Shown here: positions 1 through 64,000 of the stretch, piece by piece
Layout: each line of letters opens with the position of its first letter
How positions within the stretch are numbered: position 1 is the stretch's first letter
Source: Marsupella aquatica
Taxonomy: Eukaryota; Plantae; Marchantiophyta
Length of the DNA stretch: 64,000 nucleotides
Assembly: GCA_973895155.1 (NCBI GenBank)
Contig: OZ316891.1
Coordinates: 14,539,037-14,603,036 of the forward strand
Direction of reading: 5' to 3'
Position numbers and translations under genes: made by a program
Notes under the pieces: model-generated
What the model was told of the DNA's origin: nothing
Seen by the model: only the letters and a program-made list of their open reading frames with translations
The model's database searches: none

Positions 1-1029
1 TTCGAGCAGCGCCTTCTTGAGTAACATAGAAATCAATCGTCGGTCGGTCGGTGGATAGAGGCGGCCACTACAGATGCAATCCCTCCCTTGTTCTTTCCTC
101 GGGTCTAGAGAGAGAGAACGGAGTAGTCGAGAACTTCATGATACCGATTAGCCGTACATTTAAAAGTAGATGATAATGATATTCCACTCCGTTGCGAGCT
201 GACTGCCCGCCAGCATGAAATTCTCCGTTCCTCAGGAAACCCAAGAGAGGCCAGTTTGCAACCACCTGATTCGTCCCAGGACAGAGAAAAAAGAGCGACC
301 TAGTCCGAAGCCCAAGCATGAGACCCTCTATCGCGCCTAGCAACAAAGTCTCCGAGTGAGACCGTCGGTAGGTCGTTAGAGCTCCAGTTGAACAATGAAT
401 GACACACAAACCGCAATCCGAGACCAGCAGGAACTTCGTCAGAACAATGTCATCGCATGCATGAACGACGATCGAGCAACTAAGTTAAAATCCTTCTCCG
501 ACCATGAACTTACTGCTGAGAGGACAACAATGCCCGATTGAGAGCTTCCTGCTGGTTCACGCCGAGCAAAAATTGAGCGATGCTCTGACTCATCACTCTG
601 ACTAAACCCTCGCTCCCTTCCTTTCTCAGTTGCTTCCGGAGCCAATTATGAAGTTGAAATCACAGAGAGCGATTAAGCATACTATACGAGGCGGTCACGT
701 CAGCGCAAGACTCGGTCACCAGAAGTGCGATATCGTCTCTCTCTCAATCTCTTCTTTCTCTAGCAGCAAAATGGACTCTCTGGAATGTCTTCTGGGCTCC
801 ACCATACTTCCTTCCTTTCCCCCCTTCGTCGGTTCCTTCCTTCCTGCTCTGCTTCTGAAGTGGTACTTTTCTGGGAAGGCAAAGCAGCCGGCTCCTCGAT
901 TGCTTTTCGTCGTCTTCGATCCTCCACCACCTTGGTACAGTGAAATGAACGAACGCTACTGTAGTAATCGGTAATCCGTTGCTTGCTCGTTGGCCACGGG
1001 CCAAGGAGACAAACCCCAAACCCGAGCAA

Positions 1030-1440
1030 GCCACTCCACTCCACTCCACTCCACTCCTCCACAGTCCAAACACCACCAACAAAACCCTAAACTTCACTCG
1101 AAAATTAATGTACTACTTACTCATCACACCGTCCTTCAATCAATCAATTCATCAATCCATCAATCCATCAATCAATCAGTCTAACACAAAGCGCTCAGCA
1201 CTCATGCATTGAAAGCACGTCTTCTCGTCTCGTCTCGTCTCGTCTCGTCTCGTCTTCTAGATTCACCAGCAGCCAGCTACCGACAGTGGTGGCCTCCATG
1301 CAGAGGGTGTCTCGAAGCAATCTCCAAATCGAGGAGAGGAATTGTCAAACTATGCTTGCTGAATTGCTGCTTTGCTGATTGGCGTTGCTGATTTGCTTTG
1401 CTTTGCTTTGCTTTGCTGCTCGAATCGAATCGAATCGAAC
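1030..1440. repeat. Microsatellite cluster: (CCACT)n, (CAAT/CCAT)n, (TCGTC)n, (TTTGC)n, (TCGAA)n
   Basis: Short tandem arrays visible at about 1031-1056, 1137-1178, 1224-1254, 1393-1416 and 1420-1439. May lie in the 5' leader of a gene running off the left edge (inference). Confidence 0.85.
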
Positions 1441-1603
1441 GGATTAAGTGTGGAAAACAGTGGTTCGGTCGTGTAGGGAATCGGCCACACGGACGGACCG
1501 CTGAGGTTTATGGATCGCAGAGTTCCCGAAGGTAATTATTGATTGACCACATGATTCCATCATTTTCCCCATCATTTTTCCCATCATTTTTCCATCATTT
1601 GTT

Positions 1604-1765
1604 TTTTGCCTTGAAAACCCAAAGCAGACCCATCTAAAGCAGACCCATTCTTATTTTTGTTGGCCCTGAAAACCGGCCCAAAGCAGACCCATCTAAAGCA
1701 GACCGATTTTTATTTTTGTTGGCCTTGAAAACCCAAAGGAGACCTACCTAATAGACCTACCTAAT
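1604..1765. repeat. Degenerate ~60-bp tandem repeat (2-3 copies)
   Basis: Unit ...GCCTTGAAAACCCAAAGCAGACCCATCTAAAGCAGACC...TTATTTTTGTTG recurs at about 1607, 1663 and 1722. Confidence 0.75.
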
Positions 1766-2870
1766 CTATCAGACTTTTTATTTTGGATTATGCATCAGTG
1801 TAGGGTAGCCCACAAGGGGAGACTACACCCAGGGATCCTACAGGGACCAGTAGCAGGATGGAGAAGGGGTTGACCTAGAGCCGTGAAGTGACCAGCTAGA
1901 GGTGTAGGAGAAACCAATACTCTCACCACTACACCCCACCCGCACATACAGACACATGCCCTTGGGTGTGAAGGGAATCATGATCATTTTCACTCATCAG
2001 AATAGACTCCCCCCTACACTACTTAATTTAACCCAGGCTAATTTGATTTTTGCAGCTTTCAGCTACATTGTCACCAACGATGTTGAAATTACAAGATTGT
2101 CTTTTATTGTATGAATTAAATAAGCCACTATTTTGGAATTTACTCTCATTAAGTTGTGAACTTGCAGTCCATATACGGAACCATGGCATATTTGTAAACA
2201 CAAATAAACCCACAATTTTGTCAATTAAAACATCTTTGGTGACAAAGTAGTTCAAAGTTGCAAATTTTTTAAGGTTTTTCTATTTTGCCAGGGTGGCAAA
2301 TGTCACCTTGTGTTGTGGATGAAAGAGAAGATGCTAGGAATATTGCTTTTGTAATTTTGGTAGATTACTTTCTGACCTAGCTGTCAGGTTCTTAAAGTTT
2401 CTAAAACGTTTTGGTCAAACTTTTGATATTTATTCATTTATTGGGCTAACTGGGATGGCACTAAGGGACTGTAAATTGGGAAACTCAACTCCAACCCTTA
2501 GTGGATAATTTTACTCCACACCAGAAATCAGTGTCACACCACTATAGTCTATGATCTTGAAAGCCTATTAACAATGCCAGTAGAAAATCAAAACTGTATA
2601 TTGTCTACCCAAAACAAATCCAATAACCAAAAATCAGGTGCCTGAAACTCAAAGTGTTACCACTAGTGGGTTTGGTCAACACCCATTAGAGTAAGGCTTT
2701 CCAGTAAAGCCGGGAGATGCTCTTCCAGAACTTACTTAGTCCCCTCCTTTGACATACTGTACATGGAAAGTCAGTAGTTCACTGACACTGTAATTGTGGC
2801 ATTCTGTACCTAATACTGTAATTGTGAAATTTTGACTTCAGGACAACATTTCCTAGTGAAGGGATGAGAA

Positions 2871-3086
2871 ATTTGCTTGTTTGGGGTGAAAAATGAAAAG
2901 TGTGGCTTGGAGGGGGTGCAAGTTTTGAAATTCACTTGATGGGAGAGTTTCTTTGCAATTTACAAGTCTTGAAATAGGTTGCTATGATTCCCCATCAAGT
3001 CAGTTTCAAACGTTGCACCCACATCAAGTCACATTTTTCAGCTTTTTTTGTTCACATTTTTCAGTTTACACCCCCATCAAGCAAAT
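2871..3086. repeat. Imperfect inverted repeat (fold-back / MITE-like hairpin)
   Basis: The left arm TTTGCTTG..GGGGTG..TGAAAAGTGTGGCTTG..GGGTGCAAGTTTTGAAATTCACTTGATGGGA is the approximate reverse complement of CCCCATCAAGTCAGTTTCAAACGTTGCACCC..CAAGTCACATTTTTCA..CACCCCCATCAAGCAAA. The loop is about 45 bp. Confidence 0.7.
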
Positions 3087-3617
3087 GTTTATGACAAGAC
3101 AGTGCATTACATCATAGTAAAGGGGGAGGGGCTTTACAAGAGCAACCTGACAGACATTTCCTCATTTTCTCTCTTTAGATGACATCTAGCCCTGGTTTCC
3201 AAATGACAGGTAACTGTTGGTTTTAGAAAGAGGAGTGGCAGCAGTATACATTGAGAAACTACCAATCTTGTGTGGCACTTTGGGGGTCAAGGAAAAAGTC
3301 TGCTTGCCTTGTTTTTTAGGCCAATTTTAACTTTAGACCACCTCTGCAGGTGGTATTATGGTTTGTCCTCTCGGCATGAATGCCTTCCTGACACAGGTGC
3401 CTCTCTTTGTTTCAGGTTTGGAGCCCTACTTTTAGCCTAGAGACTCGTCCACTTGTTTTGGAATGGAGCAAGGGTCACAGAGTGAAGGCCTTGACCCCCA
3501 GAGAAAGTTCCATGTAGCCTAAGGACGACACTTTGTCCACCAACCCATGACAAACAAGGCACTCGAAATAGTACAGGGAAGGCCTAATAACAGTGGATGT
3601 ACTCCGGTGAGCAAATG

Positions 3618-3783
3618 CCACACTTTTGACATGAAAATGCTACCCATTCAAAGTTGGTGGAAAACAAGCAAAACCAACGGCACTAGGGAGCCACGTAATA
3701 AATATATCCACACTTTTGACATGAAAAGACTACCCATTCAAAGTTGGTGGAAAAGAAGGGAAACCATTTCCACTAGGGAGCCA
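3618..3783. repeat. 90-bp-spaced direct duplication
   Basis: CCACACTTTTGACATGAAAA..CTACCCATTCAAAGTTGGTGGAAAA...CACTAGGGAGCCA occurs at 3618 and 3708. Confidence 0.85.
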
Positions 3784-5132
3784 AATTATAAATAATGTGC
3801 ATAACGCCACCTACAGCTGGATCGTGCAAGAGAACTGACCTGGTATGCCATTTAGAGATTAAACAATTGTTATGAAACAATACCTCAAACAGGCGATCTC
3901 ACACTGATAACTACAGTAATGATTAACGAATTGAAATTGCCTTGTACAACCATCTCAAGGCCCACCATGAACTGAGAGATGGTACTCCATAAATATTCCA
4001 ATTCCTGTAGTGGCATGCAAAACATCCACCATACTTGCCCAGTGTGACACAATGGGTTTTCTATTCCAATCTTGGTGTTGTATTTGCACTAAAAACTATG
4101 GTCTTATGTTTCGAGGAAACAGGAGTGGTTGGCTTATCGTCCCTCCACACCACATCTAAAGGATACCAACTAGTGTGTTCTATGGTTGCTTGTCCAAACC
4201 ATCAGTCACTTAAAGACACGTCACAATCTTGTATACGTTTGTCACAACGGACTCAAAGCTCCAAAGAAACAATACTCCAGAAAATGGAGAGAAAACTGTG
4301 TTTGAAGCCTTCAACCCTTTCCTAGCGAGGCCTGCATCCAAATTAAAACATTCATGCCCACTGTCTGTTCCACTTCACATTGTTCATGGTAGAAATGATG
4401 TTGAACATATGCTCGAAGCTTTGGCGGACAGCACCAGTGGATGAAGTTGCCACAATTGGGTCGCCTAACACCGTAGGGACCTGCCGTTAGTATATGAGCA
4501 TGTCCTGGTCGCTGACGAGTACATCTATCAATTTGGACCTACTAGTTTAGCGAGTTACTGAAAATCGATCACAATGTCCAAACAGCAAGTTGAAGACACC
4601 CAGATCTCGAAAGGTGCTATTCGGGAAAACGCTGACATCTGCTGCTGCTGTAAGTGAGTCTTAGTACATGCCTCTGACAAGAATTTCATTTACTCATCTA
4701 CAGGCTTTACACTAACCACTAAATACTGCGAAGAAGGGCCAAGGTGCTCAGCCTCTTCTTTGACTCCTCTGAGTACCTCTCTTGATCAAAGACATTGAGA
4801 GAATATCAACGCAACAATTATATCTAGTTTCTCGAGAAGAAGTTGACGACGAGAAGCATAACCCAGGTAATACAGAAATGTTCCTTGGCTGGTACTGAAA
4901 ACAAGATCGGGAATTGATGAGCATGGCCCCGGAACATTGTGACATTCTGAACAATGAACAAATTATACAGCTCATAAAACCAAATGGGAATGTTGAAAAT
5001 TTGTGTAACACAAACATCTGTATCCGAAGGGGTTCAGGACCAGCTGACTAATAATGTACATAAGACCTAGAGTTGAAAGGGAGTCTAACCCCTTAATACT
5101 GTCCATGATGTATGAAGATGCCGTGATGACTT

Positions 5133-7021
5133 TCATGTGTCAAAACCTGAGTAAACCCCCGAGTCTCTTAGGAGGCGTTTCTCTTCTTCAACATAGCTTT
5201 TCCCTCTACTAGCTTGTCCAAGATCCCTCTTCCGTTTTTCCTTTTGAGAGAAGGAGCGAGCCTTTTGTTCAGCAACAGCATCCCTTTTCTGTTGTTTCGC
5301 AAAGGCAGATTCAGCTAGTGCTGTTGTAGCCATCTGCAATACACATGCAATGAATGAACGCCCCGGATATGGAAGACAGCCGATCTTGCAAATCAATCAA
5401 AGAATTTCAAGGAATTGAACCACATCTTTAGTTGCAAAGGGAGGGAATTGTCATGGTTACTACGACAGACGATGGAGATGAACTATAGCTGAGTTGAACA
5501 TCCACTCGGACACTACTGCCTCTGTCAATACGACTGACAAAGAAAACGAGAGCGAGACAGATACAAGACGCAAGATAAAAATGAAAAATAAGTGAAACGT
5601 TTCTACGTTTGCCAGGATGGTTCCAATATGAAATTGCACAGTGAACATGCAAGATTTTGTTGCTGATCGCAAAGGCATAACTATGATAACTGAGTCTAGC
5701 ATGGAAGAACCTTCACGTCTATCGAAAATCAAGCGAAATGCACAGGAAGGGCTCACCGTCACAGTTTTTTCATTGGCTAACTCCCTGGTAAGTTCCCTCT
5801 CCTCGATCGACTCCTCGCCCCGCTGTCCTTCACTCTCCCGCTTTCCGTTTGACCACGACCAGTTCTCATCTCCCGCTTCTTGCTTTGGAGCAGGAACATG
5901 AAGAATGGATGGTCCCCCAGAGTAGCCATGCCGGCTCAGGTCATCAAACCCTAGCTTGGGCTTCTTAACACCTACAATTACCTTCTCCGCATCCTTCTTT
6001 TCTGCAATCAAGACAAGAAAGTTTATAGCATGAGTAACTTGGATAGCCTACTGAATGACAACTCGGTTGAGCTGGAAACGATATCTTTGGTACTGCAGGG
6101 AGTCAATAGACTTGTGGTTTCTCGGACATGTCGTACTCACTTCTCCAAAATGATGAAATCTCCAATCTGACTGAGCACCTTGGAGCAGGTCTAGCCGCAA
6201 TATAAGCACTGTGAAGGATGGGAGCCCGGTGAGGAGTACATTGCAAATACGCAATTCCCCTTGGTCCTATGGTTGCATAAATTAGCGACATTCTTGACTG
6301 TGAGAAGGCCAGGCTTTCCGATTCCAGGGATGCAAGGGTGGAGAAGCAATGCACGTGATTGGTAGTCCTTACTAAGATTATGGGATGACTCTCTTTTCCT
6401 TTGCAAGCAACTGCTGTCCGAAACTACATCCTCGTCTAAACTTCACTTTTCTACTGCTAGCGAAGCGGGGCTCCGAGATCATCCGATTTCGAAATGACAG
6501 TTCATGCAAGAAAGAATTACATCCTGTCATTGAAAGACAGATACTCAAAGAAAGAGACCAAACCATACCGTCCTCGCAGACCGATTCTATTAACGAACGA
6601 GGGAAAGCAAGAGACCAACAAAATATTACTTGCTTAGTTCATAATAAGCAAACAATCAAAGGACGGGGTGTTGCTTCCTTCCTTCCTTCCTTCCTTATAC
6701 TCCACTTCCTTTAAAACGAGTGAGAGCACTACACTCTTAACACAGCTTAGATTCTCATTCACTAGCTTCGCAATACAAGATGAACAGATGGATGCAGATG
6801 TCACCGTTCTCAAAAAGTTTATTTCTTCTTCAAAGATACAGAACAAAAAGCACCGCAACTTATCTCCAGAGCAATAGCAAATAAAATCAACAAGGACCAC
6901 CCAACTTACGCGAGACTGCTGCACCCGCTGCCCTTGATTTCTGCTCGTCGTCCTCAGAATCAGGATCCGAGGACGAATCGTCGCTCAGTGCAGTCAGCGA
7001 ATCCATCGCTTTCCATGCCAT
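5133..7021 (-). CDS. Small conserved charged protein, UPF0690/C1orf52-like (about 185 aa, 3 exons)
   Basis: Exons 7021-6910, 6001-5757 and 5333-5133 join in frame through GT-AG introns (558 nt). Acidic N-terminus (SDDSSSDPDSEDDE), then the blocks GFDDLSRHGYSGGPSILHVP, NWSWSNGK and SFSQKEKRKRDLGQASRGKSYVEEEKRLLRDSGVYSGFD. The family name is from recall of the C-terminal motif and needs a search. Confidence 0.8.
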
Positions 7022-7379
7022 TTTGTCTCGTCACCCCGAATTCTCCGAATTCTCCGAACTTCCTCAATTCCAAAATTCGCCACTGCTCTTCAATCAACCT
7101 GCAGATTGAATTTTCGAAGCTCCAATTCGTGTCCAGAATCGATCTAGCTCTGTTTCTTCCGTCCCACATGGTCCAATCCCGTCTTCCAATCGATAATCTC
7201 GGACCCTAATTCATTCAAGGGAGGCACCATCGTGGGAAACAACTCAAAGAAGGAAATCAGTTTGGCCTTGCTAGGCCAGTTTAACATCCCTTTCGCTTAA
7301 TTAAAATATTTATTATCTACCCCCTTAGTTTGGAGTTTAGGGGCTTCACACCTTTTCTTTACCTTTGCTTTGACAGTTT

Positions 7380-7540
7380 TTTTCGGCCAGTGCTATCTTT
7401 TGCGTAGAGCAGGGCCTTCCCACCTTTTCTTCGATTGTTTCTTTTCGCCGGTGTGATCTTTTGCATAGAGCAGGGCTTTCCACCTTTTCTTTGATTGTTT
7501 TCTTTTTTGGCCACGGGGACCATTTGGTAGAGCAGACTCC
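7380..7540. repeat. ~63-bp tandem repeat (2-3 copies)
   Basis: ATCTTTTGC.TAGAGCAGGGC.TT.CCACCTTTTCTT.GATTGTTT occurs at 7395 and 7457. Confidence 0.75.
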
Positions 7541-9460
7541 TCATCCCAAGTTCTTGTGACTCCTCATCCCCCAGTTCTTGGAGTCACTGCCTTCTTTAGC
7601 TAGAGTGTGTCTATTGCACTACAAAGGGCTCTCCATCCAAAATTTTGAACTTGGATGTCATTTCAAAATGCTCCTAGTATGAAATGTTTGTTTATGTTAT
7701 TTATTGTAAGTCAAGGTTATGTCTCTAGAGAAAGTTTTGAAACTAAAGCCCGGATGTACTGCTATGTTGTCTCTAACTATCCCCATATATTGTGATAGGG
7801 GTCAGATCATATTACACCTAATCATGAGACAACCCAACTAAAAAAGGATGGAGAATTCTCTCATTAATTGTTTACTTGCGTTTCTGTCACAATAAGTACA
7901 TTATGTGCACCTAAAAATCAAATTGAGAGTTTGAATGGAATGGATTCAATGTGCACATTAAAAATCTCCTGTAGCTTTGCAGCGGCAAAGTACTCAGCAC
8001 TCTTTGTAACAACAGCAACACTCTCTAGAAAAGAGTATTCACAATACTCCAAAAACTTTATATCTCAAGTAACTCTGTAACAATAAAGTTGGTCAAAACA
8101 CTCTTTATAACAAGAGCAATGATCTCTGAAAAATAGTATTTCACAACAATGCTCATGCAAATTCCAATTTCCTTTAGCTTTGCAATGAGAAAATTACTAC
8201 AATTCCGGTAACAAGATTCTTCAACAACATTTTTGGAAGTTTGTCATTTTTGCAAAGCATCAATGCCCTAGAATCTCACAAAAGTGTGTTGGAAATTATT
8301 TATCCATTTGTGAAAATTGAGCTTATTTGGGCTTTACATTTGCCCCTTATCTTCTTTGGTGGAAATTGTTTCTTTGGTTGACGAGTCATTGTGGTGCTTG
8401 CTTCCTCCCTTTTGAGGGTAATAAACATTGAAGATATGTTTCGAGTAAATTAAGTCCATTTGGTTTTTCAATCATTGAGCAAACCACTTGAGGTGTATGA
8501 GTAAAATGTGAATCACTCAATCTACTCAAACTTTCATCTACCATGAAGACCAGATATGTTATTTATATGTAAGGACCTAAATGTACTTCACTTTTTATCC
8601 TTTTTAGTAACTGTGTGGAGAGGAAAGAGTATTGGGAGAATGGGGCAAAGCTTCCAATTAAAAAAGTACTGGCCACTAACAAAGTATCTGTAGGACAAGT
8701 GGGTGAGAGAGTTAGAAAAATGACAAAATGTTTGGACAGAAGTGATGATTGGTTGCTGACAGTGTAGTATTGGGACAGAATTGTAAATAGCAATATCCAA
8801 GCATATGTCTATGTTTTAATCCAGTCCATGTAGGTTTGGTTGATCCATCAAGGCTTCATGGACAACGTGCAGGTGAATCCGGGCTTTAATTTAAAAAAAA
8901 ATCTAGTAATAAAAGTCTATATAGTGATCTTTGCAACCTTAGAAAATCACATGTGAACAAAAGCTTTGGGATACAGATCCCACCCACTCTGATGGATCTA
9001 GTTTTTTACACTTCTTTAAAAACACTTTACTGTACACCAACTCAATAGAGTATTTGTAAACATTGAATTCTATTTGTGAATTGTGGAGCAAATAAACATT
9101 CTCCCTCTTTCCTCAAACACATTGAAATGCAATTGGATGTATCCATGAAGGCAACAATCTCTTCATAAGATGTAGAAACAAAAACACTCTTGAGAAGTTA
9201 TAAATGGTATCATGGTATTGAATTACATTAACAAGTTTCTCAGATTTTGTCCAGGTTTCAAAGTCTATCTGGGCATATATTGGATTCTTTTTCATTACAT
9301 TTATTGTTTTTTTATGGAGAGAAAATGGATTACTATTATTGGAATCCAAGGGGGCTTTATTACCTTTTGATGGGGGAGGAGGCAGACCAAGATTAGTCTC
9401 GATAGGAGGGAGTATGCTTGTGACACTCTCTTGAGAAGAGGACAAATCTTCATAGGAAAC

Positions 9461-9743
9461 CCCAGTTTAACCTGACGGGCACCTTGATGCCTTGTCGGGC
9501 ACGTCAAATTGTCAAATGACGACCCAAAAATGACCAATTTGACGGATATTCAAAAAGATTCTCCCGAACTCACCCGAACCTGAACCCCCCCGAACCCCCC
9601 CGGAGCACCCCCAAACCGCCCCCGAACCCGTACCCACCCCCCCAAACCCGAACCCACCCCTCCCGGACAACTCCCGAGCCCGGGTGCCAGTTGCCCATTT
9701 GCCGGCCATTTTCGCCCAGTTTGACGGGCAAGGTCAAACCGGG
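9461..9743. mobile_element. Non-autonomous hAT-type MITE (283 bp)
   Basis: Exact 8-bp TSD TAGGAAAC at 9453-9460 and 9744-9751. 13-bp imperfect TIRs CCCAGTTTAACCT / AGGTCAAACCGGG. Internal CCCGAA(C) subterminal-type repeats. An 8-bp TSD is characteristic of hAT elements. Confidence 0.8.
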
Positions 9744-10772
9744 TAGGAAACTCTCCTAGCTTCCCTTATTTCTCACTGAAACACCTTAGACACTATACAC
9801 TCTTAAATAACCACTCTCCCAGAATCTCTGAGAGGACAAAACAATCCACTTCGTTACTCAAGAATATTTTCAACAACCCTGCCCCCAAGCTGTGGGAGGA
9901 TAAACAATCCACTTCTTTGCTCAAGAATATTTTCAACCAATTATGGTACTAGATCCACCAGGTTTTGCTTTGGGGACACAATATAGTCCACTTTTGTACC
10001 TTGAGTATTTTTCAACTAATTATGGTGGTCTTAAAATAGAACCCCTACCTTTGACCAGTTTCTTAGGGTTTGTGCAAATTTGTTGGGTATTGAACATATG
10101 CCTTATCCATCTGTCTCTGTCCTCACTTCCCCCCGCCACTACCTTCTATCACCATAAGGTATCCATGACCCTTCACCAGGCCCAGTCTTTCACTATCCTT
10201 TGTAGAACTGAGGCAATTTATTATAGGGTCTATAGACAGATTTCACTCCCTGACTCTCCTAAACAGGTTACTTCAGAGTTTTACCAGGTGTTTCAGTTTG
10301 CTGCCCAATACAGTGTTAGTCTTTTGGGCTTTGTTTTGTTAGTGCTATTGGGTTCTTTGTTTTTTTCTTGTTTGATGTTGTAGGGGACACCATGCCTTGT
10401 TGGACCTCTTTGGTATTCTTGGGGCCCATTTGCCCTTACTCTTCTGTGTGTTGAGTTGCTTTGCATTTGAGACCATCCCTCTCCATTCAGGTGTTCTTGT
10501 TTTGGGGTTCCTTGTGGTAGTGGATTCAATGTTTCTTGTTCCTTTGGTGTTGTGGGGGACTACTCAGCTTGTTGGATCTCTTTGGTGTTCTTGGGGCCAC
10601 TTCCCACTCCTCTTCCCCTTTCTTTATTGGATGGCTTTGCCTTTAAGAAAATGTCTCCCTTTTGGGATACCTTGTGTTAGTGGGTTCTATTTTTCTTGTT
10701 CCTTTGGTGTTGTGAGAGACCTTGGCTTGACAGATCACTTTGGTTCTATAGGCTATTTCCCCTTCCTCTTAC

Positions 10773-10975
10773 TTTCCCTTGGGTTGCTTTGCCTTTGGGA
10801 CGATGTCTCCCAGTTCCCTTCACTTTTGGGGATTGCTTTGTCTTTGGGACCACACTTTCCCTTGGGTTGCTTTGCCTTTGGGACAATGTCTCCCAGTTCC
10901 CTTCACTTTTGGGGATTGCTTTGTCTTTGGGACCACGTCTCCCTCCCCCTTATTGGATTCCTTTGCCTTTGGGGG
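10773..10975. repeat. ~83-bp tandem duplication within a pyrimidine/G-rich repeat relic
   Basis: TTTCCCTTGGGTTGCTTTGCCTTTGGGAC.ATGTCTCCCAGTTCCCTTCACTTTTGGGGATTGCTTTGTCTTTGGGACCAC occurs at 10773 and 10856, followed by a partial third copy. Confidence 0.85.
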
Positions 10976-12247
10976 CCATGTAGTCCCGTTTAGAGTAGTG
11001 TGTTTCGGAACCACTGAGTAATTTCTGAAGAATGTTTTTGACTAATTATGATCTCGATTACTCTAAGTTTTGCGCTGGGGACATTAGGAGACCAGAGGAG
11101 CAGTACTCACTTTTTCTTTACGAAGGGAAACCTGAGGACCCCATCTCGTAATCATTGTTACATTCATAAGCTCACAAAAAATGCTCAATTACCACCGATC
11201 CTTAGTATTGACGATTGTTTTTGGTATAGGCAACTGAGCCAGGCACCTACTGTAGCTGCCATATGTTCACGATCTAAATTTGGTTTTCGTCAGTCCAAGG
11301 GACGCGGTAGTTGACAGGAATGATATGTAAAAGTGGAACGGTAGAGATTGAGCATTTTCGCCTCAGGATAAAGTTAGGGTTGGATTTTAAGTCTGGTGCC
11401 CTGATTTGAACCAAAACACTCGACAGGATCTGAGCCTGAGAACAGTTTAAACAGCATACATTATAATTTGGAACAGAATATAGAGCGGTAACAAGCAAAA
11501 ATAGGTGAAAGGGCATATGAAAATTATTTTGACCCAGGCAGAATCGTCACTCCATCCCACAAACAAGCTGTAGGAGATACGAAACAGTTTTCCACAGCAA
11601 CAAGGAAGCAACCGGAGTTCCAGCATCAATCCCTCGTTAATATCACACTTTTCTGAAGGCAGGCGAGTGCAGCATTGACAGAAAAATCCCTAGTATCCAC
11701 CTAATGGTAAGATAATCAGATAGATTACAGCTTGGTGAGAAAACACAACAAAGACGAAATGGGATGCTTTGAATTGCACAAAAAACAATGCAACCCACAG
11801 GAAACCACCATAGTTGTCAATCGAATGGCATTGAAGGTTCGGGGTCAGAGGTCGGCAGAATCGTTAGTACTTGTTGGGAGCGAGAAACCGCATGACTTGG
11901 GAGAGGGGAGGCTCATGCTCCCTAGGACCCAACGTGCAGTTCCATTCAAAATGCTATATTGACAATATGACACATGGGTATCTCCAGAACCTTCCACTTT
12001 CCAAACGAAATGGGTCACCTGAGCGACAGGTTCTGTGGAGGGTACATCATTCACATAATAGTTCCAGACTTCAAGAGAAGTGTTTTGGAATGGAGGAGGA
12101 AAGGAGGGCCAGCCACAGAGTGCCATTTGAGAAACCAAAACAACACTCCACCTGCATCAGACTAAGCACAGAACAGGCCCCAAAGGGACAAAAAGGATAC
12201 CATAAGCACAGACCTCATCCACAATTGTAATACGAGTTCTAGAGTAG

Positions 12248-15200
12248 TTACAAAGGTTCCCAGCATCTCTCTGAACCCTTGGAATGGGCTACACGGTCAA
12301 TCACCTGTGACAGGTTATCCCAGTTGATAGGTTTTGTGAGATACCCATCTAGACCCATAGACTCCAGTGAATCTTTTCCTTTCGTTAGCACATCTGCTGT
12401 CAACGCATAAATAGGTACCAAAGAAGTTTGTCCACCAAGGGCTCGAATTGCTTTAATTGCACTCAACCCGTCAAGGACCGGCATTTGCAAGTCCATAAGT
12501 ATCATATCATGCTGTCCCCTCTGTATTGCATCCACAGCCAGCTGGCCATTACCCACGAGTTCCACCTGCACCGAAATTGCGAAGAATTCGTAAATTCTCT
12601 GCTTTAAAGACAAATGAAGTAACCAGATAGCACTTAGACATGGAACACGTTTCAACGTGGTCAGCTTAACATTTCGTAGGCCTATGAAGAGATTTCAACT
12701 GAGCTGGCAGTTTTGATAACTTGAATCCATTAGCCACTATAACTAGGATTTGCGTAGAGAGAGAGTATACTTACGAGAACTCTAGCTATTTACACTAGGA
12801 AATAAGATCTTCGTGCACATAAAAGTCACAAACCAAAGTCACATACCTCATGGCCATAATGCTTTAACATCTTTTGAATGAGAAGTTGATTCACAGTATT
12901 GTCTTCAGCGACAAGAACCTTCAGAGTCCGGCCCTTCCTTTGGAAAGAGCCAAATCTTTTAAGAAAAGAGACTTTTCCTGAGGACTCGACTTCAAGAGCT
13001 TGCACACCCCTGGAAAGAGGTATACAGAATGCAAACGTGCTACCTTTTCTGGGTTCACTTTCAATCCATATCTTTCCACCCATGACCGTCACAAGGCCCT
13101 TGCAAATTGCAAGACCCAGTCCTGTACCACCGAACTTTCTTGTGGTACTGCTCTCAGCTTGAGAGAAAGACTGAAAAAGTCGACTTTGTTGCTCTTTTGT
13201 AAGACCAATCCCTGAATCCGAAACCCTTACTTGGAACCATATCCTTGGGTCCACCACATCACTATTGCCCATACCCTCGTTGTCTGTGTGGATCAGGTTT
13301 ACGTCTCTTTCAACCTCTGGACAGTTTTGCAGTGCAGGAGGTACACCATCCAGGCCCCAAGCCACAGTATCTTGTTGTGACGGGAGCATGAGAGACTCCT
13401 CGGTTGAATCACAGATGCCAGACTCAGAACAGCTTTCTACGCGCTTCCAGCTGATGCTGATCCCTCCCTCTTCTGTGAACTTGATTGCGTTACTGACCAG
13501 ATTGCTAAGGACCTGTCTTAGCCGATTGGGGTCTCCATATACATACAAATCGTCCTCAGAGGGCAGTTCAATTGACAATCTCAGTTTCTTCTCAGCCAAT
13601 CTACCCTGAAACAGGGCTGATACCTGCTCCAACAATTCGCTGACATCAAAATTAACATCCTCCAGGGCCATGTGGCCAGACTGAATTTTTGAGAAATCAA
13701 GGATTTCATTCAGCACCTGCATTAAGCCCTCCGCAGATCCTTGCATGACCCTCAAGAACCGTGCCTGCTCTGCTGTTAATGAGGTGAGTCGTAAAAGGTC
13801 AAGCATGCCCAATACTCCAGTCATAGGTGTCCGTAGTTCATGGCTCATCATTGCAAGAAACTGAGACTTTGCCATATTGGCTTCCTCAATGGCATCATGG
13901 GCATCCTGTTCGGATGTTATGTCATCAAAAAGCCAAACTCGGCCATGAGCAACAACACTGCTTATTGGATAAGAGCGCACTTGGAGAACACAGCGCGGAT
14001 GCTTCAACACCCAAACCCAGTCTCTGACTTGATTAGGGCTTCCAGCGATCATATTGAGGCACATGTACACATCTGCTACTGCATTACTACGATCAGCAAG
14101 ATGACACATGCCCTGAGCAACCAATTTCGCATCATACTCTCCAGCACAAGGGAATCCCAGCAAATGTGCAGCAGTTGGATTGATCAAGCATTGACCGTGT
14201 CCATCATCTACAAATGCAACCGCCTGAGGCATTTTTTGAAGAATAACATCAAACCGGCGACCCATGCGATCAGAGCACATGGCCCGTACACTACTGGCCA
14301 GTAAGAGAGGCAGAGATTGCCCAGCCTCAGCCATGACAGACTCTGCAACATCGGGAACCTTATCTGGATCCAGCCACAAAGCGTAGCATAGCCCTTCAGA
14401 CCTGCAAAATGCATTGCACAGCAAACTCATACAAATTGTACTTGTACCAGTTACGTCACACCCTAAACTCTAGCTCAAGGATCTGTGTGTAAAAGGACCA
14501 AGCGAGTCTGCTCAACACTTTACAGTGGATAAGAAAGTCAAGTTCGAAAGACCTGTCTTCAGATACACATATATAAGGAGATAGGAAAAAGAAGAAATTG
14601 GAGTCGACATACACTTCACAATAATAACTTAGGCAAGGAAGACGGCTAACCCTTCAGCATGAAAGTGAGTTGCAAGAAAGCGTTTGGGTCTGGCTCCAAG
14701 GACAGCCGTCAGCATACTCGGAAGGAGCAAGCTGTCCGTGCTGCATACCTACAAAAGACAAAGAACAAAGTCACTCAGGGGAAGGGTTTGCAAACACCAT
14801 GCTGTTTAAAAAACAGATATCCCGCATCGATTGATGAAAAGGATATATCAGCCTGAATCAGTACAATACCACTCCACTTCAAAGTTGTGAGATGGACAGG
14901 ATTTGCACAAATCCGGAACGATCATCAAGACACGTTAACAGCTAAGTCTCAGAACGCCTACTCCGTGGCTGCATTGATCTTAAGGGAAAGATTTGGTATT
15001 CAAATTTGGCTACTGTAGAACATACTCATTCCTCTTTCTATTCGTACACCAGGGAACTAATGCAATAACGAAAATCACCCTAAAGGATTCTCATCCACTC
15101 ACTGGAGAGAGTTTGAAGTGGCGAGAGGTGCTGCAATATTATGTACTAAGGCTCGCTCGTTTGCCCTTTTTGAGGTAGACAATATATAGCGCACGATGGC

Positions 15201-16195
15201 AGAGTTATTCATTTCATAACATGTAGATAGACAGTTCCATTAACGTTGAGTGCAACCTCAGAACGAGAAAAACTCTTTCAACCGTATCACACGACAGATG
15301 ATCTCCTTCACTTGATCAACGAATCATGTTATGATTAAATGACAGGTAGTGACATTAAACTATTCCATGTCAGTGGGGGAGGTCACCCACCACGCCCAGA
15401 ATCATAGATCAACTCTTGGTTGATTCTAACACAGGTCAGGCGGCTAGGGAAGTGATTCTCACAAGGACAACTTGCAGACAGAAGAACCAAGCCAATGTGA
15501 GAGACAGCCACTTAATGGCGAACCGCAACAATTGAATTAGAGAGAAAGAAGTATCACACCTCACATCGTGTTGAAGCAGACAACGCAGACTTGGAGAAGC
15601 GTAGCGGCACTGTGACTAAACCCTTTGGGACGCACAGAACAGTTTCAGCTAGCCGCAACGGATTTTGAAGAATGGCAGCAATAACAAGGTCACATTGCAA
15701 TGACGTCGCTACCACTTGTAGAACAGAGTGGGGAAGGTCGGAGTGCTCACTGCCTGCTTTGTCCCCCAAAGGCAACTGAGGCTTAAACTCTCCTGAATAT
15801 CCCCCTGGAGGAATCCCTAAGATATTCGCCGCAACTCCCCCACTTCCAGTGGAACTTGGAGTTCCAGAATTTGCTCGAACATACATCCTATCGTTGTCAC
15901 ATCCAAGAACAGAAGACCTCACTAGTTCTACATCTTTCACTGCAGGAGGCCTGGAGAAATCTGGTAGAATCCCACCAGCAGCGCAGGCAACAGGGGCACC
16001 CTCCTGACCTTCACACGGTACTGTTTGCCAACACTCATTCTGCTTCGGTCGTTCACTACCAAGACCTCTAGTCTCAGTACACACACCTGTACCATCACTA
16101 GAAGTACGCTGACCCTCACCTACCTCCAAACTAGGGGTCGTTTCTATCGAACTACTAATTCCCATTCGTTTCGAACTTGACATAAACGAGTCCAT
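12248..16195 (-). CDS. Cytosolic hybrid sensor histidine kinase: disordered N-term, GAF-like region, PAS, HisKA, HATPase_c, REC (about 868 aa, 4 exons)
   Basis: Exons 16195-15560, 14748-14651, 14401-12847 and 12565-12248 total 2607 nt, in frame, all GT-AG. Kinase boxes: H-box AMMSHELRTP, N-box VLSNLVSNAIKFT, G1 VSDSGIG, F-box LFQSFSQ, G2 GGTGLGL. Receiver motifs: VAEDN, ILMDLQMPVLDG, YALTA, YLTKP. PAS signature: ILQKMPQAVAFVD...INPTAAHLLG...GRVWLFDDIT. No transmembrane segment seen. The GAF-like call is tentative. Confidence 0.92.
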
Positions 16196-16431
16196 GAGCA
16201 ATCCAACTTGTCCAACATTGCACCTACCCTAAAGGAACCACATTCTGAAGACGTCGCATGACACCGCCTAATAGCCCACTACCCGAATCCCTCCATCCAG
16301 CTCTTAAAAGCTGCTTAGTGGATCAAACTAGCCTTACGACGAACTGGTTAATCTCACTACATCTGTCTCTACTTACTAAAAATACTAGAACTACATAGGA
16401 ATCACTGCATTGTTAAGGAACTGTCACTGGT

Positions 16432-18262
16432 TCAAACCCCTATGGTTCCCATAATGTGATGCTTCAACACAGGAACGACAACTTCTGGGGAGCTCAATTG
16501 TGGTAAATGACCAGCTGTTGGGAAAACCTCGACAATAGTCTTTCCCCCTAAAGACTGCTTCAAATACTCCGACACGACAACCGGTACAGCCAAATCCATG
16601 TGACTCTGCAGTATGTGGCAAGGTACAATTACTTGCGAAAGGACACCCCTGAGATCACTTTGAAAAATGGTTTTAGCTACGCTGAAGGCAATATCAGGCC
16701 GAATGTTAAAAAGAGTTCGGCTGAACTCCTGCACTGACGAGGACTCAATATCTGCGCCAATAACCAGAGGGGCAAATCCAGACACCCAAGCTTTAAAGTT
16801 GGATTGCATAGCTTCAAAGAGTTGATTGAGATCTTCCTGCTCAAAACCTCCAAAATAGTTTGCATCGTTCAAGTACCTGCACATAAAGATATGCAGAACC
16901 GTGAAAATTTGATTACTTCAGGCACAACAAGGCTTCTCATTTCAAATACGACTTTTGCTGAATGCGAAACAGTGTCCAGAATTGGAACTTGACTAGAAAA
17001 AGGGATGCAGAGAACTCTATACACTGCAGACTAAGAGAGGATCAAGTTCTCTAGCTATGCTTGATTTTCCATGTTGCTTGCAGGCACGAAAACCGATCTC
17101 TCTAGTCATAATATGTTCACAATCTAGGTTTGCTTAACAAACATGCGACTTCGGAAAAAATATCTAGTAAGAGCGTTAATCACATAGGGCAACTTGACAT
17201 CGTCCTAGGTAACATAGTCCGTGCAGAACACTCCCACCAACATTCCCAATCCGACAGCTTCCGTGTTCGCACCAAAGGGGTTGCCATTTTCAAATAACGC
17301 ATGCAATACAAATCGCGTCTTGACTTTCCATAAAACCGATCAACGGCAAGGCTATATACTACTAAGAGGGTCTCCCTGACCCTCAACTGAAAAGCAGTCA
17401 GTGTTTGCGCCTTGGCGCTAGGAGCTAAACAACTGAGATGATTATCGTAGTGCAGACAACATATTGAACTTTGTTTCGTTGTAGTCCCTCCTACCGAGCT
17501 TGTGCAAAGAGTTCAAAGACTCCGCCGTAAAAAGCAAGATGCTGATAACTGATTCTACTGGATGACTGATAGATGAGTCCCTCCTACTAAGCTTATGCAA
17601 GGAGTTCAACAACTTCGCGGTGAGAAGCAAGATGTTCAAACTAACTTTACTGGATGACATGCAGATGACATGGCTTGGACAAACCAACAGAGCACTGCAT
17701 ACTGAGAACATTTGAGGTCGCCGCAGTAAGCGACAGCCACAGAGAGTTCTTCCTATGAGTTCGCACAGGAAACACATTACTATGAACATGTCAGGCCGAA
17801 ACTTGTCCCGCACAAGTGTCAGCTTCATTTTAAGTGTTTACATAAGCAGTCATTCTGAGACACGTTGCGATGGTACCGAGAGCACAGCGCAACATACCTT
17901 GGAGAGGCCGATATCATGATAATCTTGGAGAATAAGTGGGGCTTCTCGATAGATGCAAGGCATCCCACCATACCAGAAACCGAGTGACCCACATAGATGC
18001 ACGATTCAATTTCCAGCTCGTCTAAGATTGCAAGCAGGTCGTCAGCATAGCCATGCAGTGTAGAGTAGCGGTTGAAGTTGAAGTAATCAGGGTTTGTTGT
18101 CCCTGCCCCCATGTTGTCGAAGAGAATAAGCCGGTAGTCATCAACCAGTTGAGGTACAACATGTTTCCAGACAGATTGATCAGTGCCGAACCCATGTCCC
18201 AACACGACCAGTTCTTCGCCAGAACCAACTATCCGCACATTGTGGGCCTCAAGTAGAGACAT
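16432..18262 (-). CDS. KAI2: KARRIKIN INSENSITIVE 2-type alpha/beta-hydrolase receptor (269 aa, 2 exons)
   Basis: Exons 18262-17898 and 16876-16432 total 810 nt. The intron interrupts SPR|YLND, the usual KAI2/D14 position. Motifs [32 protein letters not shown] and [14 protein letters not shown]. The catalytic triad is intact (GHSVS, DLAVP, GHLPQLS). Confidence 0.95.
17484..17662. repeat. 93-bp tandem duplication in the KAI2 intron
   Basis: GTCCCTCCTAC..AGCTT.TGCAA.GAGTTCAA..ACT.CGC.GT...AAGCAAGATG...TACTGGATGAC occurs at 17484 and 17577. Confidence 0.75.
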
Positions 18263-19644
18263 GCCGCAATCAAGGATGTGCAACTTTGCACATTACGCAA
18301 GAGTCATTCTCTAGTTAGCCCCTAATTCACTTTCCTACGACAAATGTACAGTTCGTCGTTCGTCTGATGTTGTCGTTACAAGAGAGCGGCCACAGGACAT
18401 TGAAACCATCAAAGCAATCTATTCAAGCGATTGCACTGCTACACGTTCCCGCGTCGCAGGACCTGTCGTCGGCAAAAAGAGAAAACAACAGAAAGTGAGA
18501 TATCCATCCATCCATCCAAGCAAAACTTATGCGGAATGAGGAAACACAAGCACAAGACATCCATGTCCCTGTACGCAGCAGAGCCAAAAATAAGTCGACC
18601 ATTGATTAGATTTCCAGTCTCCAGATATCGCGTGTATCTTTCCTTTGGTCTACAAAACTAGAACTTATTTAGGATTGTCAAACTTCGTCCGCCGGACATG
18701 AAACACCGACACTGCAGCTCAATTGCGACGGACTTCATCCTTCCTAGTTTCGTACAGTAGATCAAAATCACAATACGAACCGCACCTCTCGGGCCAGATT
18801 TCCAGCTACGACCACAAGCATCCGAGCAAGGCACAGCGGGATTCACAAAATGACATCGCTGGCCCGGAAATTCCGCGGAAGGGAGAGCGGAACGCCCCAG
18901 ACTGTAACGCAAGGTTGCAATGCAAAACACGCATCACGCACCCATTCGGGTATGACAGATCGTCGGCTTATAGCTGCGAAGTTGGCAGACCACCGTGGTG
19001 ATGCGCAGGAGGAGGAGGCGAAGGAGGCACTTTCTTCGACGATCGATGCTTCGACCCGTCCGCTTGTCGTGCTACAAACGACATTGATGGAGCTCGTATG
19101 CGCGTGGGTCACGAAGCGCAAGTTGGCTTGATTCCCCTCCTCCTCGTTCCTCAACTTGCATCGAGTGATGCAGAGCATCGAATCGGATCAACTTACATAG
19201 GATATCATTTGTAATAAGCAAGCTTTTTACTTCTTACCAGCCTGAGTACTCGTTCCATTCTAAACAGAGGTGGGTAGAAAATAGTTTTACTTATCACCTA
19301 TATATATATATATATTATATATTATATTAATAATATATCAAATTGCAAAAAACAAGGGCCCCCAAGTGGCAGACAGGATCCCACAGGGGCTAAAGGCCCA
19401 ATCAAGAGAGCCACAAGAGAGCCAAAAGGCCCAATCATGAAGAAGCCACAAGAGAGCCAAAACGCCCAATCAAGGCAAAACAGCCAAAAAGCCCAAAGGA
19501 ACAGGGCAAAAAGCCTGATTAGTAGCTTGATTACGTGTTCCTTGATTGTAACATGTGTAGAGACGAGGAATTTATTTTTTTGCAGAAAATAGTATTCCAT
19601 GCTATTCATTTTTGGCCCTACCCCTGGTTTTTTGTGTCTGCACG

Positions 19645-21691
19645 TTCTCTATAAAACACTGAAAGTTACAAAGAGACCCAGTAGAGATCGTAAACAAGGG
19701 AAATTCTTCTCTATTAAATACAAATATACACACTTTTTATATACAAAGGGACCAAACAGAGTACAAATGAACAAACAAAAGAGGGCCCAAGTGGACAAAA
19801 CCAATCGAAAAAGAAGTGAGCAAAAGGGAACCACTAAACACCAAGAAAGAGGAACTAAAAGTAAGAAATGAACAATAGGGAACCCCTAAAAACCAAGAAA
19901 GAGAGAGAGACTAAAACTAACCCAAGCGGACCGAGGTCCTCATCATTCCTACCGATTGTGGCAAAAAGCTAATGGTCCACATCAAGAGTCAAAACTAGAT
20001 CGGCAAGTGGGATTGGAACATCCTCAAGGGGAGCTAGCCGCTGCGGAGGCACACTAGCACCCACTGTAAGAGATCGACGATAGATGGCCCGAGCTTGAGC
20101 ACGCTGTAAGGTGACTGAAATGCGTTGGCGAAAGTGCGTGGTCAAAATAGAAAGCGGGGGTCCGGTGGGACCCATTCGGCCATGAACATCCCGGGCAGCT
20201 TGCCGAAGAAGCCCATTAAACTGAGGATGAAGACGCCCAAATAGCTCCACAGCAAGGGGGAGGAAGCTGTCGGATGAAGCTCGTGCAGCATATTTGGCCT
20301 CCTTCGTTGTTGCCGCACGTGACGCTGCTGCCCCTGCCGTAGTTGCCGCTGTCCCAATGATGTCTTGGCGCAATGGGTTTGCCACCACAACATCTGCCAA
20401 AGTACGTTGACCCTCACGGACCATGGTAAGATCCACCCGTAACCGCTGTGATGGAGGACCAGGTAACTCGAGTACCACCTCCCGCCGCACGCATACCAAA
20501 GAGCCAGAGAGAACCTGAGCAGTCGCATCTCGCACAGCGTCGTGAACAATAATGGTTTCACCTCCCAAACTGCACCGAAGAAGATGGACACTTGTGGCAT
20601 CACAAGGTTTCCCACAAGTGCAAGAAGGAGGTAAACCTACAAGAAGTGGGTGGGGCAGCCCCAGACGAAGACGCATGGCTGTGGAGAACTCCGTTGAAGA
20701 CATCCGCAAATGAGGAATGACTGGATTGGCCTGAAGCCATCCACCTGCGCCCTTCCCTCCGGAAGAAAGAATCCGAGCTCGGTCCGTGTCAGGTGCCTCG
20801 GAGAGGATGCTGGAAAGGGTGAAAGTGTGCATATGCCCAGCGAGGTCTGCCTGAAGACGAACGGGATCCAAGGATAAAAACTCATGGAAAGAAGGTAACG
20901 CGGCGCGAACGGGATCTGGTAATGAGGACCGCGCTGCGCGCAAATGAACCTGAAACGGGAGGGAACCCTCCTCTACCTCCATGAGAGATGAAAGTAAAAA
21001 AGGGCGATCCTCAATAAGAAAACGATCGGCCAACAACGAGAAGGCGGCCGCCCATGCACCCAAAAAGGCCAAAGGTGCAAGGCTCTCAATGGAAGTAAGC
21101 CCAAAACCACCCTGCGAAATAGGAAGACTGAGTTGTCGATGAAGCCACGGAGATGAGAGCAACGTACCCGGACCTAAAAGAGAGGCCAGGGTCTGACGAA
21201 TGGAGACATCAAATGCTCGAAGGTGGAGACAAAGATCCTCGGTAGGGGGATGCGTCCTAGCCAGATAAGACGCACGAGGGTGGATGCACCTCAACAACAT
21301 CCCAAATGCTGCCTGAGAATCTGCTAACTTAGGGAGCATAGGAGTATGGGCTAAGGCAGCCTGTATAGAGTCAGCGATGAAAGATGAGCAAAAGGAGGCG
21401 GTACCGACTGGGGAGCCAAGGACCCGAAGACCATCGGCTGGACGTAAGAACCCTGGGGGAAGCACAAGATCAGAGGGTAACCCAGCTGGACTCCATGCAC
21501 GACTCTTCACAGGCTGAACTCGTAAACCGAGGCCCATCAAATGGGTGGAAAGAGTGGCGAGGGCAGAAGTAACCGCGGCAGGAGGACCAATGATGTGGGT
21601 GTCATCTGAAAGGGAGGAGAAGATACACTGGGGGTGGGCCATGGCAGCTTCCCGTAAAGCTGTAAAATGGGCAATGGCAAAAAGAGGCCCA
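19645..21691 (-). mobile_element. 5'-truncated non-LTR retrotransposon with C-terminal restriction-like endonuclease (CRE/R2-group)
   Basis: ORF 21642-19969 is open upstream to about 21690 (GPLFAIAHFTAL, RT domain 4). It has the RT motif SLSDDTHIIG, the thumb motif LPISQGGFGL, a Zn knuckle CTCGKPCDATSVHLLRC, and the RLE motifs HDAVRD...RVDL...ADVVV...KEAKY. About 300 bp of 3' UTR follows. Confidence 0.85.
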
Positions 21692-21699
21692 TTTAATGG

Positions 21700-22045
21700 G
21701 TTCTCTATTAAATCCTGAACTTTACAAAGAGGCCCAATACAGGTGGCAAACGGGAAGTTCTTCTCTATAAAGCACTGAAAACTTTAAAGAGACCCAATAA
21801 TGGTGGCAAACAAGGGCGATTATTCTCTATAAAATACTGAAAATACCCAGTCCAGGTGGTAAATAAACCAGGAAATTTTTTCTCTATAAATCACTGAAAA
21901 TTACAAAGAAAACCCCCCAAAAGGTGGAAAACAGGTGAAATTCTTCTCTATAAAACACTGAGATTCACAAAGGGACCCAATGAAGAATATAAACAAGGGA
22001 AATTCTTCTCTATAGAAACACGGAAAATTACAAAGGGAATGAAAA
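21700..22045 (-). repeat. ~60-bp degenerate tandem array (about 6 units) resembling the retroelement 3' end
   Basis: TTCTCTATAAA..ACTGAAA.TTACAAAG.G.CCC...AAACA.GG.AA.TT recurs at about 21701, 21761, 21823, 21880, 21944 and 22006. The same unit sits at 19645-19720. Confidence 0.8.
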
Positions 22046-23539
22046 AATCACGAAGGGCATCAAAGAGTAGAATAGGGACTGTTATCTACTAAGCAATGGT
22101 TTGCGAAGCGCATGGGGCCCATGTCCAGACAAGTTGGTTCCCCAATCCGTAGGACCGGGGTCCTAGACTGACAATAGGGCAGGTCGTATCTCTGCTCACA
22201 TGGCGTTTGGGTGCGTGAGCACCTGGAAGTACACAGCGCAATCAAACTACTGTACTACTTTACCGTAGGTCCATGACCAAAGCTTGTGGTCACAATAAAT
22301 GGCTGAATTGTACCTCCTCAAACTCGAGCCCAAGCTTAGGGCCGTCTTCCTCAACAAGGCTGTATCTTTGTCAAGAAGGTGCACCACTTGTATTATTTAG
22401 ATTTGGAATTAATTTTGGGACCCTTTTTAATCTTTGCTATCCTAGAGATCTACTATCCCCCTAGTTTTAGATTTCAAATAGTCAAAACTCCAATCTCTAC
22501 TGAAGAATTTCCAACGGAAGAAGTAGAGTGTCAGATATGAATGTGAACAATATGGACAACTAGTGTGGTAAGTTCCCCTCACGACTTGTTTCAGAAGAGC
22601 TTATGATTTTGGTTGAATTGAGTGTCATTGCCTAAGGCAATTTTTACCTTATGTGCACAACTCTTTAATATCTTTCTACCATAAGAGTTATATTTATTTT
22701 TGGTCATTATCTGTTTTTCTTTGCATGTGCCCTACTTTTAATTCTTCTATTGGATTTTATCCTAAAGAAATTAAATCACTTACACATCATTATAAGGCAA
22801 AAAGTGAAACATGACAAAAGTGAAACAAGTTCCGGTATGAGCATGCTATAATCATGTGGACCTGGTATTATTGTTATCCCATCCACATCAAACAGCTTAG
22901 TTTGGTGATTATCTTGGGGAGGTTTCACTTGAGTTGGATGGTTGAGATCCATCATAGACTTCACAATAATGATAAAATGAAATCATAACACGTAGCCCAT
23001 GCAAAAGGCAGGGGTGATTTTAAACAATTGAGTCTGGCGCTTATCTTGGGGAGGTTTAACTAGATTTGGAGGGTTGGGATTATTGTAAAAATGAAAAGAA
23101 ATAGGGAGTGTCAAAGCTACTGCAGCTGCCCTAAGGGCAGGGCACTTTATTGGCAGCGAGCCTGAGAGTTATGGAATTTATGACCGAAACAAAACCCCAT
23201 ACTTAGACCAACAACTATCTATTGAGAAGAGATAGATAGCTTAGGGTCTAGATATCTATCCTCAATGAATCAATTTAATATAACTTGGAGATAAAGATAA
23301 AACAACATATTCTAACAAAAAATGAACATAGTTGAAAAATGAATATAGACCTAAGGGTGGTCTCAAACAAGAAAAATAAAAACATTAAGAGGGGGTCAAA
23401 GTAATTCAAAGTCCAAAACTACAAAAGACTCACCTTTTCTAGATTAATCCAAAACAGAAATACATATAAAAAGTATCAATAAGACAAAGTAATTTGAGTA
23501 GGCTCCCTAACAAGGTAACACCAATAATTTATTTGACAA

Positions 23540-24770
23540 TAAGCTAGTCAAATATAAACAACTTTTCACAATTAAGAATTCCAAACCAAGCTACCACAAT
23601 GACAAATGAGTGCTCCAGAACAAAGTAGTCAAGCAGAATAAACATTTCTCAATTGAGGATAGCGAACCAAGTTACCAATATGACAAATGAGTAGTCCTCA
23701 ATAAGCTACTCTAGTAAAAGAAAAATAACTAATGGCAAATGAAGCGGAGTCAAATAAAAATAACTTTTGGCAATTGAGAACCGGGAACCAAGTCCCCAGT
23801 AAGACTAATGACTGGTAGTCAAAGCAGAATAACTTTTAGCAATTGAGAAGTCAGACAGAACCAAGCTGCCCATACAAATGAGTCATGATCAAGTAAAATA
23901 ACTTTTGCAATTGATAAAAGCTAACCAAGATACCGATAAGACAAAGGAGTAGTAGTCAAATGAACATAACTTTTGGCCATTGAGAAGAGCAAACCAAGCT
24001 ACTGTAGCACTACAAACGAGTCATAATCAAATAAAATAACTTTCGCAATTGAGAGTCCTAAGCAAGTCACCAATAAGACAAATGAGTGGTAATCATAACT
24101 TGGGCCATGGAGAAAAGCAAACCAGGGGATAAATTGCCACTGTCCCCAAAGCAAAACTTGGTGGATCCAGGTTACTAAAATGACTGATAACGTTCTCAAA
24201 AAAGTAATGAAAGTGCACTTTTTTGTCCTTCTTAAACCTGGTGGACAATGGTGGTATAACTGAAAGTAACACACTAGATGGGAGCAAAGAAGATGAAAAT
24301 AATAATTTGTCACATCTGTATTTATGTCAAAAGATCAGGCTAGTAAGGCAAATGAGTGGTGGTCATATACAAATAACTTTTGGCCATTGGGAAGAGCAAA
24401 CCAGGCTACCAATCCAAGTGAGTAAAAAATAAATAAAATGACTTTCGCAATCAAATGAGCTGTGGTCATATACAAATAACTTTTGGCCATTGAGAAGAGC
24501 AAACCAGGCTACCAATACAAGTGAGTAAAAAATAAATAAAATGACTTTTGCAATAAAATGAGTGGTGGTCATATACAAATAACTTTTGGCCATTGGGAAG
24601 AGCAAACCAGGCTACCAATACAAGTGAGTAAAAAAAACAAATATGACTTTCGCAATCAAATGAGTGGTGGTCATATACAAATAACTTTTGGCCATTGAGA
24701 AGAGCAAACCAGGCTACCAATACAAAAAGAGTAACAATAAGAAAAAAAACAAAAGCTTTCGCAATTGAGA
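23540..24770. repeat. Minisatellite: four young ~106-bp units (24355-24725) plus older degenerate ~60-bp units
   Basis: TGGTCATATACAAATAACTTTTGGCCATTG.GAAGAGCAAACCAGGCTACCAAT occurs at about 24360, 24463, 24566 and 24668. Related AATAACTTTT.GCAATTGAG...AACCAAG units run through 23540-24140. Confidence 0.85.
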
Positions 24771-25059
24771 ATCGCGAACAAAGTTATTCGCAAGTCGTCC
24801 AGAAGAATGAGAAAAATGAGAAGAATGAGGTGATGAAAGAACACCAAACGCGCTGAGAAGATCTGTCTGTTCTTCGACAGTCAGTTACGGTACACTACCG
24901 CAAACACTGGAGGTCGGTCGAGCTCGATGCCGAACGCGATTAGTTTGATGGCCGCAACAACAGAGCAAACAGAGCAAACAGAGCAAGCTTCCTCCCTGGG
25001 AACAGTCTCTGATTCCTTTCCGTTCTTCGTGTACTGTCACCTTTTATATCGAAGCTGAT

Positions 25060-25560
25060 TTCCAAATCAAAACAACAGAGCAAGCTTGTGCACTCAGAAA
25101 CTAGAGATACCATGCATTCGTATAGTTAGAACGATAGCACATTTCTCTGCCACCATCCACTCGTCAATGTTTGTTCGACAATTGATGTTGCCATGTCACA
25201 ATGATTAAGGATTCTCGACTCCAAAGCAAAACAACGGAGTAAGCTTATGCACGGCAGAAACTAGAGAGCGTTTCGTCTGCAACCATCCATTCGTATATCT
25301 GTTCGACAGTACATTTCTCTGCCACCATCCACTCGTCAATTTGTTCGACAATTTTTTTTGGATTGTCACAATGATTAAGGAATCTCGACTTCAAAGCAAC
25401 ACAACGGAGCAAGCTTATGCACGGCAGAAACTAGAGAGCGTTTCGTCTGCAACCATCCATTCGTCCATCTGTTCGACAATACATTTCTTTGGCAGCATCC
25501 ATCCTTCATTTTGTTAGACAATTTCTTCTGCTATGTCACAATGATTTCGGATTATTGACT
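25060..25560. repeat. ~165-bp triplication upstream of the SPAG17-like gene
   Basis: CAAA.CAA.ACAAC.GAG.AAGCTT.TGCAC..CAGAAACTAGAGA...ACATTTCT.TG.CA.CATCCA occurs at about 25063, 25223 and 25393. Confidence 0.8.
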
Positions 25561-26100
25561 CCTTGCACGTCCCTATCATCATCCTGGATGGATTCAATGT
25601 GATGCTGCGTAACGGCAGCAGATTGGCAGCAGATTGGTAAATCGGAAATGAAGAGATTGTCGGGATGGCCTTCGAAAATCATAGTTGTTCCCGGCTGCAG
25701 ACAGATGGCGACGAAACCGTAACGATGGGTCCAAAAAGGATACGGGAGCCGCAAGGATAGATCGGAGACGATTGGCGCATGGAAGCTCTGAGATTGTGAG
25801 ATTGTTCTACTGTAGCGCCTACATTCACGTCAGAAAGCAACTGGAATAAACGCTCGTTGGCCTTCTTCCCTCCACAGAAGTGTTCCGTGTTCCGTGTCCG
25901 GTGCTATGCCATTTTTCGAGGTTGGAGTTCCGGGGTGAGAAGTTTTTGGCTAGTGAGCCGCGATCAGGCCACGGAAAATTCATCTGTGCATCGACATTTT
26001 ATGAGCTTCATCATTTGCTGAGTTCGCTATGGAATATCCACTATGGGAGGATTTTAGGGCAACCAACCTATTGTAGTGTGAGTGGAGCCTCTTTTCGGAA

Positions 26101-29100
26101 ATGGCTAAGGAGAAGGTGGAGAAGGATGCGAAGGAGAAAAAAGACAGAAAGGATAAAAAGGAAGGAAAGGATAAAAAGGAAGGAAAGGATAAAGAGAAAA
26201 AAAAAGGAGTCACCTTCGTCCATGAGAGGCTCACTGAGCTTCCCCCTCCTCGATATCCAGTGGGCCAGGTGCTGTGGACAAGCATTTACATTGCTATCTT
26301 TGCTCTCCCAGATGTGATAGATTATAGTTCACTGCTACTCAACTTTAGAAGTGGTGCGAATTTGACAATTGTCTTTCTACGAGAACTTTCCTATACAATG
26401 TTTGACCTCCCGTACATTTTTATAATAAATGTAGTTCAGTTACTTCGAATTGGGCCCCAAGCTTGCAAACGTGGTTGTTTCTTATTGTAATCCTAGTTCT
26501 GACAAGTTATATATACCATGGTCATAGTGTAGTGTCACGCGGAAGTTTGTCGGAATTGTAGCAATGTGTTGTCGAATGTGACGACGAGGAGGAGATGAAT
26601 CAATGATTTCCTCAGATGTTCTCTTGCTGTACAAGAATGCGAAGTCAGTGAGCAAAAAAAGTCTGCACAGCTCGTACGAGTGCTTGTTTATACTGTAATG
26701 TATAGGCTACATGTAAATAATGTTTTCCAACTGGCTGATTAGAGCAGAGAACTGTCTTGTTTGAGCAGGAACCTCCTTTGCCTCCGTGGCCAATAATATG
26801 GACACCCATTGGCGTATGTCTGGCCTCATCAGTACCCGGTCTAAGCATAGACATACTTGCTGAGAATTTCAACAAATTGTCGAGGCCAAGCATGAGTATG
26901 GCAATAGTTCATCCGAAGGATCTAGCCGAAGATGTATGTACTCGAACTGCGACCAGAAATTTTCGCCCAAGAATTGTACTGAATTGTAACCATATATAAG
27001 CTCAAATTAAACCTTTATCCAGGTATGAAAATTGCCCCCAAATTATGTCCTTCATGTATGCTGCACCTCCTAGGGTAGACCGTGACTCGAGGCGACTGAC
27101 TTGCTGGCAGGTCTAAGCAGAAACCCCTCGGCAGCTTATTTGGGCATCCGTGGGATTGAACTACTCCTTCTTCCCCACCTTACCTCGCCTTGTGCCCTAA
27201 CGTTGACTACTACTTTCTTCGTCAACCTTGAATTTCATATTTCAGAGTTGCAAACCTAAGTCTGACCATCTTCCTTGCTCGATTTACATCTCTAACAGGA
27301 AATGGCAATTGAAGGAACTGTCCTAGCTGAAATGTTGAAGAAAGCAAAAGAGGTATCCACAGCCTTGTCGATACGATTCTGGATGGGGTTCTTAGGAGGT
27401 TTACATTTATCTGGCTGTACAGATTTCTTGAAAACTTGATATAATGTAACGACATGTTGGTACTCTTAATGGATGGGTCTCTTTTGCGCGACAGTGAGCC
27501 ACTGGTAAGAAGTAGCTGAAAGTTTAAAGAAATCGATATCACTTTCACTTCATCCCTGCTCAGCAAAAACAGCTGATCACTAGACGGTTCTTTTCGTCGA
27601 GTTTCATTCACTGTTTTTGAAGCGACCATTAAATGGAGACCTTCACGACATCGGGCGGGTCATTGCGTTTACGAGTGTGTCATGCTTTGTTGATTTCAGG
27701 AATCGAATGCAAGCTGGCCACCTTCAAATCTTCTTGTCAAATGTCTGAAGTGTAAGGCCTCAAGATGATTTTCTAGCTTTGCTGATCGGTGTCACAGAGT
27801 GCGACTGCCATTCTCTTAAAAATGACTTAACTTGGAATATCATTGAACTGAACGTGTTTTAATTTACAGATTTCCAGTTGGAGTCAGGGACAGATAATTC
27901 TAGATCGTAACAATGCTAGAAGTTAGGTAATATGTCACTTTGCAGCGAGAGTAAGTAGAAAAACAGGCTGATTAGTCGTAAAAGACGAACATGAGAAAGA
28001 CTAGCCGGTCTCTACAAAGAAGGAAATTGAATCTGGTTTTTCGTCATAGAAATTTTCGTCCCAGGAAGATTATTTGTCCACTGTTCAGGAACTCATCTTC
28101 TGCAAGAACTTGTTGTCTATGGCAGCCGGTGGGGCCTTCTCGAAAGGTAGCTGCAGTGTTTGCCATTCACTTATTTGGACCCACTTGAGCCACAGCAATC
28201 TTACCGAGAGTTCCTCTTACTTAGTGTCTTTGCAGCTAGGTCGGTTCTGGACAGAGATAATGAGCATCAGAACGAAGAAGTTAGACGAGCAAGTGCAGTG
28301 GTTGAAGCAAAACAGGCCTCTGAGGTAGGCAACATGGTCTGCGATTGATAATAGACGATCCTCCCTGAAAGGCAGATATACTCACAGTTCATTCTCTTTT
28401 GGACTTCCTAAGGTTTGTCTAAAGTTGTGTCAGATGCACTTTAGAAAGCATGTTCATGTGTACTGCTTATAGGACTTTGTGATTGATCATTTTCGCAATA
28501 TGACTGCATTGAAAGCTGAGGCTAACATTGATCAGTACTTTGCGCCTCTATTCTCGTGTCCTGTCGAATCATCCCTTCTTCCGGTCCTTTTCGAGATACT
28601 TCTACTGTTTTGCAGACTGTTTCTCAGCTAGCTCGGTCTTTAGTTTCACACCAGGAAAAGCGGGTAGAGAGACAACTGCTGACTTACCTGCAATATTGTT
28701 TCAGACCAAAAACCTTTCCCCTCTGTCCACGGCAATTGTCTAAACAGAGAAATTTGACATACAGTTTCCAACAATGTAATCTCCAATTGTGGGAATGACG
28801 AACATCATTTCAGCACGGTCGTCATCTTTTCTCCCGCTGTGTGGATATTTTTACCTTTCGTATGAGGGTAAAACTTTATTCTAACGAAAAGAGGACAATC
28901 ATAGAATCATTATATCAAAGAGCAGATCTCCACCAGTAAAGTTTACACTACCCTTTCAGAATTCTGAGAAAAAAAATCATTACTGGAATTCCGCTCCTGG
29001 CCTGTCAACAGTAGAATCGATTCATACAATTCGTCTGTTTCCCATCAAATCTTTGATCTCCTCACAAACCACCACTGGCAGGACTTCAAAACAAAATTGG

Positions 29101-32100
29101 CAGCGGCGAAGGAAGAAGTCACACTTGCAGAAACCAAACTGAGAGACTACAGAACAAAGCTGCTGGAAGAAATGCGGGCCAAAAAAGCAGAACGAAAACT
29201 AGCTTCCAAGGCTTCCAACAAAGTAGATGTCCCTGAGATCGGCGAAACAGAATTGAGCAAGGGGGCTGCCAAGCAGAATGAGCTCAAAGACAAGAAAGTG
29301 GAAGATAAAGATAAGAAAGAAGGCAAAGTGGGCAAGAAACAAGAGAAAGACAAGCCAGGAGGTAAAGCTGGTAAGTCAGTGTGACATCGGTGTCTCCAGA
29401 AAAACTGCATGTTGTATGCCTGGCTGAATATGTGTCCCAGGCCCTGGAAATCTGTATGCTTAAATCCAAACGGATCAAATGCTTTTTTGAAAGAAGGATT
29501 TGGCAATTGCCTTGAAATTTTGAATACATGACGCAGCATACGCTCTAACAAACAACTGAACAATGAGTATCATATGATCTAGAACGTCGCACATCTGTCA
29601 GATTGTTTTCATTGACAAGTAACAGCAGCATTTGTTGTGAGAATCTGATGACTTTGTACTGGAACGATTTCGAGGTTTTTCGCGAAGTCCTTGAGATTCC
29701 TTACTTTCCAAGGATCTATGAAAAAATTGTGAAGAATCTAGTAGAAAGTTTCAGTCACTGGATCAATAGGAATAGGCTATCGTGATGACGTTTCCAACTT
29801 TTCTTGGCGGTGTTTTGTCTTGAATTGTACGTAGTATAAGTACACGAGCTCAGAAAATATATTCATGAATGTGGGGTCTAGAAATGAGATTGAAATTGGG
29901 CAGCATAGAAATTTGAGGTAAGATTGACAGAAATTTCACATAGAGAACTGGCCATGAACTGGATGAGTTCTTGCAAGGATAATCTGTTTTTCATCTCACT
30001 GTCGTGATAACCTTTAGCCGATTTTGATTGAATGAATTCAGAAAAGGGCCGAAAGGGAGAGGGTGAACCAGAGCCAGTGCTTGTCCCGATTGTTAGTCCA
30101 CAGGATCAGTTTAAACTGTTGGAGGACGAAGTTACCAACAAAAAAGCCCTTGTGAAGGAGCTAGAAGCTAAGGTTAATTTTTACACAGATGTCCTCCTCA
30201 CCTGTCAAACAAAGAAAACACAACACCAAGTCTGGACCACAGATTATCTTTCTCATTCTCCGTGTCTTCAAACCCATGGCCTTTGTGTCCGATGCGATAG
30301 ATTCATGCTTGTAGAACCGGGATGTTTTGCAACCTGATTGACGTTTCTCCTTTCAAGTGTCGATGAAGGTCTAAACGTGAAAACTAATCACTGAATTAAT
30401 CTTGCAGTTATTAAGTTCAGTAGAGAATGAGGCAAGAGTGTTATCAACAATCCTTGAACCGTTCACTACTGGGCGCTTGTATTGCATTATGGGGATGGAT
30501 TCGGCATTGCCAGTAGTACAACTTGCATGCGAGGAAAAGAGTTTTTTTAAGGCTATCTTCAATGTAGCTCCAAGACCAAAAGATCCGTCCATTTTACCTG
30601 TGAGTGAAGGACAAGATAAGGCAAGAAATGATGATGTCAGTCCTGAGATATCATCATCTAAATCGACTGACTCGAAGATGGACAAGCGAGCTGCCAAAAG
30701 GGAGGCAAAAGTTGCCAAAAGGGAGGCAAAAGCTCAAGCTGTTGCCACTGCCACCCCACCCTTGATCACCGAGATGAAAGCCGTGGTCGAAAAGGGCAAC
30801 ATGTTGGAGCCAGCTAGAAGTGTATGTGTTGTGGATGTTTTTTACGAAACACCCCTCCCTCCAGAAAATAATGAAGAAGGGGAATCCAAGAAACAGGAGA
30901 AAGTGGTGAAGAAACAAAAGAATGAAGTGGGCGATAAGAAACAAAAAGAAGACGGACAGAAAAAAAAGGAAAAGAAAGCGAAGACAGGAAAGGAAGACCA
31001 AGAACTGCTCAAGGACAAAGGTGATGAAGAGAACAAAGAGAACAAAGAGACCAAAGGCAAGAAAAGTAAGACAGCTAAGAAGGCTGTGGGTGCGAAAGAT
31101 GAATCCTTGCCATATGAACAAGTTGCTCAGGCTGTTGCGTTAGCTGTTCAACGTCTTCTGCTTCAAGTTCAGCTGTATAGTGCCATGGGAGGAGACAAAG
31201 TCAAAATCTTGAAAGTACCAGAGGCCAAACCTATTCAGGTGAGACAATAACTTTGTAGTACAAGGATCAGAGAGTATTGAAAGTATTCTGTTGAGAAAAT
31301 GTGAGGAGCATTAGCCCTTTCGACAGGAGCCAGTCAGTTTGTTTGCAGGCTCTTGACTCAAATGGAGGCCTTGGAAATTTGTTCGTTAGTCGCTTTGAGT
31401 CATTCTCCAGAACGTCAGCGGGAACGTCAGCTGACAAAATATGCTTACACTTAAAGAGACTGAACTGAGCGCTTTATAGCTTGCCTCTAAAATGAACAAT
31501 TGTAAGAAAAAAGTAAATTCAACTGTAAGAACTACTGTCATCTACTGTAGCTTCTTACTGATGGTCGTTTTGGCTCAATATCTATTCTTGGACCAAGAGA
31601 ATTTCCAAGTAGATATTAGAGTCAATAAGCCAAGTGCTAGACCGAGTGGAAGAACTTTGAGCCAATGGAACTGACAGTCGAACTTGGCATAAAACTGAAA
31701 CATCCCTCTGGAGCAATAATTCTTTTCAGCGTGATGGAAATCATTATATCTAGTGAGAACAAACTGACTTCCGCATTGCCACCTTCCAGGTTTTCCATTT
31801 AGCATTATGAGTGATCTGCTTCTTACAGGATTCTTGCTTTCATAGGGGGAAGACCGAAGTTACTACAATCATCTTTTGAACGAGTTCCCACAAGGATTGG
31901 TCACAGTTCCTATCATTGTGCATTGCTTGCTGGAGCAAGTTGCAACATATCATTGGCCTGTAGAGGATCTCAAAGCCATTGAAGTATCCAACCTGAACAA
32001 ACAAATACGAAACGGCATCTACCATGAATTTGAGAAGCGTGGGCATCCAAAGTGGATTGGAGTCCGAGAAGATATAGAAGAGGGAATACCAACAAGATTT

Positions 32101-35100
32101 GAAGGACCCTACAATGTTGTGAACATGAAAACAAAGGATGCTTGGCATTCAAATGGGACAACCAACGATGATGTACTACCTGGTGAGATTGATTTTGCTC
32201 AACGATACCTTCAACTTCAAATTACAACGTACACAACATGGAATTAAACCCATGATCTATTCACTTGTTCCCACGTCCCTAGGCTCAAGAAATCTAAGAC
32301 AAGGCGGAAGGCCTGGAAATTTTAAGATACCATCGAAGATACGATGAAACTTTGCATTGCAAAACTTGTTGACCCACCTGACTAAAACCCACATTAACTA
32401 ATGGAATACTTGTCACGCAGAGTAGTGAGTAATATATGTTTGCTCTACACATGAATTAAAATGGATGTCACAAGAGCAGAAGTTGAATCGAGATGTCCTA
32501 CGGCAAGCAATCATCAAGTTCAAGGGGTTTATTTGTAATCTTCAATACCTTGTTTATGATCCTAACTGATGTATGCTCACTAAAAATACCAAACAAAGAG
32601 TGGATTCTCTTACACTTGTATTCCATTGCTTAAGGTGCTCCAGTTCAAGAAAAAGCGGTTGATTCTTCAATCATTAAGCTTGGAGAAGATGAGTCCAAGG
32701 CAAGCACAAAACTATGTTGTGCCGTTCACGGGGAAAAGATCGTCACATGTGCAATTCACGAGTCTCATGTTGGTGGAAACGATGAGCCTACGTTGCGAAA
32801 AGGCCGAATTACAAAAGTATATGATCCAAATGTAGAAGCAAAAGATCTGGAGGATAAACTTATTGTTACTCATGAACTTGACACTATCACCCAGTTTTCA
32901 GCAATTCATAAGCCATTGGATCTTGAGATTACGGGTTCTATTAATGCAACAAAAGTGGGCCAACATTTATCAATGCTCCGGGCAACACCAGGTTCAATTG
33001 AATCTTATAGGCTGCGATTTATTGTTTGTATATAACATTAAGAAAATGCTATTCTGGTGTAATTTACTTGCATGTTGCATCTAAGCAAGTATCTCAGTTT
33101 GCCAGAGTTCTGTAGTTTGCCTGTGTTAACAAAACTAAAACAATATGCACGTATGTTCAGAAGATTTAAATCTTGATTATTATTTTTTGCATGGATTGTA
33201 GTAAAGGTGTCTATTACTCAGTCATATTAAGAACCTAAAATAAAATTGTTATTACTTGATGGACAATCTTGCAACTCAATCCATATAAAACCAAAAAAAA
33301 TTATATCCTCGTCACAAACTGGTCACCAGTGGTCCCCCATTGCTCTTTTGTTGTCATCATGCCTTTGAGCATCCAACAAGTATGAACAGTTCAGTTGAGA
33401 TTTTTAAGACCATAGATTATACTCATGTCAATATTTTACACATTCAGTAAGAGCTAATCAAATCTATCTTTCATAATATGTAGCTCGCTCAAGGTATAAA
33501 ATGCCCGGAACACCTATGTACTCAGAAGAAAAGATGGGGGCATCATTAACAGCATTACAAGATCTATGTGACCACTATGAAGATGACCAACCCAAATTTC
33601 AAAGTTTGGAGGATGCCTTATTTCATTGCAAAGACCTGGGGTCATCAAAGGGGATTGATATTAACACAATGCAAAGATACAAAAAACTGGTAAGAACTAT
33701 GTAGGTAAAGTGGAGAACTAAAATGCCTTTACTACCATTTTCACAAGTAAAGGTACACTTGAGAAGAAATCAAAGAATTAAAATCCAAGATGAAATGTCT
33801 TCCAATTTATTAATTTGCGATGACTGACCTTGAAGGATCTCCATTAATATATCATGGCAACTCATGACTTTCTCCCATATGTATGCATATAGACCCAAAC
33901 TAGCCCCAACCCGTTCTAGCTTTGAACGTGAATAGCAGAGAGGACAATAAAACTTTCACCAAAATATAGTCCCTATTCACATTCTTTGAAAGTTAATGAA
34001 ATGATAAAAACTCATCATGCATGTCATCATTTTAATAATCATACATAACATACTATCCTCCTTTCTATGCACATCCCTCTTTCTATGCACATATGTTATG
34101 GGGGGTCATAGAGTTCATTTTAATTTTGAATATAAATAAAAATCATGACAAAAGGCATGCATGATTATCATTTGACATACATCATAGCCATGAGTTTTCC
34201 CATGCACATGGTGGGCCATGGAGTTATGGTCTAGAGGTTTACTCTAGAAGCGTAGGCCCCAACTCTAGCTTGTAGGTGGCGCTTTATAAGTAAGATGTAT
34301 ACATCTAGGATCTAATGTCCACTTCTGCAATATTTTCCTTCATCAGCATTACCTTCAAGCAAAATGAAGACTCTAAAGAAGTGCTATTCTGAGCTTCAGT
34401 CTCTCCTTTTGGCAGACTACATTCCTGGAAATGATCAAAGAAGATAAGGATGTATTTCCAGATCTAGACATACCAATGGAAGAAGTTCCCGAATCAGATA
34501 ATGTCACAAAGGGGCCTTATAATTTGGAGGGGATGAAATACTGGTGCAGTGACTGTTTAGCATTCTTCCAACGTCCAGACATTATGGAGGAAATACCAAA
34601 GGAGCCACTTACTGAAGAAGATCTCAAGAGACTGAAGAAACTGTTTAAGGAAAAGATGATAAATGACTATGAGAAGCGACAACTGGACAAAGACAATAGC
34701 GCAGAGGAATCAAAATCAATTCATGGGGATGCATTTACTCAAGAGATGACTGAGGTTGGAATATTCTCAAAACAAAACGAGGATGAACAATCCAAGGATG
34801 GAGCATCATCTGGAAGAGAGTTAGACCCAAGAGTGGTGAAGATGTGGTGTGAAGGATGCCAGTCAGTGTTTCTTCCTCCGCCACCGCCAACATTGGAAGA
34901 GATATGGGAGGAGGGGAGGAGGATGAGGGAGGAAATGGAGAGATTAGCAGCAAGAGATGCACAGGCTGTGGTTGATGCAAAGATTGAGGCATGGAAGAGA
35001 TTGGAACAAAAGTTAAGAAAGTCTATTGTAGGGAGACAACATGCAGAGGGATTTGCAGATGGGTTGATGGGTGAGGTTTATGCTCGTTCAAAGTTGCATT

Positions 35101-38100
35101 TACCTTTTCAGATTATAAAATATGACCATGATGAGGATTGTATACTTGCTTGCCAGTATGCAGCTAATTCACAACGCAATGTCCAGGAGCAAATTCCCTG
35201 CCTGGTACGTTTTGCATCCATTTTCATAAACTTGTAACTCAAGGCCACTTGCTTTTTTACAAGATCTTGCTCAGTATATATCATGAGGACAGCTGAAGGT
35301 ATTTGTGTGCAAAATGCAACTTGTGACAACTTAGAGTAAGCAGCATAACTGCAGCATGGCATATGAACATGTAAGTAAGAAGTTACTTATTATTTAATAA
35401 ATGTCTTGCACAAGCACCGAAAGATGCCAGCCAAAAGGGAAAGGCCCAAATGCACATTTACCAAAGCTGCACAATGAGTTTGGATTTTCTTGGTACTTAC
35501 CACTTGAATGGACCTTACAACAAACCAGAAGTCATAAAAGATAATTTTCCAACAATTAAGTTTTTCTCAACTCTCTCACCCTTTAGCAAATCTAAGTTTT
35601 CCTTTTATGTAATGAAGATGCAATTTGGAGACTTTTGTGCCACCTATGACCTAGCCTCTGGTGAACCCATCAAAAAGAGATATACAGTATATGAGATGGA
35701 ACCTCAATACAAACTGGTGTTGGACGAGAGGCGGTACTTATTGACTGAGCAACAGGGCCTTGTCACTTGTGGTCTACCAGCAAAAAGTCCAGTGCAATAT
35801 GAGCCTCGAGCAACCATTTACAAGGTTTATTACCAGCTCCTTGTTCATAATTATTGTATATTGGTTATATGTTATTTACAGGCCGGCAGTCCCACAATAA
35901 AGATAGTGTGAAAAGATTGTTCAAATACAACAACCAAGTATTAGAGGTGCAAAACTCCACAAACTTAAAGGACATACAAAACTTTTAGTTCCACATAATC
36001 ACCAAAGAAGATTGCAGTGATATGGATAAGGTAAATAAATTGTTGTAAGGGCACCCTATGACAAAACAGATAGTTGCAAGGTCATTGATCAAATAGTTTT
36101 AAAATAATATTTGTGAATTTCCTTGGATCACCTAAGGATCCAAGCATTAATAGAAACGTGAGCATTCCAAGAGTGTTTGCAAGATCTTCTTGACAACCAT
36201 AGTACTAGTACCAGTAATTGCAAAGCACTACAGCCTGTCTGTTTTTGAACTTCAACTTTGGCTACTTTGTTTGACTTGTATATCTGAAGGATAAGGGCTC
36301 AAGTAATTGACCAATAAAAACTAGTGTTGGCACTATTAGCTTGTTCAGAATGTCTAAATAGAAGAGATTCAAGAATGTTACAGTGAAAATTCAGGAATTT
36401 TCCATATTGTTCTTAGATGTCTTTGCTACGCATTGATTTTTAAGACAGACACAACCCAGAACTTATGGTCATTTCAAGAACAATACTTGGCGTATTGAGA
36501 AAAAGTTGCTTTGATTGAAGGATGGGAACGTTATCATGTTGCGTGCAATCAAAGCGGAGCAAAAGTCAAGGAAGGTACAGGAGGAAGCTGAGATAAAGAC
36601 AGGCCTTGATTTGGGGAAGGAAGAGGAAGGGAATGAACAAAAACCAATAGGAAAGAAAGAGGGGAAGGATACTTTATCCAAGAAGGAAGCTAAAATAAAA
36701 GAAAAAGCCAAGAAAGGAAAGGAAGGAAAGGAAGGCACTGATCTTTCAGAGCCTACCTCAGGTGTAGCCCAAGAACAAGTAAATGCAGGTCATGCAAGTG
36801 TTCCACTGGATTTGTTTGATGAGAAGCAAGGACTTGGAGGCATTGACCCCTTCTCTCCTAAAATGCTTGAGTTGGAAAAGAGTGTAATTGCTTGTTTGAA
36901 GGATGGTCTGATTGTTACTTTCTTCTTTGCCCAAGATGGAACTCTGCACCTCCAGATAAACATTCCTGCAGGTGGTAGAACACTTGAAATCACGTCCAAT
37001 GGAGTGGTAATATTCCTACCCTTGGAAGTCCAAAAACAAGAACCAAAGCCTGCCATGGGCACATCTACTTTTTCAGACTCTCCGGCTCCAGAATCTACAG
37101 AAACTTTGAAACATGAGGATAAGAAGAGCCCCAATAGAGAAGCATCACCACCGAAGGAGAAACCAAAGGGGGATAAGTCAAAGCAAAAGAACAAAGAGTC
37201 AACTGCAGAGAAGGATGGGGAACCTGGGGTAAAGTCAAAGAAGAAGAACGCAAAGACAATACCTGACAAGCCCGGAAAGAAGGAGAATGAAGATGTTGAA
37301 CCTGAAACACAAGGAGATGAGGGCCAACTAGTAAACAACTTAGAATATATTAATGGTCTCTACCAGAAGGGTGTGGGGGACATTGAGGTATCCCGCTGCA
37401 TACTTCCATCTGGAACTGTTGTTAGCTACAAAGAGAATGGATCTTCACAGGTATGACTTTTCCTCGCATCAAGTGTTTGTATGGGTTCTTCTATGGTTTG
37501 TCATCCAATGATCAAGGCAATAATGTAGCATTACCTTCTTGTTGCATCAGTTCTCACATCTTGTTAACAATTATATGAATGTTGCTTCCGCATAATGTAC
37601 ACTTTTGGATGCAAAGTGATATGAACTCAAAATCCAAAGTAGAAATCATGTAGTAAGGGACTGGCCCAACTATAAGTTTTGACTATATTTGACGTCATAA
37701 GAAAGCAATCACAAAAAAAGCTGCTTGCAAATCACTGACCAATGTGGTGAATCTGTGTGGTAGATTTTATGCAACAATGGCAATGTCAGTGAACATATGA
37801 TCACGTTGGAAGATACACTCGGATGGGTTACAACCAACAGCAAAGGCTTGTGTGTGCTCCAGGTAAAAAATTGTCTTACATAACTTTATGTGTGGAAAAC
37901 CTTTTGCGAGATTGTGTTGGGATATCATTCATGCAAATGTGCTTCTGACTGACCAGAAAAGATTACATGTCTAGCTAGTGCAGAGCAATGTTTTTGGCAA
38001 ATGGAGCTAGATTTCTCAATGAAAAGCACTCTTAAGTCTGCCACTTGCCAAAACCTACATTGTCTGATGAGGGTTCTTTGTCCTTTCCAAAAATGTAGGA

Positions 38101-41100
38101 CCCACCCACCAAAAAGCCTCCTTTGGATGACGAACTTCCTATTCCCGAGGACAACATACTTGCTAGGAAAAGTGGTAAAGGAAAGAAAAAAGGGGCAGAG
38201 AAGGAGAAAAACGAGGCTGAAAAACAGCAGGAACAAGAAGCAAAATTAGAAAAAGATCCAAAGACAAAGGATGCAAAAACCAGTCAAGACACCAGACAAA
38301 ATGATAGCAAAAAGGATAAAAAGGCCGTATCATTTGCAGAGCACAATGACTTTGGTGTGTCAGTGACCAGCCCAACACCATCCGATCCAAATCTTCCTCC
38401 GGTTGCAACAGAACGTTGCCATGTACAATTGCCTAGTAAGAAAGTGGTAGAAATTTCTGATCCTGATAGTGGATCCTCCATCACAACACGGGAGGATCTT
38501 GTTGTAGTGATAAATACAAGCGACAACACAGTCCGTCTGGTGCAACATGCTGATGGAACTCACATTTACAGTGAAGTGAAGGAAGCTATTAACGAATACA
38601 ATCCATCTATGGGCCAGATAAGTCTTGAGCGGACAAAGGAGTTCAGCTCCTCTAACGAATTGAAGACTAGAAATCCACCTGTAGAAACAATGGAAAGTAT
38701 TTGCTCTCCAAGCATCAAGTCAGAGATAGCTCCCCCTCCCACCAGTTATATCACGAGAGGAGGTGTTCAAATTAGAGATGATAATGAACCAAATTCAGCT
38801 GCTGAGTGTGGTCAAAACACTAATTCAAGAGTACCATTAGCCACTCAAGGTTTTCATGCAGAAAAAAGAGTCTACTCTTCTCAATGGCACGTGAGAAAGG
38901 AGGGCTTCCCGTCTGTACAAGGCAACACAAATGGAGGAGTGGCGGTTGAATTTACCACCACAGATGGTCAATATTGTGTTACATGGTCCCGAGAAAGTGG
39001 GACCATTAGTGTATCGATGCCGAATGGTAGTATGATCTATTCATGTGGAAAACTAGTTAGCTTTGATCCCTCCGATGGTACAAAGAGGTCAGACCCTAAG
39101 CAATCTCTTCAACACCAGGCAATCGGGGGGCCTTTCTTCATCAACACCAATGGAATTTATGAATTTAATCTGGTAAGTAAGGTAAACTCCAAGGTTTTGG
39201 GCAGCTGCATATTAATTTGCCCTTAAATTGTTTGAATTGTGCTGGTATATGAACAATTAGAACCTAACTTTGGCAATATGGGTGTTGGAGCTCTTACCAT
39301 CATTATTGCAACTATAACCTGTAAAGTAAGGAAATTATGATATATATTTTTTTCATAACCTGTTAATCTAGCATTCAATAAACACTTGTCATCCGTAAGC
39401 ATTGTAATGCTAGAAGGTTGGTGATATTGAACTTTGACAGTACGTAACACTTTGGTCTCTTGTAAGCTGATGAGGAAATGAATATGGAAACAGGAGAGAG
39501 CAAACCTCACATTTACAGACAATTTTGGCAATGGTTTCCGGTCCAGTTGGGGATACAAAATTGACCTCATAACCAATGGGGTACTTCAAAAACCACCCAA
39601 ACTGGTGGACCCATCAATTGAAGTTTCAAAATCACCAGATGCTGAAGAAAACTCTATTGAAACCGATGGAAAGAAAAATGCTTCACTGAAAGCTGCCGCA
39701 ACTACAATCAACTCTGAAGTACCCACTGCCATCAACAACAATAAAGAAGCATCTAAAAATGGAACTGGTAGATCCAAAACTCTCCAAGTCCAGCCTGTTC
39801 GATCCAGCCAGGTTGGACCTCCACTATCACCTATTTCAGAGAGCCCCACATTTGATTCTAACGTTTCCTTGACTTCAGATCTTGGGCAAGTATCTGAAAG
39901 TGGTACTGTAGGTCAACAATCTTCTTTAAGCGATGATGAAGAGACAGATGAAACTGAGGAACCCATGTTAGGCCCTTCAGCTCGTCTTTTTGTTATACAT
40001 GAAGGAGGATTTGGTTTTGAGATAATTCATGAGAATGAGTTCAACAAGTATGCATCCTCAAAAAAATGGAACAAGGATTGTACCCACGTAAGAGAGGTAT
40101 ATGAAGAAGTAAGTGCTACTCTTCACACATTTGCAACGGTGGAACAAAAGACAAAGAAACTGGCAGAGGTCTTTGCGCAAGCTCGGGAGGGCTGCAGAGC
40201 TCCTGATGTTCTCAAACTTTGGACAACAAAAGTTTCTGAGTTTGCAAGACGGATCAAGTTGAGAGCTATCCAAACAAAAATGCATAAGAGGACCAAATGT
40301 GACTGGCTTCAAATCAATTTGAACCTTCCGTACTTGCCTAGGGTTGTTGCCCCACACTTGCTTCCTGTCTTACCCCTTAGCAATGTGACTAAAGTGGTGT
40401 TTTGCCAGATTTTTGAATATCCATCATTTGACGATGAGCAGATTCCAAGAATGGACAAAATTCTTGAAAGGTACAATAAATGGCAAGAAAGTGCAATGAT
40501 TCTTACAGATGTTGAACAAAATCCCGACATGAGGACGGAGGAAGAGATCAAACAAGCACTAGATGTTGCGAACACAATCAGAGAGGTAGACTTGATGTGC
40601 TTTGATGATTAACATGGACAACATTTTGACTTCACTTCCATTCTACCTATTTTCAAGAAATGGCATTCCTTGTTGTAAGGATGAGAAGCTTTCATGATTA
40701 CAGAAGTTTGCATCCAACTTAAAGATACTTTAGGTTCGTGCAGAGAAAAAGCTACACGAAGCAAGGGACCGTGCGGCAGTCGAGGTTCAGCATGCTAAAG
40801 AGATTTTCAGGGAGATGATGAACGCAGAAACTGAGAGACTTCAAAAGTTTGAGGAGAGTAAGAACGAACTAAGGAAAAAAGGGGAGAACGATTGGCTCGA
40901 ATATAAAGAAAGTAAAAAGGGCCCTCTTCCCTGTTTACACAAGCCCTATGACATTCTGCAGATCAAAGGACCTTATAGACCTGATGCTCATGTGCGATTG
41001 TGTTACTTTGAATGCGAAGAGGGACTACGATACATCATCAGCCTCCAAGTAAGAATTCTATAGATCACTCTATACCGAGTTTGGTGCAGCTTGAGTTCTC

Positions 41101-44100
41101 TTTGCTCAGAACTGGTCAAGCAAGGTCCAGAGCTAAGTTAGTAGCACCTTCCTAGATTTTTCAAAACTAAGCAAATAGCACTCGCCAAAATACTACATTA
41201 AGTTTCCTGGAGGTGGAAAAAACAGGGGGAACAACATGGTGTAGCTCTGTGAGACCTTGATATATGTCAGTGCATGTTGCCATGTTTCAATCTACCAATT
41301 AATGTGACCTAGACTTCTCGGGTTTCATTTACTTGCGCCACCATCGATAGGAAGTACAACTTTGCTAGACAGACTCTGACTTTAGGCCATAGAGTGTTTT
41401 GTAACTTCAGACTCACAGGCCTCTGTGTGTGCACAGTATCAGCGGTGGCAACAGTATCCAGACAATCCAAGAACGTGGTCTGTGGAAGCACTGCCACCTT
41501 TCTCTTACTCGTATCAAGGATCAAGCGCCTCCCAAACTTCTGGAGAACAAGTATGAAACTCTCAAAATGCTTAATGATCTACTTTGATTTCCTGTTGAAG
41601 ATCCTGTCAAGCCCCAAAAGTTTCTTTTTTAGCGAAACCCTTCTTGTGCAGATAAAATTATCAGAAACTTCTAGTCATTGGACATTGCTCACCAATTTCT
41701 AATGGAGTGCTTGCCTGGGTGGTTGGTGCAGGATGGAGCCAACAGTGTTTATGAAGTTCCATGCATCACTCCAAAGTTTAAGGAAGAGATTGTGCCAGAA
41801 GAGACACCGTGTTTGCTTTCTGAATGGATGAGGGAGGTATGAACATCAATTTTCTAGATTATTGTACTGTCCTTCAAACAAAAGTTGACAAAAAACTAAA
41901 ATATAAGCCCAGTTGGTACCTTCTTCCCAAGCTTTTTGACCGCTTCACATCTTGCTTCAGCCCAATGTTGCGCACCCATTCCCAATCTCTTGTTCCCACC
42001 TGCTGTTTCTCTAGGACCTTCTCTGGCATGCTGTCTTCTACCTGTTCTGCCCCGAGGTTCAATTCTTTGAATTTGCCCATTGTCATCCATTGTTTTTTTC
42101 TTTCAGCTGCTGCTATTCTATATTCAGTCCACGTTCACATTCAGCCCAAAGGGTGTTTTCCTTTGTAGTGCTTTGGCATGGGAGTCCTCTAACCGTAATC
42201 TTTCTGCCTCTAATGCATCTGCTTCCTTTTGTGTGAATGTCAGCTCGTCATTCTTCTTGGCCATCTCCCAATTCTCCTTCATCTCACGCCATCTCTCAAT
42301 TATTCTGCTCAAATTGACTCTGCGGTTCCTTTCTTTGTATTTCACGTCTTTAATCTCATTGAATTTCCCATAGAAACATGATTAATTTCTGTCTCCAGCT
42401 TCCTCACAATATCATCCATTAATTACTCTGCTTTAGTTTCCCAAATTTCAACCTCCATGGAGGCATCCGTGGACTTGTTGACAAACTAATGAAAATGCCA
42501 TGCTAATTAAGCAACCTGGAAACCAGTTAGTGATAATAGATGAAAACCTTGTTGGGCATCTTGTCTTGGTCCCCAAAATACAGGGGTAGGACTTGGTCAC
42601 TACAGTACATGGAAGCTCGCAACTACAAGATAGAGTAGGGGGTCGTAAACCTCAAAATCTGATGGATTTTAAGTTAGTAGTTAAGGTTACATACAGAAAA
42701 CTTTATGTGACTACCAAATTCATGATCCATAACTCTCTGCCATAAAGATTGGTCATATGCTATGACCATAAGTCATTGTAAAGGCTAGTGGAAAAAAATC
42801 CTTAAACATAACCCTGTGAAAAAGTTATGGCCATTGGTTTATGGCCACAAGCCAACATCCATAACTGTGAAGTTTTTAGACGCCCTAGTAGAGGTTGTGT
42901 AAGAAAGGATGCTTTGGATAGTGAGACTCTCTGCCTTTTGTATGTAGTTTTAGGGACATGGGGTGGCATGTTCTGAACTTGCCCTTGCCTTAATGCTTTG
43001 TCAACAATAATTTATTTTTGTTTTGCAGCTGGAGAAGAAACCTGAAGAGATTGAAGAGGATGATGAGGTTCATTCTTGCCTGCCCAATAACACTTAAAAT
43101 TGGAGTTAATTTGGTAAGAGTAAATGGACAATGCATATAACAGGAGAACCAGAAAAAGCTGGTTGAAAGTTCCTATGAGTCATTTAGTCTGCGTTTTGTT
43201 TACTTTTACCCTTTCGTTTGGTTGACCATTCCCGGCCTTTTCCTATTTCTAGTTTGCAGCTTTGTGCAATTTTAGTTTTGGCATATCTGATGTTTGTGGT
43301 TTCATTTCTTTACGGCTTCTGTTAGTGGTGTATTGATCACATTTGCTTTCCTTTACCTTTTCAACCCTGTCAATTACAATTTCATTTATGTCTTTACTTT
43401 TTTGGTCATGACAAAGCCATCCATCCCTACACGTTTGTTTAATTGCCCATATATTATATTATTGGTCCCATACCAATGAGTCTCGGTCCATGGACCATGG
43501 ACATTTGGGTAAATGAACACAAACTTGAAATCAGAGGGATTTTTGCTCCTATTCATGGTCTACACTGCACAATTTACTACACATTGTTCATTTGGGTGCA
43601 CATATCAATATACAACTATCCTGCAGTTTGCCTCTCCACTTATACTCTATGGCACACAGAGATGTGTGAAAACTTCTACCCATAGAATGGTTCCGTATTA
43701 AATCTAATTATTGCATTTCTTGAATTTTTTTATGTCTTCCTAGTTCTCTAGAAATTTCTTGGGTCCTCAAAAGGATCACCTATGGGATAGAGTTACTCCT
43801 TCAGAAAATCATTTTCCACAGGAGAGGTGATGACAAACATGGACAGAAAATGGGGTAGCATTATCTAGAAAATCCACTGGGGGCTGTTCACACTGGGAAC
43901 AAAGAACCACTGAGATGAGAGTAAATTGGTGTGAAGATCTGATTTGAATTGCTTCTGGAGCAGGGGAAAATGTGTTGGGAGTTGATCAAGCCAGAGAGAA
44001 AGGAACTAGGTCCAGCAGACTGGACACCTTGCTTTCTCGTTGGGTTCGATGAGGTAATACTTGGCTTTCAAGAACAATCAATGAGCAATCGGTCTCTCTA

Positions 44101-47100
44101 CCAGAAGTACAATAGATTCAACTCAGCATAAATGATCTGGCCAATTCCAAGGTGTGCTGATTTCCAAAACCAAATCAACATGCCCCACGAAAACTCTGCT
44201 CCAGATCCCCTCGCTTGGTTTAACTTGTGATGTTTGGCAAATGCGACTGGTAAATGCAATTAAATGGCTTTCTTTCAGGATTTTCAGTGCTTGTGATTCT
44301 GTACAGAAATGTGAGGAAACAGATGAGCATCCTCTCATTGATATTCCTGAGACAACGGAGACCCATTTAGCTGCTACTGTGGAGGAAGTCGTCGTAGAAC
44401 CAGATGTGGTAGAGGAGGTACATCTGGACTGGCACATCTTAAGAGATTGTACTTGTTTTTTTACTGTTCCGTCCAAAACGAGCCAGGGAGAAACTGAATG
44501 ATTTAGACTGAATCCTAATATTAAAAACAAACAGTTGTGAAAGGAAGTTTGCTGAGTATTGATGGAAAGATCAATGCCTTTTCAATTTCAGATAGCCCCC
44601 AACATGTCTCTTAAAATTAGTTCCTGAAGGTGCATTTTCATTGCCTCTTCTGGCTCTAAGATTACTACAGTTATGAGATATAGCCCTTCTCCACAATGAG
44701 TCAGGACAAGCTGAATCTTCGAAGGAGGTGCTCCAACTTGTTCTTGCTTCGCATGGGTTGGAATTGAGTCCTTTTCTGAAAATTTCCTATTCCACAGAAG
44801 GTTGGAAAACGTTGTTTCCTGTTGAGGTTTACCATATAGACCAATGTGATCCAGTCAATTGGCTTATGCTTTTGATTTCTGAACTTCATGCAATTAACAG
44901 AGGTTTGTTGAAAGAACAAGAATTCAATTATTGATACTTGGACAACATGGTGATCGTAAGCAGATAGGTGCATTGATTCCATTGCCAAATCTTCCACCTA
45001 TTTGGAGCATTCCAACTGGCGAGGAGTGGGAAATCAATCATGAAGCAGTGCAACGTCAATCGGAGCTGATCCCTAATTTCCCTGGGTAATGCTACGCTAC
45101 CTCGAGACTTCTTGTTTGCCTAAATCAGAATTGTAGTTGTGAGCTTTCCAGATTGTAGAGAGGGACCATCTAAGCATTGTATAGGCAAAGCATCGATTCT
45201 GAGAACATAGCGGTATTACAAGATGCATTAGGAAGCACGAAGCATCACCCCCCTACAAATCGGCCATGGCCCACTGAGACAAATAAAAACTGTACTATCA
45301 TTCAATTCGCTTATGAGGGACTAGTGCATATATCCTCAAAAGTGAGCAACTACAATTTGGATATATCACTTAGAGGATCACATTGACAAAGCCTCAGATT
45401 GGAACTTTAGTCTTGAGCTGGCAAAGCATTTACGGCGCATTGTGTTGTTCGGTCCAAAGAGCAGCATTGCTGGTGATGTCTTTGGGAGGGATGCAAAGTA
45501 CAGTACAGTCTTGCACAAATACCCCACTCATTACAGCAACATGATCCACTGAAGTGTTTTTTAATTTTATTCCATGCAGCTGGCGCAAAGCTGGTTGGCG
45601 CAAGAACAAGAAATATCTCGATGTCAATTCGCGGACGTTACTTGGTGCGAACATCTCATCTATTGGAACTCTCCGTAACAGGGCACGGCCACCAAAAGAC
45701 TGGTCACGTCAATTCTTGGTCGTGCCAGATTTTCTGGACTTTGGGACAGTTGAGTATGGTACCATTTCCATGAAGGTACGTCCAATAGTTTGTTTGAGCC
45801 ATTTTCTTATCTGGTCTGTACCTTCAACTGGAAAAAAAACGGATTGCTACATTTCTTCCTCAGCAACAACAGATCCCACTTGAAATTTCACCCATAGATG
45901 AAACATGCGTGAAAGGACACCAGTACTTAGGATAACAAAGTATGACCGTTACCCCTCCCCAGATCTTGTCATTGTTGTTGTTTTTAAATTCCTGAAACAC
46001 ATACGGCTAGACTGTAATAATCAAAATTTGGTGTTAATAAACTGTTCAGTTCGAGGACAACATCGAGTGTTTCTCTATTTTGAGTGAAAAGTTTTCTGTC
46101 GCTCACCGTTCTGAAGTTTACCTGTACTCTAGAAAAAAAACTCAAAAATTCCAGATTCTTCCAACCTGTGCGTGGAGAAACTCAAAAGAACCTTCATAAG
46201 CACCATTCCCAAGCCAAATCCCATTTGTATTAGAGTTTACTGTTTTGAGACTTGCTGTTGGGCTTGACTTTGTTTGCATGTTCTGTTGGAAATAGGTCCT
46301 TTTTTTGCAGAATTATCATGGTACTGAGCCAGGACGATTCAGGTTCGAGAATCTAGGCCCAAGTGTCAAAGTCCTATGTGAATTGGGCATGGTAAGTAAA
46401 ACTCCCGACACGAATGTCTCCAACCCTGCTACACACGAGGAAAAAATGCGGTTGATTGTACTATATTAACTTTATCCCCTCATGAGCTGCACAATTTTCA
46501 CCGCTGCTACCACCATACCTACTTTGTCTCACCTTTGTGACCATCATTGGTCTTACCGACATGCTTCCTCGTACGTTTCCAGTGACACTACACACACGAG
46601 TTACTACCACCTTTGTCTCACCTTGGTAACCATCATTGGTCTTACCGACATGCATCCCTCGTACGTTTCCAGTGACCAGTGACACACACGAGTTAAAGTA
46701 TGAGCTGGGGAGTCTCAAGCCCACAACGAGATTAAGCGTAGCTCATGTGAATACCAATAGGGCTAGTGCTCGGGGTGGAAATCATGAATCACTGATAGTC
46801 CGGAATGACTAAGGGTCTAAAAGAGTCGAATTGTCTAATACGTTTTTGCAAACATGACGAGGCAACCTGGACGTACGGAATACAAACACCTCACTCATCG
46901 AAATTGCCTCCCTGTGCTTTTGCAGGTCCCTCCCGGATTGACTAGAGCCGCTAGAATATTCTTTCGAGCCTCTGCTCTCGGTGAATTTAGCCGCGAGGTG
47001 AGAATGTTCCCTAGATTCGGGTTCTGATGAAGTTGATATGCAGGTTCGTTATTGCTGTTGTGTGAAACTGACTGCAGTTTACGTTGTGCAGATCAGAATT

Positions 47101-47175
47101 TTGACTCAGTATGATGTCTTCGAGGTCCCAATCTTTGGAGAGGTTGTATGCCCTGAGGGCTATCGTGCACCCTGA
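26101..47175 (+). CDS. SPAG17: Sperm-associated antigen 17 / Chlamydomonas PF6-like axonemal central-pair protein (multi-exon, >20 exons; model approximate)
   Basis: Lys/Glu-rich exons at 26101, 29082, 30042, 30408, 34416, about 36449/36521, 38099, 39497 and 40735. SPAG17-type blocks: SYYNHLLNEFPQGLVTVPIIVHCLLEQVA, VSRCILPSGTVVSYKENGSSQILCNNGNVS, DPDSGSSITTREDLVVVI...LVQHADGTHIYS, ARLFVIHEGGFGFEII. The C-terminal PapD-like/ASH domain is spliced from 45580-45775, 46296-46391, 46926-46997 and 47092-47175 (FLVVPDFLDFGTV...VPPGLTRAARIFF...FEVPIFGEV). Several internal exon boundaries are uncertain. Confidence 0.8.
46520..46695. repeat. ~89-bp tandem duplication in a SPAG17 intron
   Basis: CTTTGTCTCACCTT.GT.ACCATCATTGGTCTTACCGACATGC...CCTCGTACGTTTCCAGTGAC...ACACACGAGTTA occurs twice. 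Confidence 0.85.
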
Positions 47176-47856
47176 CGACTGACGTGGGAATTTCCTTGCG
47201 TAGTCTCGTGCAACTGTCTAGTAAAATATTGAGGATATAGAATGTGAAGGTTCGAGCCAGAGGAAGCTCATTTATCTCTACGGTGGTCATCATGAAGAAG
47301 CATTTTTGTAAAGCGAGTGTCACAATTTAGGGCCAATCTGAATTTTGCCGCCATGTTTGGTATCGCCGTTAGTTCATTTAAGCCCCTGAAGTATTCTCAT
47401 AATTGGTCGTTGCAAACTGACCTAGAGGAAGCCAAGCAATGTTTCTGTCAATGAGCAAACGAGCATTACTTAATGCTCTGGCATGTTTGCTGACCCTCAT
47501 GTGGATGCTTTCTGAACCCTGAATTGAAATTGAATGCCTTCTTGTAACTAAGAATATCATGGTTCATAGGTTATAGCACGTAACATATTAAATAATTTAT
47601 TACATTCTATAACGATAGCTGAAAACCAAATAAACATTAATTGCAAGAATCATGGAAGAATCTTGGTAAAAAAATAATTCTTGCATGCTACTACTCTTCC
47701 AGACAATGAGTTATGACCTAAACTAACAGTTTAATCATAACCGGCAACGCCTTAGATCCATCCAATTGATGTGATCTACATTAATCGTGGCTCGTCGTGA
47801 TATAACCCACGATCAATTGTTACACAGTGATGAGATGCACTCCCTGGATATACCCT

Positions 47857-50800
47857 TTAGTAGTACATCTCTCCCATAATAAGAACTACCAAGGCTGACC
47901 ATCCTGTAAATGGATGAGCACCCTGCCCTTTACCCTGAGCCGCGTTATCATAGTTTTCCCATATATATCCAGTTTCATGAAACCGTTGTACAATGTTCCT
48001 GAATCCAATCCACCATCCCAATCAGTTCACAAAGCAATCCTTCCTAGAAAACACTCAATCAAATTCACTCAAAATGCCAATGCACTAGTGTTCGTCAATG
48101 TTCACCACAATCCCAATCAGTTCACAAAACAATCCTTCCTAGAGGAAACTCAATAAAATTCACTCAAAATGCCAATGCACCAGTGTTCTTCAGTGGTCAG
48201 GCATCAAGAATCTCAACGGGAAGACACATGAGTCGAGATCCTCGGGAAAAGCACCTCACGAGGTTTTGTCGGAATCTTTGGTACAAAGCTGCTGCCCGCC
48301 CACTAAAAGGCCCGGAATCTGTTTCCGCATATACTCAAAAAATCAAAATTTACCGGAGTTGAACATAATCCAGCACAAATAGCGTCACCTTCAACCCAAG
48401 CGAAAAAGTATACTACCAAGATATCACGGAGATCAAGCAGAGTCGACGCACGCTAACGAACGAAAAACGCCCAAAACTGCTGTTGCCAAACTCCAAGGTC
48501 ATGCGCACGAATCAAGTTACAGTAAGAGAGGCTGGAGATAACATACTATGGGCATAATAATGCAGGGCAGAGAGCACAAGATAGTTTATGTTTATCCAAA
48601 CTGGGCCTCTCCAGTATGGAGCCTCAAACTCCGAGTTGTATTTCATGTATATGGAGCTGCAAAAAGACCCACCAATTTTCAGTGATTCATTGACACTCTG
48701 AAAATTTGAGTTTGAAGTGACCACTTGCAGATTGCAATTCTTCTAGAATCATTTCCGAAGCGAACAATTTACGATTTCACTTCTCTGATCACACACCTAG
48801 TAGTTGCTAACGAGCGTAGACCAAAATCAGTCCACAATAAATCAGGGGTTCCCAGCATCTCCAAATGGTCGCCTAGAATAGAAGAATCCTGGAAGCAACA
48901 TTGTACTTCAATCAAATTAGTCCACGAAGGGGTCATAAATCTACCTTCTCTGTCTGAAAAAGGGAAGTTCAGTAAGGGCTAGCTAGCAGATTTTCTCCTA
49001 GATTAAAGAAATGTAAAATTACCCGAGGGAGTAATCGCATGAGGAAGGGGAATAAGCTGTTCAACCCAAATTGTGGAATCCAACCCAATTTAGGAGCTTC
49101 CAGTACCACTCTCCGTAGCACTCTCTGTGCGAGACCTGTCTCCTGATCCTCAATATCCTTCCACCTCATCTCGACCTGCCATAATCCAAAAAATGGCTCT
49201 AAGGGAGTCCAAAGACACGTAAATGTAACAGCATTCTCGTGACATTAGGTACTTCAATTGTTCGCTCACTTTCAGAGCCAATTTAAGAGAGGAATACTTG
49301 TGAAACAGGGAAGTGCCACGCTAATGCGTCTACAAAACACAACAGGTCCAGCTTCTGAACGTACAACCAACATATCGAGGTCCTATTTGCAACAGTATCA
49401 TGTTCTGAAGAGATCTGTACTGAATGTAAGCGTTTTGCACCTTCTCAGAGTGATATCCATAGTCGAGGTAACTACCAGTCTCCTTGTCATAATGAAGCTA
49501 CACCCACATAAACAGTTAGGATGGTGTAGATTGCACGAAGCCCTACAACAATTTAGTGTTAAGTTAAACTATTAGGACAAACCGTACCAGACCTTACTTG
49601 GGTGAGATTCTTGGGTAAGTTGTCCGAGAAGTTATACAAAGTTGGCCTTCTTACAACAACACCATGTGAGAAACTGAAAAAAGCCGAATATTGAAACAGA
49701 GTTTGTACCTCATTGAGTCGTGTCAGATCTGACAATTCCTGGAAAATCTTGTCGTATCTCTGATCACATGGAGAAACCGGGTTGCCCAGTATAAAGTGTC
49801 ATTCAAACCAAAAGCAGAGACCTGTCCAACCAGGGTACTCCTAATCGAAACAAGCAACCTAATCGGTACCGTAAATCTTTGTCGTTATAAAAAACAGTCA
49901 GGCATTTATTGAAAACGAAAACGAAAAATCGATTTGATTATTGATATCTTACTTCAGTTGGCGCATCAATTACTCGAGCAAACAAGGACATGCAATGGGC
50001 TGCGTGTGCAATCCAACAACGAAGATCCACATGCCGCTCATCATCAGTTGGATGAGAAGCGCGAGGATAATCATCCAACCCTGAAGTCAAAGTCTTCAAA
50101 CAATTCAACTAGCTTCAGAATCGTGAAGAATATCCCAGGCTACTGTCTACCCTATCAAAATAGAAAGCACGGCTGCCTAAAAGTAGAAAACAATCCCCAA
50201 TCCCCAGCATCCATTTCTTCATGGCTAGCAGAACATGCAGCTGCTATCCTGCCCGGAGACATAACATCATGAGCACCCTCCGTAAACGTTTTTATACCAC
50301 AACTGTCAATGTACACATACAATGCAAGTCATCTGCTTACCTTGGGATTCAGTTCAACATCTGTTTCAGCATCTCGTCCGTGCCAGTAGTATGAACCTGG
50401 CTCCTTACCTACAATGGTTTTCCAATAATCAGCAAGCAATCAATAAAACTGACATTGAAACTGACATTGAAACGAAAGACCAGTAAGAACAGTCGGGCAT
50501 CATCCATCTGTCAAAATCTTGCAGTATGACAATCCCAGATCTAACCCTCGTCAATATAGCATAACCTGTGAAACAAGACCAATAAAACCTACCAGTTTGG
50601 CTTGTGAGGAACCAGTTGAACCAGACTTCAAGTCTCGGGAAGATAGTCTTGAAGAAATCGGTATCTTCGTCTGTTGCCCGACCCCTCGTTTTATCCGCTT
50701 CAAAGTTTTTGGCAAGAACTGGTGACAGACAATCGAAAGCAGATGTCTTACTTTATGAATTCTAACAATGCAGAGATGAAGCAGAATCACGAACGATATG

Positions 50801-53800
50801 CAACAACTTTCTGAGCGAGCCAACTCAATTCACTCATATATACATAAAGTTAAAGTCATAGAATGTTTACAGTGATATATACCATTCAATGCCAACATGA
50901 GTGCAGGGGGATTTGCGTTGTCAACGTATTGGTTTATATAGAGAGGAGGAACCTTGCTGTACGCCGTTAAAGCAACTCATACTGTCAGTACATGTGAGAC
51001 AAATACACCAGTGTCTCAAATAGTACAACCAAACCCGTCCGGTATTTAAGAAACGATTTTATCATAGCCCCATTTTATTTAGATCACAGTATCTTATAGA
51101 AACAATGATAGAAAGGTGTCAGACGAAACGGACTCGGTTTTTGCCCCACACGTGCATCATAATCGCGTGCTTTTTAGGAAAGCTCAAACCGCAGAAGAAT
51201 TAAATATCTAAGTTATCATGTCGCAGACTCGAAAAACAAGATATCTACTACTAAAGTGCACCCGTTGATAATCCAGAAGTACGAAAAGAAGTTTTTAAAT
51301 AACATACCTCAATGCCTCCTCGCCCAGAATCAGCTCACGTGGAATCCAGCCATCCATGTTTACTAGATCTAACCAGTTTGCAATGATCTCCAGACTGATA
51401 CCACGATCCCAACGACTGCCATATCCACCGATGACCAATTGAGGGAATTGCCTAGAAAGTGACTAGTACTTTTCTTCATCCAGCTCACAATTCCTTTAAT
51501 TTTAGGCGAGATCTTCATCGTTCTGTTGCAGGGCAAAGCCGGACCTCTAATACGAAATGATGAATTTCCCATACCTGATCAGAAGTTGATGAAATCCTTC
51601 ATCCCAGAGAAACCCTCGAGGGAAAACAGATCGGCTGGGGACAGCAGTGTACAGGCTAGCGACCCAGTACTCCCAATGATCACTACTCTTCCAGTTCGAG
51701 TCCTGTGGGCCCAGTGTGACAACAATGTCAGCCTCATCCCAAGCTGACGACGGAAAAGTACAAAATTGCTCTGGACAATAATTGCCAACAACATCGATTG
51801 GATGGAAACACTCATCTTTCTGCTGTAAATGGCTTGCATGAGTAATGACGCTTAGAATCTATCACATACCTGAAATTCAGTAGGGATGGCAACACGGGTC
51901 TGCCCATGAAAGTAACCGATGCCCCCTAGCATGTTGCTAAGGGCAACTCTCGCAGCCTCGAGTTCATTTTCGCCATCTACCTGACAATATGAAATAGGTA
52001 GAAACTTTGGTTTAAATACTGGCATATTGGAGGAATAGCTACAGACACAATTCTGAAGTTCATCAATATCCAGCAAGTGTCACAGTTTACTGAACAACTG
52101 TTGACAGTTCCACACACAATATTTGTACTTAATCACTACATTATCAGAATAGGCGCACCCATGACTAGGTAGCAGCCGGAGGCATTAGCATAAGATCTAC
52201 CGTTCACGAGTGCCACCTTCATCCATGAGGTACCTTCTCGTGAAGTTGAAAGGCATTTCGGAACCTTTCCTCGAATGCAAGCTCCCTCTTGGCTATCTTC
52301 TTGTCAAGGGCAGGTCCTGCCAACGTATAATCCAGTCAATTTCACCTCTTTATACCTCACTATTCAAAGACATCCAGAAATGATTAGACGAAAGGAAATC
52401 TGGAAACTGAAAACTGAGAACTGACAGCTACGATTGGCCACAAGTCTGCGTCCTACAGAGTTCGTGATTCACCTGTCAGATTCTCCACCCGAATTGACTC
52501 ATTACTAACTCCTGAGACGAAAGCAAGATCCGCCTCGAACGGTACTGTTCCTGTTAACTGCACGGACATGTCGTTAATTGGGCACCAGACGTACACTTAG
52601 GAACCCAAACCTTTGTTTGGTGTTCTCTGAGCACTTGTCATCGCCATCAACTCGCCTGACAATCTCTTCCTGCATAGCTGAATCACAACTTCTCCGGTAT
52701 GTTAAAGCCCGGCTGATTAATACCTCCAGTTTCTTCATTATCATTATTGACTTCATACGATGTTAGCACTGTTGATGAAACACACTAGTAAGTACCTGAA
52801 TGACCCCAACGTTGGGATCTTTCCTGGAAATATTTGGCAATTTCCAACTCCCCTTCGGATTTTCCTACAGGAATGGAAACGAATGATTAATAAATCAGGA
52901 AGTGCCAACAAACCGTCTGCAACAGAGTGCTGTTACCGGCAGCGAGATGAAGAAAATGGGCAAGGGAAGGAATGAATTGAATACACACTTCGTCCGCTGT
53001 TTCCTTCACGGCATGTGCAAGCGTGGACATCGTCATGTGCTGTAATCCTGCATAGTTCATGGTCACGCCATCCTGCTGCATAGAAATATTTGGCATAAGA
53101 TACTTTCACAACACCGCCTTGAAACAAGACAAGCAGACTGCCGCCAGTCAAACGATAAGACATACAACGGAAAGCAGACATTCGAAAGAAATTTCCTTGC
53201 AGACTGCAGTTGCCTAAGCTACCTTGTATTTGGCATGAAGTTGCCAGTTCCCGATGACGTCATTGCGACCACTCGCAAACGGGGCATCTTCAGGAGTTGT
53301 ACGAGGGTCAGGTGACAGGTTTACCACTGTTCCTGCTTCCTCGGCGACGTAGAATAAAATTGATCGTGTTTTGCTGCTATACCCCAAAACAGACAACTCT
53401 CAAAACTCCGACATTGAAGAGCTTGTACTCATTGACCATCCACTTAAACAGAAATTGCGAGCATCGAAGGTACTATTAGTCGCATAAAATGCCACCTGAT
53501 CTTACTCCGTTTTATGCGACGTTTCGCTCTCCCTTTCGACTTTGATACGGACCACCCAATCCCCTCCGTAGCCACTGCCTTGTTCGGCGCTTTTCAAAAA
53601 GTAGGTTGTCAATACCAGACCATTATCGACTAACACCTGCAAGAATCTCCGGACAGATTGAGCTAAGGACGTTTCTAAGTTCAGGGCAAGATCCAGTCGA
53701 CTGAAATGCCCTTTCTCGACCTTCACATCATGTGAGCGATCTCCATCTCTCCATCGATCAAAGCTGATAGATGTCCATCTACCGAAGAAACCAGGGCCTT

Positions 53801-55048
53801 GGGAAATTAGCCAAAAATGAATGAGACCTCAAGCAGCAGGACGTCAAGGAACTTCTGGTGTCTGGTGATTTGAACAAACCTGCCGCCCATACGTAGACCC
53901 ATCATGCCGGATCCAACTCCATCTCGTCAAATCATCACTGTCTTCACAGTAATGACGGAGGCTCTGTTTCCCGTCCTCAAAATGGGGCCACATCAAACCT
54001 GCTATGACAGACTGGGGCGCTCTGCACAAAATTAAATTTCAATCACAAAATTATTAAAACTAAATTTTTGCTACAGTATGACTGGACACCGAATGAACTT
54101 GCAAGTTGCAATACAGGCGAAGAAGGGGGCAGCGTTTCAATGTACCTGGAGCCAATACCCAAGTAACAGAAGGGGCGGTAAGTCCCCCAGTATAAACGCT
54201 CCCGATGATCTCCTCCAAACTACAATCATGCAACACCCGGGAACAATGCATCAGGAACAACAGACTGCCAGCTCCTACAGTACCCGCATCTGATCTGCTC
54301 ATTCCTGGCTAGACAATCCGTCACAGCTTATCAGAACCCGTCTCAATGCTAGTCTTTCGAATGTGATGTCTCGAGAGAAAAGGCATGGACATAATTGTTG
54401 CGAAATTACCAAGAACAACATTGCTATCCGACACGTAGTAGGGATCTCGGTACGCGACAATAGCACATTTCCATCTTCATACATTAGAAAAATAGAATTG
54501 ACAGTCCTAGAAACGACATGTTTGATCACGGAATGACAAGGAAACTTTGCTGGCCAATGGAAGAGCGTCGTTCTAGCGAATTCACAGAACTTGTGCAAAG
54601 TTTAAGACGTCTACTGATCACTGAAACATAACTATAACGACAAATGTAGGAGACTGCAGAACACCTTTCGAGCCCAAGGCTCAAATTCACGAACACTGCA
54701 CTATCCATCATTTTGCACTTAAAGGACCACTGTGCTGTCTCGCGAAACCGTCATGATCATTCGCCATGAATGTGAATCTGGAGAGACCACCAGGGATCTG
54801 GATCCGGGATTGGGATACAGATTAGAACCCGCATTCCGCTCAGGAGCTTCAAATCTACTGTACGAAAAATCATAGCTGAATCAATATAATTTGGGATCGA
54901 CTGCAGCTGTCCCCGGATTTGCACTGATTTCAAATTCGGTTCTTCTTACCTGTGGCAGATCCGAAACTCGTGGGACAGGCAGGGGAGTGATTGTCCGCCT
55001 CCTGGCCTCCTCCATCGCATTGACAGGACGATCGGCGCTCAATCCCAT
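47857..55048 (-). CDS. GCS1: Mannosyl-oligosaccharide glucosidase (ER glucosidase I, GH63), multi-exon; start uncertain
   Basis: Exon translations in order: [15 protein letters not shown]; [16 protein letters not shown] (about 54220-54145); GLMW...[27 protein letters not shown]; [10 protein letters not shown]; [14 protein letters not shown]; [26 protein letters not shown]; [10 protein letters not shown]; ANPP; [15 protein letters not shown]; [13 protein letters not shown]; GYIWENYD...[12 protein letters not shown]. Stop TAA at 47859-47857. Confidence 0.93.
48018..48190. repeat. ~95-bp tandem duplication in the last GCS1 intron
   Basis: CCCAATCAGTTCACAAA.CAATCCTTCCTAGA...CACTCAAT.AAATTCACTCAAAATGCCAATGCAC.AGTGTTC occurs twice. 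Confidence 0.85.
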
Positions 55049-55614
55049 GGTCGGAGACTTTTCTTCAGATCCACCAACCGTGCCGCAAGTCCGATGTCTC
55101 AGAGCTGGTGCCGAGAATGTCCTCCCCACGGGCGCTGATCTGGCTGCAGCTAGAGGTCGGCACCCTGTTGTGGGTAATCCGCTGTCGAGCTGAGCAGGAA
55201 AAAATCGAATGTGGAACGGAAGAAAGCATGCGCTGATGGATGAAATCCCGGAAGAAGCGAGCGTTTCATTCCATGATTGCCTTCTTCGTTCCCAATTGAA
55301 AGACCGCCAGAGACATTGCTCGAACGAATCACTGCCTCTCGCCAAAACGAAAGCAACGCACTGGACGATCTCCACTCCTGCATCTGTTGCTGCTGGCTAC
55401 TTATTGAGAGTGGAGCTGAGGCGATCGAGGTGACAAGCGCGAGCATCGTCGCACGTTGTCGAAATGTTCGGACTGTTCTCCTTCAGTCTTGTTTCGTATG
55501 CTTGTTCTCGTGGAACCCGCAATTAATCATGCATCGTCGACATTGATACGATCCACATCAGCCACTGGGTCCGAACCAATCACACGACCCACCACGATTG
55601 CAAACTCTAGTGTA

Positions 55615-55767
55615 GTTAGAGCATCTCCAAACGTTGCAGGGGTTTGGTTTATGTGACCACACATAGTTAGAGCATCTCCAAAGGTTGCAGGGGTTTGGTT
55701 TATGTGACCACACGTGGTTAGAGCATCTCCAAAGGTTGCAGGGGTTTGGTTTATGTGACCACACGTT
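55615..55767. repeat. 51-bp tandem repeat x3 beginning with a PIF/Harbinger-like terminus
   Basis: GTTAGAGCATCTCCAAA.GTTGCAGGGGTTTGGTTTATGTGACCACAC... occurs at 55615, 55666 and 55717. Confidence 0.9.
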
Positions 55768-56628
55768 AAAAAATCCACGTCGTCAGCCGCACAATCAGAA
55801 CATAAACCCAGCAACATGCTCTTCAAATGGCTAGAACATAAACCAAAAGACATAATGGCTAGAACATAAACCAAAAGACATGTTGTTCAAATAGTTTGAT
55901 TTGTAAATCATAAATATAATATTTTGGTTTATATTCTGGTGTACAGTGTGCATACTGTAAGGAGAGAGTAATTTCCTGCCATCCCTGTCTGCGCCATATA
56001 TAATATAAATAAAATAATAACGGATATAATAGTTTTGGACACCACTTGTCTAGCAAAATACTGTAGTTCTAGCAACCACCAATGTAAACTCTACTGTAGT
56101 TAGACGATCAGCAAAAGGTTACGTGGTTTGGTAACTGTAACAAGAAGTACCTTAGTGGCATCCCTGTTTGCACCATATATAGATAGTAAACAATTATTAT
56201 TATTATTTTAATTTTTTTATTTAGAATTATTGTGCCTCAAAGCTGACAATTTGATGTACCTTAACTTCATAGTTATGGGTTTGCGTCATATATAGATAAA
56301 CAGCTATAATTATTATGTTCTCCAAGGCTGACAATCCCATGGACCTTAACTCTCTAGTTATGGGTTACGGGCACATAACATTAATATGGACTATAAAATT
56401 CCTAGTTATGCCATTGCCGTCAGTCATGCTAGAGGCTAAGGAAAGAAAACCCAATAACAAATGTAGTAGAGAATCAACATTGTCTCCCAAGACAAATCAA
56501 GTAACTCAACCCTGCGCCAATAAATTCAATAGCATTAGAGTGAATGGGTAGGATCTGACTTTTTGCATTTTAGGTACTGGGCTCAGCCAACACCCAATAA
56601 GGCTTTCATGTAAGGGAAGGAGATGCTC
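55619..56628. mobile_element. Putative non-autonomous PIF/Harbinger (Tourist-like) element
   Basis: TTA|GAGCATCTCC (55619) pairs with GGAGATGCTC|TTA (56628): a perfect 10-bp TIR with TTA on both sides, typical of PIF/Harbinger. The TIR is short, so chance pairing is possible. Confidence 0.45.
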
Positions 56629-56919
56629 TTACACCTGACACCACGTTCGTGATGAAAGAGCTGTTTGGATTACCCTAGGTTATTCCGCTGTGGACTATAT
56701 CCTACAATATAGTAAATATTTTTATGACTATTGTCCATGGTCCATAAATGTCCTCTGGTTCTAACTTTCAAGACAAAGAACTCTTTGCTCAAGGAATCTC
56801 ATCTCCCCCCCTCCTACTCAGCCACCATGTCAACTCTTCACCCTTGCTGATGTTGTGCTGTTTATTTTCCAGAATCTGATAGTAATATCCTAAAATATCC
56901 CTTTGGTATACACGTTCCA

Positions 56920-58075
56920 GGTTTGAGATTGCCACAAGGGACTGAACAAGTGATTATGGATGGCAACATTTTTTAAGGTCCCACTATCACATGGCCAAGG
57001 GGACTGAACAACTGATTATCCATGTCAGCATAGTTGGAGATCTCACTATCGTGGACACCACGCTATACGTATGCATAGTTGGATTTTTCATGAATGCACA
57101 CTGTTGCGCTAGGTCTGGATGTGATTTTGCTAAAAATCCTCATTGTCAATAGAGAATTATTGTAAAGGCTAATTATCATATACATTTGTGCATGCTAGGG
57201 CGATAATGAAGACTCATTCATTTGCGCTCATGAAGTACCGATTAATTTTCTTTGTACTGTCATCATCTATGTCTGCTCCTGCACTTGCTGTCTCGTGATT
57301 TTTGAAAACATGCACCTTTTGTCCATTGTTTAAAGCAAGAATGCCTCAAACACAATTATGTTTAGGCGGTTTGCACATCATTTCTTTGGCATGCACCTTC
57401 TGTCCATTGTTTAGAGCATGAATGCCTCAAACACAATGATGTTTAAGCGGTTTGCGCATCATTTCTTTGGCATTGACATGTTGTTGTTTAAAGTCAAGGT
57501 TGATCACGCATTTTCAGCCTCTAGAGCAAATTAGTTTTACCAGCAATCACATAGACTAAATTTTCTGGTGTTTTCTACCCCCAATGCAAAATAAACAAAA
57601 ATAGCCAGAAGTAAAGTTTAAAACCCAGCTTACTGTGCCCCTTTGATAACCGTGAACTAACCTACCGTGCATGGCTAAAAACCATTTGCAAAATGCCACA
57701 CCAAAAGGACCCAAATAGCATTGTTCGGCTGTGTTACTCATCACTGTTGTATCACTCAGGCAAGGGACTGAACAAGTGATTATGCATGGCAACATTTTTG
57801 GAGATCCCACTATCACATGGGCAAGGGGACTGAGCAGGTGGTTATGCATGGCAGCAGTTTTGGACATCCCCCTATCACATGGGCAAGGTCACTGAACAAG
57901 TGATCATGCATGCCAACAGTTGATACCAGTATCACATGGGCCAGGTTCCAGTTTTGAGATTCCACCACAACTGGCTGAACAAGTGATCATGCATGGCAGC
58001 AGTTTTGGAGATCCCAATGTCACATGGGCAATGTTCTAGGTTTGAGATTCCACCACAAGTGACTGAGCAAGTGTT
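56920..58075. repeat. Degenerate ~62-bp repeat family in two clusters, plus an ~82-bp duplication (57310-57472)
   Basis: CAAGGG.CTGAACAAGTGATTATGCATGGCA.CA.TTTT.GAGATCCCACTATCACATGGG units at about 56935, 56996, 57760, 57822, 57884 and 57970. Confidence 0.75.
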
Positions 58076-58631
58076 TTGGTATAACTGGCCCATTTCTAGA
58101 CACAATTATTCTAACTTATTCAGTGGAATCATTCTAAAAATAGCTACGTTAATTGCATGGATCAATAGTTTAATCAACCAAACACACAGTTTAATAAACT
58201 AAGTATCCTTCTAAACAGGTGGGATAGTCTGGTTACAAATAGGAAAAAGGCGGGAGTCAATTTGGACCCTTCATCATTACAAAATGGTTTCTTGGCACCG
58301 TCAGATCCACTCCTATACTCCTCCTATCTCACCTATCTATTGGAGCTGACCTGCTCCTGCCCGCATCTTACCAGGATGGAAAAATAACATTTTTTTAATG
58401 CAAAAATAAAATAATAAAAACTACACTTTAAATACATATAAAAGATTCAAATGTATATATATATATATAAATTTTTGTCTCCAAGTTGTCTCATCTTGAC
58501 ATTTTGCACAACAATTTCTGACTACCTTGCCACTAAAAATGGTCTAATTAACAATACTACTGCAGTGTTTTTTGTATTTACAAATATGCCATGGTTTTAT
58601 ATATGGATGACAAGCTCACCAATGTAACCAA

Positions 58632-59273
58632 TGTTGAGTATTGCTCTTAGTCTTGTGACTCTAGAGCTAACTACAATTAGGCTAACTCAGGCTAGGACTT
58701 AGCTTAGGTTAGCAGTGATGCATGTTGTATTCCCCCAAAACTTTGCGCGTGATATAGGGCACCCCTTGGATTGAGGCCCCCGAGCAAGACAAGTTTATGT
58801 GTTTTCGCTGGTTCTCTCCAATATAAAGTTGCTTCCAGCCCTGCCCTTTTTGGGGGGAAAAAACACTAAATGTATTCCAACTAATGCGGGAGACCTAGTT
58901 AGGTGATTGTCTAGAATTTCCTGCTGAGGATACCATATGGTAGCAATAGTCCAGTCCCCAAGGCTAGAGTCAAGGGGGAGTTGTTGAGTATTGCTCTTAG
59001 TCTTGTGACTCTATAACTAACCGCAGTTAGGCTAACTCAGGCTAGGACTTAGCTTAGGTTAGCAGTGATGCATGTTGTATATAACCATGGCTGACGCAAG
59101 CCCTTAGTGGATCTTCAATTCATTGTTGGAGTGGAGCAAGAGAGAAGTACAAGTCTCTTGTTTTCCTGTGGACGTAGCCTCAGTCGAGAAGTGAACCACG
59201 TTCTCGCTGTGTCAACTACTTTGTATGGTGTTTACATGTGCATGGTGTCTCGGGATAAGAATTATCCCCAACA
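58632..59273 (+). mobile_element. Internally deleted Copia-type LTR element / TRIM-like relic
   Basis: The 5' LTR start TGTTGAGTATTGCTCTTAG... (58632-58730) is repeated at 58982. The PPT CAAGGGGGAG lies just before the 3' LTR. The 3' LTR spans 58982-59273 (TGTTG...CAACA). Near-perfect 5-bp TSD ACCAA/ACCAG. Confidence 0.8.
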
Positions 59274-59886
59274 ACCAGGGTAATCATACACCAAAAACCT
59301 GGCATATTTATAACTACAATAAAAAATGTGGTAGTATTGTAAATTTGATCATCTTTAGTGGCAATCTAATAAAAGTCTTTTTGCAGAAACATGATTGCAT
59401 AGATAACATAGTCAAGACAACAACACTTGTTTGCCTCATTTGCAATCATTTATCTCACCTTGACATTGGGCTATCAATTGACAATTTGTGAAAAGCATAG
59501 CCAAGTTTTGTTACACCAATAACCACATGGCGGCAACAATTGCATGGTCACGACTACATTCCTCACCTGCCATCTCAATATTTTTAAGAACCTGACTACA
59601 CAAATGACACATTGAATGACAAGACTTTTTTGCCTCATTTGGGATTGCTTACCTCACGTCAGCATTTAGGTGCACCTGATGGCCTAGAATTGTTGCACCA
59701 ACAATTGCATGGTCACAAGGACAAATCTCACATACAATTTGCCTCATCTCAACAATTTTATGCCATGCATGGCTATCATTCCCGCTAACATTGCACCAAC
59801 AAGAACATGGCTACAATGATCATTCTTCAATGCACAGGGATTGGGCTATCAAACACACTAGGATATGCAATGGTGCTTTTTGGTGG

Positions 59887-60178
59887 TGTTAGGAATTGAC
59901 TCGAGTTCCCGACTTAGTTAGTTTGGCCTTACTAGGGTTAGTTAACCCTGGATTACATTAGGATAAGATCTGCTTAGTTTAGGTCCACTCATCTTGGCCC
60001 CCTTGGGAGTATGGGCTGGAGGGAGAGAACTCTCTCCCTCATTCTTCACATGTACTCTCATTTGCTATGGAGCCTTTAGGAGTTTCTCCACTCGGGGTGT
60101 CTCGTCGGTGTAGCGTCTGATTGAGTGTCTCTCATGTTTCCGCATTGCTGTCTAGTCCGGAGCAGACGGTTTCTTACA
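59887..60178. mobile_element. Solo LTR (292 bp)
   Basis: Termini TGTTAG...CTTACA are flanked by an exact 5-bp TSD GGTGG (59882-59886 and 60179-60183). Confidence 0.8.
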
Positions 60179-60762
60179 GGTGGTAGTGTTTAATATTTAC
60201 AAAAACCAAAAATGGTGTTGGATGGCATGTGGTTGTCCACCAAAAAACACTTATCAAGTGTTGTTCGACTGGAAAAACCCCTGCCTCCATATGATTGTTA
60301 CTGTCTTGAGGGTTCACTTCCACGTGTAACTTTAAGTATCTAGCCAGGGTCATTTTAATCATTTTGAGAAAGAATTCTTAAGATGTTAGTCAGAATATAG
60401 GGTTTTCTAATTTAAAAATGCATACATGTCAATATATGATTAGTGTCGCATAATTTTTTGAAAAATGACAAGGGGGTCATAGATAATCCAAACCGTCACA
60501 CGTGATATATATGGCCCTCCATGTTATAGTGACCCCTTGAGGTTAAAGTGCGCTTGGGTATCCCGAGGCCTACAAAATACAAAGAGCCTGAAGAATGTTG
60601 TGGGGATGAGGTTCTTTATTGAACATGAATAAAGATTGCATGTTCTCTTTTACTTCTAATCATATTTGCAGTACTAAGTATGTAAATTTACATCATTCTT
60701 ACTTTGTAGATCCCTTGCGCATATGAAGGTTTGCATTCCCTAGACATTAAGCAATATATAAA

Positions 60763-62735
60763 CATGATTTTGGACCGACCGAGAAGTGTGACACACTTCT
60801 CGTTTAGCCCGATTCCATTTTTTTTCTAAGGCAATGCAATCTCCGATAAAACTGCCAAAAAATTGAAAAAACATGAGTTGCCTACATTGCATCGCCGTGG
60901 GAATGTAGGGAGCGATACGTGCATCGGGTTTTACATTTGGTCTGTGAAAAAGTCCGAACTGCGAGTAAATTGGTCCGAACCACGTAATCGAGGGTCGACC
61001 ACGCACTAACCCAGGTTAGTGCAAATGTAACCATGGTTAACGGGAAAAAGAAACCATGGTTAGAGCATCCCCTATATAAAAAGGAGCGGACTGCCCATGA
61101 AAGGTTTATTTTTTCCGGAGCAAACAACACCTCACTCAGAGCGAATACGTACTGGACTCCTATCAAGTCTTACATTCCTCACAAGAGACTTGACTCTTTC
61201 TCCAGAGAACCCGATAAATTTATCAGAACTACCATTCCAGTTCGAGTAACATCTATGTAAGGTTGACTTGTCATTTGGTGTCAATGTCCTGACCCGAGCG
61301 GATTGCGATAAATTTATCGCATTCTGCATTCCTCAGTTACATTCTTTTGAAGAATTGAATATGTTTGAAGAACATCAAATAGAATTATAGGAGTGAGCAT
61401 TCATTCCATAGACTATATTCAAGGTCCGGTAAATTTATCAGAGTCTTCATTCCTTTGACGGATTAAGGATTATTTGAGACTCCGATAAATTTATCGGAGT
61501 CTTCATTCCTTTGACGGATTAAGGATTATTTGAGACTCCGATAAATTTATCGGAGTCTTCATTCCTTTGACGGATTGAGGATTAGTTGAGACTCTGATAA
61601 ATTTATTGGAGCCTCCATTCATCTAATGGATTAAGGATTATTTGAGACTCCGATAAATTTATCGGAGTCTTCATTCATCTAATGGATTGAAGATTATTTG
61701 AGACTCCGATAAATTTATCGGAGTCTCCATTCCTGTGATTGATTGAAGATTATTTGAGACTCCAATAATTTTATCGGAGTCTTCATTCCTTTAATGGATT
61801 GAAGATGGTTCAGAGGACATCTGCTAAAATTATCAGAGCGCGCATTCCTATGATGGACTGAGCTTAGGTGTTTGATGGGGTCATGTCTTCTAGGTGAATG
61901 CAAAGTGCGATAAACTTATCGCACCCTCATGGCAACACGATTTTGGACCGACCAAGAAGTGTGACACACTTCTCATTTAGCCCGACACTATTTTTTTTCT
62001 AAGGCAATGCAAACTCCAATAAAATGGATGTCAAATAAAAAAACATCAGTTCTGGACATTGCATCATCGCAGGAATATAGGCAGCGATACGTGCATCAGG
62101 TTTTACATTCGTAACTTTCAAAAGTTGCCCAAAGTCCCAACTGTGAGTAACTTGGTCCCAATCACGTAATCAAGAGTCGACCACGCACTAACCCAGATTA
62201 GTGCAAAGTTAACCATGGTTTGTGGGAAACAGTAACCATGGTTAGAGCATTCCCTATATAAGGAGGAGCGAGATGGCCATAAAAGTTTAGTTTGATCGCC
62301 ATATCAAACAACATTTGTCTTAAAGAAAATACCAAACTCCTGTCAAGTCTTACATTCCTATAAGGAGATTTGAATCTTTCTCTCAAAAACCCGATAAATT
62401 TATCGGAACTTACATTCCGATTCGAGTATTATCAATTATGTAAGGTTTGTTATTCATTCATTATCAATGTGAGAGGATTTCAGTGAACATGCGATAAATT
62501 TATCACAATCCGCATTCCTCTGTTGGATTTAGGATTCCAGCAAACATGCGATAAAACTATCGCAGTCTGCATTCCTTGGTTAGATTCAGGATTTCAACAA
62601 ACATGCGATAATTTTATCGTAGTTTGCATTCCTCTGTTGGATTCAAGATTCCAGCAAACATGCAATAAATTTATCACATTCTGGATTCCTTTGTTCGATA
62701 AATTTTGATAAAGTTTTGATAAATTTATCGTTGTT
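60763..62735. repeat. Composite repeat: two diverged ~570-bp direct repeats, each followed by a 56-57-bp tandem array of palindromic units
   Basis: GATTTTGGACCGACC.AGAAGTGTGACACACTTCTC.TTTAGCCCGA begins at about 60765 and 61940. Seven 56-bp units (61425-61800) carry AGACTCCGATAAATTTATCGGAGTCT. About five 57-bp units (62490-62735) carry GCGATAAATTTATCGC variants. Confidence 0.85.
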
Positions 62736-64000
62736 TGTATTCCAAAGATTGATATTGTTTTATCATTATAGAAAGTTACAAAAGTAAGAATTGTTGGTAT
62801 GTTGTTTGTGGGTGTTTATAGATAGTCATGTTTGGACTCATTTTGAAGCCCTCAATGAGCCTGGTGTTATGTTTTCCATGTTATCTTTGGTCCAAATTTG
62901 TGTTCCAAATATTTCTCAGAACTCTTGTTATATTTGCTCAGGTGCTTTGCTAAGTCCTTCCTCTCCAATGCTTGTGCCCGATGCTCGTTTAGCAATGTTG
63001 AGAATTTTCCTCAATAATAAAAAAGTTTAGAACTTTGCTGGATTGATAACAATAAATGTATCGGGTTCAGTATTCAAACACTTGATTTGATTACCATAAT
63101 GTTAAACCATGACAGCGATAAATTTATCGGGATAAGTATTCAAGCTATTCAAACAATATATTCACACACAATTACCAAAGAAGAAGCATTGGAATCCGCA
63201 ACCCAATAAAATTATCGGGAGTAACACACGGGTTTAGAAACTTACTCTTTTCTGCTTCCTGTTCCTCACCCGGAGACTGAAAAATCCGTCGTTGAATGTG
63301 AGTTGAATGTGGCGACTTGAATGCCGAGTGCAATACGCATATCGGTTGCCGAATACCCTCTCCATAACCCGGGATGGATGGCCTGAAGCGACATCTCAAA
63401 CCTAAACGTAGGATTGAAATTTTCTCAATTCTTGGCGATGGAACGCTCAAGAGATGACATTTCTCAGGTTTATTAGGCGACACATAGTAAGAACTGGGCT
63501 TAGGACCAGAACTTGCATCAGAATCCCAATCAAAGTCAAAGATTTCAGGCACAATCTACTATGCGAGAGGTAGAGCTTTAGGGATGCGACTTGGCAAAGA
63601 GCAAGCGACAACATTAGGAGAGGATTTTAACTAAACTTGAAGGTGAATCTGTGTCTGATTGAGACATGGTTATCCGAGACACTATGGGGCTTTGCATACG
63701 TCCCCTCAATCAAGGAAAACGAATGGCTCAACAGACAAAATGTTGCTCCAAGAACACAACTCCAAAAAATCTCTACTCTGGATAATGACACCAAAAACTC
63801 ATAGGCGGTGGCCCTTTTATAGTACGTGTCTGTTGAGGGGTTGGCCCACATGGCCACTTTTGATTGACTGTCTCGCTAAACGACAAAATAACAGAGAAGG
63901 GTATATTTCTTGAATATCCAATTTGATTCTTACATGTGCATCTTGGCAAAATTATGTAGTTTTGAAATTTGAGAGATAAATATATCTATGTTTGTATTGC

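Follow-up and report, generated by a model that had tools for sequence, protein, structure and literature searches.

A KAI2A gene and its neighbouring hybrid histidine kinase gene in the liverwort Marsupella aquatica: a probable relic of a bacterial rsbQ-sensor operon

KAI2 and D14 receptors of plants are thought to derive from a transferred bacterial RsbQ, and a paper from 2022 reportedly proposed the transfer of bacterial RsbQ to plants. In Bacillus, RsbQ and RsbP are encoded in one operon and RsbQ binds to RsbP at its PAS domain (Nadezhdin, Brody and Price 2011, PMC3183031), and RsbQ perceives butenolides (10.1101/2023.12.05.570042). Genes of this type form the RsbQ-PAS module, in which the hydrolase gene (rsbQ in Bacillus rsbQP) is located immediately upstream of the sensor gene on the same strand, two separate proteins are made and the output part varies (kinase, hybrid kinase or GGDEF) (PMC3183031). 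The role of plant KAI2 before MAX2/SMXL and in algae has been described as unclear (PMC10504578). Among plant kinases, the moss PAS-histidine kinases PHK1 and PHK2 are soluble hybrid kinases of early streptophyte lineages only; their layout is PAS-PAS-HisKA-HATPase-REC and their Marchantia homolog is Mapoly0082s0006 (PMC6137987). Furthermore, same-strand open reading frames a couple of hundred nucleotides apart on one RNA region have been described in bicistronic nuclear mRNAs of green algae and in the plant CDC26/TTM3 locus. In the Chlamydomonas bicistronic mRNAs, the median inter-ORF distance is 183 nt (PMC11291117).

We analyzed a stretch of 64,000 nucleotides from Marsupella aquatica (assembly GCA_973895155.1, contig OZ316891.1, positions 14,539,037 to 14,603,036), which is called the window in this paper. 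As listed in Table 1, a KAI2A gene is followed by a gene for a hybrid histidine kinase on the minus strand of the window. Gene order, strand and the division into two proteins are those of the RsbQ-PAS module. In contrast, a GAF-fold domain comes first in the window partner, ahead of the PAS-like domain, which is not N-terminal. Moreover, RsbP-PAS is described as lacking a terminal DIT (PMC3183031), whereas the PAS-like domain of the window possesses one, and the window pair consists of plant nuclear genes with introns. Because two defining features (an N-terminal PAS domain and the lack of DIT) are absent, the sequence places the window pair as a sister class to the RsbQ-PAS module and not as a member of it. 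Our main reading, with a probability of about 0.6, is that the streptophyte ancestor received as a unit an rsbQ-sensor operon that still specifies two separate proteins, with RNA running across the gap unspliced in a relative.

Table 1 Features of the KAI2A-kinase locus. Positions are those of the window; X1 is the presumed RNA run described in the text.
Feature	Position	Strand	Content and basis
KAI2A coding exon 1	17898..18262	minus	ATG 18262; Ser94 nucleophile motif; Pfam Abhydrolase_1, translation, X1 contig cover
KAI2A intron	16877..17897	minus	1021 nt, GT-AG, phase 2; sequence
KAI2A coding exon 2 to TGA	16432..16876	minus	Asp216, His245; translation
Intergenic gap	16196..16431	minus	236 nt, seven ATGs; unspliced in the relative's RNA contig
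Candidate intron	16229..16437	minus	209 nt; GT-AG geometry in sequence; splicing not seen in X1
Kinase exon 1	15560..16195	minus	disordered N-terminus and start of GAF-fold domain; next intron spliced in X1
Kinase exon 2	14651..14748	minus	GAF-fold domain; X1 joints 14746/15558 and 14399/14649
Kinase exon 3	12847..14401	minus	end of GAF, PAS-like, HisKA (His432), HATPase_c, start of receiver; Pfam, motifs, AlphaFold model of the Calypogeia ortholog
Kinase exon 4	12248..12565	minus	receiver (Asp788) to stop; Pfam Response_reg; X1 joint 12563/12845

Three further features were observed in the window. A 604-aa open frame at 19969-21783 (minus strand) has no significant Pfam match; it may resemble a non-LTR retrotransposon protein, namely the C-terminal half of the type that carries a restriction-like endonuclease. 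At 28968-41063 (plus strand) there is a large multi-exon gene rich in Lys and Glu; the four exons tested gave no Pfam match, and its product may resemble SPAG17/PF6, a protein of the ciliary central pair. At 50429-51858 (minus strand), Pfam identified exons of a gene of glycosyl hydrolase family 63.

The KAI2A protein is composed of 269 amino acid residues encoded by two exons. A check of the alpha/beta hydrolase motifs found the Ser-Asp-His triad (S94, D216 and H245) intact. The closest named relatives among the top matches are Calypogeia fissa KAI2 and MpKAI2A-type proteins, and the Calypogeia protein shares 88% identity with KAI2 of Marchantia paleacea. Judged from these matches, the window hydrolase is an ortholog of eu-KAI2/KAI2A of the KAI2-MAX2-SMXL pathway. 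However, the available text of the literature on MpKAI2A and eu-KAI2 mentions neither a kinase neighbour nor a kinase partner.

The kinase is 868 amino acid residues long and is encoded by four exons from ATG 16195. Pfam searches identified the HisKA, HATPase_c and receiver domains of a hybrid histidine kinase, and a motif search of the window protein placed the motifs of the HisKA His, the HATPase_c N and G boxes and the receiver Asp at positions 431, 545, 640, 669 and 786. Thus, both KAI2A and the kinase are intact in the window, with their catalytic residues present. In AlphaFold models of two orthologs, one from Calypogeia and one of Sphagnum type, the order is disordered N-terminus, GAF-fold, PAS-like, HisKA, HATPase and receiver. 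The top Foldseek matches of the first sensor domain were GAF domains (E 1.6e-5), and the DIT of the PAS-like domain is located directly before the HisKA helix. Identity of the window kinase is 84-85% to two C. fissa copies and 66% to the Riccia sorocarpa protein, and the family extends to Zygnematophyceae in a homolog search. The same GAF-PAS sensor also occurs in another clade of plant proteins (P0176, P0177, P0179 and P0180, from Riccia fluitans (R1flu_023444) and Spirogloea). The GAF-PAS unit is also present in bacteria, ahead of kinases and cyclases. A profile made from 76 bacterial sensors alone matched residues 151-409 of the window kinase (E 4e-25). When the window sensor was used as a query against plasmid sequences, there was no match. 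Assignment of the window kinase to PHK1/2 was also considered, because these are likewise soluble hybrid kinases of early streptophyte lineages. This assignment was rejected since the window kinase has a GAF-PAS rather than a PAS-PAS layout (PMC6137987); in addition, it adjoins KAI2A.

The same linkage was found in other liverworts. KAI2A is beside the kinase twice in Calypogeia fissa (consecutive accessions CAM6093963/CAM6093964 and CAM6094661/CAM6094660) and also in Riccia sorocarpa (consecutive gene numbers R1sor_010806/R1sor_010807). MpKAI2A is Mapoly0023s0137 (10.1101/2020.11.17.387852), and Mapoly0023s0138 is MpolyHK11, which is listed as a HisKA-HATPase-REC kinase (PMC6324907 supplement). 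In Marchantia, consecutive gene numbers (0137/0138) point to a putative kinase neighbour of KAI2A. Our protein searches retrieved no Marchantia kinase sequence, possibly because lengths of 918-958 aa fell outside these searches. Outside subscription papers and bioRxiv supplements, we found no report that links KAI2 to a neighbouring kinase and no main-text mention of Mp2g11720 or Mapoly0023s0138. The Marchantia gene ids were not found in the readable supplementary files of PMC12993094 and PMC11787308, and the available portion of 10.1101/2025.03.14.642314 mentions neither a kinase nor an operon.

Beyond liverworts, a moss-like genomic contig (L002) carries a KAI2 gene without introns, which is followed on the same strand, after a gap of 430 nt, by the orthologous kinase gene. 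The kinase copy of this contig is broken by an in-frame TAA stop and a frameshift; the gap and the lesions are at 2014-2443 and 3113-3156 of the contig, respectively. At the end of the gap there are a long T-rich tract and, 19 nt upstream of the kinase ATG, a TAG acceptor of strong appearance; these features suggest a 5' UTR intron. Among 33 plant KAI2 loci, of which 17 extended at least 2 kb downstream, this contig was the only one with the kinase beside KAI2. According to incomplete paralog lists, the two genes are not adjacent in Sphagnum (KAI2 matches on chromosomes 2, 5 and 15, kinase on chromosome 10), in Diphasiastrum (chromosomes 19 and 12) or in Spirogloea, the one alga that could be checked (KAI2 on s7, kinase on s6). 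The gene orders indicate that the KAI2A-kinase linkage is conserved in liverworts and in one moss-like contig, and that it is not universal.

RNA over the locus was sought in four runs (X1 to X4); no RNA run from the window's own species was among those listed. X1 is a single run from a relative that is about 90% identical to the window. It is presumed to be RNA, and its contigs are spliced at the three kinase introns with CT..AC splice ends. Most of kinase intron 1 is nearly without cover in X1, and runs X3 and X4 cover the introns as DNA would. Run X2 matches the entire window without a difference and may be its source. A 1334-nt contig of X1 spans 16770-16279 and 16259-15558 unbroken and then crosses kinase intron 1 in the spliced form; between 16279 and 16259, 19 letters are replaced by 51. 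Of the KAI2 coding sequence, the final 339 nt are present in this contig, joined to spliced kinase exons, and KAI2 exon 1 is on a separate contig. Because 16229-16437 is unspliced and intron 1 is spliced in one contig, mature RNA in the relative runs through the gap unspliced. The initial annotation of this DNA, which proposed a spliced fusion of KAI2 and the kinase, had allowed for read-through or dicistronic RNA as a caveat, and a contig that contains both KAI2 exon 2 sequence and kinase exons 1 and 2 fits this caveat. The annotation had named a lack of reads spanning KAI2 and kinase exons as evidence against its proposal; the X1 contig spans both. It should be mentioned that the contig is also compatible with overlapping RNAs and with exon 1 elsewhere, so that it does not prove one dicistronic molecule. 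The depths of X1 contigs along the locus (138, 201 and 341) were not taken as evidence. A second spliced kinase-type contig of X1 (3571 nt, about 85% alike) has about 680 nt upstream of the position of the kinase ATG.

The gap contains short ATG open reading frames, as the initial annotation had described; we counted seven ATGs in it. The one at 16218 opens 24 codons out of frame and overlaps the kinase ATG. Together with 15 ATGs inside KAI2, 22 ATGs precede the kinase start. In the algal bicistronic RNAs and at CDC26/TTM3, the second frame is reached by leaky scanning past a short, ATG-poor first frame (PMC11291117). In contrast, leaky scanning to the kinase ATG of the window was rejected on the ATG counts.

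These RNA data bear on a first alternative, namely that the two genes are neighbours by inheritance and that their proximity no longer has a function. In this case, two monocistronic RNAs with overlapping UTRs would be made, KAI2A would signal via MAX2/SMXL alone, and the linkage would persist since the overlap makes separation hard. A contig over two genes proves no single transcript, and the broken kinase of the moss-like contig and the apparent loss of linkage in Sphagnum and a lycophyte agree with it. Moreover, MpKAI2A shares a single pathway with MpMAX2 and MpSMXL (10.1101/2020.11.17.387852). However, both window genes are intact with catalytic residues, and the kinase indels in X1 preserve the frame among the differences listed (12 of 55 indels and 40 of 596 substitutions). 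According to a review, one trait of Mpkai2a is not suppressed by smxl (PMC10504578). We consider a functionless pair to be a serious but rather unlikely explanation.

The fusion proposed in the initial annotation depends on a 209-nt GT-AG intron that removes the KAI2 stop. All elements of its geometry are present in the sequence. A GT donor at 16437 precedes the KAI2 stop (...ATA GGG/GTT TGA on the minus strand), the last letter of the acceptor AG in GTTCCTTTAG is at 16229, and the next 11 codons (16228-16196) are open and continue in frame up to the kinase ATG at 16195. The length of the hypothetical fusion, estimated at about 1147 aa, was reproduced (268 + 11 + 868 = 1147 aa), and the alternative donors after the KAI2 stop exist at 16376 and 16337. 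Two arguments held in part. The kinase frame is indeed open back to the AG, but the claim that it is open exactly to this point is partly tautological because the frame-closing TAG is the acceptor itself. The donor is weak, as had been pointed out, but it is no worse than two genuine kinase donors (GAG/GTGTGA and AGG/GTTAGC). The chance of such an arrangement was estimated by 5000 dinucleotide shuffles of the gap, in which in-frame stop-free YAG acceptors were counted. An acceptor was found in 63% of the shuffled gaps at any pyrimidine content, in 22% with at least 6/10 pyrimidines and in 9.6% with at least 7/10 pyrimidines, as observed. Thus, the geometry of the candidate intron is not much above chance. 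There is a second AG at 16224 (minus strand), 5 nt past the candidate acceptor, which would bring KAI2 exon 1 (phase 2) in frame with the kinase. A splice from exon 1 to 16224 would skip KAI2 exon 2 and yield a kinase that carries half a hydrolase; the joints listed for X1-X4 do not include it.

The junction 16228/16438, which the candidate intron would produce, was absent among the 14 joints listed for the four runs, one of which is the spliced RNA of the relative. Because the gap is retained in X1 and this joint is lacking, the fusion is not supported as the main product. Several observations nevertheless favor a protein fused from KAI2 and the kinase by splicing, be it the main route or a minor isoform. 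In addition to the in-frame GT-AG geometry, the terminal Val codon with its phase-0 GT is kept in five of the eight proteins of the leafy-liverwort cluster that have a C-terminus. The 11 codons and the Met align with Riccia ungapped and in register upstream of a shared DSF motif (shuffle p = 0.033); at the position matching the window kinase start, Riccia lacks a Met. A fusion would also get kinase translation past the 22 upstream ATGs. Furthermore, the bacterial-type 830-aa hybrid kinase P0286 begins with about 50 residues of the C-terminal end of an RsbQ-like hydrolase, in frame with the same sensor; this protein may be a natural fusion or an assembly frameshift. Against these points stand the retained gap and the chance rate of the acceptor (0.10-0.22). 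KAI2 of Marchantia and Riccia is shorter by two codons at its end, and Asn is the last residue in three members of the cluster, so that the phase-0 GT is not general. In the moss-like contig, TAG acceptors are located 25 and 19 nt upstream of the kinase ATG, and their phase does not match that of the GTs in the KAI2 tail; the only in-phase acceptor is a GAG 9 nt upstream of the ATG. The hydrolase-on-kinase architecture that the initial annotation proposed to search for was not encountered: not one of the 175 kinase homologs examined has a complete KAI2 domain (150 of the 226 matches of one search were listed), the one match among proteins of 959-2735 aa is without hydrolase, and none of 77 bacterial pairs is fused. 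Overall, a fusion protein is unlikely. As the main route to kinase translation it is very unlikely. Because contigs drop rare variants and the 11 codons and Met resemble Riccia, a minor regulated isoform beside free KAI2 fares better, although it too is improbable. The production of two proteins from a locus with a mostly retained gap is highly probable.

Bacterial loci were fetched by alignment of short sensor homologs only, and the best 80 of 102 were used. In 77 of these 80 loci, a KAI2/RsbQ-like gene is located just upstream of the sensor gene on the same strand, and the upstream proteins are 40-51% identical to window KAI2. Judged by the first start codon, 67 of the 77 pairs overlap or are at most 60 nt apart. 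The three loci without RsbQ are cut 479 nt (L040) or 328 nt (L044) upstream of the sensor or contain a broken kinase (L089); no RsbQ was found in the L089 genome. Most of the 77 loci are cyanobacterial or from Bacteroidota and belong to a clade farther from plants. Many cyanobacterial members (L034-L073) have an additional hydrophobic N-terminal segment of about 110 residues, and in many of them the kinase frame begins before rsbQ has ended, with an overlap of about 16 nt.

As a reverse control, 45 RsbQ-like loci were collected by phylum or class searches over about 1200 genomes; seven loci (search centres, handles and truncated ones) were left out of this tally and of a 101-row tree. The sensor is downstream in five of five RsbQs with at least 230 bits against plant KAI2 and in three of 40 below this post hoc cut. 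A rank test of sensor link against KAI2 score gave p = 0.0026, with genomes that are not independent. By these scores, the RsbQs most like plant KAI2 are the sensor-linked ones. Of five plasmid RsbQs, the two best-scoring, from Sphingosinicella (L169) and Novosphingobium (L170), are both sensor-linked. The linked loci L169 and L130 end in a GGDEF/diguanylate cyclase and not in a kinase. The kinase matches of Gemmatirosa (L158) and Azospirillum (L159) have neither RsbQ nor a clear sensor.

Phylogenetic trees were made for both genes. In the 54-row RsbQ tree, plant KAI2 is sister to sensor-linked L170 and L130 (support 95/90), and a clade with support 100/98 contains the plants, L170, L130, the linked L169, which is a long branch, and two unlinked Azospirillum RsbQs. 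A single clade of the plants and all sensor-linked RsbQs was rejected (AU p = 0.027). The 46-row sensor tree contains a 99/98 split, which has the plant clade and the sensors of L169, L170 and L130 on one side and the cyanobacterial and Bacteroidota sensors on the other. P0215 is a kinase-bearing neighbour of the plant sensors, unlike the GGDEF loci L169 and L130. The earlier 101-row RsbQ tree, a quick search without alphaproteobacterial sequences, left the plant branch unplaced. Because both trees are midpoint-rooted and sparsely sampled, they show a matching placement and not the donor. Since the same pair occurs in the same order in plants and in many bacteria, plants likely inherited both genes together, and we regard a joint transfer of the rsbQ-sensor operon to the streptophyte ancestor as probable. 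Separate entry of the two genes, united later by chance or by selection for co-expression, could account for the lack of linkage in the one alga checkable and for the different output domain of the nearest linked bacterial loci, but it is hardly likely because order and strand match those of 77 of 80 bacterial loci, both genes are placed alike in the trees and the link is enriched among the RsbQs nearest KAI2.

Based on the joint transfer, we propose the following mechanism. The rsbQ-sensor operon would have reached the streptophyte ancestor as a unit by horizontal transfer, and KAI2A and the kinase would survive as a tightly linked read-through locus for two proteins. Because the 22 upstream ATGs make scanning through KAI2 implausible, the kinase would mostly be translated from a shorter RNA with its 5' end within KAI2 or the gap, or via a reinitiation route. 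KAI2A, in the ligand-bound or ligand-hydrolysing state, would contact the GAF-PAS sensor or pass its product to the sensor. This contact or product would change the His-to-Asp phosphorylation and give a KAI2 output independent of MAX2/SMXL. Control of the kinase by KAI2A is suggested by the binding of Bacillus RsbQ to the RsbP PAS domain and by the perception of butenolides by RsbQ. By this analogy, KAI2A and the kinase may still be functional partners, although we put this at somewhat less than an even chance. More tentatively, KAI2 might have arrived with its own GAF-PAS kinase, and liverworts might run this module from one read-through locus, with KAI2A handing the KAI2-ligand signal to a phosphorelay in parallel to MAX2/SMXL degradation and as the older of the two, possibly with a minor fusion isoform in which receptor and kinase are permanently connected; this wider picture is possible but somewhat doubtful.

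The locus is a concrete candidate for the ancestral output of KAI2. Because the kinase adjoins MpKAI2A in a model plant with existing mutants, this candidate is testable at once. Edits, promoter fusions and NMD-triggering alleles at MpKAI2A may affect the adjoining kinase. Furthermore, a bacterial RsbQ together with its sensor of the GAF-PAS class could act as a simple reporter for the KAI2 ligand.
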